Assembly (NCBI GenBank): GCA_025999335.1
Contig: AP024681.1
Coordinates: forward strand, 459,547 to 523,546
Direction: 5' to 3'
From: Candidatus Parcubacteria bacterium
Lineage (GTDB): Bacteria > Patescibacteriota > Minisyncoccia > UBA6257 > HR35
DNA length: 64,000 nucleotides
Shown: piece by piece, positions 1 through 64,000 of the stretch
Numbering within the stretch: the first letter of the stretch is position 1
Layout of the letters: every line of letters starts with the position of its first letter
The notes under the pieces: generated by a model
Databases searched by the model: none
The model's input: the letters and a program-made list of their open reading frames with translations, nothing else
Told to the model about the DNA's origin: nothing
Translations under genes and position numbers: made by a program

Positions 1-1919
1 GTATGCTTTATATATTTAGCAATGTTTTGAATGCTTTTTCTACCGTAGTATATGCCTTTGACAATAGATGTTAAATCTTTATCTTTTAAAATAATATCGG
101 CTTCTTGTTTAGCTATATCACTGGCATTTTCTACTACTAACGATACATTGGCTATTTTAAGAGCCATAATATCATTAATACCTTCGCCTAGAAAACCAAC
201 AAATTTTTTCTTTTGAAGAGTTTGAATAATTCTGAATTTACTTTCTGGTTTAATTCGCGCAAAGACTTTATGATGAAAAACAATATTTTCAAAAGTTTCG
301 TCATCAAGATTATTTATATCTTCTTCAATAATTACTTTATCTTTGTCATTAATAATGCCTAACTCTAAAGCTGTTTTTTTAGCAACTTGAGGCGAATCTC
401 CGGTTATTATTTTTATATCAACATTAAATTTTTTCGCCATAGCTATTGCTCGCAAAGCGCTTTTTTTAAGAGGATCTTCAAAACTGGCAATACCTATTAG
501 CTGTTTATTGACAGCAAGAGCTAAAGTTCTTAATCCTTTAGCATCTTCTTGATAGAAAATTTTTTCCCATTTTGCTTTATGCTTAATTGTTGTTTGTTGG
601 TTATATTTACTAAAACAAATTTTTATAATTTCTTCTGGCGCGCCTTTTATGATTTCTAGTATTTGATTTTTGTATTTTACTTTTATAATTTTTATTCTTT
701 TTAAAGGATCAAAAGCAATATCTTGTATTAATTTATAAGAATGGTAATTAGCAACTTCGTTAATTAATCCAATATTTAAAGCGTCGAGAATTGCTTTTTG
801 ATAGGGTTCAATCTCGTCGTTAAAATAAATATCTATTAGAAAAAATTTAAGAAATTTTTTGCGGTTAGTGGTTATTAAATTTACAAATTTTAGGGCATTA
901 GTAGTTACCGTGCCTGTTTTATCAGTGCACAATATTTCAATTCTGCCTAGATCTTCTATAGCTGATAAACGTTTAACAATTAATCCTTTTTTGCTTAAAA
1001 TGATACTAGCAATAGTTAAAGATAAAACCGTCATTGAGGGTAATAACTCTGGCAAAGCAGCTATTAAAAGAGCGATTGAGAAGATTAATAATTCGTTAAA
1101 ATTTAATTGATTAATGCCTAAAATATTAGCAATAAATAAAGTAGCGATAGCAATAAAAGCGCCATAAGTTATTTTTTTACCTAAATCAGACATTGTTTTT
1201 TCAAAGGCGGTAGTTTTTTCTATGTCAACTGTTTTTTTAATTAATGAGCCGAAATAAGTTTTTTTCCCCGTAGCAAAAACAATTCCTTCAATAGAGCCTT
1301 TTACTAAAGATGTGCCCATAAGAGCTATATTAGAAGGGAGAGTGCTTTTATTTAAAGAATCGTTAATTTGGTTTTCAGGCGTTTTAAAAATAAAATCACT
1401 TTCTCCGGTAATAATTGATTCATCAATTAAAGCATTTTCGCTTTTCAAAATACGAATATCTGCCGGCAATACATCGCCATTAACGACTTTAATATAATCC
1501 CCAGGAACTAAATAAAAAGAATCAATCTTTTTCCATTCATTATTTCTTTTAACCAGAGCAAAGGTTTTTAGATATCTTAATAATTTCTGAGTTAATTTGT
1601 TAACCTTATAATCTTGATAAACAGAGATGGTTAAAGAAATGCTAAAAAAAGTAAAAATTAAAACAGCTTCTGCTTCGACGCCATTAATGATTAGCGAGGC
1701 TATGGTAGCTAATAATAAAAGAATATTGAAAAAATTATAAAAATTTTTTTTAATGATACTTAAAATATCAATTTTTAAATAATGCACTCTATTTAAGCCA
1801 TAAATTTTTAACAGTTCTTGAGCTGTTTTTTCATACAGTCCGTTTTTATGAGTATTAAGATTTTTTAAAAAATCTTCAACTGGTTGTTGGGCGATTTGAT
1901 TAATTTCTTCGATAGTCAT
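1..1919 (-). CDS. P-type cation-transporting ATPase (P2-like, Ca2+/Mg2+ type), N-terminal portion; gene runs off the window start
   Basis: Not in the ORF track because it is truncated by the window edge. Reverse-strand translation from the ATG at 1919..1917 reads MTIEEINQIAQQPVEDFLKNLNTHKNGLYEKTAQELL…. It contains a TGES actuator motif (IITGESD, ~1400) and the aspartyl-phosphate motif ICTDKTGTVT (encoded ~938–909). Confidence 0.8.
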   Translation of the reverse strand, partial: MTIEEINQIAQQPVEDFLKNLNTHKNGLYEKTAQELLKIYGLNRVHYLKIDILSIIKKNFYNFFNILLLLATIASLIINGVEAEAVLIFTFFSISLTISVYQDYKVNKLTQKLLRYLKTFALVKRNNEWKKIDSFYLVPGDYIKVVNGDVLPADIRILKSENALIDESIITGESDFIFKTPENQINDSLNKSTLPSNIALMGTSLVKGSIEGIVFATGKKTYFGSLIKKTVDIEKTTAFEKTMSDLGKKITYGAFIAIATLFIANILGINQLNFNELLIFSIALLIAALPELLPSMTVLSLTIASIILSKKGLIVKRLSAIEDLGRIEILCTDKTGTVTTNALKFVNLITTNRKKFLKFFLIDIYFNDEIEPYQKAILDALNIGLINEVANYHSYKLIQDIAFDPLKRIKIIKVKYKNQILEIIKGAPEEIIKICFSKYNQQTTIKHKAKWEKIFYQEDAKGLRTLALAVNKQLIGIASFEDPLKKSALRAIAMAKKFNVDIKIITGDSPQVAKKTALELGIINDKDKVIIEEDINNLDDETFENIVFHHKVFARIKPESKFRIIQTLQKKKFVGFLGEGINDIMALKIANVSLVVENASDIAKQEADIILKDKDLTSIVKGIYYGRKSIQNIAKYIKH

Positions 1920-1946
1920 TATTATATTTATTGTATAATAAAAATT

Positions 1947-2771
1947 ATGATATTAGATGGTAAAAAGTTATCTTTAGAGATTCTTGATAATTTACGTTTA
2001 CAAAGGTCTCAGTTTAAGCAATTAAAAATAGCTGCTTTTTTGATAGGCAAAGAATCGGAAAAATTAAGTTTTTTGAAAATTAAACAGAAATTCGCTGAGT
2101 CTTTAAATATAGATTTTAAAATTTATGAAATCGATGCTTCTTGGAAAAGAAAGAAGATTAGAAAATATATAAGTCAAATTATAAGACACAAAACAATTAA
2201 CGCTGGCATAATTCAATTGCCTTTAGCTAATACTTTGCCAGCACAGTATATTTTAAATTCTATTCCACCTAAAAAAGATATTGATTGTCTTTCGTCTAAA
2301 TTATTGGGTAGGTTTTATACAGATATTTATATTATTCGTCCTCCGGTAGTTGAAGTTGTTGATTTTTTGAAAAATAAATATAATTGGGATTTTAACGGCA
2401 AAGAAGTACTTGTTGTTGGTTACGGGAATTTAATCGGTAAACCATTAACCCACTATCTTGCCAAAGAAAAAGCAACAGTTATTATTGCTAATTCTCAGAC
2501 TAATTTAGATAAATTTTTAATTTCTGCAGATTTTATTATTTCCGGAGCAGGCCAGCCAAAAATAATTAATCAATGCAAAAAAGGTGCAATTTTAGTTGAT
2601 TTTGGTTATGCAATTGTTGACGGTAAAATTAGTGGTGATTTTTATTTTGAACGATTAAAAAATAAGGCGAGTTTTATTACTCCAACACCGGGAGGCACTG
2701 GACCGATTTTAGTTGCTAAACTTTTCGAGAACTTCTTTAAACTTTTAAACAAACAATGGATGGTTATTTAG
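1947..2771 (+). CDS. folD: Bifunctional methylenetetrahydrofolate dehydrogenase/methenyl-THF cyclohydrolase
   Basis: The track ORF is 1884..2771. MILDGKKLSLEIL… at the ATG at 1947 is the typical FolD start, and the C-terminus has TPTPGGTGPILVAKLFEN (the FolD PGGVGP motif). The upstream in-frame extension would overlap the divergent ATPase start. Confidence 0.8.
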   Translation: MILDGKKLSLEILDNLRLQRSQFKQLKIAAFLIGKESEKLSFLKIKQKFAESLNIDFKIYEIDASWKRKKIRKYISQIIRHKTINAGIIQLPLANTLPAQYILNSIPPKKDIDCLSSKLLGRFYTDIYIIRPPVVEVVDFLKNKYNWDFNGKEVLVVGYGNLIGKPLTHYLAKEKATVIIANSQTNLDKFLISADFIISGAGQPKIINQCKKGAILVDFGYAIVDGKISGDFYFERLKNKASFITPTPGGTGPILVAKLFENFFKLLNKQWMVI

Positions 2772-2829
2772 GCAATTTTTAATTGATTTTATAGTACATC
2801 AATAACAATTAGTTTTATGTTTTGATTTT

Positions 2830-2905
2830 TGGTGGGCGGGAGAGGACTCGAACCTCTGACCTTCTCGACGTCAACGAGACGCTCTGCCAACTGAGCTACC
2901 CGCCC
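2830..2905 (-). tRNA. tRNA-Val (anticodon GAC), CCA encoded
   Basis: The reverse complement is GGGCGGGTAGCTCAGTTGGCAGAGCGTCTCGTTGACGTCGAGAAGGTCAGAGGTTCGAGTCCTCTCCCGCCCACCA. It folds as a cloverleaf with a 7-bp acceptor stem, a TTGACGT anticodon loop (GAC) and a GTTCGAGTC T-loop. Confidence 0.85.
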
Positions 2906-3079
2906 AAATAAAATAATAATGGAGGCTGTAAAACAATTTTTGCCTTACGAACTATTTTCCTAATTAAAATAAAACAGGTAGCTAAACAATTTCATTACTT
3001 TGTTTGGATCTTTTATGATGCTAATATTTACAATAATATTTAAATTATAACATAACTAAAATTTTTTAAGTTATAAAAT

Positions 3080-4420
3080 TTATATGTTAATTTCTATTTT
3101 TTGTTTTAAATAATCTTTTATTTCGTTTATTTTTATTCTTTCTTGATAAGTAGTATCTCTATCGCGAACAGTTATAGTATCATCTTTAAGAGTTTGAAAA
3201 TCAATTGTTAAACAAAAAGGCGTGCCAATTTCATCTTGACGGCGATATCGTTTGCCAATTGATCCATTTTCGTCATAAACAGCTTGAAAATTTTGTTTGA
3301 TATCGTAATAGATAGATTGAGATTTTTTAATTAAATTCTGTTTATTGCTTAACAAAGGCAAAACCGCAACTTCTATTGGCGCTAAAAAGGGAGGGAATTT
3401 AAATATATTACGCGTTTCTTCTTTAACTGTATCTTCGTTGTAGAATTCTAAAAGAATGGCAAGCATTAGCCTTTCAACACCTAAAGATGGTTCAATGACA
3501 TAAGGGATTATTTTCTTTTTAGTTGTTTGATCAAAGTAACTTAAATCTTCTTGAGAATATTGAGAATGATTTTTTAGGTCATAGTCAGTTCTATTAGCAA
3601 TGCCTTCGACTTCATCCCAACCCCAGGGAAATTTATATTCAATATCTATGGTCGCTGTTGAATAATGCGCTAGTTCTTTTTTATTATATTTTCTTTGTCT
3701 AATATTTTTTTGGTTAAAGCCTAATTTTAAGAACCATTTATATCTTTCAGCGACCCAGAAGTTGAACCATTGTTTAGATTCTTTAGGTTTGGTAAAAAAT
3801 TCTAATTCCATTTGTTCAAATTCGCGCACTCTAAAAATGAAATTTTTAGGAGTTATTTCATTGCGAAAGGATTTGCCAATTTGAGCAATGCCAAAAGGTA
3901 GTTTTGTTCTTGTAAAGTTTAAATAATGTTTAAAATTATAAAAAATACCCTGAGCTGTTTCAGGCCTTAAATAAACTTCCGCAGCTGAATTTTCAACTGG
4001 TCCGGCAAAAGTTTTAAACATAAGATTAAATTGTTTTTCTTCAGTTAATTGTCCTTTACATAAAGGACACAAAGGCTTATTATTTTTGATTTCAATTTTT
4101 CCATACTCACCTTTTAACAAGTGGTCATTGCGGAAACGTTGATGGCATTGCTTGCATTCAACCAGAGGATCTTGAAAATTATTTAGATGACCTGAAGCTT
4201 CGTATATTTTCTTAGGTCCAATAAGAGAACTTTCAATCAGAAAAATATCATCTCTTTTAAATACAACGCTTTGCAGCCATAATTTTTTTATTTTATTTTT
4301 TAGCAAAACACCTAAATGACCAAAGTCATAAAAACCTTTTAAGCCACCGTATATTTCTGCGGCAGGGAAAACAAATCCTCTATTTTTGCTAATTTGAATT
4401 ATTTTATCCAATTTATTCAT
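3080..4420 (-). CDS. glyQS: Glycyl-tRNA synthetase (class II, alpha2 type)
   Basis: 446 aa. The N-terminus MNKLDKIIQISKNRGFVFPAAEIYGGLKGFYDFGHLG… is typical of GlyRS, and it carries a CxxC…CxxC insertion and class II motifs (FRNEITP, GVERL). Confidence 0.8.
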   Translation of the reverse strand: MNKLDKIIQISKNRGFVFPAAEIYGGLKGFYDFGHLGVLLKNKIKKLWLQSVVFKRDDIFLIESSLIGPKKIYEASGHLNNFQDPLVECKQCHQRFRNDHLLKGEYGKIEIKNNKPLCPLCKGQLTEEKQFNLMFKTFAGPVENSAAEVYLRPETAQGIFYNFKHYLNFTRTKLPFGIAQIGKSFRNEITPKNFIFRVREFEQMELEFFTKPKESKQWFNFWVAERYKWFLKLGFNQKNIRQRKYNKKELAHYSTATIDIEYKFPWGWDEVEGIANRTDYDLKNHSQYSQEDLSYFDQTTKKKIIPYVIEPSLGVERLMLAILLEFYNEDTVKEETRNIFKFPPFLAPIEVAVLPLLSNKQNLIKKSQSIYYDIKQNFQAVYDENGSIGKRYRRQDEIGTPFCLTIDFQTLKDDTITVRDRDTTYQERIKINEIKDYLKQKIEINI

Positions 4421-4459
4421 TATATTTTCAGTTACAAGTTTTATTGAGTGAGATTAATT

Positions 4460-6205
4460 TTAAGGCGTAGGTATTGTTATATTTGTAACATTAGCAGTTG
4501 TTAATGGTTGAAGAGAGCCGCTAATTGTTCTTTGCGAGAAATCACCTTTAAGTGAAAAATTAACTTCAGGAATAACCACAAAATTTTGAGGATCAGCATT
4601 AGCAGGGATGTCAACGATTACTTCAAAAACAAGATCTATCTCTTTATTAGCAAATTGATCATTAGGATCTTGACGATAGCCAGCATTAGCGGCTATTTTA
4701 TTAAGAGTGTAATTAAAAATTCCTGTTTGGGGATCAAATTTTAAGTTTTCAATAGTAGCATCACCGCTTACTTTATTGGTTAAATTAACACCTGGAGGAA
4801 ATTTAGCATTAAGATTTAATTCGCTGAAATCTTCAGCTTTAGTTTTAATTTTTACATGCCAGGCAAAATTAGTGATAGCTTCGTGAATAGGCGGGAAACT
4901 ACCTATTGTAGGGAATAAACCTTCATTATAAGTTAAAGAGTGAGTAAGCTCGGCACTACCTTTAATTTTTTTGACATCTTCTTGAAAGATAGCATATTCT
5001 TTTTCAACTTTTTCGACTTCTATAGGAATGGTTGGACTTCTAAAGTCAACTCTAACTTTTGCAGTAAAATTTTTATCGTTATTGGGATTAAAAATAGGCA
5101 AAGTTTTAAGAATAGAAGCAGAGAAATTAATAACTACTTTGTCATTAGGTTTTAAATTAAGTAATTCTGGTTTATTACGTCCATTCCAAATGATAGCTCT
5201 TTCTGCTCGAGAAAGATAACCACTAGAATTAATTGAGTCAAAATCAAATAATCCGCTAAAAGTTACTTTTACTTCATTGTTAGACATAATTGTTTCACTT
5301 TTATTTTCAATAGTTACTTCATAGGAGATATTAGCGCCACTATCAACAACATTATCATTAGGAGTGCTTCTAATCGTAAAAACTATCGGATTATTGACAA
5401 CTGTTGTTTTTGCTATTTGACTATCTAAAGCAAAGCTTTGATTTTCAAAATCAAAGTATATTTTAACCTTGAAAATCCCATCAGATCTTATATCATTAAT
5501 ATAACCATTAATAGTTATTTGCTTAGTGTCATTTTGGTCTAAAACAGGGAATTCCCAATAAAAAATATTACTTTTAGGAAAAGCATCAATTAGTTGAAAA
5601 CCAAAAGCTGGCTCAATATTCACTTTAATATTATTAAATTTTTCTTTAGTTAAATTAAAAAGATTAATTGATAATTGAAAAGGTTGGTTTATGTATATTT
5701 TATTTGGCAGAAAAATATTAGCTTGAATTGGGGCTTTATTAACTTTGACATTTAAATCGCCACCTTTTTCAAAACTGTATTCTTTGCCACTAATTTTATA
5801 GTTTAAAACTACTTTAATTTTTTCGTTCATTTCACCAGCATTGACAAAAAACAAACCAAGAGATTGTTTTTTAATATTTTTAGCTTCAACAATGCCTATT
5901 GGTATAACTCTTTCTTTTATAGATTTTTGATCATAAAAAAAAGCGCCTTCACTTAAAAAAACTTTTAGACTAACGTCTTCTAATCTTTGGTTTGATTGAT
6001 TGTCTATTTGGATAATATAATCACTTATTTCAAAAGAATTGACAATAGTTGGTCCGGTAATTGTTAGAGATAAGCCGGCGATATTAATGTTATTATTTTT
6101 AAAGAGCATAAAAATAAAAACACCGCCAATGATAATAAATATTAAAATACTAAAAATTAAAAGATAATTGCTAATTTTATTTAATGCTTTAAATAAGTTT
6201 GACAT
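4460..6205 (-). CDS. Hypothetical large beta-rich surface protein with an N-terminal membrane anchor
   Basis: 581 aa. There is a single N-terminal TM helix (YLLIFSILIFIIIGGVFIFMLF); the rest is Asn/Ser/Thr-rich with predicted beta-structure. No catalytic motif was recognised. Confidence 0.55.
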   Translation of the reverse strand: MSNLFKALNKISNYLLIFSILIFIIIGGVFIFMLFKNNNINIAGLSLTITGPTIVNSFEISDYIIQIDNQSNQRLEDVSLKVFLSEGAFFYDQKSIKERVIPIGIVEAKNIKKQSLGLFFVNAGEMNEKIKVVLNYKISGKEYSFEKGGDLNVKVNKAPIQANIFLPNKIYINQPFQLSINLFNLTKEKFNNIKVNIEPAFGFQLIDAFPKSNIFYWEFPVLDQNDTKQITINGYINDIRSDGIFKVKIYFDFENQSFALDSQIAKTTVVNNPIVFTIRSTPNDNVVDSGANISYEVTIENKSETIMSNNEVKVTFSGLFDFDSINSSGYLSRAERAIIWNGRNKPELLNLKPNDKVVINFSASILKTLPIFNPNNDKNFTAKVRVDFRSPTIPIEVEKVEKEYAIFQEDVKKIKGSAELTHSLTYNEGLFPTIGSFPPIHEAITNFAWHVKIKTKAEDFSELNLNAKFPPGVNLTNKVSGDATIENLKFDPQTGIFNYTLNKIAANAGYRQDPNDQFANKEIDLVFEVIVDIPANADPQNFVVIPEVNFSLKGDFSQRTISGSLQPLTTANVTNITIPTP

Positions 6206-6241
6206 TCTTGCTGTCTATTTTTATGTTATTTTAACATAAGT

Positions 6242-6910
6242 TTAGAAAATATCTTTATTGATTTCTTTAAATCTGTTTTTTATCATTTTTTTTAAAAAAT
6301 CAGGTATTGTTTTTATTTGAGATGTTTTTATATTATTGATGGCGAAAGCGGAATTAAGAATATTATTAGATATCTTTTGATAGTTATTTTTTGCGCAAAA
6401 ACCGCAAAAAATACTTTGTTTATTATCAAAGAAGGCAAATTTAGTTAATTTACGATTGCATTGATAACATTTTCGTAATTCTATTTCATAACCAATTTCT
6501 TTCATTAGATGAAAAATAAACCAATATTTAAATGTTTTTGGTGATTGATAAATATAATTTTCTAAATTAATTAAAATAAACCAAAGATTTGTTGGTGTTT
6601 CAAGTAAATTGATTTTTTTTATTAATTTTAAAGCCCAGAGATATTCATAAGAATAAGCGGCATAATATTGATTAGGAATTTTAATATTAATCATCGAAAT
6701 AATTCGCAGGAATTGATTTTTGACTAGAACATAGAATTTATTAATATTGCCTATTTCTGATAAACCTAAATTTTTACTTGTATGTTTAAAAGCGCTTTTT
6801 AAAAAACATTTTTGTATTCCGTATTTTTCTGTTAAAATATATATTAAAGCGTCGCTTTCTTTAATTTTTCTTTTATCAAGAATTAAACCATTAAATTTTA
6901 TAAAAAACAT
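6242..6910 (-). CDS. recO: DNA repair protein RecO
   Basis: 222 aa. The N-terminal OB-fold pattern (LILDKRKIKESDALIYILTEKYGIQKCFLKSAFK) and the C-terminal zinc motif CYQCN…18…CGFC match RecO. Confidence 0.65.
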   Translation of the reverse strand: MFFIKFNGLILDKRKIKESDALIYILTEKYGIQKCFLKSAFKHTSKNLGLSEIGNINKFYVLVKNQFLRIISMINIKIPNQYYAAYSYEYLWALKLIKKINLLETPTNLWFILINLENYIYQSPKTFKYWFIFHLMKEIGYEIELRKCYQCNRKLTKFAFFDNKQSIFCGFCAKNNYQKISNNILNSAFAINNIKTSQIKTIPDFLKKMIKNRFKEINKDIF

Positions 6911-6945
6911 TGAGTATAATTTTTTTATTAATAATTTAATTTATT

Positions 6946-8157
6946 ATGAAAAGTAAAAAGTTATCATTTGTCTTTATTATTATAATCTTTTTTGTGATTG
7001 TTTTTTATGCTTATAAAATTGGTTATGAATCAGGCATTACAGTTCTTGCTAAAGAAAGTGGTGTAGATAAATTAACTGTTCAAAAATTGATGAATATAAT
7101 TAAAATTTGGAATATTATCTCTAAAAATTATGTTGAACCACAAAAATTAAACGCTAACAAAGCTGTCTTTGAAGCGTCTCGAGGTGTTGTGAAATCCATA
7201 GGTGATCCTTACGCTGATTTATTTTCAGAACAGCAAAAGAAAATTTTTGAAGAAGATTTGCAAGGTTCATTTGGTGGCGTTGGTTTTGAGATAGGTATTA
7301 GAAAGGAGATTTTGACGGTTATTGCTCCTTTAGAGGGTACGCCCGCAGAAAAAGTTGGTTTGAAACCAGGTGATAAAATTTTAAAAATTAATGGTACCAG
7401 CACTGAAGATATGTCTTTAGATATGGCTGTTAGTCTTATTAGAGGTATGCCAGGGACAACAGTCACATTAACAATCTATAGAAGCGATTGGGTAGAACCT
7501 AAAGATTTTATTATTACTCGCGAAATAATTAATATACCTTTGGTTAAGTCAAAAATCATTGAGCAAAATGTTGGTTATCTTAAAATTAATAGTTTTGCTA
7601 ATGCTGTTGACGAAAAAGTTAAATATGCTTTGCTTGATTTAAAACGTAAAGGAGCTGATCGTTTTATTATTGATTTACGCAATAATCCGGGTGGTTTTTT
7701 AGAGGAAGCTATTAAAGTGAGCAGTCTGTTTTTAAATCCTTCAGAAGTTGTTGTAATTCAAAAAGACAAGAACAACACACAAACAGTACATTTTTCAAAG
7801 GGACCTGGTTCTTTTCGCAAAGAAAAGTTGGTAATTCTTATTAATAGCGGTTCAGCTTCAGCTTCAGAAATTTTTGCTGGCGCTTTAAGAGATAATTTAA
7901 ACATAAAACTTATTGGCGAAAAGAGTTTTGGCAAAGGAAGTGTTCAGCAAACTTTTAATGTTGATAAAAATCTTTTGAAAATAACTATAGCCCATTGGTA
8001 TACGCCTAAAGGTTTTAAGATTGAAGGTGAAGGACTTAAGCCCGATATTGAATTAAAAGAAGAGAAAAAAGAATTAGCTGATGCTGTCGATAAAAATAAA
8101 GCAGAGCAAGAAGATAAAGTTTTAAATTACGCCGTCGCTTTTATTAAAAAAATGTAA
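6946..8157 (+). CDS. C-terminal processing (tail-specific) peptidase, S41 family
   Basis: 403 aa with an N-terminal TM anchor. It has a PDZ segment (GLKPGDKILKINGTSTEDMS), FIIDLRNNPGGFLEEA and INSGSASASEIFAGALRDN, the S41 Ser/Lys dyad context. Confidence 0.8.
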   Translation: MKSKKLSFVFIIIIFFVIVFYAYKIGYESGITVLAKESGVDKLTVQKLMNIIKIWNIISKNYVEPQKLNANKAVFEASRGVVKSIGDPYADLFSEQQKKIFEEDLQGSFGGVGFEIGIRKEILTVIAPLEGTPAEKVGLKPGDKILKINGTSTEDMSLDMAVSLIRGMPGTTVTLTIYRSDWVEPKDFIITREIINIPLVKSKIIEQNVGYLKINSFANAVDEKVKYALLDLKRKGADRFIIDLRNNPGGFLEEAIKVSSLFLNPSEVVVIQKDKNNTQTVHFSKGPGSFRKEKLVILINSGSASASEIFAGALRDNLNIKLIGEKSFGKGSVQQTFNVDKNLLKITIAHWYTPKGFKIEGEGLKPDIELKEEKKELADAVDKNKAEQEDKVLNYAVAFIKKM

Positions 8158-8172
8158 TTTTTATTACTGATA

Positions 8173-8643
8173 ATGGCTAAAAAAACAGCTAAGAAAAAAA
8201 GAAAAGAAAAAAAATTACCAGTGGTGTTATTAGAAGATATTGCTAATTTAGGTCAAAAAGGTTCTATTGTTTTAGTAAAACCTGGTTTTTATAAATATCT
8301 TACCAGCCATAAAAAAGCTTTATTAGCAACCAAAGAACAATTAAAATCAGTGAAACATTTGCTTTTAGAACATAAAGTTGAAGAACGCAAACAAAAAAAA
8401 GAAGACATTGCTGAAAAACTAAAAGATGTGAAATTAAGTTTTAATCTTAATATCGGCGAAAAAAATCAAGTTTTTAATCCTATTACCAAAGAAAAAATAG
8501 CTAAAAAGTTAAAAGAATTAGGTTTTGATATTTCCAAATCACAAATAAGTTTAAATGGTAGAATTATGCGCAAAGGTAATTATAATATTCCTATTAAATT
8601 AGGATATAATATTATTAGTAATATTAAAGTTACTGTTCAATAA
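8173..8643 (+). CDS. rplI: 50S ribosomal protein L9 with a Lys-rich N-terminal extension
   Basis: 156 aa. After a KKTAKKKRKEKK tail, VVLLEDIANLGQKGSIVLVKPGFYKYL matches the L9 N-domain. Confidence 0.75.
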   Translation: MAKKTAKKKRKEKKLPVVLLEDIANLGQKGSIVLVKPGFYKYLTSHKKALLATKEQLKSVKHLLLEHKVEERKQKKEDIAEKLKDVKLSFNLNIGEKNQVFNPITKEKIAKKLKELGFDISKSQISLNGRIMRKGNYNIPIKLGYNIISNIKVTVQ

Positions 8644-8653
8644 AGGTAATTTA

Positions 8654-9937
8654 ATGTTTAGTTCTAAAAAAAATTTTTTATTTGTTAGCATTTTATTGTC
8701 TTTCTTTGCGCTTTTATTTCTTTTACAATATGGGTATATATCTTTAGCTTTTGAAAATCCACCTTCACCTCCACCGTTCGGCGGTGGTTATTTGCAAACT
8801 CAATCTAATCAATTATTAATTACTAAACCGATTATGGTGCGTTCAGGAAATGATTTGAATATAGCCAGCGGTTCTTTGCTAAATGTTAGTGGTACGAGTA
8901 AATTCTATAGCCGTATTCAAGTTTTGGGCAATGCATCTCCTACTTCAGGCGTGGGGTTAGAATTAGGTTATGATGTTGCGAGTTCTGCCGGTATTATCAC
9001 TGCGGTTGATCGTGATGCGGGTTTTAGTTCTTTTAAAGATTTAAAATTAAATGCTAATAAAATTACCTTTGAAAATAATTTAAACCCAGTTTTAATTATT
9101 GCTAATAACACTCTTGTTGTCGGTACTTCGACTTCTAATTATCCTTTAGAAATTTTTAGAAATAATACTAGCAGCGTTTTAGCATTATCAGTTAATTCTT
9201 CTTCTAATTCTTTATATCCTAAAATTGTTTTTCGTTCCGGCAATCCTTTGCAAGAATTATTTCATTTAGGTGTTGTTTATAATAGCCCAACAAATTATGA
9301 ATTAAAAATCGCTACTTTGTCTAACTTAACAACTTCTGAAAGCATTGCTATTAGCCCACAATTAGATTTAAAATTAGGAGCCGGCAATTTGATAATGAAC
9401 AAGGGTGATTTAATTATGAATAATTCTGTTGCTCAATCAATTATTAAAAATTCAGGAAATCTAAATATTAATGCCTCTAATGACATAATTTTTTTTACTT
9501 CCAGTACTCAACAAAGAATGATTATTAAACAAAATGGCAATATTGGAATTAACAATCCTAATCCTTCAGCATTATTAGATGTTGCTGGTAAGGGAAAATT
9601 TTCAGAATTAGAAGTAACGGGAACAATGACTATTCCTGCTCTTTTTAAATATGGCTCTACATCTTCTGGCTATTATTATTGCATTCAAGATTTTATTATT
9701 CAATGGGGGGAGGTTGAGATACCAGCCACCCGTAAGGTTGCTAATATTAACTTACCTAAGGCATACATAGATAATTCTTATAATGTTCAAGTTTCCTTTA
9801 AATCAAACGTAGGAACTAATCGTTCATCTGATCCAGGCGTATTTCAAATAGATAAGCAACAATTTCAAATTATAAATAATTTTGGATTTTATTCAACTTT
9901 CACCTGGCTAACCGTTGGCAGGGGTAATTGTAATTAG
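8654..9937 (+). CDS. Secreted tail-fibre-like protein (signal anchor plus beta-rich repeats, C-terminal globular domain)
   Basis: 427 aa. It has an N-terminal hydrophobic segment and the motif IGINNPNPSALLDVAGKGKF, shared with the next two genes. Confidence 0.55.
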   Translation: MFSSKKNFLFVSILLSFFALLFLLQYGYISLAFENPPSPPPFGGGYLQTQSNQLLITKPIMVRSGNDLNIASGSLLNVSGTSKFYSRIQVLGNASPTSGVGLELGYDVASSAGIITAVDRDAGFSSFKDLKLNANKITFENNLNPVLIIANNTLVVGTSTSNYPLEIFRNNTSSVLALSVNSSSNSLYPKIVFRSGNPLQELFHLGVVYNSPTNYELKIATLSNLTTSESIAISPQLDLKLGAGNLIMNKGDLIMNNSVAQSIIKNSGNLNINASNDIIFFTSSTQQRMIIKQNGNIGINNPNPSALLDVAGKGKFSELEVTGTMTIPALFKYGSTSSGYYYCIQDFIIQWGEVEIPATRKVANINLPKAYIDNSYNVQVSFKSNVGTNRSSDPGVFQIDKQQFQIINNFGFYSTFTWLTVGRGNCN

Positions 9938-9981
9938 TTTTTTAAAACAATAAAATAATATGCTAAAATAATTAAAAGAAG

Positions 9982-11061
9982 ATGATTTATGGAATTTTTA
10001 AAGATAGATTTAATTTCTCTTTATTAATAATAACAATTGTTTTAAGTTTTAGTTTATTTTTTATTTCTTCTCAAAATAATCAAGTTTTAGCTCAACAAAT
10101 TTGTTTGCCAACTGATCAATATTTAATTTGGGAAGGAGATTGGCTTGCTAACAATATACCTATGACTTCTAGCACTCAAAATATTTTAGCCCCTTCGCCA
10201 ATGTTTGTTTTTAATAATAATATAGGTATTGGCACAACCACGCCTCAGTACACTTTACATGTTATAGGTAGTGTTGCCGCTGATACAGTTTGCATTGCCG
10301 GTGATTGTCGTAATGAATGGCCCGTTGCGACCGATAGTGTTAGTGGCTCAGGCGCAGTGTCGCAAGTTGCTTTTTGGGTTGACACAAAAAGAATAAGCGG
10401 AGATTCTAATTTTATTTGGAATACTTCTTCTCATACTTTAGTTGTTAATGGTACAGTAAGTTCAACAAATTTAATTGGTGCTTTAGATGTTGGTTATGTG
10501 CAAGCAGGTGTTTTTGGTAGTAAAGTTGGGATTGGCGATTATACCTTTCCATCTAATTTAACTATTAATAATAATTTATATGTAACTAATACTATTTTAG
10601 CAATGGCAACTATTACGACTAATAAAGCTTTTTGCATAAATAATAGTTGCATAAACGCTTGGCCCGAAACAGACTATGTTAGAGGTACAGGAACAACGGA
10701 TCGTTTAGTTAAATGGATTAATACTTCAACAGTAGGCAATTCAATTATCTATGAAAAAGACAACAAAATAGGTATTAACTATATTAATCCTGAAGCGACA
10801 TTAGACATAAACGGTTCTTTGCAAGTGTTATCATTTATTATGCCTCCAGGCGCGCAAGATGATTATGTTTTAACTTCTGATGATTCTGGTAGGGGAACGT
10901 GGCAACCAAAAGCATCTTTACCTGTGGGTGCTTGCGTTTTAGCTAGTTCTACTGATGCTATACCTCCAAATTCTGGTTTTTATATTGATGCCAGCGTTGA
11001 AGTTATTCAGCAAAACACTGCTACGGGTACATATTATTATATTTTTTGCAAAACTCAATAA
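9982..11061 (+). CDS. Secreted tail-fibre-like protein, a paralog of the N-terminal part of 11070..14318
   Basis: 359 aa. It has a signal peptide and NNNIGIGTTTPQYTLHVIGS; its ~250-aa core (VAFWVDTKRISGDSNFIW…NKIGINYINPEATLDINGS) is collinear with residues ~120–370 of the next protein. Confidence 0.6.
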   Translation: MIYGIFKDRFNFSLLIITIVLSFSLFFISSQNNQVLAQQICLPTDQYLIWEGDWLANNIPMTSSTQNILAPSPMFVFNNNIGIGTTTPQYTLHVIGSVAADTVCIAGDCRNEWPVATDSVSGSGAVSQVAFWVDTKRISGDSNFIWNTSSHTLVVNGTVSSTNLIGALDVGYVQAGVFGSKVGIGDYTFPSNLTINNNLYVTNTILAMATITTNKAFCINNSCINAWPETDYVRGTGTTDRLVKWINTSTVGNSIIYEKDNKIGINYINPEATLDINGSLQVLSFIMPPGAQDDYVLTSDDSGRGTWQPKASLPVGACVLASSTDAIPPNSGFYIDASVEVIQQNTATGTYYYIFCKTQ

Positions 11062-11069
11062 TTTAAAAA

Positions 11070-14000
11070 ATGAGTGTTAAAATAAAATTTATCTATATTT
11101 TTACTCTTTATTTAATTTTTCTGTTTCTGTTTTTTTTAGTTTTTTATACCATTACTCCATTAGAAAAAGTTCCAGCTCAATTAAGCTGTCCTTACGATGC
11201 CAAGAGATTAAAATTTGTTGGAGAATGGGGTTCGAATAATATAGTTATAACTACTAATAATGATAAATATTTATCAAAGTTAATATTTTTTCAAGCAAAT
11301 AATAATCAAGTGGCAATTAATAAAAGCATATCTTTAGCTAATAAAAATTTAGATATCATTGGCACTTTAGCTTTAACAGGTAATCTATGTCTTAATGGTG
11401 TGTGTCGTTCTGGTTTAAACGAAGTTCGTGGTTTAATTGGCGAGGGAGTTACAGGTTCAGTTGCTTTTTGGGTTGCTAATGATGAAATTCGAGGTGATTT
11501 TAATTTTATTTGGCAAACTTCAACAAGAAATTTGATAATATCTAATCTTGTTACTTCTACTCAGCTTAAAGGAACTTTAAAAGCTGACTATGTAAAAAGC
11601 GGTTCATTTTTAAATAATTTTTTTACTTTTCCGCGAAATTTGAGTATCGGCAATAATTTATATGTAACTAATACTATTTTAGCTAAAGCAACAATTACTT
11701 CTAATAGAGCTTTTTGCATAGGCACTGATTGCAAATCTTTCTGGCCCTGGTTATTGCAAAATTTTGTTCGTGGCAGTGGGACTATTAATTATATAGCTAA
11801 ATGGATTAACCTTGATACCATTAGTAAGTCAATTGTTTATGAAAATAACAATAAAATAGGCATCAACACAACATCATTAATTAGCGATGTAAATGTTGCT
11901 GGGTCTTTAAAATTAAGATGTCTTTTTTCTCCGACAACTACTTGTTTTATTTTGCCAACAACAACTCAAAGGGGCTTTGTTTTAACTTCAGACAGTAGCG
12001 GCAAAGCTTACTGGTCTTCATTTAGCCCAATTCCTCGAAATACATTTATTTTAAGTTTATATCCTGATTTAGATAAAAAATATCCTAATAATTGGAAATA
12101 TGCTAATGCTTATATTTTGTTAAAGTCTAAAGGTGCATGGCTTATACCAAGTTCTCAAAATTTTAAAGAACCAGATGATATATATGACAACATTGATCCT
12201 ATTCGTTTAAGTCAAAAAAGAAGCAATGCAACCGGAGTTCTATATGATTATGCAATAAATAACATAAACATAAAAAGGATATATATATTTGGAGGTAATG
12301 GTGGTGTGTCAAGTGGTAATAATGCTTTAAATACTATTGAATATTTAGATTTAAATTCTAGTACATATCAATTTATTAGCAGTACTACTGTTTTGCCGCG
12401 GAAAATAACTGATTCAAGCGCTGTTTTTAATTCAAACAATGGAGATGTTTATATTATTGGTGGTCGCGATCATGATAGTCTTGACTCAGATCAGCATATT
12501 TCAAATTCTGTTGTTATATGTAAGTTAAACTCGCAGAATCAACAATTAACATGCGGTGAAGATACGAATATTATAAAGCCTATGAATTATCGCCGTAGAT
12601 CTCATAAGGCTATTTTATATAATAATAAAATAATAGTTATTGGAGGGAAGGGTAGGCTTGCAAACGAACCTGATGCAAATAATAAAATTTTAAATACTAT
12701 TGAATATTTAGATTTAACGTCTGCTTCAAGCCAGCGAATATGGAAAATTGCGTCTGCAACTTTAACTGTACCACGAATAAATTTTGATATAGTTTTATGG
12801 CAAGATCCTAGCACCGGAAAGGATGTTGTTTATGTTATTGGCGGCAATGATGAAAACAATAAATGTTACAAAGACATAGAAAAAATTACTTTATCTACAG
12901 GAACAAATCCTATTAGTTCAGTAGAACGCCTAAATGATTTTATTTATTATGTAAGAGATCATTCCTTGGAGATTTTTCAAAAAAGAATTTTTTTGATAGG
13001 TGGTTCAGTCAATAGTCAGATTGGTTGCTATAATGCTAATTTTAGATCTGATCGCGCTTATTATACAGAATCAATCTCATCGTGGTCCTTACTTCCCGCT
13101 CGTTTAAAATATAATGTTTCAAAGCATGTTAGTATAAGTCTTTTTCAAGATAAACCCTATATTTTTGCAATCGGTGGCATCGCTCCTGGAGGAATTACAA
13201 GTTCTATTCAAATATACGATCCTTCTTATCCGGCTTTTATTTTGAATAGCGATTACGATTTACTTTATGATAATAGATCACAAGGAGCAGCTTCAGTGAT
13301 TGTTGATGATAAAATTTTTTACATAGGTGGCAATAGGTTGTCAAACTCATTCAATAAAGTGGCTATTTTATATTTAAATACTACTTCTCTAAAATGGGTT
13401 AATAGTCAACCTATTAATAAAGAGAGAACTTATGCGCAGGCAGTAGTTGCTCAGGGTTATGGTCTTGGTAATAATACTACTAAATATATTTATTTAATAG
13501 GTGGTCACACCGGCAATGCTGCTAATGTTAATAATAGTTTAAAAAGTGTAGAAATACTTGACTTAGAACAATTTAAGTCAAACACAAACACGCCATGGAG
13601 AGAAGTCGCCACCGCTTTTCAATTACCTGAAGAAAGAACTCATCATGGAGCCATAGTAGTTAAAAATAAAATATTTGTTGTTGGTGGTTTTACGCCTCGT
13701 GGTACTGGCTATGAGGTTACTACTTCTATTATAATGCTGAATCCAACAAGTAGTCTTATTGGAGGAAATAAATGGAAGTATGTTGGCAAATTGCCTAATC
13801 CACGTGCGAGATTTGCTATCGCGCCATTTCATAATGATGATAATAATGGTGACGGTTTTTATATTATTGGTGGCGTTACTGATGATATTAATTCCGTTTA
13901 TAAAGATTATACTAATAAGCGAGATGAAATAGTTAGGTGTACTATAAAAAATATCGATACACTTGATCCTTCTGTTGATTGCAAAGGAGCATTGAATATG

Positions 14001-14318
14001 TACTATCAGCGCATGGATGCAAGAGCTAATCTTCTTAATAATGAAATAATAATCATAGGTGGACGTAATCGGGGTACTTTTGATAGTATTGAAAAATTCG
14101 ATTGGCGAAATGTCACTTCTAGCAATACTGCTAGTAGCGTAAAAACTATATATTTGCCTTCAGTTTTGAATTTAGCAAGACATAGCCACATTTCTCATGT
14201 ATACAGGAATAAAATTTTTGTTATAGGTGGACATAGCGGTAGCAATCTTTTGACAGAGACAGAAATTTTTGACAATCCTATATATTACTTATATTATTAT
14301 ATCTATGGCAGTCAATAA
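11070..14318 (+). CDS. Large secreted protein: tail-fibre-like N-terminal domain followed by a 12-blade Kelch beta-propeller region
   Basis: 1082 aa with a signal peptide. Its N-terminal domain is homologous to 9982..11061. Twelve Kelch-like blades are marked by IYIFGGNGG, VYIIGGRDH, IIVIGGKGR, VYVIGGNDE, IFLIGGSVN, IFAIGGIAPGG, IFYIGGNRL, IYLIGGHTGN, IFVVGGFTPRG, FYIIGGVTDD, IIIIGGRNRG and IFVIGGHSGS. Confidence 0.7.
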   Translation: MSVKIKFIYIFTLYLIFLFLFFLVFYTITPLEKVPAQLSCPYDAKRLKFVGEWGSNNIVITTNNDKYLSKLIFFQANNNQVAINKSISLANKNLDIIGTLALTGNLCLNGVCRSGLNEVRGLIGEGVTGSVAFWVANDEIRGDFNFIWQTSTRNLIISNLVTSTQLKGTLKADYVKSGSFLNNFFTFPRNLSIGNNLYVTNTILAKATITSNRAFCIGTDCKSFWPWLLQNFVRGSGTINYIAKWINLDTISKSIVYENNNKIGINTTSLISDVNVAGSLKLRCLFSPTTTCFILPTTTQRGFVLTSDSSGKAYWSSFSPIPRNTFILSLYPDLDKKYPNNWKYANAYILLKSKGAWLIPSSQNFKEPDDIYDNIDPIRLSQKRSNATGVLYDYAINNINIKRIYIFGGNGGVSSGNNALNTIEYLDLNSSTYQFISSTTVLPRKITDSSAVFNSNNGDVYIIGGRDHDSLDSDQHISNSVVICKLNSQNQQLTCGEDTNIIKPMNYRRRSHKAILYNNKIIVIGGKGRLANEPDANNKILNTIEYLDLTSASSQRIWKIASATLTVPRINFDIVLWQDPSTGKDVVYVIGGNDENNKCYKDIEKITLSTGTNPISSVERLNDFIYYVRDHSLEIFQKRIFLIGGSVNSQIGCYNANFRSDRAYYTESISSWSLLPARLKYNVSKHVSISLFQDKPYIFAIGGIAPGGITSSIQIYDPSYPAFILNSDYDLLYDNRSQGAASVIVDDKIFYIGGNRLSNSFNKVAILYLNTTSLKWVNSQPINKERTYAQAVVAQGYGLGNNTTKYIYLIGGHTGNAANVNNSLKSVEILDLEQFKSNTNTPWREVATAFQLPEERTHHGAIVVKNKIFVVGGFTPRGTGYEVTTSIIMLNPTSSLIGGNKWKYVGKLPNPRARFAIAPFHNDDNNGDGFYIIGGVTDDINSVYKDYTNKRDEIVRCTIKNIDTLDPSVDCKGALNMYYQRMDARANLLNNEIIIIGGRNRGTFDSIEKFDWRNVTSSNTASSVKTIYLPSVLNLARHSHISHVYRNKIFVIGGHSGSNLLTETEIFDNPIYYLYYYIYGSQ

Positions 14319-16029
14319 AGAATTGGCAAAGGCCTTAAGATTGATAGCTTATTATTTGGCTTTAAAAAATATTCCTTTTAAACCTCAGGCTTATGAAAAG
14401 GCGGCTTATGTAATTGAATCCTTAGAGGAGGATATTGGTGAATTAATAAATAAACAAGGTAAGTATTTTTTAGAACAGCTACCGGGTGTAGGCAAATCTA
14501 TTGCTGAAAAAATTATTGAATATTTGCAATCCGGTAAAATTCAAGAATTAGAGAATTTAAAAAAAGAATTACCTGTTGATATCGAATCTTTGTTAAGAGT
14601 AGAAGGTATTGGTCCAAAGATGATTTATCGTTTATATAAAGAATTGAATATCAAAAATATCGATGATTTAAAAAAAGCTTGCCAAAAGCATCGTCTTAGA
14701 AATATTTATGGTTTTGGAGCTAAAAAGGAAGAAAAAATTTTAAAGAGTTTAGCTTTTTTAGATAAAACCGGTAATCGTTTAATTATTAGCGAAGCTTATT
14801 TTTTGGTTAAGGATCTAACTGATTATTTACAAAAAAGTAATTTAGCAGAAAAAATCGTTGTTGCTGGTTCTTATCGGCGTTTTAAAGAAACAATAGGCGA
14901 TATTGATATTTTAGTTGTTACTAAAAATATAAAACAATTTACAGATTATTTTCTTAATTATAAGGATATTCAGGATGTTTATGCTAAAGGAGATAAAAAA
15001 ATAATGGTTAGATTAGAAAATAATGTTGATGTTGATATTCGTGTTTTTGATAAAGAAAGTTTTGGAGCAGCATTGTGTTATTTTACTGGTTCCAAAGATC
15101 ATAATATTGCTTTGCGCAAGTTGGCTCTTAAAAAAGGTTGGAAATTAAATGAATATGGTTTGTTTGATAGAAATAATCGTAAAATTGCTGGCGCAACCGA
15201 AGAAGAAATTTATGCTAAACTTGGCTTACAATTTATACCACCGGAATTAAGAGAGAATAAAGGAGAAATAGAGCTAGCCTTAGAAAATAAATTACCTCAT
15301 TTAGTAGATTATGATGATTTAAAAGGTGATTTGCAGGTTCAAAGTGATTGGAGTGATGGCCAAGATTCAATTGAAACAATCGCAAAGGCGGCTATAAAAT
15401 TTGGTTTAGAATATGTTTGCATTACTGATCATACTAAATCATTAAAGGTTGCTAATGGCTTAGATGAGGAAAGAATTTTAAAACAAATGGCTGAAATTGA
15501 TAGAATAAATAAAAAATATCGCGGTAAAATTGTGATTTTAAAAGGCGTTGAGCTTAATATCCTTAAAAACGGTTCTGTTGATATTACTGATGATGTTTTG
15601 TCTAAATTAGATTTTGTCGGCGCTTCCGTGCATAGTTATTTTAATTTAGATAAAAAAACACAAACAGAAAGAATTAAAAAGGCAATGGCTAACAAAAATA
15701 TTGATTGCATTTTTCATCCTACGGGCAGATTAATCAATAAAAGACCTCCTTATGAAGTTGATATTGTTGATTTAATTGATTATGCAAAAAAAACTAATAC
15801 TTTACTCGAAATTAACGCTTATCCTGATAGACTTGATTTAAATGATGAGTATATTCGTTTATGCGTTGATAAAGGAGTTAAGATGTTGATTGACAGCGAT
15901 GCTCATTCAACTTCGCATTTTTCTTTTTTGAAATTTGGCATTGCCCAGGCAAGAAGAGGTTGGGCTTCAGCGGCTGATATTTTAAATACTTTAAAATTAA
16001 AAGACTTTTTATTATCTTTAAAACAGTGA
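14305..16029 (+). CDS. DNA polymerase X family protein with a C-terminal PHP phosphoesterase domain
   Basis: The track ORF starts at 14269 inside the previous gene. MAVNKELAKALRLIAYYL at the ATG at 14305 is the likely start. It has HhH motifs, a Pol-beta nucleotidyltransferase motif (GSYRRFKETIGDIDILV) and a PHP domain (CITDHTKS…HSTSH). Confidence 0.8.
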   Translation: MAVNKELAKALRLIAYYLALKNIPFKPQAYEKAAYVIESLEEDIGELINKQGKYFLEQLPGVGKSIAEKIIEYLQSGKIQELENLKKELPVDIESLLRVEGIGPKMIYRLYKELNIKNIDDLKKACQKHRLRNIYGFGAKKEEKILKSLAFLDKTGNRLIISEAYFLVKDLTDYLQKSNLAEKIVVAGSYRRFKETIGDIDILVVTKNIKQFTDYFLNYKDIQDVYAKGDKKIMVRLENNVDVDIRVFDKESFGAALCYFTGSKDHNIALRKLALKKGWKLNEYGLFDRNNRKIAGATEEEIYAKLGLQFIPPELRENKGEIELALENKLPHLVDYDDLKGDLQVQSDWSDGQDSIETIAKAAIKFGLEYVCITDHTKSLKVANGLDEERILKQMAEIDRINKKYRGKIVILKGVELNILKNGSVDITDDVLSKLDFVGASVHSYFNLDKKTQTERIKKAMANKNIDCIFHPTGRLINKRPPYEVDIVDLIDYAKKTNTLLEINAYPDRLDLNDEYIRLCVDKGVKMLIDSDAHSTSHFSFLKFGIAQARRGWASAADILNTLKLKDFLLSLKQ

Positions 16030-16041
16030 AATATTTATTTT

Positions 16042-17247
16042 TTAATTTTCTTGATCGTTGTTGTTTTTAGTTGCTGGTGAACGAGCGGTGATTAATTTAT
16101 AACTTAAAAAGATAATAACTATAAAAGCAATTGTAATCATAATCCATGGTAGAGATTTATATTTTTCTGTAAAGCGACTTTCTTCATTGTCGCAAGCATT
16201 GCCTAACTTATCTTCATCGTCATCTGTTTGATCAGGATTATAATTTAAAGGACAATTATCAAAAGCATTAATAACATTGTCATAATCATCGTCGTCACAA
16301 GCATCACCACGCCCATTATTATTTAAATCTTTTTGATCGGGATTATAAATATTGACACAGTTATCTTTAATATCAGGTATGCCATCTTTGTCGTCATCAT
16401 TTGGTTTAAATTGAGAATTAGAATGAATATTTTCTGGAGTAATGTTGAGAGAGTAAACATTCTTTTCGTTGATTAAATTTGCATTAATATACCCAGTATT
16501 ACCTATATAAATTTCAGGGTTATAGTACAATTTATAATTATGCCCAGGTTTTGCTAAAAATCTTATAAAATAATCTGTTGTTTGAAGAACATTATTTTGT
16601 TGCAAAATTAATTCCGTAATTCTTAAAGGCTGGCTAAAAAAGAAAGTTATAAGCCATTGATTACTTTTTGTTAGGGGGAAATTTATAGTATTATCATTAA
16701 TAGCTTCTTTGGCTAAAACTATTTTTTCTTGTTGACCTTCTATGACTTTAATTTCTATAAATTCAGGCATTTTTGTAAACCTATCTAAATAAAAACTTAT
16801 GCCTGATGATTCCAAAGGTTGAGCTGCTGATATTTTTAAAGTTACGCTATTATTAACTTTACTTACAGGAAATTCAACAAAAGTTTCGTAATTTTTATCA
16901 AAAGCTTTTTGTAATTCTTCTTTAGGTGTTTGATTATTGTATTCTTCGACAGTAAGAGGTATTTCTTGAACAGTAGAAACTTGGTTAAGATAGTAAGGTT
17001 CTAATTTTTTTTCAGTTTCATCAATAAGCAAAATAACATTAATAACATTCTTTAATTCATTAAATTTTAATTCAACAACTTTTGGTTGCGACAGAGGAAT
17101 ATTCTTAATATCAAGATAATGTCTAAATTTTGATATAAGATTATCGTAATTTTGACCGTAGACTGTTGAGAAAAATATTAATAATAAAATTAGAATTAAT
17201 CTATGATTGTTTTGAAGAAGATTCATAGCGATGTTTTTTAATTTCAA
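16042..17247 (-). CDS. Secreted protein with thrombospondin type-3 (calcium-binding) repeats and a C-terminal TM anchor
   Basis: 401 aa with an N-terminal signal. DDDKDGIPDIKDNCVNIYNPDQKDLNNNGRGDACDDDDYDNVINAFDNCPLNYNPDQTDDDEDKLGNACD is a classic TSP3 DxDxDG/NCP…NPDQ repeat run. The C-terminal hydrophobic helix is WIMITIAFIVIIFLSY. Confidence 0.65.
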   Translation of the reverse strand: MKLKNIAMNLLQNNHRLILILLLIFFSTVYGQNYDNLISKFRHYLDIKNIPLSQPKVVELKFNELKNVINVILLIDETEKKLEPYYLNQVSTVQEIPLTVEEYNNQTPKEELQKAFDKNYETFVEFPVSKVNNSVTLKISAAQPLESSGISFYLDRFTKMPEFIEIKVIEGQQEKIVLAKEAINDNTINFPLTKSNQWLITFFFSQPLRITELILQQNNVLQTTDYFIRFLAKPGHNYKLYYNPEIYIGNTGYINANLINEKNVYSLNITPENIHSNSQFKPNDDDKDGIPDIKDNCVNIYNPDQKDLNNNGRGDACDDDDYDNVINAFDNCPLNYNPDQTDDDEDKLGNACDNEESRFTEKYKSLPWIMITIAFIVIIFLSYKLITARSPATKNNNDQEN

Positions 17248-19129
17248 AAATAGCGCTTAATAATAAAATTAAACCGACGATGAAGAAAATAATAATTCTG
17301 CGTTCTATTTCTAATGCCCAGGTTTCAACAATTAGTATTCTTGCAATGACTAATAAAATTAAAGCCGCTCCTGTCTTTTTAATTATAGAATGATCAAACC
17401 TTAAGCCGTAAATATACAATCCTAAACCAATTAATACATAAATAGTCAAACTAACAACTGTGCCTAAGAAATAACCAGGATAATTGTTTATATCATAGGT
17501 GTTTCGTACGCTTTCTAAATTAGTTGTTATTAATAAAGCGTGAGAAATTGACCATATTAAATACAAAAATATAACCAAAGCTACAAGAGAATGTATGGTA
17601 GATATTTTTTGACCGATATTGATTTTTTTAAAGAATAAAGCAACAAGAGTAAAGCCTAACATAAGAACCGTTATTAAAAAAAAGCTATCGTGGAATATTC
17701 TTTCATCCCATGAGGTAAATTGCCGTTTTGGTAGATCATAGATATCGTGATAAGCGTAAGTATAAACTTTATACCATCGACCAGTTATAAAATAAGGCAG
17801 AGAAAACATTAAAAGAATAAACAGCATATAACTTAGAAATGTTGTCAGTTTCGTATTTTTTAAAGCTGCGTAGCTGGCAAAGCATAAACCCACTACTTCA
17901 ATCACCAAGGTTATAAGCAAAGAAACATCAGTTAAAAGAATATAGAAGGCATTATTTATAGTTATAAGGCTCATTAGGCTATAAATATAAACACCTAATT
18001 TTTGTTTTGTTGCTTGGAAAAGATAATAGGCTGCTATTATAAACAAGATAGACCATATGACTAAAACAAAAACTTGCCATTGCTCAGCAGTTACTTTGTT
18101 TATCCAATAAATAAGAAGTAGGGAATTGAGAATTGCTGAAATAAATATATTCCTTAATTCATTATTGGAATAATCTTTAATGCTGGCTCTAATAATTTCT
18201 ATTGTATTAGCAATAAAGAATATAAAAACTAATAAATAGGCAAATTTTAAGATTCCTTGTAGTTGAATTGCTGGTAAGTAAGAAGAGAACATTCCATCAA
18301 TATTTATAAAACTATATAAGAAAATAATCAGGATATTAATAATACCGAGAAATTTATTTTGCGTTGTTACCGATAACCAGAGATAGCCAATGGTTATTAT
18401 CGTTAAATAACTAAAAATGAAATAAATATTATAAGTTGAATAATTTAAAATTAAAGGCGCTATTGAACTAATAATTAAACTTAAAGCAGCGAGAAAAGGA
18501 CTATTGTATATATAACTTGTTGCAGTAACATATACTGAAGTTAAGAATATAAACGATAATGAAGCGATAGAATTAAAAAATTCATATAATATTTGCCCAG
18601 CGTAACTTGTGATAATAATGATAGCTAAACCTAAAATCGTCAGAACAGTTCCTTGCATTGAATATTTTTTGATTACTTTAGAGCCTATAAACAAAAAGAG
18701 TAAACCGGAAATAAAACCAATAGCAATTCTTCCTTGAGGACCAATAAGATTGTTTTTGAAAGCATAGGTTATAAACCATAAAAAGGCTAAAATTAATAAA
18801 AAAGCTCCGGCTTTCATTATCCAATTTTCTTTAAGCCAATCAATAAATGATCCTATGTGGCGATATTCTGGAAATTCTTCGGGAGCAGGTATTATTGGTG
18901 GTGGCGGTGGTGGTGGCGGTGGCGATGATATTAATGTTGGAATAGTTGAAGTCGGCGTTTGTTCAGGAGTTGGTTTTTCAGTTATTTCTTTAGTTTTAAG
19001 ATTAAGAGTTAATTCTTGAAGATTCTTTTCAAGTTTGTTCAGTCGATATTTTAGTGTGTTTATTTCTTGAAAGAAAATATAAGCAAAAATAATAATAATT
19101 ATTATTATAATAATCACTCCTATGTCCAT
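17201..19129 (-). CDS. Polytopic membrane protein with an N-terminal coiled coil and poly-proline linker (resembles DUF2339)
   Basis: 642 aa. It has a TM helix, a coiled coil (LKYRLNKLEKNLQELTLNLKTKE) and PPPPPPPPPIIPAP, followed by ~16 predicted TM helices. Confidence 0.55.
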   Translation of the reverse strand: MDIGVIIIIIIIIIFAYIFFQEINTLKYRLNKLEKNLQELTLNLKTKEITEKPTPEQTPTSTIPTLISSPPPPPPPPPIIPAPEEFPEYRHIGSFIDWLKENWIMKAGAFLLILAFLWFITYAFKNNLIGPQGRIAIGFISGLLFLFIGSKVIKKYSMQGTVLTILGLAIIIITSYAGQILYEFFNSIASLSFIFLTSVYVTATSYIYNSPFLAALSLIISSIAPLILNYSTYNIYFIFSYLTIITIGYLWLSVTTQNKFLGIINILIIFLYSFINIDGMFSSYLPAIQLQGILKFAYLLVFIFFIANTIEIIRASIKDYSNNELRNIFISAILNSLLLIYWINKVTAEQWQVFVLVIWSILFIIAAYYLFQATKQKLGVYIYSLMSLITINNAFYILLTDVSLLITLVIEVVGLCFASYAALKNTKLTTFLSYMLFILLMFSLPYFITGRWYKVYTYAYHDIYDLPKRQFTSWDERIFHDSFFLITVLMLGFTLVALFFKKINIGQKISTIHSLVALVIFLYLIWSISHALLITTNLESVRNTYDINNYPGYFLGTVVSLTIYVLIGLGLYIYGLRFDHSIIKKTGAALILLVIARILIVETWALEIERRIIIFFIVGLILLLSAIFEIKKHRYESSSKQS

Positions 19130-19217
19130 TTTATTTATGGGGTTTTTATTAACAATTTAATTATAAATTATATTTAAATTTATTTTTAGTTTACAGTGTG
19201 GATTACGGAATCAAATT

Positions 19218-19901
19218 TTAAGCAATAGTTAAAGCGATAATATTTTTTGCGCCAGCTTTTTTTAAAGTTTCAGCGCATTCTTTTAAAGTAGCGCCAGTTG
19301 TTTTTATATCGTCAACAAGAATAATATTTTTAGGCGGAAGAGATTTAAGATTAAAACTATTTTTTAAATTTTCTAAACGTTCTTTAAGATTTAAGCCAAC
19401 TTGATCTGGTGTATCTTTTATTTTTATTAAAATATCAGCTATAGGTATAGCCGCAGTTTGATTTATGGCTTGAGCTAAAATATTGGTTTGATTAAAGCCT
19501 CGATGTAGTAATTTTTTTTGAGTAATGGGAACTGGAGTTAGATAATAATTATCAAAATTAAGATTTTGTGTTTGCAATAGTAATTTACCAATTAGACAAC
19601 CTAAATCAAAAATTATCTGTGAGGCGTTGTTTTTGCCATATAAAATTATTTTTTTTAAAATTTCGTCTTCGTAATTACCAAAATGGAGATGTAATTTTAT
19701 AGGATTGCGATGGTTAGTAATATCACATTGTTCGTTAAGACGTTTGCCACATTGAAAACAGTTAATATATAATCGGAAATTTATTTTTTGAAGGCAGATC
19801 TCGCATAAATATTGATTTTTATTTTCGAGGCAGCTTAAACAGTATTTAGGTGATAGAATTTTTTGAATTAAATGATATAATTTAACTAATGATTTTTTCA
19901 T
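19218..19901 (-). CDS. comFC: ComF family competence protein (phosphoribosyltransferase domain)
   Basis: 227 aa. It has an N-terminal 4-Cys zinc finger (CLSC…CEIC…CFQCGKRL) and a C-terminal PRTase motif (IILVDDIKTTGATL). Confidence 0.75.
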   Translation of the reverse strand: MKKSLVKLYHLIQKILSPKYCLSCLENKNQYLCEICLQKINFRLYINCFQCGKRLNEQCDITNHRNPIKLHLHFGNYEDEILKKIILYGKNNASQIIFDLGCLIGKLLLQTQNLNFDNYYLTPVPITQKKLLHRGFNQTNILAQAINQTAAIPIADILIKIKDTPDQVGLNLKERLENLKNSFNLKSLPPKNIILVDDIKTTGATLKECAETLKKAGAKNIIALTIA

Positions 19902-20929
19902 TTTTAGAAAATAAGTTTTTAGTTATTGATTTTGGTTCGGTTAATATCAAGGTTATAGAAGCGATAAAAAAAGGATCAACAATTGAAGTAACTAATTTTG
20001 GCATTGTGCCGATTATTAATTTTAAAGAAGTTATATCGTCTTCGTATATTTTAGAAGAGAACATTGCTTTAATTTTAAAAAATTTTTTGCAAGAAACTAA
20101 TATTAAAACAAAGCAAGTTTATTTTAGCGTGCCATCTCCTTATATATTCTCAACTAATTTTATTGTTCCTAATATTCCTGAAAGAAATTTACCGCAAGTT
20201 ATTACTTTTGAATCACAAAAACAGTTGCCTCTATCGGTTAGCGATATTGAGATAGAATATCGATATTTTTTAAGTCAAGGAGAAGATCAAGCTAATCAAT
20301 GGTTGATCTTTTTAGTTGCGACACCAAAAAGTTATATTAAGAAGTTAGAGAATATTTGTAATTTCACACAACTAAAATTTGCTGGCTATGGCGCTGAATA
20401 TTTTAATGTGGAATCATTTTTTAAAGATAAGCCTGGTAATTTTGTGGTTATTGATATTGGACATGCTTATGGCAATATATGTTTGATTAAGAATGGCAAA
20501 ATTAATTATGCTAACAAATTAAAAATTCGTGCTTATGATTATCTTAATTCCATAATGAATGCTACTCAATATCCCGAATCTCAGGTTTTAGATTTTGTTG
20601 CTAAAAAAGGTTTTGCTTTTAATCCAGAAGAAAAAGATTTAAAAAATTTAGCAAATGTTTTTTTAGATTCTGTAGCTTCGACTGTTCAATCAGAAATTAC
20701 AAGACTAGAAACAAGCTTTTTAGCAAGGGTGGATAAAATTTATTGGACAGGGGGAGCGGTTATTTTAGATAATTTTTTCGATGAAATGTTGAAAAGATTA
20801 TTGCGTTATCAACAAGAAATTTTAACGCCTGCTAATTTTGTTTATGGTGATAAATTTAAAATGCTGAAAGAAAAATCAACACTTTTTACTCAAGTTACAG
20901 GACTTCTTTTGAAAAAAATAATCGGTTAA
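19889..20929 (+). CDS. pilM: Type IV pilus assembly protein PilM (actin-like ATPase)
   Basis: 346 aa. LVIDFGSVNIKVIEA is the PilM/FtsA-like N-terminal phosphate-1 motif. The annotated start overlaps the divergent comFC start by 13 bp, so the true start may be slightly downstream. Confidence 0.65.
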   Translation: MIFSFLENKFLVIDFGSVNIKVIEAIKKGSTIEVTNFGIVPIINFKEVISSSYILEENIALILKNFLQETNIKTKQVYFSVPSPYIFSTNFIVPNIPERNLPQVITFESQKQLPLSVSDIEIEYRYFLSQGEDQANQWLIFLVATPKSYIKKLENICNFTQLKFAGYGAEYFNVESFFKDKPGNFVVIDIGHAYGNICLIKNGKINYANKLKIRAYDYLNSIMNATQYPESQVLDFVAKKGFAFNPEEKDLKNLANVFLDSVASTVQSEITRLETSFLARVDKIYWTGGAVILDNFFDEMLKRLLRYQQEILTPANFVYGDKFKMLKEKSTLFTQVTGLLLKKIIG

Positions 20930-20994
20930 AATATAATTATAAGTTTAGAGTTTATGATTTATATTAAATTTTTCGTTATTGATCTTTAATTTAT

Positions 20995-21519
20995 ATGCCA
21001 GACATTAGCACTAATATAAAAAATATTATTCCTGTGGGTTTAGTATTTCCTTTTTTGTTGATTTTAATCATAGAATTCGGTATTGATATGGGTTTACAGT
21101 CTTACAATAGTAAGTTAGAGAATACTAAAAATAGCTTAATTAACGAAATTAAAGATATTAAGAATAAATCCGGCGATGAAATAAATAAAAGACCTGAATT
21201 TAATTTCTTCTCGCGGTTCGTTAATGTCGCTACCTTGATTAAAGAAAGAAAAAGAATTAAAGATGTTATTGATTCTTTTAATAGAATAATGCCTACTTTT
21301 GTTGATATAAGCAATTTTAATTACGATGCTGAAAAGCAACAGATAACCTTTCAAGCATCGGTATCTAATTGGAGAGATTATGTTAGGCTTTATAAATATT
21401 TATATAGTCAAAATAAAATTCGAGTTGAATCATTTTCATTGCCAACAGGCGATGAAGCCACAGGAAAAATAAATTTTTCAATTGCGATTATTTTAAACAG
21501 TAATTTTTTTGAAAAGTAA
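20995..21519 (+). CDS. pilN: PilN-like pilus assembly protein
   Basis: 174 aa, bitopic with a single TM near the N-terminus, located immediately after pilM. Confidence 0.5.
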   Translation: MPDISTNIKNIIPVGLVFPFLLILIIEFGIDMGLQSYNSKLENTKNSLINEIKDIKNKSGDEINKRPEFNFFSRFVNVATLIKERKRIKDVIDSFNRIMPTFVDISNFNYDAEKQQITFQASVSNWRDYVRLYKYLYSQNKIRVESFSLPTGDEATGKINFSIAIILNSNFFEK

Positions 21520-21521
21520 TA

Positions 21522-22064
21522 ATGGGACTTATATTTAAACTTTTGCCAATTTTGCTTATCGTAGCTGTTTTATATGTTTTAATGTATAATCTTATTCCTA
21601 CTTTTAAAACGACAATTAATTTAGCCAACGAACTTAAAAAATTAGAAGCTGAAAAAAAGAGTTTGAAAGTAGCTGAAGAATTTGTTAATTCTTTGTCAGC
21701 AAAAATTCCTATTCAAAGTACTAACATCCAGGAATTTCAGAAAAGTTTATTAAAATTTTTACCCGCTGATCCTTTGGAAGAAGAATTAATTTATCAATTA
21801 TATGTTTATCACAAGGATTTTGGTTATAAATTTTCAGGTTTGAGCATTGGCAAAGGAGGTGAAAAATCATTAAATGATCAAATTTTACCAGTGAAAACAT
21901 TAACTTTTTCTTTATCTTTGAAAGATGATTTGGACAAGATCGTTAAATTTATTTCTACTTTGGAAGAAAATGTGCGTATTTTATCAATAAAAAATTTTAA
22001 TGTTGATCGTAATGGCAATGCAAGTTTTAACGTCGAAGCTTATTTTATGCCTTTGGCATATTAA
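21522..22064 (+). CDS. pilO: PilO-like pilus assembly protein
   Basis: 180 aa with an N-terminal TM and a coiled coil (ANELKKLEAEKKSLKVAEEF), in the canonical position after pilN. Confidence 0.5.
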   Translation: MGLIFKLLPILLIVAVLYVLMYNLIPTFKTTINLANELKKLEAEKKSLKVAEEFVNSLSAKIPIQSTNIQEFQKSLLKFLPADPLEEELIYQLYVYHKDFGYKFSGLSIGKGGEKSLNDQILPVKTLTFSLSLKDDLDKIVKFISTLEENVRILSIKNFNVDRNGNASFNVEAYFMPLAY

Positions 22065-22070
22065 AAGCGA

Positions 22071-22577
22071 ATGAATAAAAGTTTTTTAACCATCATAATT
22101 AATTCTCTATTTTTAGTAATGTTGCTGATAGGTGTTTTTTACTTTCTTTTTGTTAGATTTGTAAAAAGTATTCCTGATATGGAAGTGCCTCCTGAATTAT
22201 CTTTTGTTAATAGAAAAGCTACTTTTTTTCAAGAATACACAAAATCTAATGATTGGACGAATACAATAGAGACATTACAAAAATCACTTGGTATTTCTTT
22301 TAAATTACTTGCTGATTTAGATAATAAAAATTTTTTCGCTATTAGTTCTAATGAATTAACTAGGACATCTTTATTTACTAAAAATATTCAATTACCGCCT
22401 CCAACATTAACAACTTCATTACCACCTCAGTCAGACAACCAGCCAACACCATCAACGACTTCGACGGCAACTTCAACACCAACTTCAACGACTACAACAT
22501 CGACAGCGACTTCAACTAATTTTCCTACAACAACAAAGGTTAGCACATCTTCTAAAAGTAATGCTCCGAAAAGATAA
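22071..22577 (+). CDS. Membrane-anchored protein with a Ser/Thr/Pro-rich tail, encoded within the pilus operon (possibly a PilP analogue)
   Basis: 168 aa with an N-terminal TM. The C-terminus is PTPSTTSTATSTPTSTTTTSTATST. Confidence 0.5.
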   Translation: MNKSFLTIIINSLFLVMLLIGVFYFLFVRFVKSIPDMEVPPELSFVNRKATFFQEYTKSNDWTNTIETLQKSLGISFKLLADLDNKNFFAISSNELTRTSLFTKNIQLPPPTLTTSLPPQSDNQPTPSTTSTATSTPTSTTTTSTATSTNFPTTTKVSTSSKSNAPKR

Positions 22578-22676
22578 GATTAATTCAAATGATAAAATTA
22601 ACATTGATTAATCATTATTTATTCTTATAAAATAAATAAGAGCGTTAGTGAATAGCAAATTATTAAAATTTTTAAA

Positions 22677-24383
22677 ATGAAAGACGAACAAATAATAAAT
22701 TTTTTTTCAAGCAAATACCCAGAAATTAATAATTGGCTTATTGATGCAAAAATTAATAACATTTCTTTTGAAGATTATATTTTTAATAAAAGCCTTATTC
22801 CAATTGAAGAATTTTTAAATTTTAAAGCGTCAATTTACAATTTACCTATCAAGGTTTTTCAAGTTGACGAAACAATCCCTAAAGATATTTTAAATAAGAT
22901 ACCCGAAGCAGTAGCTCGTAACTATAAAATTTTAGCTTTGGAATTAAGAAATAATGTTTTGTACATTGGTGTTGTTGATCCAGAAGTGCCTGATTTGCAT
23001 AATAAAGTTTTAGAACCATTAAAAAATAATTTAAAATTAGAACCTCAATTAGTATTAATTTCCGTTAAAGACTTCTATTTACATTTAGAAGATTATTCTG
23101 ATTTTGAAAATGAAATGAAAAAATATGTTTTAGATTTTCGAAGTAGTAGTGGACGTAAGCTTGACACCGATAAACCTTTAGCTTTTCAACAGGAAGTTAT
23201 TAGTAGCGAAGAAGGTCCTATTATTAGATTGTTTGAGTTGTTAGTTAGAAAAGCTGTTGCTATTCGAGCTTCAGATATACATTTAGAACCTTTACCGGAT
23301 AAAGCGCGTATTCGTTTTCGTTTGTTTGGTGATTTAAAAACTATAGCTTATTTTCCTAAAGATGTTCATAATCCTTTAGTTAACAGAGTTAAAATTTTAA
23401 CCAATTTAAGATTAGACGAAACAAGAGTTACGCAAGATGGACGTTTTCGAGCGGTTGTTCATGGAAGAGAAATTGATTTTCGTGTTGGTATTTTGCCAAC
23501 TATTAACGGAGAAAAAGTTGCCATAAGAATTTTAGACCCCTTGGTTGGTCTTAAAAAGATTAAAGATTTAGGGTTAGCTGATTATCATATAGATATGATG
23601 TTAAGAAATATTTCTAAAACATTTGGAATGATTCTAGTTACCGGTCCAACTGGTTCAGGAAAAACAACAACTTTATACGCTTTAATTCAAGAAATTAATA
23701 ACGATAAAATTAATATTATTAGTTTGGAAGACCCTGTTGAATATAAAGTTTTTGGCATTAACCAATCACAAATTAGACCTGAAATTGGTTATTCTTTTGC
23801 TAAAGGTTTACGGGAAATTTTAAGACAGGATCCTGATGCTATTTTGGTTGGTGAGATTCGCGATGAAGAAACAGCTGAATTAGCTACTCATGCTGCTTTA
23901 ACAGGACATATAGTTTTTTCAACTTTGCATACTAATACTGCCCCAGGAGCGATACCTCGTTTGATAGATATGGGGGTCAAGAATTATTTTTTGCCATCAA
24001 CTTTAAATTTAGTTATTGCTCAACGATTAGTTAGAGATTTATGTCAAAATTGTTTAGTTGAAAAATCCTGTCCTAAAGAAATTATTAGCGAAGCTGAAAA
24101 AGCCTTACAAGATTTACCTGATAATTTGCGTAATTTTGAAATTAAATGTTTTGACGCTAAAGGTTGCGATAAATGTCACAATCGTGGTTATATAGGTAGA
24201 ATAGGTATTTTTGAAATGTTTGAAATGACGAAAGAGCTTTCTGATATAATATTAGAACATAAAGGAGAGGGTGAGATTTTAGAGATTTTAAAAAAGCAAA
24301 ATTTTATTTCTTTACGAGCTGATGGTATAATTAAAGCGAGTAAAGGATTGGTTTCTTTAGAAGAAGTATTTAAAGTTACTTAA
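22677..24383 (+). CDS. pilB: Type IV pilus assembly ATPase PilB (GspE family)
   Basis: 568 aa. It has the Walker A motif VTGPTGSGKTTTLYA, Asp/His boxes and the tetracysteine motif CQNC…CDKC typical of PilB/GspE. Confidence 0.85.
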   Translation: MKDEQIINFFSSKYPEINNWLIDAKINNISFEDYIFNKSLIPIEEFLNFKASIYNLPIKVFQVDETIPKDILNKIPEAVARNYKILALELRNNVLYIGVVDPEVPDLHNKVLEPLKNNLKLEPQLVLISVKDFYLHLEDYSDFENEMKKYVLDFRSSSGRKLDTDKPLAFQQEVISSEEGPIIRLFELLVRKAVAIRASDIHLEPLPDKARIRFRLFGDLKTIAYFPKDVHNPLVNRVKILTNLRLDETRVTQDGRFRAVVHGREIDFRVGILPTINGEKVAIRILDPLVGLKKIKDLGLADYHIDMMLRNISKTFGMILVTGPTGSGKTTTLYALIQEINNDKINIISLEDPVEYKVFGINQSQIRPEIGYSFAKGLREILRQDPDAILVGEIRDEETAELATHAALTGHIVFSTLHTNTAPGAIPRLIDMGVKNYFLPSTLNLVIAQRLVRDLCQNCLVEKSCPKEIISEAEKALQDLPDNLRNFEIKCFDAKGCDKCHNRGYIGRIGIFEMFEMTKELSDIILEHKGEGEILEILKKQNFISLRADGIIKASKGLVSLEEVFKVT

Positions 24384-24393
24384 TTTAAAATTT

Positions 24394-25455
24394 ATGGATC
24401 AAAGATTAAAAGATTATTTACTTTTTGTAGCTCAACAAGGAGGTTCTGACTTGCATATCTTGCCGGGAAGTTTTCCGGTAATGAGAAAAGACGGGGATCT
24501 TTTTCCGATGACGCAATTTGATATTATTAGCGGCGAAGAAAGTAAAAAAATGTTATTTTCTTTGCTTAACAATGACACTGAAGAAAAATTAAAAACTTTT
24601 AAAGATGTTGATTTTTCTTTTTCTCTTGACGAAAAAGTACGATTTCGAGTAAACATTTATTTGCAAGCCAATGGTTATGCCGGTGCTTTTAGATTTATAC
24701 CCAATGAAATGAAGAGTATTGAAGAATTGAATTTGCCTGTTATTTTAAATGAATTTATTGAAAGAAGACAAGGATTTATTTTGTTAACCGGACCCGCGGG
24801 TACTGGTAAATCAACTACTTTAGCTTCATTGATAGATACTATTAATCACCAAAGACAAGACCACATTATTACCATTGAAGAGCCAATTGAGTATTTATTT
24901 GTTTCTGATAAAGCTGTTATTTCTCAAAGAGAAATTCCTACTCATGCACCTGATTGGCATAGAGCTTTGAAAGGAGCTTTGCGTCAAGATCCCGATGTAT
25001 TGATGATTGGTGAATTGAGAGATGCCGAGTCTATTTCTATTGCTTTAACCGCAGCGGAAACAGGACACTTAGTTTTAGCAACAATGCATACTAACTCCGC
25101 AGCACAAACAGTTGATCGTATAGTTGATGTTTTGCCAGAAAATCAAAAAAACCAAGGAAGGTTACAGCTAGCTTCGACTTTAATAGGTATTGTCTCTCAG
25201 AGATTAGTACCTCGTATTAAAGGAGGTCGTATTCCTGCTTGTGAAGTGCTAATAGCTAATAATGCAGTCAGAAACTTGATTCGTGAAAATAAAATATACC
25301 AAATAGATAGTGTTATCGATACAAGTTTAAGCGAAGGAATGTTTTCTTTAGAGCGTTCTTTAGTTAATTTAATTCAAATGGATGAGATTACTTTAGAAAA
25401 AGCGATTGAATATAGTCTCAAGCCAAGCAAGTTGAAGTATTTATTAGAAGAATGA
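24394..25455 (+). CDS. pilT: Twitching-motility retraction ATPase PilT
   Basis: 353 aa. It has LLTGPAGTGKSTTLASLID and the PilT-type motif GHLVLATMHTNSAAQTVDRIVDV. Confidence 0.85.
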   Translation: MDQRLKDYLLFVAQQGGSDLHILPGSFPVMRKDGDLFPMTQFDIISGEESKKMLFSLLNNDTEEKLKTFKDVDFSFSLDEKVRFRVNIYLQANGYAGAFRFIPNEMKSIEELNLPVILNEFIERRQGFILLTGPAGTGKSTTLASLIDTINHQRQDHIITIEEPIEYLFVSDKAVISQREIPTHAPDWHRALKGALRQDPDVLMIGELRDAESISIALTAAETGHLVLATMHTNSAAQTVDRIVDVLPENQKNQGRLQLASTLIGIVSQRLVPRIKGGRIPACEVLIANNAVRNLIRENKIYQIDSVIDTSLSEGMFSLERSLVNLIQMDEITLEKAIEYSLKPSKLKYLLEE

Positions 25456-25495
25456 TATTTTGTAATAAATTATTAAATTATCTACTTAACAATAG

Positions 25496-26698
25496 ATGAA
25501 ATTTGAATTCAAAGCTTTTACTCAAGATGGTAAATTAAAAGAGGGTATTATTACTGCCAACGATAAAGATGCTGCCATTAAATTATTGCAAGATCAAGGT
25601 TTGTTGGTAACATATTTACAAGAGAAAAAAATTTCTTTGCTGTTTTTATTTAGAAAGCCTGGCTTAAACGATTTGTATCTTTTTACAAAACAGTTATCTT
25701 ATCTTTTAAAAGCTCGTACTCCTTTAGATGAGGCTATTAAAACATTATCGCAGTCTAATGCTAATCCTATTTTTAAATCTATCTTAATAGAGATTTATAA
25801 TGATCTAGTTGCGGGCGTAACTTTTTCTCAATCGTTATCAAGATTTCCTGAAATTTTTAATTCTTATTATGTTGGTATGGTTATTGTTGGCGAATCAGTT
25901 GGTACTTTAGATGAAATTTTAGATTATTTAGCTAATCACTTAAATGCTCAAAGAAGATTTAAAAGTAGGTTATTGCAAGCAGCTATTTATCCAATCGTAG
26001 TTGTTTCTTTGTTTATTGGCGTAATGATTGCTTTATTTTATTTTGTTATTCCGCAGATAACTAAATTATTTACTGACAATGGCATTCCTTTGCCTGGGGT
26101 TACTAAATTGTTTCAATCAATTTCTGATTTTATAATAAACTTCGGATTGTTTTTGTTGATTATTTTTGGTTTTATGATTTATTATTTTGTTCAGTATGTG
26201 CAAACAAGAGAAGGTAGAGCAGCATTGTTTAGAATTAGCAACGGTTTGCCGATTTTTGGTAGTTTAATTAAAAATTTGTATACAGCTCAATTTTTAGAAT
26301 CTCTTTTTTATCTTTTAAAAGGTGGCGTGCCTATTGTTGAGTCTTTGCAAATTATTAAAACAAGCATTAACCATCCTTTATACGAAGATGTTTTAGAAGT
26401 TATTATCGAAGATGTAAAAAAGGGAATGCCATTAAGTCAGAGTTTAAGCAATTTTCCTGATCTATTTCCTAATTTAGTTATTGAAGGTATGAGAACTTCA
26501 GAGAAAACAGGACAGTTAGCTGAAGTGACTCTTACAATATACGGTTTTTATAACGAGGCTATTGAAGCTCAAGTAGCTGGTTTAGCAGAAAGCTTACAAC
26601 CAATTTTAATTATCTTTTTAGGTGCGGGTTTAGGTATTCTTGAAGCTTCCTTATTAATTCCTCTTTTGGAATTGACAAAATATGTTCAAACTTTTTAA
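25496..26698 (+). CDS. pilC: Type IV pilus inner-membrane platform protein PilC (GspF family)
   Basis: 400 aa with two GspF-like repeats and 3–4 TM segments. Confidence 0.8.
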   Translation: MKFEFKAFTQDGKLKEGIITANDKDAAIKLLQDQGLLVTYLQEKKISLLFLFRKPGLNDLYLFTKQLSYLLKARTPLDEAIKTLSQSNANPIFKSILIEIYNDLVAGVTFSQSLSRFPEIFNSYYVGMVIVGESVGTLDEILDYLANHLNAQRRFKSRLLQAAIYPIVVVSLFIGVMIALFYFVIPQITKLFTDNGIPLPGVTKLFQSISDFIINFGLFLLIIFGFMIYYFVQYVQTREGRAALFRISNGLPIFGSLIKNLYTAQFLESLFYLLKGGVPIVESLQIIKTSINHPLYEDVLEVIIEDVKKGMPLSQSLSNFPDLFPNLVIEGMRTSEKTGQLAEVTLTIYGFYNEAIEAQVAGLAESLQPILIIFLGAGLGILEASLLIPLLELTKYVQTF

Positions 26699-27542
26699 TG
26701 ATGTTTTTTTCTTTGTTTTTGGGCTTTTTTGGGGATCTTTTTTGAATAATGTAGCTTTACGTTTGGAAAGTGGTGAAGATTTTTTATATTCTCGCTCTAA
26801 ATGTCCTGCTTGTCAAAAGAATTTACGCTGGTATGAATTAATTCCTATTTTAAGTTTTATTATTCAAAAAGGTAAATGTCGGCATTGTTCTAAAAAGATT
26901 TCTTGGCGTTATCCTTTGATTGAAATTCTTACAGGTTTATGGGTTATGCTGTTAACTAAAAATATTCTTGGCTATAGTTTAAATTATTTTTTTCTTGTAG
27001 AGTTTATTTTTTATTTTTTATTTTTAAGTATTATTTTTGTTTTGGGTTTATACGATTGGCGAACCTTTCTTGTTGATGATCGTTTTGTGATTGTTGGCGG
27101 TATTGTGGGTTTAATATTTAATATTTGGCATAAATTTTTTAATATTCCTTATAGAGATTTTACGGATTTATATTTGTTAAATAATTATTTTTATTCTTTA
27201 TTTTTTTCTAATAGTATTTTTGATTTTTTAATATCGCCTTTATTGATGTTTTTTTTGTTTTTGCTGATTTATTTATTAAGTAAAGGACAAGGTCTAGGCT
27301 TTGGTGATGTTAAGATTATTTTTGTTATCGGTTTATTTTTAAGATTAGGAGATATTTTGCTGATGTTGATTGTTAGTTCTTTTTTAGGTTTTTTATATGG
27401 ATTAGGGATTATTATAAAATATAAAAATTTTAAGCAACCAATACCTTTTGTGCCTTTTTTCTTTTTAGGTATAATTTTAATTATATTTTTTGGTAAATAT
27501 TTATCTCAATTCTATTTGAATACTTTACATCTATCTTTGTAG
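26682..27542 (+). CDS. pilD: Prepilin peptidase (A24 family)
   Basis: 286 aa. It has the N-terminal CPAC…CRHC zinc motif, a polytopic membrane topology and a GFGDVK motif. Confidence 0.8.
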   Translation: MFKLFNDVFFFVFGLFWGSFLNNVALRLESGEDFLYSRSKCPACQKNLRWYELIPILSFIIQKGKCRHCSKKISWRYPLIEILTGLWVMLLTKNILGYSLNYFFLVEFIFYFLFLSIIFVLGLYDWRTFLVDDRFVIVGGIVGLIFNIWHKFFNIPYRDFTDLYLLNNYFYSLFFSNSIFDFLISPLLMFFLFLLIYLLSKGQGLGFGDVKIIFVIGLFLRLGDILLMLIVSSFLGFLYGLGIIIKYKNFKQPIPFVPFFFLGIILIIFFGKYLSQFYLNTLHLSL

Positions 27543-27591
27543 TTTTAAGAGAGCATTATCATTTTTTAGACTTTTTTAAAAAGAGTGTTTA

Positions 27592-27600
27592 TGTTATAAT
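27592..27600 (+). promoter_or_regulatory. Extended -10 element (TGtTATAAT) 9 bp upstream of the gatC start
   Basis: The sequence tgttataat ends at 27600 and the ATG is at 27610, which implies a very short or absent leader. Confidence 0.5.
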
Positions 27601-27609
27601 TTTTTTATA

Positions 27610-27915
27610 ATGTTAAACATTGAAAATGTTAAATATTTAGCAAAATTAGCACGTTTGGATATTAGCGATGATGAGGCGTTAGAATTGAAAAATGATTTAG
27701 ATAAAATTTTAAAGTATGTTGAAAAAATTAATGAATTAAAACTAGATAGTTTAGATACTTTGACAAATATTATAGAAAGATTAGAATTGCGTGAAGATAA
27801 AGATTTGGCGAATATTAGCAATGATGATTATCAAGATGAAGTTGAAAGAATTATTAATAATTTTCCTGATAAAGATAATCGTTATCTAAAAGTACCTAAA
27901 GTTTTAATAAAATAA
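27610..27915 (+). CDS. gatC: Asp/Glu-tRNA(Asn/Gln) amidotransferase subunit C
   Basis: 101 aa. MLNIENVKYLAKLARLDISDDEALELKNDLDKIL matches the GatC N-terminus. Confidence 0.75.
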   Translation: MLNIENVKYLAKLARLDISDDEALELKNDLDKILKYVEKINELKLDSLDTLTNIIERLELREDKDLANISNDDYQDEVERIINNFPDKDNRYLKVPKVLIK

Positions 27916-27974
27916 ATTTTTATTACCTTTTAATTATTTTCTGTTTAATTTTTAATTTTTTATTTTTTTAAAAA

Positions 27975-29450
27975 ATGCTTATTAAAAAACCACCAATAGT
28001 TGTTATTTTAGGGCATATTGACCATGGTAAAACTACTTTATTAGATGCTTTACGAAAAACAAATCTTGCTGCTAAGGAAATAGGTGGTATTACTCAAAAA
28101 ATCGGCGCTTATGAAATAGTTTACAAAGATGAGAAAATAACTTTTATTGATACTCCAGGACATCAAGCTTTTAATAAATTGCGTGAACGTGGTGTCAAGG
28201 TTGCCGATATAGCTATCGTTGTTGTTGCTGCTGATGAAGGTTTAAAGCCACAAACTTTAGAAAGCTTTGAATATTTAAAAGTATCTAAAATGCCTTATAT
28301 TGTTGCTTTAACAAAAATAGATAAGAAAGACGCTGATGTTCAGAGAGTAACTTCGCAGTTAGTAAATATTGGCATTATACCTGAAAAGTTTGGAGGCGAT
28401 ATTCCCATTGTCGAAGTTTCGGCGGTAACTAACGAAGGATTGAATGATTTATTAGAAATTATTATTTTGCTTCGTGATATTAACGATTGGAAAGTTGACA
28501 CCGATGTCGCTGGCAAAGGATTTATTCTTGAATCTTTTAAAGATGAAAAGAGAGGATTTTGTGCTTCCGGCATTATTACTGAAGGCTCTTTAAAGTTAGG
28601 CGATTTATTGATTACTAAAAGTTCTTTTTGTAAGATAAAATTTTTAGAGGATGATCTTGGCAGAAAAATTGATTCCGCTTTACCTTCCAAGCCGTTTTTA
28701 GTTGGTAATTTTAATAATTTAGTTTTTGCCGGGGAAGCCTTTATGATTGGAACTCCCGATGCTTTAAAGGATTTTCAGGATCAGCTAGCTAAGCAAGAAA
28801 CTAATTTTAGACAACAAGTTATTATTTCTTTGCCAACCGAAAATATTGATAATAAAACTAACGGAAAACAATTTCTACTTATTGTTAAGGCTGACAATTT
28901 AGGAAGTTTAGAAGCGTTAGAAAAAATCCTTTTAAATATTATTGAGACTAAGAATATTGATTGTAAAATTATTAAAAGTGACGTTGGCGCAGTTACTATT
29001 GATGATATTAATTTAGCTAAAAATTTTCAGGGAATTATCTTAAGTTTTAACCTGAAAACTTCTAAACATATTTTAGAAATCATAAAAAACTATAATATAG
29101 TTTTTTTTGAAAGTAATATTATTTATGATTTAGAAGAAAAATTTCTTAATTATATTCTTAATTTAGACAATAATTTGCAAAAAAATAAAGGGGTTTTAGA
29201 AGTGTTAGCAACCTTTGGTGTAGCTAAAAATAAAAAAACCATAGGTGGAAAAGTAATTGAAGGTGTGATTAAATTAAACAGTCGAGTTATGATTCAAAGT
29301 GTTAATGGCGAAGAATTAGGTTATGGCAAGATTATTAGTTTAGAAAAAAATAAAGTACCTGTAAATGAAGTAAAAGCAGAAGAATTATGCGGTTTAATAA
29401 TAGATACTAATACTACTATTAGCAAAGGAGATAAAATTATATGCTTATAA
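27975..29450 (+). CDS. infB: Translation initiation factor IF-2, minimal form starting at the G domain
   Basis: 491 aa. It begins PPIVVILGHIDHGKTTLLDA (G1), followed by DTPGH and NKID. No N-terminal domains are present upstream of the G domain. Confidence 0.8.
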   Translation: MLIKKPPIVVILGHIDHGKTTLLDALRKTNLAAKEIGGITQKIGAYEIVYKDEKITFIDTPGHQAFNKLRERGVKVADIAIVVVAADEGLKPQTLESFEYLKVSKMPYIVALTKIDKKDADVQRVTSQLVNIGIIPEKFGGDIPIVEVSAVTNEGLNDLLEIIILLRDINDWKVDTDVAGKGFILESFKDEKRGFCASGIITEGSLKLGDLLITKSSFCKIKFLEDDLGRKIDSALPSKPFLVGNFNNLVFAGEAFMIGTPDALKDFQDQLAKQETNFRQQVIISLPTENIDNKTNGKQFLLIVKADNLGSLEALEKILLNIIETKNIDCKIIKSDVGAVTIDDINLAKNFQGIILSFNLKTSKHILEIIKNYNIVFFESNIIYDLEEKFLNYILNLDNNLQKNKGVLEVLATFGVAKNKKTIGGKVIEGVIKLNSRVMIQSVNGEELGYGKIISLEKNKVPVNEVKAEELCGLIIDTNTTISKGDKIICL

Positions 29451-29471
29451 ATTAAAACTATTGTAGTTTTA

Positions 29472-29480
29472 TGTTATAAT
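29472..29480 (+). promoter_or_regulatory. Extended -10 element (TGtTATAAT) upstream of tRNA-Lys
   Basis: Same 9-mer as at 27592, lying 34 bp before the tRNA. Confidence 0.45.
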
Positions 29481-29514
29481 TTATTAAGGGTTTTTAATGT
29501 TGATGACAAATTCC

Positions 29515-29587
29515 GCCCTCATAGCTCAATCGGTAGAGCAACGGCCTTTTAAGCCGGTGGTTGGAGGTTCGAGTCCTCCTGGGGGCA
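29515..29587 (+). tRNA. tRNA-Lys (anticodon UUU), CCA not encoded
   Basis: The sequence GCCCTCATAGCTCAATCGGTAGAGCAACGGCCTTTTAAGCCGGTGGTTGGAGGTTCGAGTCCTCCTGGGGGCA folds as a cloverleaf. It has a CTTTTAA anticodon loop and a GTTCGAGT T-loop. Confidence 0.85.
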
Positions 29588-29634
29588 CTTATGATATTTA
29601 ATGGTCATTAAATTTCTAAATTATTTTTACTATC

Positions 29635-30234
29635 ATGGAAATTTTTATTAGAGATATTAAAACCGCCCCAGATTCTTATCGACGTAATGGTAAAGTGCCG
29701 GGAGTAATCTATGGTTTTAATGTTAATTCATTGCCTGTTTATGTTAATGAAAAAGATTTAGCAAGATTAGTTAAAGAACATGAGGGTGGTTTAATTAAAA
29801 TTAAACTATTTGATGACGAAAATAAACAAAATTTCAAAGAAATTCAGTGTATTTTACGCGATATTCAGATTCATCCTTTAACAGAAAAAATTATTCATTT
29901 TGATCTTTATGTGCCATCGTTAGAGAGAGTGATTACAGCAAAAGTGCCTTTGGAGTTTATTAATGAAGCACCAGCAGTTAAAAAAGGAGGGATGTTAAAT
30001 ATTGGTTTGCATGAGTTAGAAGTTAAATCGTTGCCAATGAATATACCGGAAAAAATATTTGTCGATTTGAGTGTTTTAACTGATTTGGATCAAAGTATCT
30101 ATGTTAAAGACTTGTCTTTACCTAAAGGCGTTGAAGTTTTACTAGAGTTAACGACACCGGTTGTTTCCATTGTGCGTGAAGAAGTAGTTGAAGCATCATC
30201 ACAAAGCGAAGAAACCCCAACGACTACTTCTTAA
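29635..30234 (+). CDS. rplY: 50S ribosomal protein L25 (Ctc form)
   Basis: 199 aa. RRNGKVPGVIYGFNVNSLPVYV is the L25 N-terminal signature. Confidence 0.75.
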   Translation: MEIFIRDIKTAPDSYRRNGKVPGVIYGFNVNSLPVYVNEKDLARLVKEHEGGLIKIKLFDDENKQNFKEIQCILRDIQIHPLTEKIIHFDLYVPSLERVITAKVPLEFINEAPAVKKGGMLNIGLHELEVKSLPMNIPEKIFVDLSVLTDLDQSIYVKDLSLPKGVEVLLELTTPVVSIVREEVVEASSQSEETPTTTS

Positions 30235-30258
30235 TTAATCAATATTTATTAAAAAAAT

Positions 30259-31704
30259 TTGCCAATGGATTTAATTAAAGATATATACGAAAAAGATTAC
30301 AAACAATTTTTCACGAAACATACGCCACCGCAAAAATTTTTTCTAAAATCACCATTATCGTCAATTGTTGCTTTTGCTAAAGCACCAGTTATTTCGATAA
30401 TGATTTTTTTAGCAGTTTTTTTTAATGTTGTTGCGGCGCCATTGCAGAATCCTAAAAATACTTCAACACAGCCATTAGTTTATTTAGATCCCGAAAAGCA
30501 AAAAGCTAAAGAAGAATTAGAAAACGAGTTACAAAAAGTTTTAAAACAAATTGATAATTACAAAAAAACTATTTCAGGCATTGTTAGAGAAAAAAATTCT
30601 ATTAAACGTGATATTAATTTAACTGAAGCAAATATTCAAAAAATTTCTTTGGAAATAAAAGCGATTAATTTAAGTCTTCAAAAATTAAAAACAAAAATTA
30701 ACGATACTCAGAAATCAATAGCTTTAACTGAAAATAAAATTAGTCGTTCGCAAGAAATTTTAGCTTCGTCTTTAAGATCTTATTATAAATTAAGACAGAG
30801 AAATATTGTTGAAGTATTTTTAGCTGAAATTCAAGTATCTGATTATTTTAATAATTTCTTTTATTTACAAAAATTACAAGAACAAATTAATGATGAATTG
30901 CGTAGCTTAAAAGATTTAAATATTAAATTGAGTAATCAAAAAGAAAGCCTTGAAGAACAATTTGGAGAACAAAATGGTTTATTATCTTTATCAAAAATCA
31001 AATATAGTGAACTTCAGGATTTGAAAAATAAAAAACAAGCTTTATTAGCTCAAGCAAGCAAAAAAGAAACCCAATATAATGCTTTATTAAGACAAGCCGA
31101 AAAGACAGCAGCTGAAATTAGAGAACAGATTTATCGTTTAGCTGGTGGTGTTGGGCCAATTACTTTTGGCCAAGCTTATGATCTTGCTAAAATAGCCGAA
31201 AAGCACACAGGCATTAGACCAGCGTTTTTGTTAGCTATTTTGCACTATGAATCTAAAATAGGTCAAAATGTTGGTAATTGTAATTATAAAGATGCTATGA
31301 AACCAAGTGAACAGCCAATATTTGAGAAAATTGTAAAAGAATTAGGATTAGATCCTAATAAAATGGTTGTTTCTTGTAAGCCGTGGTATGGTTGGGGCGG
31401 AGCAATGGGTCCGGCACAATTTATACCGTCAACATGGATGGCATACAAAGATAAAGTTGCTGCTATTACTGGCAATAAACCTCCTTCTCCTTGGAATAAT
31501 TTAGATGCTTTTATTGCTGCCGCTTTACTTTTGACTAATAACGGCGCTGATGCGCGCACTTATGAGGCTGAATGGAAAGCGGCAATGATGTATTTTGCTG
31601 GTTCTAATTGGAACAAACCTTCTTTAAGTTTTTATGGCGATGATGTAATGGCTATTGCTTCTCGTTTTGAAAAGGATATTCAAATTTTAGAGAAAAAGAA
31701 TTAA
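30259..31704 (+). CDS. Membrane-anchored coiled-coil protein with a C-terminal lytic transglycosylase (SLT-like) domain
   Basis: 481 aa. It has an N-terminal TM, ~250 aa of coiled coil and a C-terminal domain with the Glu-Ser context (ILHYESKIGQ) and GAMGPAQFIPSTW, resembling the GLMQ…PxT SLT motif. Confidence 0.6.
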   Translation: MPMDLIKDIYEKDYKQFFTKHTPPQKFFLKSPLSSIVAFAKAPVISIMIFLAVFFNVVAAPLQNPKNTSTQPLVYLDPEKQKAKEELENELQKVLKQIDNYKKTISGIVREKNSIKRDINLTEANIQKISLEIKAINLSLQKLKTKINDTQKSIALTENKISRSQEILASSLRSYYKLRQRNIVEVFLAEIQVSDYFNNFFYLQKLQEQINDELRSLKDLNIKLSNQKESLEEQFGEQNGLLSLSKIKYSELQDLKNKKQALLAQASKKETQYNALLRQAEKTAAEIREQIYRLAGGVGPITFGQAYDLAKIAEKHTGIRPAFLLAILHYESKIGQNVGNCNYKDAMKPSEQPIFEKIVKELGLDPNKMVVSCKPWYGWGGAMGPAQFIPSTWMAYKDKVAAITGNKPPSPWNNLDAFIAAALLLTNNGADARTYEAEWKAAMMYFAGSNWNKPSLSFYGDDVMAIASRFEKDIQILEKKN

Positions 31705-33340
31705 AACTCGCCATTGACCATAATTGAGCTATAGTACCTTCGCTTCTTCGCTCTTTGGCGCTGCTAATTTCGCTACTAAAACCTAAAGCACCGTCTTTTA
31801 ATAAATCATCTAAACTACTTAAGTAAATTTTTTCTATAATCTCTTTATATTTGATTATATTAATTTCACATAAAGAAATAGCTAAAAGGTTATTAAGAAA
31901 ATACCAGGAATTACCTCTATGATAAGCGCTATTTTTTTCTCCATCGTCTTCGTTTTGGAAATGAGGATTGTCAGTATTTAAAGTGGCCAACCCTCCCCAT
32001 AATAAATAATTATTTTTAAGTAATTTATCAAATACTTGGGTCCAGGTTTCTTGGGGAAGAATGTATTTTGTAAATAAAAAAGCGAAGATAATATTTGGAT
32101 CATTATCGCGGTTTATAATTTTTTTCTTTAATTCATTTTCTCTAACCTCTAGCTCGGCTTTTAATCTAATTTTTACTAATTCATCTATATTTTTTAAAGA
32201 TATTAATTTATTTAAAGCATTGACATATAAAGATTCAATTTCAATAGCTTCTTGACGGTTTAAAGTATCCATCCAGGTGCTATAAGATGGTAAATGAATA
32301 ACATTATTTTTCATAAATTTCTTTTGCCATAGTTTAAAGCAAGCAATTATTCTTTCTGCATTGTTTTCTAATAACTTTTGTTCAGCTGTGGCTATAAAGA
32401 GTAATAAAGTATCCGCTCCATCCCATTGCCATTGTTGATATTGACTATTGACAGGTTTGTTTTTATCCCAAATGGTTTCTAAATTATTAAGATAAAAATT
32501 TAATTTTTGTTTATAAATATTTTTATCTATATTTTCTTTTAAAAGATACAAACTTAGTAGTTCATCTCGATACCAGTGTTCATAAAACCAAGGAAAGCCA
32601 GCAGCAAAATATTGATTTGTTTCAAAAAGCATTATTCTTTTTACTAAAAAATTATTTAAAGGTGATTGATTTTGATGACTAGGATTGTGATTAAGTATAA
32701 ATATAGAATTTTGGTGATCAGTTTTTTCATTAGGATTAAAATCTTGACTGTCGTTAGGGAGAAGATTTATTTTTAATTCGCGAATTTTTCCTTCAAAACA
32801 TTCATATGTCCACCATTCGTAAGGATAAGAATTACGTTTTTTATCAAAATTCATATCTTGCTTAACCCACTGTTTTTTTATTTGAACATTAGAATCTGTT
32901 TCTATTAAAAGTTGATTGATTAATTGATCATTAAAATATTGTTTAACAAAAATATGATTTACTTTTGGTGTTTCAACAATGATATTGCGGGCAAAGGCAT
33001 TATTGTTAAATATATATTTACTGTCCAAATTAAGTTTAACATTAGTCCAATATGAGAAAATTAAGTGAATACTTTTTTCTTCTAATTTTAGATAACAATG
33101 ATTATGCCAGAATTCAATGATAATTTCATTAGGGTTCAAAATAATTATATTTTTTATTTTTTCGCCGAATTCAATATTATCTAAAAATCTAAAAGCTTGT
33201 CCGTCTTTTAAAATAAAACCACCAAAATATCTACTTCTTTTTTCCTGCGAGAGGATTAACCAGACATCATTGTTCTTTAAAAATAAAATATCACTCTCAG
33301 TTTCTTTTTCTATATTTAACTCTAAGTATTTGACTTTCAT
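31652..33340 (-). CDS. GDE_C-family glycoside hydrolase (amylo-alpha-1,6-glucosidase / glucoamylase-like six-hairpin glycosidase)
   Basis: 562 aa. AAGFPWFYEHWYRDELLS matches the aGyhWF-x-WGRD motif of the debranching-enzyme C-terminal domain. It overlaps the convergent 30259..31704 gene by 53 bp. Confidence 0.6.
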   Translation of the reverse strand: MKVKYLELNIEKETESDILFLKNNDVWLILSQEKRSRYFGGFILKDGQAFRFLDNIEFGEKIKNIIILNPNEIIIEFWHNHCYLKLEEKSIHLIFSYWTNVKLNLDSKYIFNNNAFARNIIVETPKVNHIFVKQYFNDQLINQLLIETDSNVQIKKQWVKQDMNFDKKRNSYPYEWWTYECFEGKIRELKINLLPNDSQDFNPNEKTDHQNSIFILNHNPSHQNQSPLNNFLVKRIMLFETNQYFAAGFPWFYEHWYRDELLSLYLLKENIDKNIYKQKLNFYLNNLETIWDKNKPVNSQYQQWQWDGADTLLLFIATAEQKLLENNAERIIACFKLWQKKFMKNNVIHLPSYSTWMDTLNRQEAIEIESLYVNALNKLISLKNIDELVKIRLKAELEVRENELKKKIINRDNDPNIIFAFLFTKYILPQETWTQVFDKLLKNNYLLWGGLATLNTDNPHFQNEDDGEKNSAYHRGNSWYFLNNLLAISLCEINIIKYKEIIEKIYLSSLDDLLKDGALGFSSEISSAKERRSEGTIAQLWSMASFNSFSLKFEYPFQNEKQ

Positions 33341-33367
33341 TATAATGAATTTATATCTAAAAAATTT

Positions 33368-35128
33368 TTATAGTAGTTTGTAATAAAGAGCTATATAATG
33401 ATTGATTAGTTTACTCCAGTCACAAATATTAGCTAATTTTTTTGCTTCGTATTTATTGTGGATTCTTTCAATGCGCGACATATTGACAATTTTTAATAAT
33501 AAATTGTAAAGATCATTAACAATATCTTCACGTTGTTTGCTATAACGTTGTAGGATGTATAAGCCTTTTTGATTATTCATATCAATATGCTTATGTTCTT
33601 GCAGGTAACTAGCAAAACCGGTAAGATCAGTGGTAATAGCAATTGTTCCGGCGGCTAAAGTTTCTAAAGGAGTATAACCCCATGGTTCGTATAATGAAGG
33701 GAAGATTCCTAAATGACAACCATTGATAACATTATAATAATCTAAATTAATTAAGCTATCAGCGGCGTGAGCATAGATAGGATAAAAAATAATTTTTACT
33801 TTATCTTCTTGACGATTTAATAAATTTGCTGCTTGGCATAATTTAATTATTTCATTATCATTGTTAAAGATATGTGTTGATAAAGGCGCAGACATTGGCA
33901 ATGGTTTTTTGATAATATTTAATATTTGATAAATATCTATCATTTCTTCTTGACTGAAAATGAATTCAGGTTGTTGTTGATGAATCAATGAATGCAAAAT
34001 ACGTGATTTTATTTCTTCAGTTAAATTATCTATGTATTCTTCTAAACTTCGATAACTTAAAATATGTTGCATTATTTGTGGATTAATGCTATTGAATTCA
34101 TCAGGAATCATTAGAATCATATAAACATTTTTATCTATATCTTTTGCTTTCATTTCATTGTTTAATTTACCTAAAGCTTCAATAGTGATATCAAATCCTT
34201 TGTTAGTTATTTCCTTTCTTCCGCTGGTAAAGAATATAAGAGAATTTTTAATAGGACAACTTTTTGTAAAATAAGGCGTAAAGTAATATAAAATAAACTC
34301 TAAAAGTTGATATTTATTGCGACGATGAAGAAAAGCTATTTCTTCAAAAGTAGGGAAGCGATTAATATCAATGCCGTTAGGTAAAATCGCATCGACTTCT
34401 CGGTTTAATAATTTTGCTACTTCTTTGGCGGTAATATTACTAATGGTAGTTAGCAAGGTTGCTTGTTGAGCGGCATTTTTTTCAACGCCATACTTTGCTT
34501 CTATAAAAAAATCATAAGCGCTTTGTTGAGGGTTAATATCTATGTCCCAAAAATTAATATTATTAGCCATTAAAGTTCTGCCTAAAATAGTAGCATGAGT
34601 TGTAAAAATTGTTTTTAAATGATAACCTTCAGCTTTTAAAAATAAAATAGCACCTCCGCTTAACCATTCATGAAAATGAAAAATAGAATCATTAAAACGA
34701 TTAGCGGCTAATTCTTTTATAAAATCACTAACAGCTTTAGACCAAGCTATAGGTTCGTCGTAATCTTTGCCAGTTCTTAAACTGTCAATTTGAAATTTTT
34801 CCCACAGTATGTGTTTTAAGACATTAACATTTTCTAAATATCTACTAAAATCTATTAGAAAACCGTTGATCTGCCCTTCAATTATCCATTCGCCATAATA
34901 AACATTAATGCCTTTTTGTTTTAAATTGTCGATGATTAACGCAAATTGACTAGGAGGATTAGAGATTTTAAATTCTACTTCACTTTTGTTGGCAATATAA
35001 GGACCAATAACTAAATAATTATCCTGATAATGATTTTTTAAATACTTAGCTTTACTTTTAAGAACTGTATGAATGCCGCCAACTTTATTAGCTATCTCCC
35101 AGCTAATTTCGAAAATATACTTTGACAT
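33368..35128 (-). CDS. Glycogen synthase, GT3 (eukaryotic/archaeal-type)
   Basis: 586 aa. The N-terminus IFEISWEIANKVGGIHTVLKSKAKY closely matches the GT3 glycogen synthase start (FEVSWEVANKVGGIYTV). Confidence 0.75.
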   Translation of the reverse strand: MSKYIFEISWEIANKVGGIHTVLKSKAKYLKNHYQDNYLVIGPYIANKSEVEFKISNPPSQFALIIDNLKQKGINVYYGEWIIEGQINGFLIDFSRYLENVNVLKHILWEKFQIDSLRTGKDYDEPIAWSKAVSDFIKELAANRFNDSIFHFHEWLSGGAILFLKAEGYHLKTIFTTHATILGRTLMANNINFWDIDINPQQSAYDFFIEAKYGVEKNAAQQATLLTTISNITAKEVAKLLNREVDAILPNGIDINRFPTFEEIAFLHRRNKYQLLEFILYYFTPYFTKSCPIKNSLIFFTSGRKEITNKGFDITIEALGKLNNEMKAKDIDKNVYMILMIPDEFNSINPQIMQHILSYRSLEEYIDNLTEEIKSRILHSLIHQQQPEFIFSQEEMIDIYQILNIIKKPLPMSAPLSTHIFNNDNEIIKLCQAANLLNRQEDKVKIIFYPIYAHAADSLINLDYYNVINGCHLGIFPSLYEPWGYTPLETLAAGTIAITTDLTGFASYLQEHKHIDMNNQKGLYILQRYSKQREDIVNDLYNLLLKIVNMSRIERIHNKYEAKKLANICDWSKLINHYIALYYKLL

Positions 35129-36293
35129 TTGGTTTAATTCTTAATTTAAAATCTTCAATAATATTTCTAAAATTTAAATAAGCATCATAAGGAGTTTCAT
35201 AAGGATTAAAGTATTTATGCACATCACCATCGGCAAACCATTTTGTACACATATAATAAAAATGATCAGCTATTTGTAATTTTCGCCAAACATTTTTAAG
35301 ATAAAAAGGGACTTCTTTTTCTAGAGAAAATAAAAGTTGGGCGCATTCTTTTTGCATTTCATTACCAAGCCACGCAGTAAGATCTCTTTCAGTATCTGCC
35401 CAGGTAATTGGTTTTTCACTAGAAAAAATTCCTTTACTTGAATATGTTTTAATAGCTTCTGAAGGCAAAAGAAAATTAAGATGTTTTTTTCTTAAAATTG
35501 CTCGCGGTAATTCAGCGAGAAAATCAAAAATTCCAGTTTCTTGCCATTGATGTTCGCCAAAAGTTTCAAAATCCATAAATAAATTAATAACTTCGCCGTT
35601 GCCATTATAATTTTCTAGCCATTGAGCAAATTTGTCAGCAGTGAGGGGCCATTCTTCCCACCATTGCGCTGAAAAGCGAAAACTTATGTCATCAGATAGT
35701 TGATAATTTCTTAAGAGGATTTTTAAATTGTTAGACGGATCATTGTAGACGAAATTTGGCGAGCGCCATTCGAGAATCCAAGGCACACCTTCGGTGATCA
35801 TACCTTCAAAGCCTAAGTCTTTAACGATTTTGGTTAAGTCATCAAAATATATTAATTCAGTGTTAGCAAAAACAGAACTTTCTTGATTAAATAATTGCTT
35901 GATAATTTTTTTATGCAATATTACTTGTTCTTTAAACTCTTTAAGAGAAAACAGACTTGATAGTGAATGATAATATGTTTCGCCGACGAATTCAACATTT
36001 TTACTCTTACTTAATTCTTGAAACATTTTTATTATTTCCGGATGCCATTTTAGGAGTTGCTCAATGAGATTTCCAGTTAAGCCAAAACTAACTTTGAAAG
36101 GCAGTTTATCCTTAATAATTAATTTTATTAAAAGTTCTAAAGCTGGTTTATAACATTTATGAACAATTCTATCAAGATAAAATTTATTCATTTTATCATC
36201 AAAATAATTTTTATCTTGAGCAATATCAAAAAAGGTATAATGTTTAAGGCGATCTGGTTGGTGTGTTTTAAAATAAAAAACAACTGAAGGCAT
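35103..36293 (-). CDS. Glycoside hydrolase family 57 protein (alpha-amylase or branching enzyme)
   Basis: 396 aa. The N-terminus is FYFKTHQPDRL (GH57 HQP-R motif). Region GMITEGVPWILEW contains the likely nucleophile Glu. Confidence 0.7.
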   Translation of the reverse strand: MPSVVFYFKTHQPDRLKHYTFFDIAQDKNYFDDKMNKFYLDRIVHKCYKPALELLIKLIIKDKLPFKVSFGLTGNLIEQLLKWHPEIIKMFQELSKSKNVEFVGETYYHSLSSLFSLKEFKEQVILHKKIIKQLFNQESSVFANTELIYFDDLTKIVKDLGFEGMITEGVPWILEWRSPNFVYNDPSNNLKILLRNYQLSDDISFRFSAQWWEEWPLTADKFAQWLENYNGNGEVINLFMDFETFGEHQWQETGIFDFLAELPRAILRKKHLNFLLPSEAIKTYSSKGIFSSEKPITWADTERDLTAWLGNEMQKECAQLLFSLEKEVPFYLKNVWRKLQIADHFYYMCTKWFADGDVHKYFNPYETPYDAYLNFRNIIEDFKLRIKPNVKVYFRN

Positions 36294-37456
36294 TATTTAA
36301 TAATTTTATAATAAATATTATTTATTTGATTAGCAGTTTTCTGCCAACAAAATTTTTTTTGAGCTTCTGCTTTGCAATTATTTAAATAAGTTTTTTTTAA
36401 TGTTTCGTAATTTAAAATGCCTAATATTTTATTAGCCATTTCTTTAATATCCCAAAAATCAAAGCGAAGAATATTATTTAAATAATAGCCCATTCCGGTT
36501 GTTTTTGAAATAACAGGAGCTAAATTATTATTTAAAGCTTCTAAAGGAACTAAACCAAAAGGATCATTAACTGAAGGCATAACCAAAACATCGGCATTTT
36601 GATAAACTCCCCATAATTTTTCTTCTCGTAGAAAGTTAGCAAAGGAGATATATTTTTCAACTTTTAACTCATAAGCTAATTTAACTAATTGAGGAAACAT
36701 ATCGCCTGAACCAACAAAAACAAATTTTGTTTTAGGTTGTTTGTTGATTATCATTGGTATGGCACGAATAAGATAATCAGGTCCTTTTTGAATAGTTAGC
36801 CTACCAACGAAAAGAACTATTTTCCATCCATCTTTTTTTAGTTCCGCTAAGTAGTTGGGCATTTCGCCTTTATTCTCTGACCAAAAAAATCCATTGGGAA
36901 CAACAAATATTTTTTCCGGTTTTATTTTGTAGTCATCGATTAAAACATTTTTAGTTAAATCGCTAACAGGCAATAAGTAATCAACTTTTTGAAAATATTT
37001 TTTTTCTATATCAAAGATAAATTGATTAGGATTTTCATTGGTTCTTTCTATTTCTGTGGAATGAACATGAACCAAAGAAGGTGTGCGATAATGTTTGCTT
37101 AATGAATAAACAGCCGGTGCTGTAAACCAATCGTGCCCATGGACAATAGTTGGTTTTGTCTTATAATTTAAAAGGATTCTTTTATGGTAACCAAAAATTA
37201 AATCAAGTATTTGACTATTAAAATAAAAATTTTTATGAAAATAACTTTCTAATCTTTTAGGTTTTGATTGATTATTATTACTAGGAATAGCAAATAAGAC
37301 TTTAAAAGGAGGAGAGGTAATATTTAATTTAATTGGTAAAGTGAAAGTTAAATCTTCAACTAATTGGCTTAGTTCTTTTGCTAAATAAAAGCAGGCAACG
37401 CCTAAACCACCGCTATTAAAAGGCGGTAATTCCCAGCCAATCATTAGAACTTTCAT
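36293..37456 (-). CDS. GT-B glycosyltransferase (GT4/GT5 alpha-glucan synthase-like)
   Basis: 387 aa. The N-terminus IGWELPPFNSGGLGVACFYLAKEL resembles the glycogen-synthase GGL motif. The C-terminus has the GT4 motif DPFGLVPLEALNNNLAPV. Confidence 0.65.
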   Translation of the reverse strand: MKVLMIGWELPPFNSGGLGVACFYLAKELSQLVEDLTFTLPIKLNITSPPFKVLFAIPSNNNQSKPKRLESYFHKNFYFNSQILDLIFGYHKRILLNYKTKPTIVHGHDWFTAPAVYSLSKHYRTPSLVHVHSTEIERTNENPNQFIFDIEKKYFQKVDYLLPVSDLTKNVLIDDYKIKPEKIFVVPNGFFWSENKGEMPNYLAELKKDGWKIVLFVGRLTIQKGPDYLIRAIPMIINKQPKTKFVFVGSGDMFPQLVKLAYELKVEKYISFANFLREEKLWGVYQNADVLVMPSVNDPFGLVPLEALNNNLAPVISKTTGMGYYLNNILRFDFWDIKEMANKILGILNYETLKKTYLNNCKAEAQKKFCWQKTANQINNIYYKIIK

Positions 37457-37471
37457 TATAATTACATTTTA

Positions 37472-38398
37472 CTACAAATTTTCTATAAATTTTTTGCTTA
37501 TCACATATAAATCACGTTTATTTTTAAAATAATACACTTCCGGTATTTTGTTTAATTCTTTTATTTGCCTTTTGGCAAAATTTTTTATATCCTGGAGACA
37601 ACGATTGTAGATAAAATTTGTATCAGCATAGATATTATTTTTGTTTTGATTAGAAACATATAACCCGAACCACCGATATTCCAAGCCAAAATTGATAATT
37701 CGTTTAAAAGATAATCCTAAAGTTTTTAATTTTTTTACTTCTTTGATGATAAATGGGAGTCTTTGTTTTAGTCTAATTTCTATTTTATGAAATAAATTTT
37801 TTTTATCTATTTGCGGACAAAGAATTAAGATTTGGTATTTAGGTTTTTTAATTAAAGGTGGCACTTTGCCTAAAACATAGATTATTTCTAAAGCTCGAAT
37901 TAATCTTTTTTTGTTATGACGATCTATAGTTTTAGCTCGCAGTTTATCTAATTGTTGTAGCTTTTTATATAAATCTTCAGATGATAGTTGAGATAATTTT
38001 TTTCTGAGGTTGTAATTTGGCTTAACAGCCGGCAAAAGCCAACCTTCTTTTAGAGCTTTTAAATACAATATTGTTCCACCACAGAAAATAGGTATTTTAT
38101 TTTTTTGCATTATTTTTTTTACAGCTGCTTCCGCTGCTTTGAGCCATTGTCCAAGAGAATAATTTTTACGTGGTGAAGCGACGTCAATAAGATGATGGGG
38201 TACAATTTTTAATTCTTGTTTTGATAATTTACCGCTACCTATATTAAGATATTTATAAACTTGCCTTGAGTCAGCATTAATGATTTCACCATTTATTTTT
38301 TGCGCTAAATAGATGGCATTTTCTGATTTGCCTATAGCTGTTGGTCCAGTAATAAAGATTATTTTTTTTAATTGATTGTTTGGGGACTTATTGACCAT
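37472..38398 (-). CDS. miaA: tRNA dimethylallyltransferase
   Basis: 308 aa. It has the P-loop IIFITGPTAIGKSENAIYLA and INADSRQVYKYLNIGSGK. Confidence 0.8.
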   Translation of the reverse strand: MVNKSPNNQLKKIIFITGPTAIGKSENAIYLAQKINGEIINADSRQVYKYLNIGSGKLSKQELKIVPHHLIDVASPRKNYSLGQWLKAAEAAVKKIMQKNKIPIFCGGTILYLKALKEGWLLPAVKPNYNLRKKLSQLSSEDLYKKLQQLDKLRAKTIDRHNKKRLIRALEIIYVLGKVPPLIKKPKYQILILCPQIDKKNLFHKIEIRLKQRLPFIIKEVKKLKTLGLSFKRIINFGLEYRWFGLYVSNQNKNNIYADTNFIYNRCLQDIKNFAKRQIKELNKIPEVYYFKNKRDLYVISKKFIENL

Positions 38399-38421
38399 TT
38401 TTTATTATCCACATTTTTAAT

Positions 38422-38451
38422 TTGACGTAATAATATTTTATATGTTAAAAT
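38422..38451 (+). promoter_or_regulatory. Sigma-70-like promoter for the pilin gene (-35 TTGACG, extended -10 TGtTAAAAT)
   Basis: TTGACG lies at 38422–38427 and tgttaaaat at 38443–38451, about 35 bp upstream of the pilin ATG. Confidence 0.45.
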
Positions 38452-38485
38452 TAATTTAACTAAAATTAAGTTTCAATTTATTTAA

Positions 38486-39106
38486 ATGAAAAAAGAAATA
38501 TCAACCAACAGGGGATTTACTTTAATTGAATTATTAATAGTTCTTGCTCTTATTTCTATTTTAGCCGCTATTTTAATTGTGGTTATCAATCCGACGGAAA
38601 TTTTTAAAAAGAGTCGCGATGCTAAAAGAGTTGGCGATTTGAAAAATGTAGCTCAAGCTATTCAGGCTGCTTTAACCGATAAACCCAATTTAGGCTTAGG
38701 TCGTAATGGCAATACTGAATGCATAGGAGGGAGTCAGCCAACAATATTTTCTTCACAATATATATCAGGAACCAGCAGTTTTGCTACTTTTACAGCGGTA
38801 ACCGGGAGTCCTTCACAAGCTATTGATGGCACTGGATGGATCCCTGTTAATCTAACTAATGTTGCTATAGCTAATTTATCTTCTTATCCAATTGATCCTG
38901 TCAATAGAACAACTACACCTGCCTATTATTATACTTATGCTTGTGATGCCCAGAAAGGTTTTTTTGAAATTGATGCTCGTATGGAATCTAATGTTGACGC
39001 TCATACTACTGACGGCGGAGATAATCCTTTATTATACGAAGAAGGTTCAGGTAAAAAAGGCATCTTACCAACTGCGACAGGAACTAATTTTTATCAGAAC
39101 TATTAA
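38486..39106 (+). CDS. Type IV pilin (class III signal peptide, N-terminal methylation motif)
   Basis: 206 aa. MKKEISTNRG|FTLIELLIVLALISILAAI has a Gly at −1, Phe at +1 and Glu at +5. The mature domain has paired Cys residues. Confidence 0.85.
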   Translation: MKKEISTNRGFTLIELLIVLALISILAAILIVVINPTEIFKKSRDAKRVGDLKNVAQAIQAALTDKPNLGLGRNGNTECIGGSQPTIFSSQYISGTSSFATFTAVTGSPSQAIDGTGWIPVNLTNVAIANLSSYPIDPVNRTTTPAYYYTYACDAQKGFFEIDARMESNVDAHTTDGGDNPLLYEEGSGKKGILPTATGTNFYQNY

Positions 39107-40124
39107 AAATTAGTTTACGAAAACCGTTTAGAAATTCTTTACCACTCATAATTTTTCGATTTTCTAATTGAACTTTTTGAAGAATAATATAAGCATCTTT
39201 TAGTTTTAAGCAGAGATTGTTTTTGAAAGTGAAAAATTGTCCAGTTTGGGTTTTATCTTTAATATCTTTTTTTAAGAAGTTGTCAGGTAATTTTTCAATG
39301 CTAAATATTTTTAAGATTTTATCATTAATTTTTATAAAAGTTCCGGGCCAAGGGTTATAAGCGCGTATTTTTTTGTTCCAAATTTCAAAGTCGTCAGTTA
39401 AATTTAAAAACCCATCGTCTTTTTTAAGTTTTTTTGTATAAGTTGCTAAATCATCATTTTGTTTTTTAAGTTCGATATCTTTGTAGAGATAATTTTCTAT
39501 AATTTCAGTTAAAGTTTTACCTCCCAAAATTCCAAGTTCTAACTCTAATTCTTCATAGGTGATATTTGCTTTAAGTTTATATTTTTCTTGTACGATTATT
39601 GGTCCGTGATCTATAAGTTCGTCAATTTTGAAGATAGTTATCCCTGATTCATTATCGCCTTGTAAAATTGTTTCTCTTAAAGGATTAGGACCACGGTATT
39701 TAGGTAATAACGAAGGATGAACATTAATTATTCCTTTAGGAAAAAGATCAATGATATTTTTAGGAATTATTTTTGAAAAAGCGGCTACAATACCAGCAAG
39801 AGGTTGTATTTGATTAATAATTAACTTAATATTTTGCCATTGCTCGGTGTTGGCATTGTGATGATTATTTTTGTTATTAAAAGTTGTTTGTTTGTTTTGT
39901 TGTTGATTTTGATGGTTTTGGCTGGTATTTGGTAATTCAATAACTTCTAATTTATGTTGAAGGCAAAAACTATAAACTTCATTTAATTTTATTTTTAACC
40001 CCCTACCAGCAGGTTTAGCTTGATTAGTGATAATTAAAAGAGGTTTGTATTTTTTAATAAATTCTTTTAAAACATAAACAGAAAAACGACTTGAACCAAA
40101 GAAAAATACAGGTAAATTTTTCAT
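39084..40124 (-). CDS. fmt: Methionyl-tRNA formyltransferase with an inserted Gln/Asn-rich low-complexity segment
   Basis: 346 aa. It has FFGSSRFSV and the formyltransferase core INVHPSLLPKYRGPNPL. The insert NTSQNHQNQQQNKQTTFNNKNNHHNANTEQ lies between the N-terminal lobe and the core. Confidence 0.75.
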   Translation of the reverse strand: MKNLPVFFFGSSRFSVYVLKEFIKKYKPLLIITNQAKPAGRGLKIKLNEVYSFCLQHKLEVIELPNTSQNHQNQQQNKQTTFNNKNNHHNANTEQWQNIKLIINQIQPLAGIVAAFSKIIPKNIIDLFPKGIINVHPSLLPKYRGPNPLRETILQGDNESGITIFKIDELIDHGPIIVQEKYKLKANITYEELELELGILGGKTLTEIIENYLYKDIELKKQNDDLATYTKKLKKDDGFLNLTDDFEIWNKKIRAYNPWPGTFIKINDKILKIFSIEKLPDNFLKKDIKDKTQTGQFFTFKNNLCLKLKDAYIILQKVQLENRKIMSGKEFLNGFRKLIFNSSDKN

Positions 40125-40591
40125 TATTCTTTTAAGGTAAACACTTCTTGAGCTTTATCAATGAATAATATTCCTTGAAGGTGATCAATCTCATGTTGAA
40201 TGATATGAGCTAACAATCCTTTGGCTCTGATTTTGCGTTTTTTATTCCATAAATTAGTATATTCTATTATGACTTGCGGATAACGCTTAACATAACCCCA
40301 AACATTAGGTACGCTTAAGCAACCTTCTTCTTTTAATTCTTCTTTACCGATATATTTTATAATTTTTGGATTTATAAAAGTTTCAATTTTTCCTTTTTGT
40401 TCATCAATTGCTATAAATATTGATAAATTTTCACCTATTTGATTAGCAGCTAAACCAACGCCTTTGTGTTGTTTCATCATTTTTTTCATTGTCTCAATAA
40501 TTTTTTTGATGGCATCGTTTATTTCTGCAACCTCTTTAGTTGTCTTTTTTAAAATTTGGTGAGGATAAGTAATTAATTTGGTTTCAGGCAT
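40124..40591 (-). CDS. def: Peptide deformylase
   Basis: 155 aa with GVGLAANQIG, EGCLSVP and HEIDHLQG motifs. Confidence 0.85.
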   Translation of the reverse strand: MPETKLITYPHQILKKTTKEVAEINDAIKKIIETMKKMMKQHKGVGLAANQIGENLSIFIAIDEQKGKIETFINPKIIKYIGKEELKEEGCLSVPNVWGYVKRYPQVIIEYTNLWNKKRKIRAKGLLAHIIQHEIDHLQGILFIDKAQEVFTLKE

Positions 40592-40634
40592 CGTTAATTT
40601 AATTTTTATATTTATGCTATAATTTATATTATAA
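40592..40634. promoter_or_regulatory. Divergent promoter region between def (−) and the nuclease gene (+)
   Basis: On the + strand, TGcTATAAT (40615–40623) lies 11 bp before the ATG at 40635. On the − strand the region reads tttataatat (TATAAT) upstream of def. Confidence 0.45.
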
Positions 40635-41417
40635 ATGAAATACCAAAATTTAGAAGATTTTAAAAAAGAGCAGGGTTATTATATTGATAATGTTTGGTAT
40701 CCTCGAGTAACTAAGATATGCGATGTTAAAAATAAACCGGGGTTGTATTATTTCTATGGGCAAGCTTTAAGCTTTCAACATGCTAATTTGCAAAAACAAA
40801 AAGCAGCTGACGAAGGTAAAATTGTTCATGAGTTGATAGAAAGTTTTATTAGCCATCGTTCTGTTATTGTGCCTGAAGAATACCAGGGTATTCATAAAGC
40901 TTTTACTGATTTTTTGCGTAATCACTCGTTTTTTTCTAAAATGGAATGGCTTGAAAAACGAATTAAGCATGATGGTTATCGCTATGCTGGCACTTTTGAT
41001 ATTATCGGTGAATTAGATGGTTATTTTGCTTTAATTGATATTAAAACCTCTTCAGCTGTTTACGATGATTATCGTTTGCAAACTTCTGCTTATTTTTGGG
41101 CTTTAAGAGAAGAGCCTTGGCTTTTGACTGATAATGGGCGTAAAATTGTTTTACCTCGCGAAATCGAAAAAAGATATATTTTAAGAATTAATCAAAAAAG
41201 AATTTGCGAGAAATGTGGAGTGACGATGAAAGTTCGCAAGATAGGCGATAAAATAGAAGGTAATAATAATTGCGAGCATAAATTTGGAGAATTAATAGGC
41301 GAATGGGAATTAAAAGAATTTAATGGTCATGAAGAAGATTTTAAAGGTTTTTTACATTGTAAAGGTTTATGGGAATGGGAATATAGAGATTATTTAAAAG
41401 AAATAGGTTATTTATAA
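40635..41417 (+). CDS. PD-(D/E)XK superfamily nuclease (Cas4/RecB-like fold) with a C-terminal Cys cluster
   Basis: 260 aa. GTFDIIGELDGYFALIDIKTS gives the D…(D/E)xK motif, followed by the QTSAYFWAL (QxxxY) motif. The C-terminus has CEKCG…CEHK. Confidence 0.55.
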   Translation: MKYQNLEDFKKEQGYYIDNVWYPRVTKICDVKNKPGLYYFYGQALSFQHANLQKQKAADEGKIVHELIESFISHRSVIVPEEYQGIHKAFTDFLRNHSFFSKMEWLEKRIKHDGYRYAGTFDIIGELDGYFALIDIKTSSAVYDDYRLQTSAYFWALREEPWLLTDNGRKIVLPREIEKRYILRINQKRICEKCGVTMKVRKIGDKIEGNNNCEHKFGELIGEWELKEFNGHEEDFKGFLHCKGLWEWEYRDYLKEIGYL

Positions 41418-41447
41418 AATAATATAATTTAAATTAATTTTATCATT

Positions 41448-42857
41448 ATGCAAAAAATTTGGATTAAAGAGACAAAAAATTTAGTTAACAAGTATGTGAA
41501 TTTATTTGGATTTGTTACTAATATAAGAGATCATGGAAAAATTATTTTTATTGATTTAAAAGATAGAAGTGGAATTATTCAGTGTGTTATTGATCAAAAT
41601 AATAATAAATTTTCGCAATTTAAACTTCTCAAACCTTTTTCAGTTATAAAAGTTTCTGGCTTAATTAAAGATAGACCGGCGCATTTAGCTAATCCTCACT
41701 TAGAAACAGGTAAAATTGAATTAGCCATAGATAATTTTGATATTCTTTCTTTGTCAGAGACATTGCCTTTTGATTTAGATGGCGATGGTTATGATTTAGA
41801 CGAAGCTTTAAGATTGAAATTTCGTTATCTTGATTTAAGAAGAGATCGTTTGCAAAAAAATTTAAGACGTCGCCATGAATTTTTGTTATTTTTGAGAAAT
41901 TTTTTAGATGCTTATGGTTTTATAGAAATTGAAACTCCTATTTTAACTAAATCAACTCCTGAAGGCGCACGTGATTATGTTGTGCCTAGTCGTTTATACC
42001 CAGGTAATTTTTATGCTTTACCGCAATCACCACAGCAATATAAACAATTATTAATGGTTAGCGGCATAGAAAGATATTTTCAGATAGCTCGATGTTTTAG
42101 AGATGAAGACCCTCGTATGGATAGACAACCAGAATTTACGCAATTAGACATTGAGATGAGTTATGTGACTAAAGAGGATATTTTATCATTTATTGAAAAA
42201 ATGTTTGTTGAAGCTATTACTAATTTATATCCCCATAAAAAAATTACTAAAATTCCTTTCCCGCGTTTGACTTACAAAGAAGCAATCGAGATTTATGGTT
42301 CCGACAAGCCTGACTTAAGAATTAATAATAACGATAATGATGAATTAGCTTTTGTTTTTATTGTAGATTTTCCAATGTTTGAATGGGATCAAAAAAATAA
42401 TAAATGGGATGCTATGCATCATCCTTTTACCCAGCCAATATTACCCAATGGCGAATATAACAAAGAAGAAATCCTTAAGTTATTAGATAAGAATCCCGAA
42501 TTATTATTTAGCGAGCAGTATGATTTGGTTTTAAATGGTTTTGAGATAGGCGGAGGAAGCATCCGAACAACTGATAAAGATATATTATTAAAAGTTTTTG
42601 AAGTTTTAGGTTATAATAAAGATGATATTGCTGATAAATTTAAACATTTATTAGAAGCTTTTTCCTTTGGTGTTCCGCCTCATGGTGGCATTGCCCCTGG
42701 CATTGATAGAATTTTAATGATTTTAGAGAATGAAAAAAGCATTCGAGAAGTGATAGCTTTTCCTAAAACAGGCGAAGGTCGAGATTATATGATGGATGCG
42801 CCAAGCGAAATTTCGAAGGAACAATTAGCTGAATTAAAAATACGTATTATTAATTAA
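41448..42857 (+). CDS. aspS: Aspartyl-tRNA synthetase, short bacterial-type form lacking the GAD insertion
   Basis: 469 aa. Motif 2 is FRDEDPRMDRQPEFTQLD, followed by QSPQQYKQLLM. Motif 3 is GGGSIR…GIDR. Confidence 0.8.
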   Translation: MQKIWIKETKNLVNKYVNLFGFVTNIRDHGKIIFIDLKDRSGIIQCVIDQNNNKFSQFKLLKPFSVIKVSGLIKDRPAHLANPHLETGKIELAIDNFDILSLSETLPFDLDGDGYDLDEALRLKFRYLDLRRDRLQKNLRRRHEFLLFLRNFLDAYGFIEIETPILTKSTPEGARDYVVPSRLYPGNFYALPQSPQQYKQLLMVSGIERYFQIARCFRDEDPRMDRQPEFTQLDIEMSYVTKEDILSFIEKMFVEAITNLYPHKKITKIPFPRLTYKEAIEIYGSDKPDLRINNNDNDELAFVFIVDFPMFEWDQKNNKWDAMHHPFTQPILPNGEYNKEEILKLLDKNPELLFSEQYDLVLNGFEIGGGSIRTTDKDILLKVFEVLGYNKDDIADKFKHLLEAFSFGVPPHGGIAPGIDRILMILENEKSIREVIAFPKTGEGRDYMMDAPSEISKEQLAELKIRIIN

Positions 42858-42892
42858 TTTGGTCGTTATTAGGTTAGTTGTAATTTTTAACT

Positions 42893-43405
42893 ATGAATCA
42901 TCACAAAGAATCTAAATATATTATTGGTTCTGTTGTTTTAGGTATTGTTATAGGAATATTTATTTTTGTTAGTGGTCGTTATTTGTCAAATTTTACCGCT
43001 GGTAAGTATGTCGGCGTTTTTTTTAATAACGGCAATGTTTATTTCGGTAAATTATCTGTATTTCCTCAATTAAAATTAAAAAACGCAATTTTTCTTACTC
43101 AAGGAAATAATGGCGGATTGTATGCAAATAAACTATCAGATATACAATGGGCACCTGTTGGCGATATTTATTTTGATAGAAGCGCTGTGGCTTTTATTAT
43201 GCCTTTAAAAGAAAATTCACCATTGATTCAGGTTATTGAAGGTACGCCAGCAAATACTCCGACAACTCAACAAACAACGCCGCTAAATACTCAATCCGTT
43301 AATCAAAATCCAAATAATACCAATACTAACCCGAACGTTCCTGCAAATCAGCAAAATACGCAAACTCAAGGAGGTGCCTCGCCAAATGTTGTGCCTACTG
43401 AATAA
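42893..43405 (+). CDS. Small membrane-anchored protein with a Thr/Gln/Asn/Pro-rich C-terminal tail
   Basis: 170 aa. It has an N-terminal TM (IIGSVVLGIVIGIFIFV) and the tail TPANTPTTQQTTPLNTQSVNQNPNNTNTNPN. Confidence 0.5.
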   Translation: MNHHKESKYIIGSVVLGIVIGIFIFVSGRYLSNFTAGKYVGVFFNNGNVYFGKLSVFPQLKLKNAIFLTQGNNGGLYANKLSDIQWAPVGDIYFDRSAVAFIMPLKENSPLIQVIEGTPANTPTTQQTTPLNTQSVNQNPNNTNTNPNVPANQQNTQTQGGASPNVVPTE

Positions 43406-43467
43406 CAAAAAATATATTTCTGTAAAGTTTATAAAAAATTATAATTATTTTTAGAATTTGAAGATGC

Positions 43468-43476
43468 TGATATAAT
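43468..43476 (+). promoter_or_regulatory. Extended -10 element TGaTATAAT
   Basis: The sequence tgatataat is identical to the 9-mer at 45831–45839. It lies upstream of the 43592 gene. Confidence 0.4.
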
Positions 43477-43591
43477 CTTTTAGCTATTTATATTGTGATT
43501 TAACTATGTTGATAATTTAACGCAATTGTTAAGATAATTATAATATATTTAAAAGATTGAGAATGATAATTAATTAAAATTTATATAATCG

Positions 43592-43861
43592 ATGTATAAA
43601 AATTTTATCGTGACTATTATTCTAGTAATAATTTTTATATTATTTATTTACTATTTTGTTATTTTGCAGAGAAAATCATTCTTAACACCACAGTTACCAG
43701 TTTTAATCAATGAAGAAGAATTAATAACAATACCGACAACAACGACAGTAACCTCAACGCCATCGTCAGATACTTTATTAAAAACACAGCAACCAACTTC
43801 ATCAGCCTCAGATACAGAGTTATTAAAAATTACATCTACCTATACAACTTCATCTTTTTAG
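43592..43861 (+). CDS. Small membrane-anchored Ser/Thr-rich protein
   Basis: 89 aa. It has a TM (IVTIILVIIFILFIYYFVIL) and then TTTTVTSTPSSDTLL…TSSASDT. Confidence 0.45.
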   Translation: MYKNFIVTIILVIIFILFIYYFVILQRKSFLTPQLPVLINEEELITIPTTTTVTSTPSSDTLLKTQQPTSSASDTELLKITSTYTTSSF

Positions 43862-44040
43862 GTAATTTAATCTTTTGTAAAAATGAATTTAAGAAAAAAC
43901 AAAATGTATTAAATTACATAAGTACTTTTTTATATAATTTTTACAATTCAACTGGTATTATCATTTTAAAATATCCACATTTTTATTTAAATTTGATATC
44001 TAAATTTGTTATAATAAATTTTGATTAGACATTAGAAATA

Positions 44041-45735
44041 ATGGTTTTAAAAGATTTTGCATCTTTTAATTTTTTTATTGTTTTGCTAATTGCTTTGCTT
44101 TTTATGTTACCTTCATTTCTTTATTCTCAATCATTGCAACATCAAGGTAAAATAGGTTCTTATCCTATTGTTATTGAAGCTTTTAATCTTTTAGATGATA
44201 ATCAAACAATAGAAGGAAGATACAGGTATCAGAATAAAGATGTGTGGTTAATCTTAAAAGGAAAGATTGACTTAAAAAATAATTCTGTGTCTATAGATGA
44301 ATACGATGAAAATAATGTTAAAACTGGAGTTTTTAGTGGAACATATTTTAAGAAATCAAAAACAATAAAACTAACTAAATGGACTTCAGCTAAGAAAAAA
44401 ACATCATTAAAAGTATATTTACCTTCTATAAAATTATTAACCACTAAGAAAACAATTTCAACAACAAGATTACAATCAGAAAAAATTTATACCATACCTC
44501 AAGGATATGAAATTGCAGGAACAGTATTTTCAAAAGATTCAACCCGATATGCAATTTTACTAAAAACTCCAGAAGGAAAATATACAGTTGTTTTAGATGG
44601 AAAAGAAGGGAAGAAGTATGATCGTATTGAAAATCTCACTTTCTCTCCCGACAGTCAACATCTCGCTTATGTAGCTGGGGAAGATTGTAAAGATAATAAA
44701 ATATGCTCAAAACATTTCGTAGTATTAGATGGAAAAGAAGGGAAGAAGTATGAGTATATTGATAGTCTTACCTTTTCTCCTAAAGGTCAACGTTTTGCTT
44801 ATGTAGCTACGGAAGAAGATAAATATACAGTTGTTTTAGATGGAAAAGAAGGAAAATGGTATGATAATATTTATACTCTAACTTTCTCTTCTGATAGCAA
44901 GCGTTTCGCTTATGTAGCTAACGAAAAAGGAAAAAGACAATATACAGTTGTTATAGATGGAAAAGAAGAAAAAAGACATGGTTATGTTTCTGATTTCTCT
45001 TTTTCTCCTGATAGTAAACATTTTGTTTATGTAGCTGGAGAAGATTGTGAAATTATTACCTGCTCAAAATATTTCGTAGTTATAGATGGAAAAGAAGGGA
45101 AGAAGTATGATGACGTTGACCCTTTTGATTTCACTCTCTCTCCTGATGGTCAACATTTTGCTTATCTAACTACTAGAGAAGAAGATAAATATACAGTTGT
45201 CTTAGATGGAAAAAGGGGGAAGAAATATGATTATATTGAAAGATACGGCTTTTCTTTCTCTCCCGATAGTCGACATTTTGCTTATATCGTTGGAGAAGAT
45301 TGTAAAAAATATGAAAAAAATAGGTGTTTAAAATATTTCGTGGTTTTAGATGGAAAAGAAAGGGAGAGGTATGATTATATTGATAAAAATAATCTCATTT
45401 TCTCTCCCGACAGTCAACATCTCGCTTATGTAGCCGGAGGAGATTGTAAAGATAAAATATGCTCAAAATATTTAGTAGTTTTAGACGGAAAAGAAGGAAA
45501 GAAGTATGAGCGTGTTTATAATCTAACTTTTTCTCCTAACAGTCAACATTTTGCTTATGTAGTTGGAGAAAATTGCAAATATGATATATGCTTAAAATAC
45601 TTCGTGGTGTTAGATGACAAAGAAAGTGAAAGATATGATAAAATATATCAGTTTAATTTTCTTGAAAATAATAAAAACTTAATTTACTTTGTTTTAAAGA
45701 ATAATGAGATTTGGAGAATTGTTGAAGAGTTGTGA
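44041..45735 (+). CDS. Secreted tandem-repeat beta-propeller-like protein (PD40/TolB-like blades)
   Basis: 564 aa with a signal peptide. It has ≥9 degenerate repeats of the form YTVVLDGKEGKKYD-I-x-LTFSPDSQHFAYVAGEDCK…C-KYF, where FSPD-x-x-x-AYV is the PD40 blade motif. The repeat is visible at DNA level (tagatggaaaagaagggaagaagtatga recurs). Confidence 0.65.
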   Translation: MVLKDFASFNFFIVLLIALLFMLPSFLYSQSLQHQGKIGSYPIVIEAFNLLDDNQTIEGRYRYQNKDVWLILKGKIDLKNNSVSIDEYDENNVKTGVFSGTYFKKSKTIKLTKWTSAKKKTSLKVYLPSIKLLTTKKTISTTRLQSEKIYTIPQGYEIAGTVFSKDSTRYAILLKTPEGKYTVVLDGKEGKKYDRIENLTFSPDSQHLAYVAGEDCKDNKICSKHFVVLDGKEGKKYEYIDSLTFSPKGQRFAYVATEEDKYTVVLDGKEGKWYDNIYTLTFSSDSKRFAYVANEKGKRQYTVVIDGKEEKRHGYVSDFSFSPDSKHFVYVAGEDCEIITCSKYFVVIDGKEGKKYDDVDPFDFTLSPDGQHFAYLTTREEDKYTVVLDGKRGKKYDYIERYGFSFSPDSRHFAYIVGEDCKKYEKNRCLKYFVVLDGKERERYDYIDKNNLIFSPDSQHLAYVAGGDCKDKICSKYLVVLDGKEGKKYERVYNLTFSPNSQHFAYVVGENCKYDICLKYFVVLDDKESERYDKIYQFNFLENNKNLIYFVLKNNEIWRIVEEL

Positions 45736-45830
45736 AAATTTTGTATTGCAAAATGAATGATTATTAAAAGTTAATTATCTCTTTTATCCACTTAATGATT
45801 ATGTGTATTAAATAAATTTTATTTTTTTTG

Positions 45831-45839
45831 TGATATAAT
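45831..45839 (+). promoter_or_regulatory. Extended -10 promoter element TGaTATAAT upstream of the ribA-like leader
   Basis: The sequence tgatataat lies ~175 bp upstream of the 46013 ATG. Confidence 0.45.
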
Positions 45840-45913
45840 ATTAATTAAAGATGACATTACTTGCGAAACATAATTACAGTTTAGGTTTGTCAATTATTTT
45901 GCGCCGAGGTTTT

Positions 45914-45961
45914 CCGGCTGAGGTGATTTGATTTACAGAAAGTATATATCACTTCAGCCGG
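45914..45961 (+). promoter_or_regulatory. Long leader hairpin (14-bp stem, 20-nt loop), a candidate antiterminator or ligand/protein-binding element
   Basis: CCGGCUGAGGUGAU (45914–45927) pairs with AUCACUUCAGCCGG (45948–45961) with one G·U pair. Its 3' arm overlaps the 5' arm of the downstream terminator. Confidence 0.4.
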
Positions 45962-45979
45962 GGCAACCCGGCTTTTTTT
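45956..45979 (+). terminator. Intrinsic terminator in the 5' leader of the ribA-like gene
   Basis: AGCCGGG-GCAA-CCCGGCU (7-bp GC-rich stem with a GNRA loop) is followed by UUUUUUU. It lies 33 nt before the start codon. Confidence 0.6.
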
Positions 45980-46012
45980 GTTTTGATTTACTTTTAATAA
46001 ATATTTCAAAAA

Positions 46013-46630
46013 ATGACCTTGAAGCCAGTAATTACAAAAATACCAACTGATTACGGTAATTTTTGGTTTTTTGGTTTTAAAATTGACAATCAAGAGGTTT
46101 TAGTAATTGCCACCAAAAAGAATCCTAAAAATGGGGCTAATATAAGGTTGCATTCAAGTTGTTTTACAAGTGAAATTTTCGGTTCCTTAAAATGCGATTG
46201 CGCTGACCAATTAAAAGAATTTATGATTTTAATGAACAAGAATAGACGCGATGACTATTTATTAATTTATTTCTTAAATCATGAAGGTAGGGGCATAGGT
46301 TTGTTTAATAAATTGAGAGCCTATGAAGCGCAGCGAAAATTTAATTTAGATACTTATCAAGCGAATGAATATCTTGGCTTACCACACGATATGAGAGATT
46401 ATAGTCCAGTAATTGAAATTTTACGATATTTTAATCTAACAAAAGTTAATCTTTTTTCTAATAATCTTACAAAATTAGAGTTTCTTAAAAAAAATGGAAT
46501 CATTGTAAATATTAAGAATTTTTTTGTTAAACCAAAATCACAATATGCTTTTCAATATTTACTTGCAAAAGCAAAAAAGGGTAGTTATATTATAAAAAAC
46601 ATTAATTTAAAATATTCAAGGTTAAATTAG
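46013..46630 (+). CDS. GTP cyclohydrolase II family protein (RibA-like)
   Basis: 205 aa. It has RLHSSCFTSEIFGSLKCDCADQL (the three zinc-ligand Cys in RibA spacing), HEGRGIGLFNKLRAYEAQ and DTYQANEYLGLPHDMRDY. Confidence 0.7.
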   Translation: MTLKPVITKIPTDYGNFWFFGFKIDNQEVLVIATKKNPKNGANIRLHSSCFTSEIFGSLKCDCADQLKEFMILMNKNRRDDYLLIYFLNHEGRGIGLFNKLRAYEAQRKFNLDTYQANEYLGLPHDMRDYSPVIEILRYFNLTKVNLFSNNLTKLEFLKKNGIIVNIKNFFVKPKSQYAFQYLLAKAKKGSYIIKNINLKYSRLN

Positions 46631-46637
46631 GCAAATT

Positions 46638-47627
46638 ATGCCAATCAAAAAGCAGACAACAAAAACTTTTTTATTCGATCTTCATCTAGATTTAGAAGTT
46701 TATTTGAATAAAAATTTAAGAAAAATTTTAGGAATGAATTTTTACAAATTAGATCGACTTTATGTCGAACGGCATTTTGATTTAGTTCAAGCGAGAAAAG
46801 TTGGCTTAAAATATTTTGTAACCCAAGTTCAAGCAGTAAAATACAATTCTAAAGAAAAAATAATTTTTTCTCTTAATGATTTTGATGAATTTATTGCAAA
46901 TTATGAAAATTTTTTGAAACAAATTAAAAAATATCCCCAGCTTAAAATTATAAAAAGTTTAACTGATTTCAATTCTTTGTCTGAAGATCAAATAGGGGTA
47001 TTTTTAGGCGTTGAGGGTTTGAATTTTATAAATAAAATTGACGAAGTAGAATTATTGATTGACTTAGGCTTTAGAGTCTTTGGTTTAACATGGAATTTTG
47101 ACAATAAAATTGCCGGTGGTCTCAATAGTCATAAGCCATTAACAAAATTTGGCAAAAAAGTTGTTGAACTTTTAGTCGCTAGGGGGTGCATCATCGATTG
47201 TGCTCATTTAAATCATATTTCTGCTTTGGAGGTAATTGATTTAGCGCCTTCTAATTTTATTTTCTCTCATAATAATCTAAATAGCGTTGTCGCTTTTAAG
47301 CAAAACCTAAGCTCAGAAATACTATCTAAAATAAAAACAAAAGAGACATTGATAGGTTTAACTTTTCTTCCTTCATCCTTGACTACTTCTGGTCAACAAC
47401 CTACTTTTAAACATTGGTTTCAGCATTATAAGGAACTAAAAAAAATTAATCCTCAATTTTTAGCTATTGGTACTGACTATTTCGGTTTTGCTTTTAAAGA
47501 TACAGCTTTAGGAGCAAAGAATTATATTGAATTTAATAATAGTTTAATGAAATTTAAAATAAGTAAAGCAAAAATATTTTTTAATACTTTTAACTACTTT
47601 TATAATAAAATTAAGATATGGCAATAG
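46638..47627 (+). CDS. Membrane-dipeptidase family (peptidase M19) protein, cytoplasmic form
   Basis: 329 aa. It has the M19 metal-ligand pattern LFDLHLDL (HxD), GVEGL, GFRVFGLTWNFDNKIAGG, IDCAHLNH, FSHNN and AIGTDYFG. Confidence 0.6.
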   Translation: MPIKKQTTKTFLFDLHLDLEVYLNKNLRKILGMNFYKLDRLYVERHFDLVQARKVGLKYFVTQVQAVKYNSKEKIIFSLNDFDEFIANYENFLKQIKKYPQLKIIKSLTDFNSLSEDQIGVFLGVEGLNFINKIDEVELLIDLGFRVFGLTWNFDNKIAGGLNSHKPLTKFGKKVVELLVARGCIIDCAHLNHISALEVIDLAPSNFIFSHNNLNSVVAFKQNLSSEILSKIKTKETLIGLTFLPSSLTTSGQQPTFKHWFQHYKELKKINPQFLAIGTDYFGFAFKDTALGAKNYIEFNNSLMKFKISKAKIFFNTFNYFYNKIKIWQ

Positions 47628-49402
47628 AAAATTTTGATTCTTTGCGTGCTAACTATTTAAAAGATAATTTGCGTTATAAAAATTATTTAGAGTTTTTAAA
47701 AGAAAGAAGAGAACAGTCAAAGGCAGATTTAGAAAATTTGGCGCAAAATTTTAATATTCCCTTAGAAAAATTACAACAAATACGCACTGATATTAGAAAG
47801 CAGTTATTAAGTACAGAGGATAAAGATTATGCTGCTATTACAACAACATTTCATCTTTTGCCTTGGGAGTTGGAATATTATCTTTTGGCTAAAAAAAGAA
47901 TAAATTTATTAGATTATAAACCTACTCATATTTTTGATATTCCTATTGGTTATATGCAGTCCAAAGATGAAAAACCTCATCAGCTTACAATTGGCGATCG
48001 TTCTTTTAATTACTTAGAATTGATTTTTAATGTTAAAAAAGTTCCTAAAACTTCATATGAATTTTATTTATTGTTAAAAGAAGAATTTAAGAAATTTTTA
48101 GATTTAGAAGAAGTTGATTTTTCTAATTTAAAAGAGATAGTTGACGGATTATTTGCAAATCAACAATTTATTAATTCAAAAATTAAACCTATTTGCAATC
48201 ACTTAAAATCAAAGAATTTACTGAGATTAAATAAACAAGAATTACGAATCAGAGATAATGCTATAGACAAGTTATACGAAGATATTGTTAAAGAGATTAT
48301 ATATTTAATAGTTGACTTTTTAGTTTTTTTTGAAAATGATATTAAGATTAACGAAAAGCGAGAGAAGTTTTTAAAAACAGTTAAATATCTTTTTTCTCAA
48401 GAAGATTTACGTCCAATTTTTAATGCTTTGGGTTTATCATTAAATGTTAATATTGATGATTTTTTAGCTTTTAACGATTATGGGAAAATAATTTTTCTTA
48501 TAGTTATTTTAGGAGGTTTTGATCATATAGGCGCTGAATGGCCCGAAAAAGATAAATTAGGCAAATATAATTTAATAAGAAAATCATTAGGATTAAATTT
48601 AATTACCGAAGTGCCGCCAAATACGTTTGCAGAAAGATTTTTGCTATTTTCTGAATCATCTTTGTCTTCAGAAGCTAATTTTAAGCTTGTAGATTCGTTA
48701 ACCTTGCGTTTGCTTTTTTCTGAGGCGATGCCATCAATTACTTATCTAGCATCTTTTCAGGGTCCTTTTACTGGCACTTTTTCGCCTCTTGCTAAAGAGC
48801 ATCGAGATATTATACGTATTATTGATTTTGTTAGTACTTATAAATTATTTTTACAAGAAATAAAAAATGGAGATATTAAATTTAGCAATAAAATGTTGAT
48901 TGATATTATTAAAAAATATTATGAGACTGTTTTTAAAGGTGGCATTAAGGAAATGTTAAAGAATAAAATTGAAGAGTTTGAAAAAAATTATTTGACAGAT
49001 AATAATTTAGAATATGACTTATTTTTTAGCATAGAACAATTTAATAAATTTTTAAATGAATCAGGCATTAAAGATTACTCTATTAATTTACCTCTTTTAA
49101 TGAGTATCATTTTAGAAAATGAGATTTTTAACGCTTATTTTAAAACTGATATTCAGCGATTAGTTTCTAAAGAAGGCGGAGAACTATTAAATAAATTTTT
49201 AGCTACTGGGAGAAAAATAAAACGTTTAGAAAATTTTTTTGAGCATTTAAATGATAAACAGTTAGTTGGTAATCAAGACGAAAACACAACAATGATGTTT
49301 GGAGGAATCTCTTTGCCGTTTAATTTGCAAACTATTGATAGTGATTTTATAGGTTTAGTTATGCATTTTCGTAGAAAATTAATGTTTGAATCAAGGTTGT
49401 AA
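47618..49402 (+). CDS. Hypothetical cytoplasmic protein with no recognisable motif
   Basis: 594 aa, predominantly helical and Lys/Glu-rich. It is translationally coupled to both neighbours (10-bp and 1-bp overlaps). Confidence 0.5.
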   Translation: MAIENFDSLRANYLKDNLRYKNYLEFLKERREQSKADLENLAQNFNIPLEKLQQIRTDIRKQLLSTEDKDYAAITTTFHLLPWELEYYLLAKKRINLLDYKPTHIFDIPIGYMQSKDEKPHQLTIGDRSFNYLELIFNVKKVPKTSYEFYLLLKEEFKKFLDLEEVDFSNLKEIVDGLFANQQFINSKIKPICNHLKSKNLLRLNKQELRIRDNAIDKLYEDIVKEIIYLIVDFLVFFENDIKINEKREKFLKTVKYLFSQEDLRPIFNALGLSLNVNIDDFLAFNDYGKIIFLIVILGGFDHIGAEWPEKDKLGKYNLIRKSLGLNLITEVPPNTFAERFLLFSESSLSSEANFKLVDSLTLRLLFSEAMPSITYLASFQGPFTGTFSPLAKEHRDIIRIIDFVSTYKLFLQEIKNGDIKFSNKMLIDIIKKYYETVFKGGIKEMLKNKIEEFEKNYLTDNNLEYDLFFSIEQFNKFLNESGIKDYSINLPLLMSIILENEIFNAYFKTDIQRLVSKEGGELLNKFLATGRKIKRLENFFEHLNDKQLVGNQDENTTMMFGGISLPFNLQTIDSDFIGLVMHFRRKLMFESRL

Positions 49403-50562
49403 TGAATTTAAATATTAAACAAGTTAAAGATCAATTAATTAAAGAATTAAATCAATTAAAAACTCCTCAAGGTTTTCTTTTGGCTGGTTTTCCTCATTTT
49501 AACAAGCTTTTTGGTAGAGACTCTTTAATTGTTTCTTGGCAGCTTTTAAATTATGATGTTGAGATTGTCAAAAATACTTTAGAGATTTTATCTAAATTTC
49601 AAGGAGTGGCAGTTAGCGAGATGTCTGAAGAAGAACCGGGGAAAATATTGCACGAGCATATAATAGGTTTTGATAAACATTCTAAAGGAAACTGGCCCTT
49701 TCCTTATTATGGTTCAATTGATTCAACATTGCTTTATCTAATTTTATTTTATTTTTATTTTAATAAAACCAAAGATGCTGATTTTATTAAACAATTTTGG
49801 GCAAACATTGAAAAAGCGGTTGATTGGATTCTTAATTACGGCGATAGGGATAACGATTTATTTATTGAATATAAGAATAAAAACCCTAATGGGCTTTATA
49901 ACCAAGGTTGGAAAGATTCAAATTTTATAAAATCAAAACTGCCAATTGCTATTGTTGAAGTTCAGGGTTATGAATATTTTGCTTTAGTTAAGATCAGCGA
50001 ATTGATTAAAGTTCTTAATATTAATAAAGAATTTTTAGATGTATTAAAAGAACGCGCAGATAAACTTCAAGAAAAATTTAATCAAAATTTTTGGATGGAT
50101 GATAAAAAATATTTTGCTTTAGGTTTAGATGGTGATAAAAAACAAATAAAATATATAACTTCAAATCCCGGGCATTTACTTTTTACAGAAATTGTTGATA
50201 ATGATAAGATTGATTATATTGTTAAAAAGTTATTTTCGGAAGAATTATGGACTGAATATGGTATAAGAACCCATTCAATTTATGAAGAAAATTTCAATCC
50301 TTTGTCTTATCATTTAGGTTCTATCTGGCCCCATGATAATTGGATTATTGCTCAAGGTTTAAAAAAATTAAATTATTTAGAAGAATACAACAGAATTAAA
50401 TCTGCTCTTTTAAATGCATTTAAAACAATTGGTTATTTGCCTGAGTATTACGGAGTAATTAACAACGAAATCAAATTAGAAAATTTGGAAAAAACTCCTG
50501 ATTATCCTCAAGCTTGGTCGTCAGGTGCTTTGTTAAATTTTATTTTAGAAGATGAAAAATGA
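49402..50562 (+). CDS. GDE_C-family glycoside hydrolase (second paralog, catalytic domain only)
   Basis: 386 aa. LAGFPHFNKLFGRDSLIVSW matches the aGyhWF…GRD motif, and GWKDSNF…VEVQGYEY is present. Confidence 0.6.
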   Translation: MNLNIKQVKDQLIKELNQLKTPQGFLLAGFPHFNKLFGRDSLIVSWQLLNYDVEIVKNTLEILSKFQGVAVSEMSEEEPGKILHEHIIGFDKHSKGNWPFPYYGSIDSTLLYLILFYFYFNKTKDADFIKQFWANIEKAVDWILNYGDRDNDLFIEYKNKNPNGLYNQGWKDSNFIKSKLPIAIVEVQGYEYFALVKISELIKVLNINKEFLDVLKERADKLQEKFNQNFWMDDKKYFALGLDGDKKQIKYITSNPGHLLFTEIVDNDKIDYIVKKLFSEELWTEYGIRTHSIYEENFNPLSYHLGSIWPHDNWIIAQGLKKLNYLEEYNRIKSALLNAFKTIGYLPEYYGVINNEIKLENLEKTPDYPQAWSSGALLNFILEDEK

Positions 50563-51880
50563 AGTTATAAAATTTTTTTCTCAGTTTATTTCCATTCCAT
50601 CGGTTTCAACGCAAAAAGATAGGTTTAACGATATTTTAAAAGCTGCTCATTTTTTGAAAGACAAATTTTTGTCTTTAGGATTTAAAGTTAAATTAATTCA
50701 AGATAAAAATTGTCCGCCTTTAATTTTAGCTTTTAAATTTATCGGTAATCAAAAGACAATTGGAATTTACGGTCATTACGATGTTCAGCCTGAAGATCCG
50801 CTTAAAGAATGGAAAACCGAACCGTTTAAATTAATTTTGAAAAATGGAAAATTTTATGGTCGCGGCAGTGCTGATAATAAAGGTCATATTGTGCAAAATA
50901 TTTTTGCTCTTGAAGAATTAATTAAAGAAAATAAGCTAAAAAATAATATTGTTTTTGTAATTGAAGGTGAAGAAGAATCAGCTAGTTCTAATTTTGAAAA
51001 ATATGTTTTAAAAGCTAAAGATATTTTATCCAAAATCGATGTTTTTTATTTAACTGATGTAGGTATGCGAAAAAAGAATATGCCAACAATTTATTATGCT
51101 CTGCGAGGAATTGTTTATTTTGAATTGAAAATAAAAATCGGTGAATACGATCTTCATTCAGGTAGTTATGGTAATTTAGCTTTAAATCCTGCTCAATTTT
51201 TAGGAGATCTGTTTTCAAAAATGAAGGATTTAAAAACAGGAAAAATTTTAATTTCTGGATTTTATGATGATGTAAGAAAAATTGACAATAAAGAAAAACG
51301 ATTATTGAAATTAGCTAGTCAAAAAGTAAAGGACATTTTAAAAGAGTCAAAACTTTATTTTCTTTGTTCTGTGGATAAGAAAAATCCATCATTTTCGACT
51401 AAAATTTATCCTTCCTTGGATGTCAATGGAATTAGCAGTGGTTATGTTGGCGAAGGGGCGAAGACAATTATTCCTAAAGAAGCAATTGTAAAATTTTCTT
51501 TTCGATTAATTGAATATCAAAAACCAGAAAAAATTATAAAATTAGTTCAAAATTTTATTAAAAAAAACATACCTCAAGGAATGAAATATGAATTAAAAAT
51601 TTTAGGTGCTTCTAGTCCCTTTTATACTCCAATAAATAATGAATATACCATGAAAACAAAGGCGATTTTAGAAACTATCTTTAAGAATAAAGTTATTTTT
51701 GATAGAGTTGGGGGTTCTATTCCAGCTGCAGAAATTTTACAAAGAGTTTTCAAAAAAACAATAATTTTAACAGGTTTTATGTTGCCAGATTGTAATATTC
51801 ATGCCCCTAATGAAAATTTCGATGAAGAAATGTTTTGGAAAGGCTTAAAAACTTTAAAATTAATTTATTCTTCAATTTAA
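50552..51880 (+). CDS. M20 family metallopeptidase (dipeptidase/deacylase)
   Basis: 442 aa. It has GIYGHYDVQPEDPLKEWKTEPF, GRGSADNKGHIV and EGEEES (M20 metal-binding His/Asp/Glu motifs). Confidence 0.7.
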   Translation: MKNEVIKFFSQFISIPSVSTQKDRFNDILKAAHFLKDKFLSLGFKVKLIQDKNCPPLILAFKFIGNQKTIGIYGHYDVQPEDPLKEWKTEPFKLILKNGKFYGRGSADNKGHIVQNIFALEELIKENKLKNNIVFVIEGEEESASSNFEKYVLKAKDILSKIDVFYLTDVGMRKKNMPTIYYALRGIVYFELKIKIGEYDLHSGSYGNLALNPAQFLGDLFSKMKDLKTGKILISGFYDDVRKIDNKEKRLLKLASQKVKDILKESKLYFLCSVDKKNPSFSTKIYPSLDVNGISSGYVGEGAKTIIPKEAIVKFSFRLIEYQKPEKIIKLVQNFIKKNIPQGMKYELKILGASSPFYTPINNEYTMKTKAILETIFKNKVIFDRVGGSIPAAEILQRVFKKTIILTGFMLPDCNIHAPNENFDEEMFWKGLKTLKLIYSSI

Positions 51881-51899
51881 TTTTTTAATTTAATCTGAG

Positions 51900-52730
51900 A
51901 TGAATATTTTTTACATTAACGGAAAATTTATTCCAGAAAAACAAGCTAAAATTTCGATTTATGATTTAGGATTTTTGCGAGGATATGCTGTTTTTGATTT
52001 TCTAAGAACTTATCAAGGAGAGCCATTTTATTTAAAAGAACATTTACAAAGACTTTTAAACTCAGCGAAATTAATTGGTTTAAAGCATAATTATAGTTTA
52101 AATTTATTGATAAAAATTGTTTTAAAAACTTTAAAGAAAAATAATCTTAAAGAAGCAAGTATAAGAATTTATTTAACTGGTGGTTATTCAAAAGATTTTA
52201 TTTTGCCATCAAAACCACAATTAATTATTATTATTACTCCGATTAAAAAACCCCCTGATTATCTATATATTAAGGGCGGCAAATTAATTACTAAAATTTC
52301 CGAAAGGATTCTTCCTCAAGCGAAAACAATTGTTTATACTGAAGGAATAAAATTTTTACAAGAAGCAAAAAGAAAAAATGCAATTGAAGTTTTGTTAATC
52401 AGCAAAGACGGTAAAATTTTGGAATGCACAACTTCAAACTTTTTTGCCGTTATAAATAAAAAATTAATCACACCACCGACAGAGCAAATTTTAGCTGGCA
52501 TAACTCGCAAAGTTGTTATTCAATTAGCTAAAAAATTAAAAATTCCTGTAATTGAAAGAAATATTAATTTTAAAGAAATTAAAAATTTCGATGAAGCTTT
52601 TATAACAGCAACCAATAAAGAAATCCTGCCGATTGTAAAAATTGATAAAATAAAAATAGGCAAAGGTAAAGTTGGCGAAATAACAAAAATTTTAATGATC
52701 GAATTTAAAAAACTAACTGAGAATTATTGA
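51900..52730 (+). CDS. Class IV PLP-dependent aminotransferase (D-amino-acid or branched-chain aminotransferase-like)
   Basis: 276 aa. INGKFIPEKQAKISIYDLGFLRGYAVFDFLRTYQGEPFYLKEHLQRL matches the class IV fold N-terminus. Confidence 0.65.
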   Translation: MNIFYINGKFIPEKQAKISIYDLGFLRGYAVFDFLRTYQGEPFYLKEHLQRLLNSAKLIGLKHNYSLNLLIKIVLKTLKKNNLKEASIRIYLTGGYSKDFILPSKPQLIIIITPIKKPPDYLYIKGGKLITKISERILPQAKTIVYTEGIKFLQEAKRKNAIEVLLISKDGKILECTTSNFFAVINKKLITPPTEQILAGITRKVVIQLAKKLKIPVIERNINFKEIKNFDEAFITATNKEILPIVKIDKIKIGKGKVGEITKILMIEFKKLTENY

Positions 52731-52762
52731 TGAAAAATAAATAAAAAAATTTTATTCAAAGT

Positions 52763-53113
52763 TTGAAATATGCAATTAAAGGTTTAAATTATGCTTTTAA
52801 ACACCATCGTCATTTTAAAATAGAACTTTTCGTTGTCATTTTAGTAATTATCTTAAGTTTTATTTTTGATCTTAATACCCTCGAATTTCTTTCAATTCTT
52901 TTTGCCATAGTTTTAGTTTTGATTTCTGAAATTTTTAATAATTTAATTAAAGAAACTTTGAATTTTGTCTATCAAGAATATCATCAAAAAGTAAAATTCA
53001 TTAAAGATTTATCAGCAAGAGCTGTTTTAATTGCGGTTATTTACAGCTTAATTGTCGGAATAATAATCTTTTTACCAAAGATATTTAGCTTGTTTATATA
53101 TCCCCTTAGTTGA
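52763..53113 (+). CDS. dgkA: Diacylglycerol / undecaprenol kinase (DgkA family)
   Basis: 116 aa with a TTG start. It has three TM helices and AIKGLNYAFKHHRHFKIE…SEIFNNLIKE (the DgkA E-x-xN-x-IE motif). Confidence 0.65.
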   Translation: MKYAIKGLNYAFKHHRHFKIELFVVILVIILSFIFDLNTLEFLSILFAIVLVLISEIFNNLIKETLNFVYQEYHQKVKFIKDLSARAVLIAVIYSLIVGIIIFLPKIFSLFIYPLS

Positions 53114-53147
53114 ATTTATCTAAATATCGCTTTCAAATTATGATAAA

Positions 53148-53948
53148 ATGAATTCAATGATAAAAAGATTAATTAAAAAATCAATTTTTGTTTTAAGAAA
53201 TTATGGTTTAAAGGTTTTTTTAATTAAAGCTTTAAAATTTCCTCTCAATAGGATAAATCTTTTAAGACAAAAGTTAGGAGAAAAAAGAGCTTATAAAAAT
53301 TCCCAAAGAGTTATTTACAAATTAAAACAATTCAATTCTAATAATCCTGAAGAAGTTTTTAATTTTGCTTGGAAATTCTATTTTGGTTTAATTAGACCAA
53401 TGCAAATTAAAGAAGAATTCCTTGAACTTTTAAAAATCTTTCAACAGCTAAACCCCCAATATATTATGGAAATCGGAACAGCTAATGGCGGAACTCTATT
53501 TTGTTTTTGTAAATTAGCTAAAGATGATGCTACGATAATATCTATTGATCTTCCAGAAGGACCATTTGGCGGAGGTTATCCCAAATGGAGAATTCCAATT
53601 TATCAAGCTTTTGCTAAAGAAAATCAAAAATTATATCTCATAAGAGAAGATTCCCATAAAGAAGAAACCTTAAATAAAGTAAAAGAAGTTCTTAATGGCA
53701 ATCAATTAGATTTTCTTTTCATTGATGGTGATCACAGTTATGAAGGAGTTAAAAAGGATTTTGAAATGTATTCCCCTTTAGTTAGAAAAGGTGGGATAAT
53801 TGCATTTCATGATATTAATATTCATTTAAATGCACCAGAAATAGGCGTTAATAAATTTTGGAATGAGATAAAAAATCGCTTTGTCCATAAAGAAATGATT
53901 AAAGGCCATATTTCAGGTTGGGCAGGGATTGGTGTTTTATTTTTATAA
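53148..53948 (+). CDS. Class I SAM-dependent methyltransferase (CmcI/TylF-like sugar O-methyltransferase)
   Basis: 266 aa. It has MEIGTANGGTLFCF (a glycine-rich SAM loop) and FLFIDGDHSYEGVKKDFE…GGIIAFHDI. Confidence 0.6.
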   Translation: MNSMIKRLIKKSIFVLRNYGLKVFLIKALKFPLNRINLLRQKLGEKRAYKNSQRVIYKLKQFNSNNPEEVFNFAWKFYFGLIRPMQIKEEFLELLKIFQQLNPQYIMEIGTANGGTLFCFCKLAKDDATIISIDLPEGPFGGGYPKWRIPIYQAFAKENQKLYLIREDSHKEETLNKVKEVLNGNQLDFLFIDGDHSYEGVKKDFEMYSPLVRKGGIIAFHDINIHLNAPEIGVNKFWNEIKNRFVHKEMIKGHISGWAGIGVLFL

Positions 53949-53962
53949 TTAGTTTATAACTA

Positions 53963-54907
53963 ATGAATAAGCAACAATTAATAGAAAAATTAGATTATTC
54001 AGCACGAAAATATTTGTTTCCTTTAAAGACAAGGTTTTTAAAATTTCCTTTTATTACCTTAAGAGATGCTTTTATAACTATTTTGTTTAACAAAGTTTTA
54101 AGACAAAAAATTTATTTTTTAGTAAAAGCAAAAACCTTTTTTGAAGAAGATTTTTATTGCATTTTCCCCGAATCAACAGATGTTTATTTTTATGGAGCTT
54201 ATGTTTATTGTAATCCTGAATACAGATTGACCAGGTTTATAATAAAACATAACTTTAAAGATAATTTAATATTTTTTGATCTCGGAGCTCATTATGGATA
54301 CTATTCAGTTTTAATGAGCAAACTATATCCTCAAAGCAAAGTGTTTGCTTTTGAACCAGATAGAGGTGTTTTAGAAATTTTGAAAAAAAATAAAAGAGAA
54401 AATATCGAAATAATTCCTAAGGCAGTTGGTTCTTTTAATGGCAAAACAAAATTTTATTCTTTTGACTTATTAAGTTCAGGAGTCTCAACTTTAAATATAG
54501 AAAACTTAAAAAAAATTCCCCTTACTCAACAAAAGCCGAATGAATACGAAGTTGAAGTTATTACCTTAGATAGTTTTTGTGAAGAAAATAAAATAATTCC
54601 TGATTTTATCAAAATTGATGTTGAAGGAGCTGAAGAAGATGTTTTAAGGGGATCAACTAAGTTATTAAAAAATAAATCACCAATTATTGCTCTTGAAATT
54701 TGGTTTCGACCCACACCTCCCGAAAATTATCTTAATGCTGTTAATATTTTAAAGAATAATGAATTTAAAATGTTCGCCATAACTGAAAACGGTGATTTAG
54801 AAGAAGTAAATTATGACAATATTTTTGAATATTTTAAAAAACTTGAAGAAAGATATAAAAAAATAAATCAAGGAATTGTTTTTGATAATTTAATTTTTCT
54901 TAAATGA
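53963..54907 (+). CDS. FkbM-family methyltransferase
   Basis: 314 aa. IFFDLGAHYGYYSVLMSKLYPQSKVFAFEPDRGVLEIL is the FkbM domain signature. Confidence 0.65.
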   Translation: MNKQQLIEKLDYSARKYLFPLKTRFLKFPFITLRDAFITILFNKVLRQKIYFLVKAKTFFEEDFYCIFPESTDVYFYGAYVYCNPEYRLTRFIIKHNFKDNLIFFDLGAHYGYYSVLMSKLYPQSKVFAFEPDRGVLEILKKNKRENIEIIPKAVGSFNGKTKFYSFDLLSSGVSTLNIENLKKIPLTQQKPNEYEVEVITLDSFCEENKIIPDFIKIDVEGAEEDVLRGSTKLLKNKSPIIALEIWFRPTPPENYLNAVNILKNNEFKMFAITENGDLEEVNYDNIFEYFKKLEERYKKINQGIVFDNLIFLK

Positions 54908-56052
54908 AAAAAATTCTCTTTATTGGAGATAATTGGTTTGGAGATTTAGGTGGGAGAAAGAAAATAGTTTTGGCTTTAATGAATTTTTTAATCAATGACT
55001 ATAATATTTATTTACTCACCATAGATACTAAAATTAAAAAGGAATCAATTAAAGATTTTAAAAAAGATTTAGAAGAAGACATCAACATTTATCCTTATTT
55101 TTTTCCAAGGAATGTATTTTTTTATTTCAAACTTTTAATCCTCTTCGGAATAAAAATTTTAAAGATAAGACCCAACCTTATAATTTCTTTTGGCGGGGGA
55201 CCTCATTCTAATGCGAATTTTTTCTATATAAGTAAAATCTTTGCACCAAAAAGTAAAATAATTTTTATTGAACAAGGAAATACAAGGCATTTATTCAATA
55301 AACAAAATCTGATAGTGAAACTTTTAACTAAAATAGCATTTAAAAGTGTAGATAAAATAATTACGGCAGGCGAGGGAGTAGCTGAGGATGTAAAAAATTT
55401 ATTTAATTTAAGAAACAATCAAGTAACTTTTGTTTATAATTTTGTTGATTTTGAAAAAATTAAAAATTTAAGCTTGGAAGCAATTGAAGAAAAAATTTTT
55501 GCAGATAAATTCAAACCAATAATATTAGCAGTTAATAGGTTAGATTTATATCAAAAAGATATTTTAACTTTATTAAACGCCTTTTCTGTTGTTGCTCAAA
55601 ATGTAGATGCGTATTTAGTAATCATAGGTGAAGGACCTGATAGAGTCAAAGTAGAGAACAAAATTAAAGAATTAAATTTAGAGTCGAAAGTTTTTTTGTT
55701 AGGTCATAAAAATAATCCCTATAAATATATGAAAAATTCAGATGTTTTTGTTTTAAGTAGTTTCCATGAGGGAATGCCTATTGTTTTAATTGAAGCTATG
55801 GTTTGCAATCTACCGGTTGTTGCTACTGATTGTGATTTTGGACCAAGAGAAATAATTAAAGATGGACATAATGGATTTTTAGTTAAGGTCGGCGATTATG
55901 AAACTATGGCAAAAAAAATAATTGAATTAATCAAACACAAGGAGTTAATAAGAAAATTTGTAGAAAATTCGTTTTCGATTTTACCTTACTTTTCTTCTAA
56001 TTATGCTTTAGAAAAATATAAAGAAATTATAAATTCAGTAATGACACAATGA
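54904..56052 (+). CDS. Glycosyltransferase family 4
   Basis: 382 aa with the C-terminal motif EGMPIVLIEAMVCNLPVVATDCDFGPREII. Confidence 0.75.
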   Translation: MKKILFIGDNWFGDLGGRKKIVLALMNFLINDYNIYLLTIDTKIKKESIKDFKKDLEEDINIYPYFFPRNVFFYFKLLILFGIKILKIRPNLIISFGGGPHSNANFFYISKIFAPKSKIIFIEQGNTRHLFNKQNLIVKLLTKIAFKSVDKIITAGEGVAEDVKNLFNLRNNQVTFVYNFVDFEKIKNLSLEAIEEKIFADKFKPIILAVNRLDLYQKDILTLLNAFSVVAQNVDAYLVIIGEGPDRVKVENKIKELNLESKVFLLGHKNNPYKYMKNSDVFVLSSFHEGMPIVLIEAMVCNLPVVATDCDFGPREIIKDGHNGFLVKVGDYETMAKKIIELIKHKELIRKFVENSFSILPYFSSNYALEKYKEIINSVMTQ

Positions 56053-57020
56053 AAATAGTTTTAATTTTTAACAAATCGTTTCCTTGTACAACAGGGCAAT
56101 ATATTTTGAAGATTTTAGAAAAAGAAAATGAAGTTTTTGTTTTATCACCAAAAGATAATTTTCAAAAAATTCACGAAATCCAACCAGATTTTATTTTAGT
56201 AATCGATGATAGTAGTCATTATATTCTAGATGTTAATTATCATCCTAAGGTAATATGGATTATTGATTCACATACTTCTTTTATCTGTGATAAAGTGATG
56301 GTTAAGAGTTTTGATATTGTTTTTGTGGCTCAGAAAGAATACGTTGAGAAATTTAAAAAATATAATCAACATGTTTATTGGCTTTCTTTAGCTTGTGATC
56401 CAGATTGGCATAGTAAACAGAATTTAGAAAAAATTTATGATGTTGCTTTTATTGGACAAATGGGAAGAGGCTGGCGGAGGAAATTATTAATAAATTTAAA
56501 AAAAGATTTCCCTAACTCTTTTATTTCTTCAGCTGACTGTAAAGATATTGGCAAAATCTATTCTCAAGCTAAAATAGTTGTTAATTATAATGTTAATAAT
56601 GATATTAATATGCGGGTTTTTGAGGCTTTGTGTTCTGGAAATTTACTTTTAACAAATAAAATAAAAGATAATGGTTTTAATGAATTATTTGAAGATAGAA
56701 AACATTTAGTGGTTTATAATGGGACTTATAGAGATTTAAAAGAAAAAATTAAATATTATTTAGAAAATGAAGAAGAAAGAGAAAAAATGGCTGAAAATGG
56801 AAGGAATTTAGCTTTATCTTTACATACTTATCAACAGAGAGCAGATTTTATGGTTAAAAAAATTTTAGAACTCAAAAACGAAAAATTTTATGATTATTCA
56901 AATTTAAGCTATTCTCTAATGAAATTAAATTTATTCATTAGATTTTTATTTTGGAAAGTGATTTATTTAAGGGTTTGGCAAGTTTTAGCCGAATTAAATG
57001 CTCTTTTAAGATTTAAGTAA
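56049..57020 (+). CDS. CgeB/DUF3880-like glycosyltransferase
   Basis: 323 aa with VAFIGQMGRGWRRKLL and MRVFEALCSGNLLLTN. Confidence 0.55.
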   Translation: MKIVLIFNKSFPCTTGQYILKILEKENEVFVLSPKDNFQKIHEIQPDFILVIDDSSHYILDVNYHPKVIWIIDSHTSFICDKVMVKSFDIVFVAQKEYVEKFKKYNQHVYWLSLACDPDWHSKQNLEKIYDVAFIGQMGRGWRRKLLINLKKDFPNSFISSADCKDIGKIYSQAKIVVNYNVNNDINMRVFEALCSGNLLLTNKIKDNGFNELFEDRKHLVVYNGTYRDLKEKIKYYLENEEEREKMAENGRNLALSLHTYQQRADFMVKKILELKNEKFYDYSNLSYSLMKLNLFIRFLFWKVIYLRVWQVLAELNALLRFK

Positions 57021-57022
57021 TT

Positions 57023-58030
57023 ATGCCTAAAGTTTCTATTATTACCCCAACTTATAATGTAGAAAAATTTATTGAAAGAGCTATTAAAAGTGTATTATGG
57101 CAGACATTTCAAGATTGGGAAATGATTATTGTTGATGATGGCTCAAAAGATAAAACTGTAGAAATAGTAAAAAAATATGTTGAAAAAGATCCAAGAATAA
57201 AACTTATTGAACGAAAAGAAAATACAGGAGGGCCAGCAATTCCAAGAACAATAGCTTGCAAGGAAGCTAAAGGAGAATACATAGCTTTTTTAGATCAGGA
57301 TGATATTTTTTATCCAGAAAATTTAGAAAAGAGGGTAAGATATTTAGACGAACATCCTGAAATAGACATTTTATTTACGATGGCTTGGACTTTTGATGAA
57401 GATACTAAAAAAATAGTTAATTATGAACACGGTGGTCCGGTTAATTTAATTGTTAGAAGAAAAGTTATTGAAGAAGCTGAATATTTTAAACCTGAACAAA
57501 ACGGAGTTGATGAAATAGGAATGCTTTATAGATATTTTTTAAAAGCCGAAAACAATTTTTCTAAGCAAGTTATTCTAACTAAAGAACCCTTGTCTTTATA
57601 TTCGAGACATCCCGGTCAAGGTTCTTATGTTGAAAATAAAGACCCGATTAAATTTGTCAAAAGAATCGAGTCTTTAATAGACGAATTTTCGGAAGAAAAA
57701 ATAAGTAATATCAAGATAGATGAAAAATTTAGGAACTACATAAAGAAGATTAGATATATTTGGTATTCAAGGTTGGGTAATTTTTATTGTTTAGCGGGTG
57801 ATTTTAAAAAAGGAAAAGAGGCATTTAAAAAATCTTTGAGATTACATTTTAATCTTTTTTCTTTGTTTTTTTTGATTCTTTCTTTTTTAGGATATAAAAA
57901 TTATAGGAAAATTGAATTTTTATTGAGAATGATTCAAAGAAAAATTTTATGGAAATTAAAAGTTTTTGTTTATAAGAGAAAATTTAAAGAAAGTTATGAT
58001 AAAGCCTTAAAAATACTTCAAGAATCATGA
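57023..58030 (+). CDS. Glycosyltransferase family 2
   Basis: 335 aa. It has VSIITPTYNVEKFIERAIKSVLWQTFQDWEMIIVDDGSKDKT and a DxD (FLDQDD). Confidence 0.8.
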   Translation: MPKVSIITPTYNVEKFIERAIKSVLWQTFQDWEMIIVDDGSKDKTVEIVKKYVEKDPRIKLIERKENTGGPAIPRTIACKEAKGEYIAFLDQDDIFYPENLEKRVRYLDEHPEIDILFTMAWTFDEDTKKIVNYEHGGPVNLIVRRKVIEEAEYFKPEQNGVDEIGMLYRYFLKAENNFSKQVILTKEPLSLYSRHPGQGSYVENKDPIKFVKRIESLIDEFSEEKISNIKIDEKFRNYIKKIRYIWYSRLGNFYCLAGDFKKGKEAFKKSLRLHFNLFSLFFLILSFLGYKNYRKIEFLLRMIQRKILWKLKVFVYKRKFKESYDKALKILQES

Positions 58031-59124
58031 AAAGCAAAATTCTTTTAATTTTAAGCAGTGAACAATTTTCCGGAGGAGAAAAAGTAGCTTTAGAAATCGC
58101 TAAAAACTTAAAATCAAATTTTGATTTTATCTTTTTTTTACCTGGAAAACCACAAAAAGAATTTGAAGAAGAACTAAAAAATTTTGAATTTTATTATTCC
58201 CCCCAAAAATCATTTTTAGAGATAATTAAAAATTTAAAGAAAACAATCACTTTTTTAAAGCCGTCAATTATCAATACCCATGGTACAAGAGCTAGCGTTT
58301 TTTTGAAACTTGTTCTTTTTCTCACTTTAAAGAAAAAGTTTAAATTTATTTATACTCTCCACGGTGCTCATTTTGTAAGAAGAAAATTTTCTGTTAATTT
58401 TATTTTTTTGATTTGGGAATTAATTACGAATTATTTGTTTGTAGATTATTTAATTTGCGTCGGTAAAGATGATTATGACCTCATTAAGAAACTAAAATTA
58501 ATTAATAAAAATAAATTGTTTTTAATAGAGAATGGAATAAATTTTGAAGAGTATCAAAACATAGAAAAAGGATATTTAAGAAAAAATTTTAATTTAAAGA
58601 ACGAAATAATTTTAACTACTATTTGTAGACTTCACTATCCAAAGGATCTTAAAACTCTTATTAATGCAGTTAATTTAATCAAAGACGAAAATATAGTTTT
58701 ATTTATAGTTGGCGATGGTCCTGACAGAAATGAATTGGAAGATTTAGTTAGAAATTTAAATTTGGAAAATAAAATAAAATTTTTAGGATTTAGAAAAGAA
58801 ATAAAAGAAATCTTACAAGACACTGATATTTTTATTCTCTCAACCCGTTGGGAGGGTTTACCTTTAGTTATTTTAGAAGCCTGGGCGACAAAAAAACCGG
58901 TTATTGCTTCAGATGTCCATGGTATTAGAGGCTTAATAAAAAATGAAGAATCAGGAATTTTGTTTAAATTTGGTGATCTCGAAGATTTGAAGAAAAAAAT
59001 TTTGCTATTGATCAAGAATGAGAATTTGAAATTCAAAATAGCGAACAATGGTTATGAATTAGTTAAAAAGAAATATAATATTTTTCAAATGGCCCAGAGT
59101 TATAAAGAAATTTATAATAGATGA
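58027..59124 (+). CDS. Glycosyltransferase family 4
   Basis: 365 aa with EGLPLVILEAWATKKPVIASDVHGIRGLI. Confidence 0.75.
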   Translation: MKSKILLILSSEQFSGGEKVALEIAKNLKSNFDFIFFLPGKPQKEFEEELKNFEFYYSPQKSFLEIIKNLKKTITFLKPSIINTHGTRASVFLKLVLFLTLKKKFKFIYTLHGAHFVRRKFSVNFIFLIWELITNYLFVDYLICVGKDDYDLIKKLKLINKNKLFLIENGINFEEYQNIEKGYLRKNFNLKNEIILTTICRLHYPKDLKTLINAVNLIKDENIVLFIVGDGPDRNELEDLVRNLNLENKIKFLGFRKEIKEILQDTDIFILSTRWEGLPLVILEAWATKKPVIASDVHGIRGLIKNEESGILFKFGDLEDLKKKILLLIKNENLKFKIANNGYELVKKKYNIFQMAQSYKEIYNR

Positions 59125-59972
59125 AAAACTTAAAAAAATTACTTTTAAATTACTTTCATTTTATAAGATCTCAGCTCCCTCTTACTAAAATCAAAACTAC
59201 ACCTTTTACTAAAATAAAAATAATTTTGGGAGCAATTTTCAATATTTTCCTTAAACCTCTTCAATTAATTAACCAAAATTTTTATTTTCGATTAAGAAAA
59301 TTCGTTCTAAGTGAAATATATAAAAATATTCAGATAGAAATTCAAAATAAAAAATTTAAGATTAGAGATGATATTGATTTAATGACTCTGTTAGCTGATG
59401 AGGGAATAGATGAATTTTTTAAAATAAGAGACAAGATTTTTTTAGATATAGGAGCTCACATTGGCAAATACTCTATTTTATATTCAGATTTTTACGAAAA
59501 AATTTATGCGTTTGAACCTGAACCCGATAATTTTAATTTATTAAAAGAAAACATTAGATTAAATAACTTAAAAGGAAAAATATTTCCCTTTCAATTAGCG
59601 CTTTCAGACAAAACCAGTAAAATAGAATTTTATTTATCTCCCTATTCAGTTGCCAATTCTCTTATTAAAAATGAAGGATATAAAAAAATTTTAGTTGATA
59701 CAATTACTTTAGATGAATTTTTGAAACAGGAAAAAATTAATTTTAACAACATCTCTTGTATCAAAATTGATGTCGAGGGAGCCGAAGATATGGTTATAAA
59801 AGGCATGGAAAAATCATTCTCATTTTTAAGATGTAAAATAATTATTGAAATTTTGGAAAACAATTCAGAAAATTTTAAATTTATTTCAGAATTTATTAAA
59901 AAGTACAATTTTAAAATAAAAAAAATTAAAGGTGATTATTATTTAGCTTATTATGAAAATTCTTCAAGTTAA
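59121..59972 (+). CDS. FkbM-family methyltransferase (second copy)
   Basis: 283 aa with FLDIGAHIGKYSILYSDFYEKIYAFEPEPDNFNLLKENI. Confidence 0.65.
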   Translation: MKNLKKLLLNYFHFIRSQLPLTKIKTTPFTKIKIILGAIFNIFLKPLQLINQNFYFRLRKFVLSEIYKNIQIEIQNKKFKIRDDIDLMTLLADEGIDEFFKIRDKIFLDIGAHIGKYSILYSDFYEKIYAFEPEPDNFNLLKENIRLNNLKGKIFPFQLALSDKTSKIEFYLSPYSVANSLIKNEGYKKILVDTITLDEFLKQEKINFNNISCIKIDVEGAEDMVIKGMEKSFSFLRCKIIIEILENNSENFKFISEFIKKYNFKIKKIKGDYYLAYYENSSS

Positions 59973-61059
59973 TAAACTTTATTATCCTTGGATAGGTGGA
60001 GTAGAAACAATTGTTAAACAGATTGCTGAAGGGTTGAATAAAAAAAATAGTTTAGAGATTGATGTTTTGGTTTGTAATGATAAAAATGAAACTGTTATTG
60101 AGGAAATTAATGGAGTGAAAATAATGCGGGTCCAAAGTTTTGGTATATTTTGGAGTATGCCAGTTTCTTTTTATTTCTTAAATTTTTACAGAAAAATTGC
60201 TAAAAATTATGATTTAATATTTTTACACTATCCTTTCCCTTTAGGTTTCGTTGCTTACACTTTGTTTTCAAGAAACAAAAATTTAGTTGTTTGGTATCAT
60301 TCAGATATTGTTAGACAAAAGCTTTTAGAAATTTTCTTTCGTCCATTTCATCTTTATGCTCTTAAAAAATCAAAAAAAATTTTTGTTTCCAATCCTAATT
60401 TAATCAAAAGTTCAGATTATTTAAAAAAATTTAAAGAAAAATGTATAGTTATTCCTTTTGGCATTGATTTAAATTATTTTAGAGAAAATGAAGAAATTAA
60501 AAAAGAAGCCGAAGAAATAAGAAAAAAATTTGGCACCCCTCTTATTCTCTCAATCGGAAGGCTTTCTTATTATAAAGGATTTACCTATTTAATTAGGGCT
60601 AGTAAAGAAATTGAGGGGAAAATTTTAATAATCGGGGAAGGGAAATTGAAAAACAAACTTTTAAGATTGATTAATGATCTCAACTTAGAGAATAAGGTTT
60701 TTATTATCCCACCTGTTAATGACTTAAGACCCTATTATTTAGCTTGTGATATTTTTGTTTTACCATCGATTCATAAATCAGAAGCTTTTGGTATTGTGAT
60801 TTTGGAATCAATGGCTTTTGGGAGGCCAGTAATTTCAACAGAATTAGGAACAGGTACAAGTTGGTTAAATATTAATAATGAAACAGGTTTTGTGGTTCAA
60901 CCTAAAAATGAAAAAGAATTAGTTGAGAAAATTAATTTACTTTTGCATAACAAAGAACTTTGTCAAAGATTTAATCAAAACGTAAAAGAAAGGGTAAGGG
61001 GTTTTTCTTTGGATAATTTTTGGGAAAACTTAAAGAAAGAATTAATATCTATTTTTTAA
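59953..61059 (+). CDS. Glycosyltransferase family 4
   Basis: 368 aa with SEAFGIVILESMAFGRPVISTELGTGTSWL. Confidence 0.75.
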   Translation: MKILQVNKLYYPWIGGVETIVKQIAEGLNKKNSLEIDVLVCNDKNETVIEEINGVKIMRVQSFGIFWSMPVSFYFLNFYRKIAKNYDLIFLHYPFPLGFVAYTLFSRNKNLVVWYHSDIVRQKLLEIFFRPFHLYALKKSKKIFVSNPNLIKSSDYLKKFKEKCIVIPFGIDLNYFRENEEIKKEAEEIRKKFGTPLILSIGRLSYYKGFTYLIRASKEIEGKILIIGEGKLKNKLLRLINDLNLENKVFIIPPVNDLRPYYLACDIFVLPSIHKSEAFGIVILESMAFGRPVISTELGTGTSWLNINNETGFVVQPKNEKELVEKINLLLHNKELCQRFNQNVKERVRGFSLDNFWENLKKELISIF

Positions 61060-61456
61060 ACACTAAAAATCTTGAAAAAAGAAAATTGAAAATATAAACC
61101 AAAGCGCTACTTAAAATTATTGAAAGTAGATAGAAAATTTTAAACCACTCTGTAAATACAAAGACTAAAATTGAGTACAACAAAAGCCCTAGAGTTTGGA
61201 AAGAATAAAAACCAACTAATCTTTTAAAAAATAACTCTCTTTTTGTTTTAAAGGTAATAAAAGCTTGAAAGAAAAAATTAAAAATTAAACTTAAAAGATA
61301 ACTACAAATTGCTGAAAGAAGGTAAAACAATCTTAATTTTTCAGTAAAGATGTAAGCTAAGGATAGATTTATTAAAAGAGCCACCAATCCGCCAATTCCA
61401 TACAAAACAAATTTTTTAAACTCTTCTTTTAATTTCATTTTTGTAAAAGACACCAT
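61049..61456 (-). CDS. GtrA-family membrane protein (polyprenyl-phosphate-sugar translocation)
   Basis: 135 aa with four TM helices. FVLYGIGGLVALLINLSLAYIF is the GtrA-like N-terminal pattern. Confidence 0.6.
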   Translation of the reverse strand: MVSFTKMKLKEEFKKFVLYGIGGLVALLINLSLAYIFTEKLRLFYLLSAICSYLLSLIFNFFFQAFITFKTKRELFFKRLVGFYSFQTLGLLLYSILVFVFTEWFKIFYLLSIILSSALVYIFNFLFSRFLVFKK

Positions 61457-63576
61457 ACATCAGCACAACCTATAGGTTTAAAACCTTTGTTTATAAAATT
61501 ATTCGCCTCACTTAAATAAAATTCTCCAAGTTGAGGATGGAAAACTATGGCTAATTTTAAACTTTTTAATTTATTTTCATCTTCTAAACATTTTGGAGAA
61601 AGTTGAATATTTTTCCTTAAATACCACATTGCGATTCCACCATAATATAACCCCATTTGATTTTGTCCTAAGCATATTTCATTATGTTTTAATTGATTTT
61701 TTAACTCTTTTAACACCATAATATCTTTCTCGCCTAAAATCGAATATTTATTTATAAAGAAATCTAATTTTTGGTAAGAGAAATAAAAAGCAATAATTAA
61801 TAATAAAGTCGAAACAAAAATTCCTGTATATTTCAATTTTTCATAAAGATAAATAAATAATAAACTATTAAAAACAGCAACGATTGGCAAAAAGAAAACA
61901 ACGCCAAAAGGATGGGTTGACCATTGAAAAAAAACTAAAGTGTTAATAATTGGCATTAAAAGTAAGGGCAAGAAAATTTTATATTTTTTAAAGTAATTGA
62001 AAAGATAAACAAAGAAACCCAAAACACCTAACCAAAGAAAAACTTTACTAAAATTAAGTTCCATTCTTCCATAAATATCTCTAATCCAAGATTGGAAAGA
62101 AGACCTTGCCGCTCTTCCTTTAAAAGCTTCTATTAGATCAATGAAACCATCAAAGCTTCTTAAAATATAGATGTGCAAAAGATTAAGAGCAAAAACAAAA
62201 ATTGAAACAATTGGCAAAACAATTAATAAAATTTTTCTTTCTTTGTTAAATTCTCTTCTTTTGTCAAATAAAAGATAAAACCAAATTGATGCTGGCATAA
62301 AGAAATAAAACCAAGCCATCAAACCTCCTAAAAATATTGAGGCGATCAGAAAATATAAATAAATATTCTTTTTAGAATAATAGTAAAAAATAAAAAGCGC
62401 AAAAGTAATTAAAGCTGTTGGTAGTCCAAAAACAGATAATTCAAAAGTTGTCCCATAATGTATTGTTCCGGGAAGAAAAATAAAAATTAAAGTAATGATG
62501 GTAGGGAGGAGTAAATTTTTAAAAATTTTTTGTAAAGCAAAATAGAAAAATATTATACCGATAATGAACATTAAAAAGATGCCAGCTCTGGTTGTAAGCT
62601 CCGAAATACCAAAAATTTTATAGAGAAAATAAGTTGGCAAAAGGTAAAACATTGGATGGTGAGTATAAAAAGTATCTTCTTTGCTGTTTTTCAATTTTTC
62701 AAAATCAAAATTATCTTTAGTTAAATAGCCATTAACATATTTACCAAATTTCATTTCTAATGGACCAATATTTAACCAATTTAAAACAGCTAAACCGCTT
62801 TCTCCATTTTGATCGGATGTAACATTAATAAAGAGTTTATTAAGATTATTTAAAGCTAATAGAAAATATATTGCCAACAATAAAAGCAAAATAAAACTAT
62901 TAATTTTCCATCCCCAGCCAATCTTATTTTTCAAATCTATTAGAAACTTTATAGTAATTAATCCATGTTTTAAAGGAAAAAGTTTTGATTCGCCTTCGCG
63001 AGGAGAGTAATTGATGTGCGTTTCTTTAAATTTAAATCCAGCTAAAATAGTTTTTATCTTTAATTCTTGAGATAAAGGCATATCACCGGATGCAAGGTTG
63101 ATTTTTTTTAGAATATCTTTTTTGAAAATCATCATACCTGACCAGGAGTCTTTTAAGCTTATATTAAAAAGAAGTTTGACTATAAAATTAAAAAATTTAT
63201 TGCCCCAAATTCTTGAAAAGCTAAGTGCATTTTTATTTTGCAAAGGAAATCTTGAACAATTTAAAAAATCTAAATTGTTTTTCTCAAAATAATCTACTAA
63301 TTCTAAAATTTTTTCTCCAGGATATTGACCATCAGCATCTAAAGTAACAATAACATCTCCTTTTGCTTCTCGAAAACCTTTTTGCAGTGCATAGCCATAA
63401 CCTTGTTTTGTTTCTTTGATAACTCGAGCACCTAATTTTTTAGCAATATTCGCTGTTTTATCAGTTGAATTGTTATCTACAACAATAATTTCGAACACCT
63501 CTTTAGGTATTTTTTCAATTGTTTTGGCTATGCCTTTTTCTTCGTTGTAGGCAGGAATTATTACTGATATTTTCAT
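61435..63576 (-). CDS. Fusion protein: N-terminal GT2 polyprenyl-phosphate glycosyltransferase (GtrB/DPM1-like) plus a C-terminal ~480-aa polytopic membrane domain (GT-C-like)
   Basis: 713 aa. The N-terminus is MKISVIIPAYNEEKGIAKTIEKIP…VVDNNSTDKT…TLDADGQYP (GT2 with DAD). The C-terminal half has ≥11 hydrophobic helices and a first-loop acidic motif (FDFEKLKNSKED). Confidence 0.7.
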   Translation of the reverse strand: MKISVIIPAYNEEKGIAKTIEKIPKEVFEIIVVDNNSTDKTANIAKKLGARVIKETKQGYGYALQKGFREAKGDVIVTLDADGQYPGEKILELVDYFEKNNLDFLNCSRFPLQNKNALSFSRIWGNKFFNFIVKLLFNISLKDSWSGMMIFKKDILKKINLASGDMPLSQELKIKTILAGFKFKETHINYSPREGESKLFPLKHGLITIKFLIDLKNKIGWGWKINSFILLLLLAIYFLLALNNLNKLFINVTSDQNGESGLAVLNWLNIGPLEMKFGKYVNGYLTKDNFDFEKLKNSKEDTFYTHHPMFYLLPTYFLYKIFGISELTTRAGIFLMFIIGIIFFYFALQKIFKNLLLPTIITLIFIFLPGTIHYGTTFELSVFGLPTALITFALFIFYYYSKKNIYLYFLIASIFLGGLMAWFYFFMPASIWFYLLFDKRREFNKERKILLIVLPIVSIFVFALNLLHIYILRSFDGFIDLIEAFKGRAARSSFQSWIRDIYGRMELNFSKVFLWLGVLGFFVYLFNYFKKYKIFLPLLLMPIINTLVFFQWSTHPFGVVFFLPIVAVFNSLLFIYLYEKLKYTGIFVSTLLLIIAFYFSYQKLDFFINKYSILGEKDIMVLKELKNQLKHNEICLGQNQMGLYYGGIAMWYLRKNIQLSPKCLEDENKLKSLKLAIVFHPQLGEFYLSEANNFINKGFKPIGCADVWCLLQK

Positions 63577-63640
63577 TGATTAATTATAAAATAAAAATTA
63601 ATTTTTAATTTTCATTATTTTATTTTAGCAAAGTTAATTA

Positions 63641-64000
63641 TTAAAAAAGTTTATGTTTTCTAAGCCAATGTTTTATAGCTTTTTCCACTAATTTAGAGCT
63701 TGAATTAATTTTGCCACCCCCAACGCCAAAAACCATTTTACAACCTATTTTTTTGCAAACCTTAACTTCAGGAATATTTTTTCTTGTGCGATCGCCACCA
63801 TTAACGAAAATGTCAGGCGTTAATTTTAAAAGTTCTTGAGACACGCTCATATCTTTAGGATGGCGAGGGTGTTTAGTCAAAATCACTTTATCAACCCATT
63901 TAATTGATCCAATTAAAGCTTTTCTGTCTTTTTGGGGTATTAAAACATATCCCTTTTTAGCCTTTAGCCAATTATCATTATTTAAAATAACAACTAATTC
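63641..64000 (-). CDS. Cytidylyltransferase-like nucleotidyltransferase (RfaE domain II / TagD-like), C-terminal part; gene continues beyond window end
   Basis: The track shows an 81-aa ORF, but the frame stays open upstream to the window edge (…ELVVILNNDNWLKAKKGYVLIPQKDRKALIGSIKWVDKVILTKHPRHPKDMSVSQELL…). The motif FVNGGDRT and the layout resemble sugar-phosphate nucleotidyltransferases. Confidence 0.55.
   Translation of the reverse strand, partial: ELVVILNNDNWLKAKKGYVLIPQKDRKALIGSIKWVDKVILTKHPRHPKDMSVSQELLKLTPDIFVNGGDRTRKNIPEVKVCKKIGCKMVFGVGGGKINSSSKLVEKAIKHWLRKHKLF

Follow-up and report, generated by a model that had tools for sequence, protein, structure and literature searches.

Gene content and organisation of the locus

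We describe a glycan gene cluster at the 3' end of a 64,000-nucleotide stretch of DNA (the window) from the Candidatus Parcubacteria MAG KatS3mg097, an ultra-small hot-spring Parcubacterium. HMM searches identify eight co-directional genes at 53148-61059, referred to here as the cassette, in the order CmcI-like methyltransferase (MT), FkbM, GT4, CgeB-like glycosyltransferase (GT), GT2, GT4, FkbM, and GT4 (Table 1). On the 3' side of the cassette lie a convergent GtrA gene, a gene for a 713-aa GT2/GT-C fusion, and a truncated RfaE-domain-II-like nucleotidyltransferase gene. All eight cassette genes, GtrA, and the GT2 domain of the fusion exceed the Pfam gathering cut-offs. The gene calls and coordinates of the initial annotation proved exact, and the GT and MT families that it proposed are borne out by Pfam and NCBIfam HMMs.

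Table 1. Genes of the locus, with positions in the window and the main family evidence.
Feature	Position	Strand	Family evidence and remarks
DgkA-family (diacylglycerol/undecaprenol kinase) gene	52763..53113	+	Pfam DAGK_prokar 2.1e-28; directly upstream of cassette
CmcI/RMNT-like class I SAM O-methyltransferase, 266 aa	53148..53948	+	Methyltransf_24 1.7e-17, RMNT_CmcI 3.3e-11; first cassette gene
FkbM-family methyltransferase 1, 314 aa	53963..54907	+	Pfam Methyltransf_21 (FkbM) 3.6e-18; weak V_cholerae_RfbT match
GT4 glycosyltransferase a, 382 aa	54904..56052	+	Pfam Glycos_transf_1 3.3e-42
CgeB-like GT-B glycosyltransferase, 323 aa, KatS3mg097_504	56049..57020	+	Glyco_trans_1_2 4e-26 and DUF3880
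GT2 glycosyltransferase, 335 aa	57023..58030	+	Pfam Glycos_transf_2 1.4e-39
GT4 glycosyltransferase b, 365 aa	58027..59124	+	Glycos_transf_1 1.3e-38, Glyco_transf_4 3e-12
FkbM-family methyltransferase 2, 283 aa	59121..59972	+	Pfam Methyltransf_21 (FkbM) 2.9e-23
GT4 glycosyltransferase c, 368 aa	59953..61059	+	Glycos_transf_1 4e-40, Glyco_transf_4 2e-15; last cassette gene
GtrA-family small membrane protein, 135 aa	61049..61456	-	Pfam GtrA_DPMS_TM (PF04138) 6.3e-16
GT2/GT-C fusion, 713 aa, KatS3mg097_510	61435..63576	-	GT2 5.5e-35; weak PMT_2 match below cut-off
RfaE-domain-II/cytidylyltransferase-like nucleotidyltransferase, 3' part, 119 codons	63641..64000	-	Cut by window end

The cassette genes are tightly packed. 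Four of their seven junctions are 4-bp ATGA overlaps (at 54904, 56049, 58027, and 59121, all as first annotated), which are consistent with operon organisation; in addition, FkbM 2 and GT4c overlap by 20 bp (59953-59972). The GC content of the operon is 25.5%, against 28.5% for the remaining window, and is lower than that of every same-sized segment upstream (minimum 26.6%). Base composition thus lends weak support to the label "island" that the cluster had been given. Two antisense ORFs, at 58635-59048 inside GT4b and at 59642-59908 inside FkbM 2, received no assignment and were treated as spurious. Three small single-TM ORFs in the window likewise received no assignment, one of them being covered by a hydrophobicity scan only.

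The DgkA-family gene directly upstream has a possible function in lipid-carrier salvage. Apart from the window, it lies beside the cassette in the identical contig L002 alone, and it is absent from the corresponding position in the related contigs L003, L006, L007, L012, and L013; we rejected it as a member of the system because its adjacency is not conserved. The window also holds an alpha-glucan cluster (glycogen synthase, GH57, and GT4/GT5 genes at 33368-37456) and a GDE_C/MGH1-like hydrolase gene at 49402-50562.

The cassette encodes three SAM methyltransferases of the CmcI/RMNT and FkbM families, as originally proposed. Both families include sugar O-methyltransferases, and FkbM is related to the RfbT family. 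The first enzyme had been called CmcI/TylF-like; the CmcI part of that name stands, and the TylF model is absent from its matches at E<=0.01. It passes PF04989 (43.7 bits, cut-off 23.2), carries the glycine-rich motif EIGTANGG, and has weak PDB matches to SAM-dependent O-MTs. Against the NCBIfam rhamnosyl O-MT equivalog NF045824 it scores 21 bits (cut-off 400); by sequence we therefore place it as a family member whose substrate is not assignable. FkbM 1 and FkbM 2 score 111.5 and 106.9 bits against TIGR01444 (cut-off 37.7), carry the motifs DLGAHYG and DIGAHIG, respectively, and are 39% identical across 139 aa. A heavily O-methylated glycan may reasonably be inferred, with methyl acceptors suggested by family precedent only. 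Our literature search on CPR surface glycans and FkbM glycan methylation turned up nothing directly relevant.

Five GT genes above Pfam cut-offs are encoded together in the cassette, and their products are predicted to be cytoplasmic. GT4a and GT4b have intact E-x7-E-type motifs (EGMPIVLIE and EGLPLVILE), and the GT2 has the motifs DDGSKD and DQDD. The C-terminal part of the GT2 is weakly TPR-like, with a single sub-threshold TPR match at residues 248-274 and one hydrophobic segment at 272-290. The CgeB-like GT has no sequence relative in the PDB. The five GTs, the CmcI-like MT, and the fusion all stay below the NCBIfam equivalog cut-offs, which leaves sugars and linkages unassigned.

The two membrane proteins are encoded on the opposite strand. 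The GtrA gene shares 11 bp with the 3' end of GT4c and 22 bp with the end of the fusion gene; its product, by its PF04138 family match, is a candidate polyprenyl-phosphate-sugar flippase. In the fusion, a DPMS/GtrB/ArnC-like GT2 domain (residues about 1-220) is joined to a GT-C membrane glycosyltransferase (about 225-713), and the segment under the weak PMT_2 match shows 12 hydrophobic peaks, some overlapping. The best NCBIfam matches of the fusion, to the Dol-P hexose transferase and AglJ models, are at about 1e-33 and below cut-offs (114 bits for AglJ, TIGR04182, cut-off 325), and its best PDB sequence match is P. furiosus DPMS (5mlz, 8e-17, residues 1-252). Its AlphaFold2 model (pLDDT 92.3) shows a DPMS/ArnC/GtrB-like domain followed by an ArnT-like GT-C domain. 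Foldseek aligned the N-terminal part with DPMS, ArnC, and GtrB, and the C-terminal part with ArnT (TM 0.60 normalised to target), PglB, STT3, and AglB; the E-values of the last three are as good as that of ArnT, and the TM-score puts ArnT closest. The fusion has no STT3 Pfam match and no WWD motif. A multi-spanning GT-C fold is expected to carry an acidic residue in its first external loop; in an alignment of 31 sequences, D255 occupies this loop, close behind the first TM helix, with at least 90% conservation. The alignment also has three invariant cysteines (C635, C704, and C709) and a fourth, C663, that reaches at least 90% conservation. From homology and fold, the N-terminal domain is predicted to be a membrane-linked GT-A polyprenyl-phosphate-sugar enzyme. 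The initial reading of the pair as a polyprenyl-phosphate-sugar route is supported, and the pair is the only membrane machinery visible in the window.

The last gene is co-directional with the fusion gene and lies 64 bp upstream of it. It had been annotated as a sugar-phosphate nucleotidyltransferase, which holds at the superfamily level only: its 119-aa C-terminal fragment matches TIGR02199 (rfaE_dom_II) at E=2.4e-10 and 40 bits (cut-off 181), has no Pfam match, and has weak PDB matches to the cytidylyltransferases 3glv, TagD, and ECT. A nucleotidyltransferase gene was found beside the fusion in none of the relatives compared, and its place in the system is uncertain.

Conservation and surroundings in related lineages

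At least four related lineages carry the eight-gene block, with 56-83% identity and with flanks that vary. It is complete in L003/L004/L005, L007/L008, and L013. The L006 cassette is without GT4a and has FkbM 1 at only 43% identity; in L012 the 5' end of the cassette is replaced, and no FkbM 1 orthologue was found. Across the relatives, identities are 69-77% for the CmcI-like MT (L003, L006, L007, L008, and L013) and 43-79% for FkbM 1, and FkbM 2 has its own separate orthologue (56-66%) in every cassette-bearing relative. In the more distant L009/L010, a CgeB-like GT and a CmcI-like MT occur with a GT2-Polysacc_synt fusion and with rhamnose and UDP-glucose dehydrogenase genes.

The window, L006, L012, and L013 all have the fusion and GtrA genes convergent with the cassette, a neighbourhood that persists across four lineages with identities of only 40-75%. 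GtrA lies beside the fusion in L006, L011, L012, L013, L018, and L022, and two genes away in L015. Around the pair, the setting differs from contig to contig: in L011 it adjoins another glycan cluster, with a weak O_anti_polymase match; in L015 the fusion, GtrA, Wzx, and Wzy_C share one locus, as do the fusion, Wzx, and Wzy_C in L020 and the fusion, GtrA, and Wzx in L022. The 843-aa protein of L016 fuses GtrA, GT2, and PMT_2 domains. Among GTDB representative genomes, full-length homologues of the fusion were seen only on Patescibacteria-type contigs.

Genes for initiation, flipping, and ligation form the other part of this comparison. As first annotated for Wzx/Wzy, ABC exporters, and sugar-nucleotide dehydratases, none of these was found among the window ORFs of at least 100 aa; the same ORFs gave no initiating PGT (Bac_transf or WecA-type), no epimerase domain, and no Wzy_C-family ligase or O-OTase. 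In relatives, the search reached 10 kb to each side of the reference gene: these flanks show no PGT, Wzx, or Wzy_C in L006, L012, and L013. Neither the window nor the flanks of L003-L016 gave an ABC transporter (Wzm/Wzt). In L007/L008, where the cassette is 56-70% identical to that of the window, the block is preceded by genes for Wzy_C (3.4e-22), a TPR protein, a Bac_transf PGT, and a HAD-like protein, the Wzy_C and PGT genes being those upstream in L007; it is followed by a convergent MOP/Wzx-type flippase gene (Polysacc_synt_3 4.6e-12, MurJ, MatE), the one seen in L008. The fusion was not found in the sequence retrieved for L007/L008. In L014, L25 and SLT_2 are followed at once by a GT2 and a PGT gene, but both are missing behind the L25 and SLT_2 of the window. 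The source MAG contig is not among the best 120 (at least 45% identity) of 7,993 homologues of the L007 PGT (E<=1e-20).

These arrangements bear on two earlier ideas. The initial annotation implied that the GtrA route is the export path for the glycan of the + strand operon, a view that the relatives do not support: the orthologous cassette in L007/L008 is flanked by Wzy_C, PGT, and Wzx, and the fusion itself shares a locus with Wzx in L015, L020, and L022 (with Wzy_C as well in the first two). The initial annotation had named a Wzx/Wzy system immediately flanking the window as evidence against its own reading; the arrangements above come near to this, although they are seen in relatives and not past the end of this window. 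Separately, the contrast of the window, L006, L012, and L013 with L007/L008 had suggested that the same cassette is served by either PGT/Wzx/Wzy_C or GT2/GtrA/GT-C. We rejected this as a general rule because the fusion lies beside Wzx in L015, L020, and L022, and also beside Wzy_C in L015 and L020.

Two proposed modules and the competing readings

We consider it moderately probable that the genes belong to a variable Parcubacterial locus for a surface glycan and form two modules that cooperate. The first (53148-61059, + strand) is a translationally coupled operon for five soluble or peripheral GTs (three GT4, one GT2, and one CgeB-like GT-B) and three SAM methyltransferases. On the cytoplasmic side of the membrane, these enzymes would lengthen an oligosaccharide carried by polyprenyl diphosphate and probably O-methylate it. 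A Bac_transf-type PGT would start the chain, a Wzx would flip it, and a Wzy_C-family enzyme would carry out the last step, either polymerisation or attachment to a protein or wall polymer; we infer that all three are encoded elsewhere in the genome. The second module (61049-63576, - strand) would act as a compact glycosylation system of three components, in which polyprenyl phosphate would be loaded with one sugar by the GT2 domain and the product flipped by GtrA. The fused GT-C domain would then move the single sugar to an acceptor outside the membrane: the glycan after its export, or the protein or polymer for which that glycan is destined.

This two-module reading is supported by the confirmed families and motifs, the gene overlaps, the conservation of the block, the flanks in L007/L008, and the cluster in L009/L010. 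Further support comes from the loci that combine the fusion with Wzx or Wzy_C, the modelled fold of the fusion, the triple fusion in L016, and the published definition of multi-component systems. Counting against it are the absence of PGT, Wzx, and Wzy_C from the window and from the L006, L012, and L013 flanks, the absence of the source contig from the best 120 L007 PGT homologues, the missing GT2 and PGT genes after L25/SLT_2, the sub-cut-off equivalog scores of the GTs, CmcI-like MT, and fusion, and the dependence of the methyl acceptors on family precedent.

We think it unlikely that the operon and the fusion pair are functionally separate neighbours. In that case the operon would work without a polyprenyl carrier, in direct cytoplasmic protein O-glycosylation starting from the weakly TPR-like GT2, or in making a methylated glycolipid; the fusion and GtrA would O-glycosylate Ser/Thr-rich surface proteins or pilins, as a streptococcal GtrB with a GT-C enzyme glucosylates Ser/Thr-rich disordered regions (PMC12041528). 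All eight cassette proteins are soluble or peripheral, with no carrier-specific enzyme among them, and their GT4 families include glycolipid synthases and the adhesin GTs SdgA/B and GtfA, all far below cut-off; the weak TPR match of the GT2, the upstream DgkA gene, and the L011 pair beside another cluster also agree with separation. However, the TPR match is one sub-threshold repeat, and the window yielded neither an accessory Sec system nor another route by which a pre-glycosylated protein could be exported. The adjacency kept across four divergent lineages and the setting of the L007/L008 cassette among PGT, Wzy_C, and Wzx likewise argue against separate systems.

A self-contained polyprenyl-monophosphate pathway, which would dispense with PGT, Wzx, and Wzy, is quite unlikely. 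It would be a bacterial counterpart of the archaeal Dol-P AglJ/AglK pathways, in which the GT2 domain of the fusion would start the glycan, cassette GTs and MTs build it, GtrA flip it, and the GT-C domain transfer it en bloc to a protein or wall acceptor. Four lineages (the window, L006, L012, and L013) combine cassette, GtrA, and fusion without PGT, Wzx, or Wzy_C in the retrieved flanks, and the sole lineage with those genes around the cassette, L007/L008, is without the fusion in its retrieved sequence. The Dol-P hexose transferase and AglJ matches, the Foldseek E-values shared by PglB, STT3, and AglB with ArnT, and the source contig's absence from the best 120 of the 7,993 PGT homologues point the same way. 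These flanks, however, cover 10 kb on each side only, and the fusion co-occurs with Wzx and Wzy_C in L015 and L020 and with GtrA and Wzx in L022. Its GT-C part is nearest to ArnT by TM-score and has weak PMT_2 matches, both monosaccharide transferases; it is without WWD motif or STT3 Pfam match, and the GtrA-GT2-PMT_2 protein of L016 resembles a self-sufficient single-sugar shuttle. Elongation is also not known for any bacterial GtrB-type product. That the fusion and GtrA replace PGT, Wzx, and Wzy_C in this lineage, as a minimal archaeal-like monophosphate-carrier pathway, is decidedly unlikely.

It is highly improbable that the cluster makes a homopolymer or short-repeat polysaccharide exported by an ABC transporter, with a terminal O-methyl cap setting chain length and Wzm/Wzt encoded elsewhere. 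Methyl caps are a known chain-terminating signal in ABC-dependent pathways (E. coli O8/O9a, Geobacillus S-layer glycan), and several methyltransferases do lie among the GT4 and GT2 genes; yet no ABC-2 or Wzt gene appears in the window or the examined flanks of relatives, and the co-occurring genes encode Wzx-type flippases and Wzy_C. An intracellular polymethylated polysaccharide like mycobacterial MGLP or MMP, needing no export, would suit a window with no exporter and with alpha-glucan and GDE_C/MGH1-like hydrolase genes, but we rejected it as scarcely credible: the genes in question are 2.6 to 16 kb distant from the cassette and unlinked to it in relatives, and the cassette is flanked by membrane and export functions (PGT/Wzy_C/Wzx in L007/L008, or GtrA and the GT-C fusion).

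Significance and comparison with known systems

The locus is a real and fairly ordinary glycan cluster, a known kind of system that reveals no new mechanism, and the result stands at the level of annotation. It provides a concrete set of conserved genes for a surface glycan that is probably O-methylated. The conserved GtrA and GT2/GT-C pair marks a glycan locus of strain-variable content, much like an O-antigen locus, and would be a useful marker in studies of how the surface of these organisms varies between strains, how they attach to hosts, and which receptors phages use.

The cassette resembles the Und-PP glycan clusters that depend on Wzx/Wzy or an O-oligosaccharyltransferase: O-antigen, capsule, and Gram-positive S-layer or cell-wall glycan loci, with the slg cluster of Geobacillus stearothermophilus as an example of this type with an O-methyl cap. 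Common features are coupled GT4/GT2 genes with sugar methyltransferases, a GC content slightly below that of the surroundings, content that varies between strains around conserved genes, and, in L007/L008, the presence of PGT, Wzy_C, and Wzx. Unlike those clusters, the ones in the window, L006, L012, and L013 are without PGT, flippase, and Wzy_C genes; the single candidate sugar-nucleotide gene is the truncated nucleotidyltransferase; and the organism is a monoderm-like Patescibacterium whose genome measures about 0.7 Mb.

Archaeal Dol-P N-glycosylation (Haloferax AglJ/G/I/E/P/B, Methanococcus AglK) shares with the locus the AglJ and Dol-P hexose transferase matches, the grouping of GTs with a methyltransferase, and UDP-glucose dehydrogenase genes, which adjoin the cassette in relatives. 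It differs in that the scores are far below equivalog cut-offs, and in that the GT-C part is ArnT/PMT-like, with no STT3/AglB-type domain or WWD motif.

Streptococcal GtrB and PgtC2 O-glucosylate Ser/Thr-rich disordered regions (PMC12041528), likewise combining a GtrB-like synthase with a GT-C transferase that acts outside the membrane. The initial annotation had proposed the pilin, Ser/Thr-rich anchored proteins, or an S-layer as candidate acceptors; because of this likeness, Ser/Thr-rich protein acceptors are plausible for the fusion by analogy, although it is only distantly related (PgfS model 2.7e-13, far below cut-off).

Three-component and multi-component transmembrane glycosylation systems include GtrA-GtrB-GtrV, CsbB-GtcA-YfhO, and GacI/J/K/L (PMC11127046, PMC8035078). 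Like them, the locus has, in or beside a glycan cluster, a GT-A enzyme for polyprenyl-phosphate sugar synthesis, a small membrane protein of the GtrA family, and a GT-C transferase. Here, in contrast, the GT-A and GT-C parts form one 713-aa polypeptide, to which GtrA is also fused in L016; such GT-A/GT-C fusions are not mentioned in the two reviews (PMC11127046 and PMC8035078). The architecture of the fusion together with GtrA fits the definition of three- and multi-component systems published there.

Genes, families, and surroundings of the cassette

The methyltransferase (MT) and glycosyltransferase (GT) operon, referred to here as the cassette, comprises eight genes in the list of open reading frames (ORFs). 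The initial annotation described its genes, families, and overlaps well, and the observation as a whole is borne out by the ORF list, Pfam, and NCBIfam. The family names it gave were matched by Pfam above gathering cut-offs for each complete gene (Table), and the two FkbM MTs scored 111 and 107 bits against the NCBIfam model TIGR01444 (cut-off 37.7). NCBIfam equivalog cut-offs were reached by none of the GTs, by neither the CmcI-like MT nor the 713-aa GT2/GT-C protein encoded next to the cassette (the fusion). Motifs are intact: the glycine-rich SAM motif in all three MTs, E-x7-E in all three GT4s, and DxD in both GT2 domains. All four ATGA overlaps (54904, 56049, 58027, and 59121) are present, and an additional gene overlap of 20 bp lies at 59953. 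The FkbM proteins are 39% identical to each other over 139 aa; the duplication is old, since each copy has its own orthologue in relatives.

Pfam scanning of the other window ORFs of at least 100 aa detected none of the following: Wzx, Wzy, ABC exporter, phosphoglycosyl transferase (PGT), or NDP-sugar dehydratase/epimerase. No assignment was obtained for two antisense ORFs and for three small ORFs with a single TM segment, and a hydrophobicity scan of the window found no unexplained multi-pass protein except one DUF2339 protein. Two earlier descriptions hold in part. The “island” corresponds to a small dip in GC content (25.5% in the operon versus 28.5% in the remaining window) and lacks a sharp boundary. 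The sugar-phosphate nucleotidyltransferase at the window end stands at the superfamily level and no finer: this partial gene had no Pfam match, matched an RfaE domain II adenylyltransferase model (2.4e-10), and gave weak matches to PDB cytidylyltransferases.

A gene of the DgkA family (diacylglycerol/undecaprenol kinase) precedes the operon by 34 bp in the window and in Logan contig L002, which is identical; no relative has it at that position. Further upstream, the last base of a 594-aa protein gene is part of the start codon of a glycoside hydrolase gene. The type IV pilus block and a separate pilin-like protein are possible glycan acceptors.

Table. Coordinates and assignments of features in the window and in contigs of relatives
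Feature	Positions	Strand	Assignment or content
Kelch-repeat/polymerase genes	11070-16029		1082-aa Kelch-repeat protein, then family X DNA polymerase with PHP domain
Type IV pilus block	19889-27542		PilM, three small single-TM proteins, PilB, PilT, PilC, prepilin peptidase
L25/SLT_2 pair	29635-31704		L25, SLT_2
Alpha-glucan gene set	31652-37456	-	glycogen synthase (PF05693), GH57, GT4/GT5, 562-aa protein without Pfam match
Pilin-like protein	38486-39106		N_methyl
594-aa protein and hydrolase	47618-50562	+	594-aa protein without Pfam match, then GDE_C/MGH1-like glycoside hydrolase
DgkA-family gene	52763-53113		diacylglycerol/undecaprenol kinase
Cassette	53148-61059	+	eight genes
Cassette gene 1		+	Methyltransf_24/RMNT_CmcI
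Cassette gene 2		+	FkbM
Cassette gene 3		+	GT4
Cassette gene 4		+	Glyco_trans_1_2 and DUF3880 (CgeB-like)
Cassette gene 5		+	GT2
Cassette gene 6		+	GT4
Cassette gene 7		+	FkbM
Cassette gene 8		+	GT4
GtrA gene	61049-61456	-	GtrA
Fusion gene	61435-63576	-	GT2 joined to membrane segment
Last gene (partial)	63641 to beyond 64000	-	nucleotidyltransferase superfamily
L003, edge of glycan locus	2885-3782		DUF433, DUF5615, HicB
L012, replaced cassette 5' end	18859-21361		GT2, RGP-family (PF03214, UDP-arabinopyranose-mutase-like) gene, 160-aa CmcI fragment
L013, edge of glycan locus	21634-22109		ParE-like
L014, L25/SLT_2 region	6940-11326		L25, SLT_2, then GT2 and Bac_transf PGT
L016, single-chain protein	10001-12532		843-aa protein: PMT_2, GtrA, GT2

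Cassette conservation and the pathway it may serve

Two NCBI proteins from one 680-kb contig of a Candidatus Parcubacteria MAG match at 100% identity: KatS3mg097_504 (the CgeB-like GT) and KatS3mg097_510 (the fusion). Cassette order and orientation were compared in a tblastn table over the contigs of relatives. The eight-gene block is kept in order and orientation in L003/L004/L005 (66-83% identity), L007/L008 (56-70%), and bacterium HR35 (L013; 56-73%). It is also kept in L006 (57-70%), without the first GT4 (GT4a) and with an FkbM1 of just 43% identity, and in L012 (66-75%), where the replaced 5' end suggests that another sugar is used there. Non-CPR labels (Calescibacterium, 56%; WOR-3, 65%; the “Gammaproteobacteria” bin L019, 43%) are attached to some close homologues of the CgeB-like GT and of the fusion, an indication of mis-binning or of lateral transfer among organisms of hot springs.

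The cassette encodes exclusively soluble or peripheral enzymes; therefore, other factors must start, flip, and attach its product. Its flanks vary by lineage. The upstream neighbor is DgkA in the window; an epimerase, a UDP-glucose dehydrogenase, and a second epimerase in L003/L004; and Wzy_C, a TPR protein, a Bac_transf PGT, and a HAD-like protein in L007. A convergent MOP/Wzx flippase lies on the downstream side in L008. Toxin-antitoxin-like genes edge the glycan locus in L003 and L013. In the window, L006, L012, and L013, the GtrA and fusion genes run convergently to the cassette. L011 has a fusion of 81% identity and GtrA adjoining a different glycan cluster (GT2, GT4, carbamoyltransferase, Wzy-like protein, FkbM, sugar C-methyltransferase, epimerase, and CgeB-like GT). 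L015 and L020 each encode the fusion, Wzx, and Wzy_C in a single locus, which in L015 also includes GtrA; L022 has the fusion with GtrA and Wzx.

What speaks for canonical machinery is that PGT, Wzy_C, and Wzx surround the same cassette in L007/L008 and that L015 and L020 have the fusion together with Wzx and Wzy_C. From this co-occurrence, we give slightly better than an even chance to a Wzx-dependent, Wzy_C-using pathway: the + strand operon would be its variable, glycan-specific part, the common parts would be encoded elsewhere in the source genome, and the - strand pair would act as a fused Gtr-type system, attaching one sugar on the outer side of the membrane. The initial interpretation is upheld in part: a methylated glycan cluster is a sound reading, and the proposal that the GtrA route exports the glycan finds no support in the comparative evidence.

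A self-contained route, in which the fusion would initiate on polyprenyl monophosphate and then transfer the finished oligosaccharide, is improbable. It is consistent with the failure to find PGT, Wzx, or Wzy_C in the 64-kb window and in the flanks retrieved for L006, L012, and L013, and with the 120 best matches, among which no PGT orthologue was traced to the source contig. Likewise, the L25/SLT_2 pair is followed in the window by a - strand gene of no assigned function instead of the GT2 and PGT seen in L014, another Patescibacteria MAG. However, the fusion stands beside Wzx in L015, L020, and L022, its GT-C domain is ArnT/PMT-like, and it carries no STT3 signature. Also less likely than the canonical reading are two independent systems that happen to be neighbors, a capped polymer exported by an ABC transporter, and a methylated polysaccharide kept inside the cell.

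The GT2/GT-C fusion and its GtrA partner

Within the membrane segment of the fusion, 12 hydrophobic peaks were counted, of which some overlap; its PMT_2 match is weak. The fusion was modeled with AlphaFold2 from an alignment of 31 sequences (mean pLDDT 92.3). In Foldseek searches against the PDB, the N-terminal 220-250 residues resembled DPMS, ArnC, and GtrB, and the C-terminal part resembled GT-C enzymes: ArnT had the top TM-score (0.60 normalized to target), and PglB, STT3, and AglB were also matched. The same alignment shows at least 90% conservation of D255, which lies directly past transmembrane helix 1. Among the cysteines of the C-terminal soluble domain, C635, C704, and C709 never vary and C663 reaches at least 90%, the pattern anticipated for an extracytoplasmic domain.

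Full-length matches to the fusion are few: 6 of the 80 best loci in GTDB representative genomes, with the other loci matching the GT2 domain only. Of these six, five carry a Patescibacteria-type or unclassified-bacterium label; the sixth comes from a Gammaproteobacteria bin. A separate arrangement is seen in L016, a contig matched to a protein named Candidatus Paceibacterota by NCBI, where all three components occur in one chain, surrounded by epimerase, UDP-glucose dehydrogenase, GT4, and MT genes and a GT4-GtrA fusion.

Published descriptions of three-component or multi-component transmembrane glycosylation combine a GT-A enzyme that synthesizes polyprenyl-P-sugar, a flippase, and a GT-C transferase (PMC11127046, PMC8035078). 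The fusion and the GtrA gene that overlaps it fit this scheme, with one difference: in the window, components one and three form a single protein. The GT2/GT-C fusion is a notable variant.

Follow-up and report, generated by a model that had tools for sequence, protein, structure and literature searches.

The locus and its reading frames

Close to one end of the window, that is, the whole stretch of 64,000 nucleotides that was analysed, the minus strand carries an open reading frame of 713 aa (61435–63576, with the TGA stop at 61435–61437), which joins an N-terminal GT2 glycosyltransferase domain to a C-terminal GT-C membrane domain. It is followed by a 135-aa frame for a small membrane protein of the GtrA family (61049–61456, minus strand). 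Both frames had been claimed in the sequence-only reading, and they stand in the ORF list with an overlap of 22 nt; likewise, the two motifs named there, PAYNEE and DADGQYP, are found in the 713-aa protein, and the claim of at least 11 TM helices agrees with the 11 that hydropathy and the AlphaFold secondary structure place after residue 221. The host is a hot-spring bacterium of the Parcubacteria (CPR), and the entry P0001 (Candidatus Parcubacteria bacterium KatS3mg097, 680-kb contig) is the same protein.

Pfam matches PF04138 (GtrA_DPMS_TM) to the small ORF only (E 6.3e-16), and hydropathy gives this ORF about four hydrophobic segments. An in-frame ATG at 61438 overlaps the stop codon of the fusion (ATGA at 61435–61438, minus strand, in the sequence 'aaatgaaa') and offers an alternative start, for which the 129-aa product was confirmed. 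The real overlap is possibly only 4 nt long, since the 129-aa N-terminus is nearer to the length of the homologue at locus L009, and the ATGA arrangement suggests translational coupling of the fusion and gtrA. In L001–L004 the gene immediately after the fusion is a GtrA orthologue, and L009 has one nearby; in L005–L008, a more distant fused clade (40–43% identity), no stand-alone GtrA occurs within 4 kb, and therefore the GtrA linkage is not universal. The neighbours of the fusion in L005–L008 are housekeeping genes, with no glycan cluster among them. In the window, a convergent cluster at 53148–61059, composed of four GT4 genes, one GT2 gene and three methyltransferase genes, abuts the fusion operon.

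The N-terminal GT2 domain

The catalytic domain of the GT2 part has a GT-A fold and occupies residues 1–200 (62977–63576, minus strand), which are predicted to be cytoplasmic; its assignment draws on Pfam, NCBIfam, PDB and Foldseek matches. PF00535 (Glycos_transf_2) covers residues 4–159 (E 5.5e-35), and the top NCBIfam matches are the Dol-P hexose transferase, AglJ and PpgS models, all under their equivalog cut-offs, therefore no orthologue is assigned. Models of the PgaC/IcaA type also appear as weak matches, far down the NCBIfam list. In the PDB sequence search the top matches are PfDPMS, ArnC and GtrB, of which PfDPMS (5mlz) is the nearest (E 6e-17 across residues 1–233), and in Foldseek the fold is matched to those of DPMS, ArnC and GtrB (E 4e-10 to 1e-7).

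The DADGQ motif (D80-A-D82-G-Q84; 63325–63339, minus strand), the DxD metal and nucleotide-sugar motif, aligns to DADLQ of PfDPMS, and D80, D82 and Q84 are invariant across 33 homologues. In PfDPMS, furthermore, KDPVSG is aligned to KDSWSG, and RARGESKL to REGESKL; the REGESK motif (R193–K198; 62983–63000, minus strand), in which R193, S197 and K198 are invariant in the same 33 proteins, is common to Dol-P-Man synthase and would bind polyprenyl phosphate. The DAD-Q, KDSWSG and REGESK motifs are all invariant. By sequence and fold, the N-terminal domain belongs to the polyprenyl-phosphate-sugar synthases of the DPM1/GtrB/ArnC type, and it is predicted to make a polyprenyl-P-monosaccharide from a nucleotide sugar. 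It continues into a linker helix of residues 201–219 (PLKHGLITIKFLIDLKNKI; 62920–62976, minus strand), which AlphaFold models between the GT2 domain and TM1 and which, by analogy with DPMS, may lie at the membrane interface. Among stand-alone GT2 proteins, the nearest relatives measure about 220 aa and have no TM helix.

The C-terminal membrane domain

AlphaFold models the full-length fusion with a pLDDT of 93.7 and a pTM of 0.79, and the C-terminal part alone (residues 222–713) with values of 95.5 and 0.93; the inter-domain geometry is thus less certain than the single domains. The GT-C fold proposed earlier for this part is borne out, as the top 39 PDB matches of the C-terminal model in Foldseek are all GT-C-fold membrane proteins. 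The best of them is ArnT (5f15; E 3e-8, TMq 0.64), followed by PglB, AglB, STT3, ALG12 (TMt 0.66), ALG9, DPY19, AftA, Pmt4, Emb and ALG6, and PIGU, a GT-C-like subunit of GPI transamidase, is also among the matches. Those to Pmt1/2/4 are much poorer (E 4e-3 to 0.2).

Sequence profiles place the domain more loosely. Pfam PMT_2 (PF13231) is weak on residues 307–460 (E 0.002; 18.8 bits vs a gathering score of 26.1), but the orthologue P0007 scores above the cut-off (27.7 bits), and among the 594 relatives found with a profile of the C-terminal domain the distant members are clearly above it (30–69 bits). ArnT is the sole sequence-profile match in the PDB (E 0.18), and this weak alignment sets YTHHP opposite YFEKPP and E379 opposite the Asp of the ArnT NTLDM segment. 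The domain belongs to a PMT_2-like subfamily that is specific to Patescibacteria and marked by YTHHP.

The fusion is predicted to have 11 TM helices with an N-in/C-out topology and a positive-inside pattern, in which Lys and Arg make up 8 of 13 residues in the inner short loops vs 6 of 62 in the outer ones. TM1 (residues 222–245; 62842–62913, minus strand), placed by hydropathy, AlphaFold and topology, runs from inside to outside and leads into the first external loop, EL1 (residues 246–325; 62602–62841, minus strand), with D255, N257, N266 and YTHHP (304–308). TM2–TM11 (residues 326–606; 61759–62601, minus strand) are supported by topology, conservation and Foldseek, and expose the conserved residues E326, R330, E379, W422, R488 and H555 on the outer face. 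The α/β domain at the C-terminus (residues 607–713; 61438–61758, minus strand) contains cysteines 635, 663, 704 and 709 and is predicted from the models and topology to be extracytoplasmic; C635, C704 and C709 are invariant in 33 full-length homologues, and this 107-aa outer domain is absent from the distant relatives compared.

All 26 close relatives keep D255. Among the distant ones, roughly half have an Asp at or adjacent to this column, where the alignment is shaky. N266, Y304, H306, H307, P308, E326, R330, W422, R488 and H555 are kept in most of the 86 distant PMT_2 relatives. The conserved polar residues all map to outer loops or outer helix ends, therefore the GT-C part is not a mere anchor, which argues for an active transferase with a candidate outward-facing site.

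Distribution and origin of the fusion

Assemblies from NCBI, JGI, ENA and Logan yielded about 45 full-length fused homologues with 40–81% identity, and the fusion is present in 7 species-representative genomes. Locus L009 is truly split, with a GT2 of 225 aa, a gap of 8 nt and a GT-C of 566 aa, the latter having its own TM1 and, ahead of it, a K/R-rich N-tail that the fused form does not have. Its conservation in many independent assemblies, together with this split relative, shows that the genes are really fused and that the joined frame was not created by assembly, and the fusion appears from these sequences to have arisen from adjacent genes arranged as in L009.

The architecture had been called unusual. 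This holds against the studied systems, and a literature search found no description of a GT2–GT-C fusion of this kind, but it does not hold among Patescibacteria relatives, where the arrangement recurs: clustering of one GT-C subfamily at 50% identity gives about 15 fused vs about 19 stand-alone clusters. In source records the family is named 'hypothetical protein', 'glycosyltransferase' or 'dolichyl-phosphate-mannose-protein mannosyltransferase'. Other single chains, mostly from Patescibacteria, likewise combine parts of one pathway, including P0053 (PMT_2-GtrA-GT2, thus in GT-C–GtrA–GT2 order, 843 aa), P0072 (GT2-YfhO, 980 aa), P0052 and P0054 (GT2 plus 9–10 TM helices) and the GT2-GtrA protein of L006 (355 aa); they differ from the 713-aa fusion in domain order or GT-C class, and are uncharacterised too.

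Comparison with known systems

Three-component glycosylation systems have been described (PMC7389260, PMC11898649). Those of the Gtr type, namely GtrB/GtrA/GtrX of Shigella phages, CsbB/GtcA/YfhO and GtlA/GtcA/GtlB of Bacillus and Listeria, and ArnC/ArnEF/ArnT, resemble the present locus in having a GT2 polyprenyl-P-sugar synthase, a GtrA-family protein and a polytopic GT-C, co-encoded beside a glycan cluster. Here, however, the GT2 and the GT-C form a single 713-aa chain instead of belonging to three separate polypeptides, which makes the locus a variant and no canonical member, and the host is a CPR bacterium. GtrB and ArnC have two TM helices each, whereas the GT2 part of the fusion has none of its own.

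In Pyrococcus furiosus DPMS, a type-III enzyme, the GT2 bears a 4-TM GtrA-like domain (PMC12992685). The 713-aa protein is similar in that its GT2 is covalently bound to a membrane domain, and the two have DAD-Q, D-x-x-SG and R-x-GESK in common, but the partner here is a GT-C domain with 11 TM helices, and a separate gene encodes GtrA. Membership in type-III DPMS was rejected on these grounds, with PF04138 found only on the downstream ORF.

Like ArnT of Cupriavidus metallidurans (GT83; 5ezm/5f15), the GT-C part has its N-terminus inside, a long EL1 and, at the C-terminus, a domain on the outside. ArnT has 13 TM helices, in contrast to the 11 predicted here, the identity is about 11%, and H306/H307 replace E84/K85. 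An orthologue of ArnT (GT83) was likewise rejected, as YTHHP stands in place of YFEKPP and only the fold is in common. CPR bacteria are not known to make lipid A, therefore the acceptor would have to differ from that of ArnT. A precedent for the joining itself is Ppm1 of Mycobacterium tuberculosis, in which a polyprenol-P-mannose synthase and an Lnt-like membrane domain form one protein; it too covalently links a polyprenyl-P-sugar synthase GT2 to a polytopic domain of a functionally linked pathway, although its partner resembles apolipoprotein N-acyltransferase and not a GT-C.

Proposed mechanism

The reading of the locus as a donor synthase fused to a transferase is upheld by a GT2 of the synthase type, a GT-C fold and the adjacent GtrA. 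We therefore favour, with a probability of about 70%, a natural fusion of two of the three Gtr-type components, to which GtrA is coupled downstream, working in four steps. The GT2 domain, tethered at the cytoplasmic face by the helix of residues 201–219 that runs straight into TM1, would use a nucleotide sugar to load a hexose onto polyprenyl phosphate, yielding polyprenyl-P-sugar. This would then reach the outer leaflet, a step in which GtrA is presumed to act as flippase or accessory subunit. At its outward-facing site, the ArnT/PMT_2-like GT-C domain would take the polyprenyl-P-sugar as donor, with D255 of EL1 as the putative catalytic base and H306/H307, R330, R488 and H555 as candidates for phosphate or donor binding; the most likely surface acceptor would be the glycan that the neighbouring GT4/GT2/methyltransferase cluster makes, and a protein of the cell surface would be a second possibility. 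Finally, the fusion would set synthase and transferase at 1:1, anchor a GT2 lacking TM helices and limit the accumulation of trapped polyprenyl-P-sugar. The rationale for such 1:1 coupling comes from Bacillus subtilis: when CsbB is expressed but YfhO, the GT-C that works with it, is missing, UndP-GlcNAc becomes trapped and the pool of carrier is depleted (PMC11898649).

Alternative explanations

That two separate genes were joined into the fused frame by an error of assembly, a frameshift or read-through has a probability next to nil. Genes called as split do occur at L001 (P0046) and L082 (P0088) in addition to L009, but in the first a frameshift has struck a T-rich run within TM1, and the second deletes GT2 residues ~170–198, so both are broken fused genes, and the true split differs by its additional N-tail; the independent assemblies and representative genomes counted above speak for the intact form, and AlphaFold models the junction at a block pLDDT of at least 83. 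A degenerate GT-C serving only as anchor or scaffold, with another enzyme consuming the polyprenyl-P-sugar, is improbable. It would suit a GT2 whose nearest stand-alone relatives have no TM helix and would require an anchor, the sub-threshold PMT_2 score of the fusion itself and the His pair in place of ArnT E84/K85, yet an anchor would not retain D255 in every close relative or the outer-face N266, H307, E326, R330, W422, R488 and H555 in most distant ones; in addition, the conserved Cys-containing outer domain is kept, and the C-terminal domain stands alone in about 19 clusters. A processive GT2 of the cellulose, chitin or hyaluronan synthase kind, with the TM domain as a polysaccharide export channel, is very improbable: a GT2 joined to a polytopic membrane domain is a hallmark of synthase-dependent secretion, and the weak PgaC/IcaA-type matches fit it, but the QxxRW motif, looked for in the 713-aa protein, is absent, the nearest matches in sequence and fold are the non-processive DPMS, ArnC and GtrB, the TM domain matches GT-C enzymes and not synthase channels, and GtrA is adjacent.

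Somewhat unlikely, by comparison, is the same machinery with a protein acceptor, in which a Ppm1 plus Pmt-like pathway would O-glycosylate S-layer proteins, pilins or lipoproteins on the CPR surface. The matched Pfam family is PMT_2/PMT, the GT2 is nearest to Dol-P-Man synthase, the fusion lies outside any glycan cluster in L005–L008, and one stand-alone relative is labelled 'dolichyl-phosphate-mannose-protein mannosyltransferase' by its source. The points against it, which are not decisive, are that ArnT is the best structural match and Pmt1/2/4 are much worse, that the 713-aa protein has no MIR domain, that the operon adjoins the four GT4, one GT2 and three methyltransferase genes, and that lectin-like PA14 or Laminin_G_3 domains, a hint at carbohydrate acceptors, are found in distant relatives. 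Beyond the favoured donor synthase–transferase fusion, it is rather doubtful that the fusion and GtrA form one physical synthase–flippase–transferase machine, in which polyprenyl-P-sugar would pass from the cytoplasmic GT2 site through the membrane to the outer GT-C site, bypassing the bulk lipid pool, and the polyprenyl carrier would be recycled locally.

Under the favoured reading, a known three-part surface-glycosylation system occurs here in a conserved, uncharacterised fused form. Within the more doubtful single-machine reading, the GT-C membrane domain itself might share in translocation, an idea for which the single chain of P0053 and the L005–L008 fusions with no GtrA nearby leave room. 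If it does translocate, such thermophile-derived single chains would allow the flipping of monosaccharide-P-polyprenols to be studied directly by experiment.

Architecture of the fused gene and its junction with gtrA

The ORF listing places a 713-aa open reading frame at 61435..63576 and a 135-aa gtrA frame at 61049..61456, both on the minus strand, as the sequence-only reading had proposed, and Pfam identifies the latter as GtrA_DPMS_TM (E 6.3e-16). The region has a G+C content of ~25%, and the 713-aa product has an identical counterpart on a 680-kb contig of 'Candidatus Parcubacteria bacterium KatS3mg097', so that the window derives from a CPR/Patescibacteria genome. The two frames overlap by 22 nt, and the junction (...CAA AAA TGA) also holds an in-frame ATG at 61438 that overlaps the stop of the fusion as ATGA; starting there, gtrA would encode 129 aa, an N-terminal length nearer to that of the homologue at L009, a related locus in a Patescibacteria MAG. 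Translational coupling of the two genes is implied whichever gtrA start is used. A promoter and terminator scan of 60900-64000 returned counts not above those of shuffled sequence.

The GT2 domain

Glycos_transf_2 (Pfam) matches residues 4-159 of the fusion with an E-value of 5.5e-35, and the top NCBIfam matches of this domain are dolichyl-phosphate hexose transferase (E 6e-34), AglJ and PpgS. By sequence, the closest solved relative is the Dol-P-Man synthase of Pyrococcus furiosus (PfDPMS, 5mlz; E 6e-17 across residues 1-233), with ArnC and GtrB next, and DPMS, ArnC and GtrB are also ranked first by Foldseek when the full-length AlphaFold model (pLDDT 93.7) is used. The alignment with PfDPMS pairs LDADGQYP with MDADLQHP, KDSWSG with KDPVSG and REGESKL with RGESKL, and D80, D82, Q84, D143, S146, G147, R193, S197 and K198 do not vary across 33 homologues. 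No QxxRW motif was found in the 713-aa sequence. Taken together, these database matches, aligned motifs and model comparisons place the domain in the non-processive GT2 group, whose members put one sugar onto a polyprenyl phosphate. NCBIfam gives no equivalog-level assignment for either the GT2 or the C-terminal domain, and the top GT2 matches lie far under the equivalog cut-offs, therefore the class can be assigned but the orthologue cannot, and sugar specificity is not callable.

Topology, fold and conservation of the GT-C domain

Hydropathy and the AlphaFold helices agree on a first transmembrane helix at residues 222-245, an 80-residue loop (246-325) and ten more helices up to residue 606, after which a 107-residue alpha/beta domain holding four cysteines closes the C-terminus. 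This helix count gives an N-in/C-out topology with the GT2 domain placed in the cytoplasm, and lysine plus arginine account for 8/13 in the short inner loops versus 6/62 in the short outer loops. A separate AlphaFold model of residues 215-713 reached a pLDDT of 95.5 and a pTM of 0.93, and its best 39 Foldseek matches in the PDB are GT-C-fold membrane proteins without exception (39/39), which bears out the earlier suggestion that the polytopic domain is GT-C-like. The list is headed by ArnT (5f15; E 3e-8, TMq 0.64), followed by PglB, AglB, STT3, ALG12 (TMt 0.66), ALG9, DPY19, AftA, Pmt4, Emb and ALG6; it also includes PIGU, the GT-C-like subunit of GPI transamidase, and unrelated transporters appear at E > 0.4 only, with a probability of ~0.1 or less.

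At the sequence level the signal is weaker: Pfam PMT_2 on residues 307-460 is sub-threshold (E 0.002), scoring 18.8 bits where 26.1 are required, and a profile of the C-terminal domain retrieved ArnT as its sole match among PDB sequences (E 0.18). In the profile alignment YTHHP (304-308) pairs with the YFEKPP of ArnT, and E379 with the Asp of its NTLDM segment, positions that we take to be E84/K85 and D158 of ArnT, respectively. An identity of ~11% and the replacement of YFEKPP by YTHHP rule out the fusion as an ArnT orthologue, and a type-III DPMS is likewise ruled out, as the transmembrane domain is GT-C and not GtrA-like.

Searched against 1.84 billion representative proteins, the same profile found 594 relatives at E <= 1e-3, of which 49 reach E <= 1e-30, and the PMT_2 gathering score was passed by 18 of the 18 distant relatives scanned. 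When residue conservation was counted over 26 close and 86 distant relatives, D255 was present in all 26 close ones, and the further conserved polar residues of the domain include N266, Y304, H306, H307 and P308. Among the distant relatives, E326 and R330 (83/86), W422 (85/86), R488 and H555 (78/86) are kept. None of the 20 distant PMT_2 matches checked, long ones included, carries a GT2 domain; three have PA14 or Laminin_G_3 domains instead. In the distant stand-alone proteins P0173, P0197 and P0191, a lectin-like PA14 or Laminin_G_3 domain at the C-terminus replaces the cysteine-containing 107-aa domain.

Fused and split relatives

A fusion of this kind might be an assembly artefact. Against an artefact, about 45 full-length fused homologues (~706-726 aa, 40-81% identity) were found in assemblies from four sources, NCBI, JGI, ENA and Logan, and seven species-representative genomes carry the full-length fusion. 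Two loci annotated as split, each with a C-terminal protein that at first seemed to stand alone, turned out to be broken fused genes: at L001 (3267-5392; P0046) a T-rich run within TM1 is the site of a frameshift, and at L082 (2-2110; P0088) an interruption falls in the GT2 domain past residue ~169, the 'gene' that follows starting at the equivalent of fusion residue 199; both breaks are either sequencing errors or pseudogenes. L009 is truly split, with a 225-aa GT2 ending in its own stop, 8 nt, and then a 566-aa GT-C that has a K/R-rich tail of its own at the start, followed by TM1; a 136-aa GtrA lies 0.6 kb downstream.

At 50% identity, and with representative matches re-aligned, the family contains ~19 stand-alone GT-C clusters with their own N-termini versus ~15 fused clusters, and the named members, fused and stand-alone alike, are Patescibacteria, Parcubacteria or Minisyncoccia. 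The stand-alone proteins closest to the GT2 domain (45-50% identity) are ~220 aa long and lack any transmembrane helix. The simplest history is that adjacent GT2 and GT-C genes fused, an event that is topologically cost-free because the N-terminus of the GT-C is cytoplasmic, and that anchors the TM-less GT2 in the membrane. The observation made from the sequence alone and its interpretation are both upheld, the architecture being real, conserved and topologically coherent. The claim that it is unusual holds relative to studied systems but not within one Patescibacteria GT-C subfamily, where it is recurrent. No relevant paper describing a GT2-GT-C fusion was found, a weak absence, the searchable literature being incomplete for subscription papers.

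GtrA and other fusions at related loci

In L001-L004 (61-70% identity) the gene right behind the fusion is gtrA. In the more distant fused clade L005-L008 (40-43% identity) a stand-alone GtrA is absent within 4 kb of the fusion gene, and the neighbours are housekeeping genes encoding ClpP, an integrase, inositol monophosphatase, a tRNA synthetase and asparagine synthase; GtrA of this clade may lie elsewhere in the genome or be dispensable. L006, from a Paceibacterota MAG, also encodes a 355-aa GT2+GtrA protein of type-III DPMS architecture (6754-7818, minus strand) 0.6 kb from its GT2-GT-C fusion, therefore two donor synthases are present at this locus.

All three components occur in a different order in P0053, an 843-aa chain with PMT_2 (82-240), GtrA (485-601) and GT2 (622-777), which was found on four contigs from two independent assemblies (JGI and NCBI among those shown), at L083 (4001-6532) and L084 among others, within a cluster of GT4, epimerase and UDP-sugar dehydrogenase genes. 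Another unusual GtrA fusion is seen at L083 10301-10532 and beyond, where a 472-aa product matches both GT4 (PF00534) and GtrA (PF04138). P0072 is a GT2-YfhO fusion, and P0052 and P0054 join a GT2 to 9-10 transmembrane helices of another kind.

Genomic surroundings

Directly upstream of the fusion and on the same strand lies an ORF that reads as cytidylyltransferase-like (63641-64000, minus), which runs off the window end, appears as an 81-aa fragment in the ORF list, and is separated from the fusion ATG by 64 AT-rich nt. Pfam returned weak unrelated matches only, the family assignment coming from a reading of the sequence; the product may supply an activated precursor.

From the other side, a plus-strand glycan cluster (53148-61059) converges on the fusion and gtrA. 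It comprises a CmcI-like and an FkbM methyltransferase (53148-54907), a GT4 (54904-56052), a GT4-like gene (56049-57020), a GT2 (57023-58030), a further GT4 (58027-59124), a second FkbM methyltransferase (59121-59972) and a last GT4 (59953-61059), the 3' end of which overlaps that of gtrA by 11 nt (61049-61059); no terminator-like site was seen between these convergent genes. A DAGK_prokar gene of the diacylglycerol/undecaprenol kinase type (52763-53113, plus) directly precedes the cluster and is possibly tied to carrier-lipid supply. Family HMMs revealed no second GT-C or GtrA in the window. Pfam gave nothing at E <= 1e-5 for a 594-aa ORF at 47618-49402 (plus).

Proposed mechanism

The locus would work like the Gtr, CsbB-GtcA-YfhO and Arn three-component systems, with the difference that those consist of three separate polypeptides, whereas here GT2 and GT-C form one chain. 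To our knowledge, donor synthase, GtrA-type protein and GT-C transferase are separate in every studied three-component glycosylation system. It is still debated in the field whether the three components act as one complex and by what route their lipid-linked sugar gets across the membrane.

Both halves of the fusion are very probably functional. The cytoplasmic GT2 domain would make a polyprenyl-P-hexose, which GtrA would move, or help to move, to the outer leaflet, and the GT-C domain would then hand the sugar on to an acceptor at the surface. The role given to GtrA follows from the widely proposed, but not proven, flipping of such lipids by GtrA (PMC7389260) and from the suggestion that the GtrA-like transmembrane domain of PfDPMS is the flippase of its own product (PMC12992685). 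The adjacent glycan cluster and the lectin-like PA14 and Laminin_G_3 domains on distant relatives tip the balance in favour of a carbohydrate as acceptor; a protein, in a Pmt-like role of the enzyme, is the less likely alternative.

The gain from fusion would probably be membrane anchoring together with a fixed 1:1 stoichiometry, and the latter offers a plausible selective reason, since it would avoid trapping scarce carrier lipid. In B. subtilis such trapping does harm once the GT2 works faster than the GT-C that it is paired with: if CsbB lacks its partner YfhO, UndP-GlcNAc is trapped and the pool of carrier is depleted (PMC11898649).

Significance

The fusion is an uncharacterised variant of a known three-component system, recurrent in one Patescibacteria GT-C subfamily. 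As a conserved natural fusion it provides a Rosetta-stone argument for synthase and transferase acting side by side, which is the stronger because split, double-fused and triple-fused relatives exist. The protein is compact, confidently modelled and from a hot-spring organism, and is therefore a good candidate for solving a structure and for rebuilding one entire glycosylation step, from inside to outside. Its main value lies in this natural evidence for synthase-transferase coupling and in the compact subject that it offers for work on structure and on flipping. The envelopes of CPR/Patescibacteria are poorly known, and the fusion marks an unstudied surface-glycosylation pathway in these organisms.
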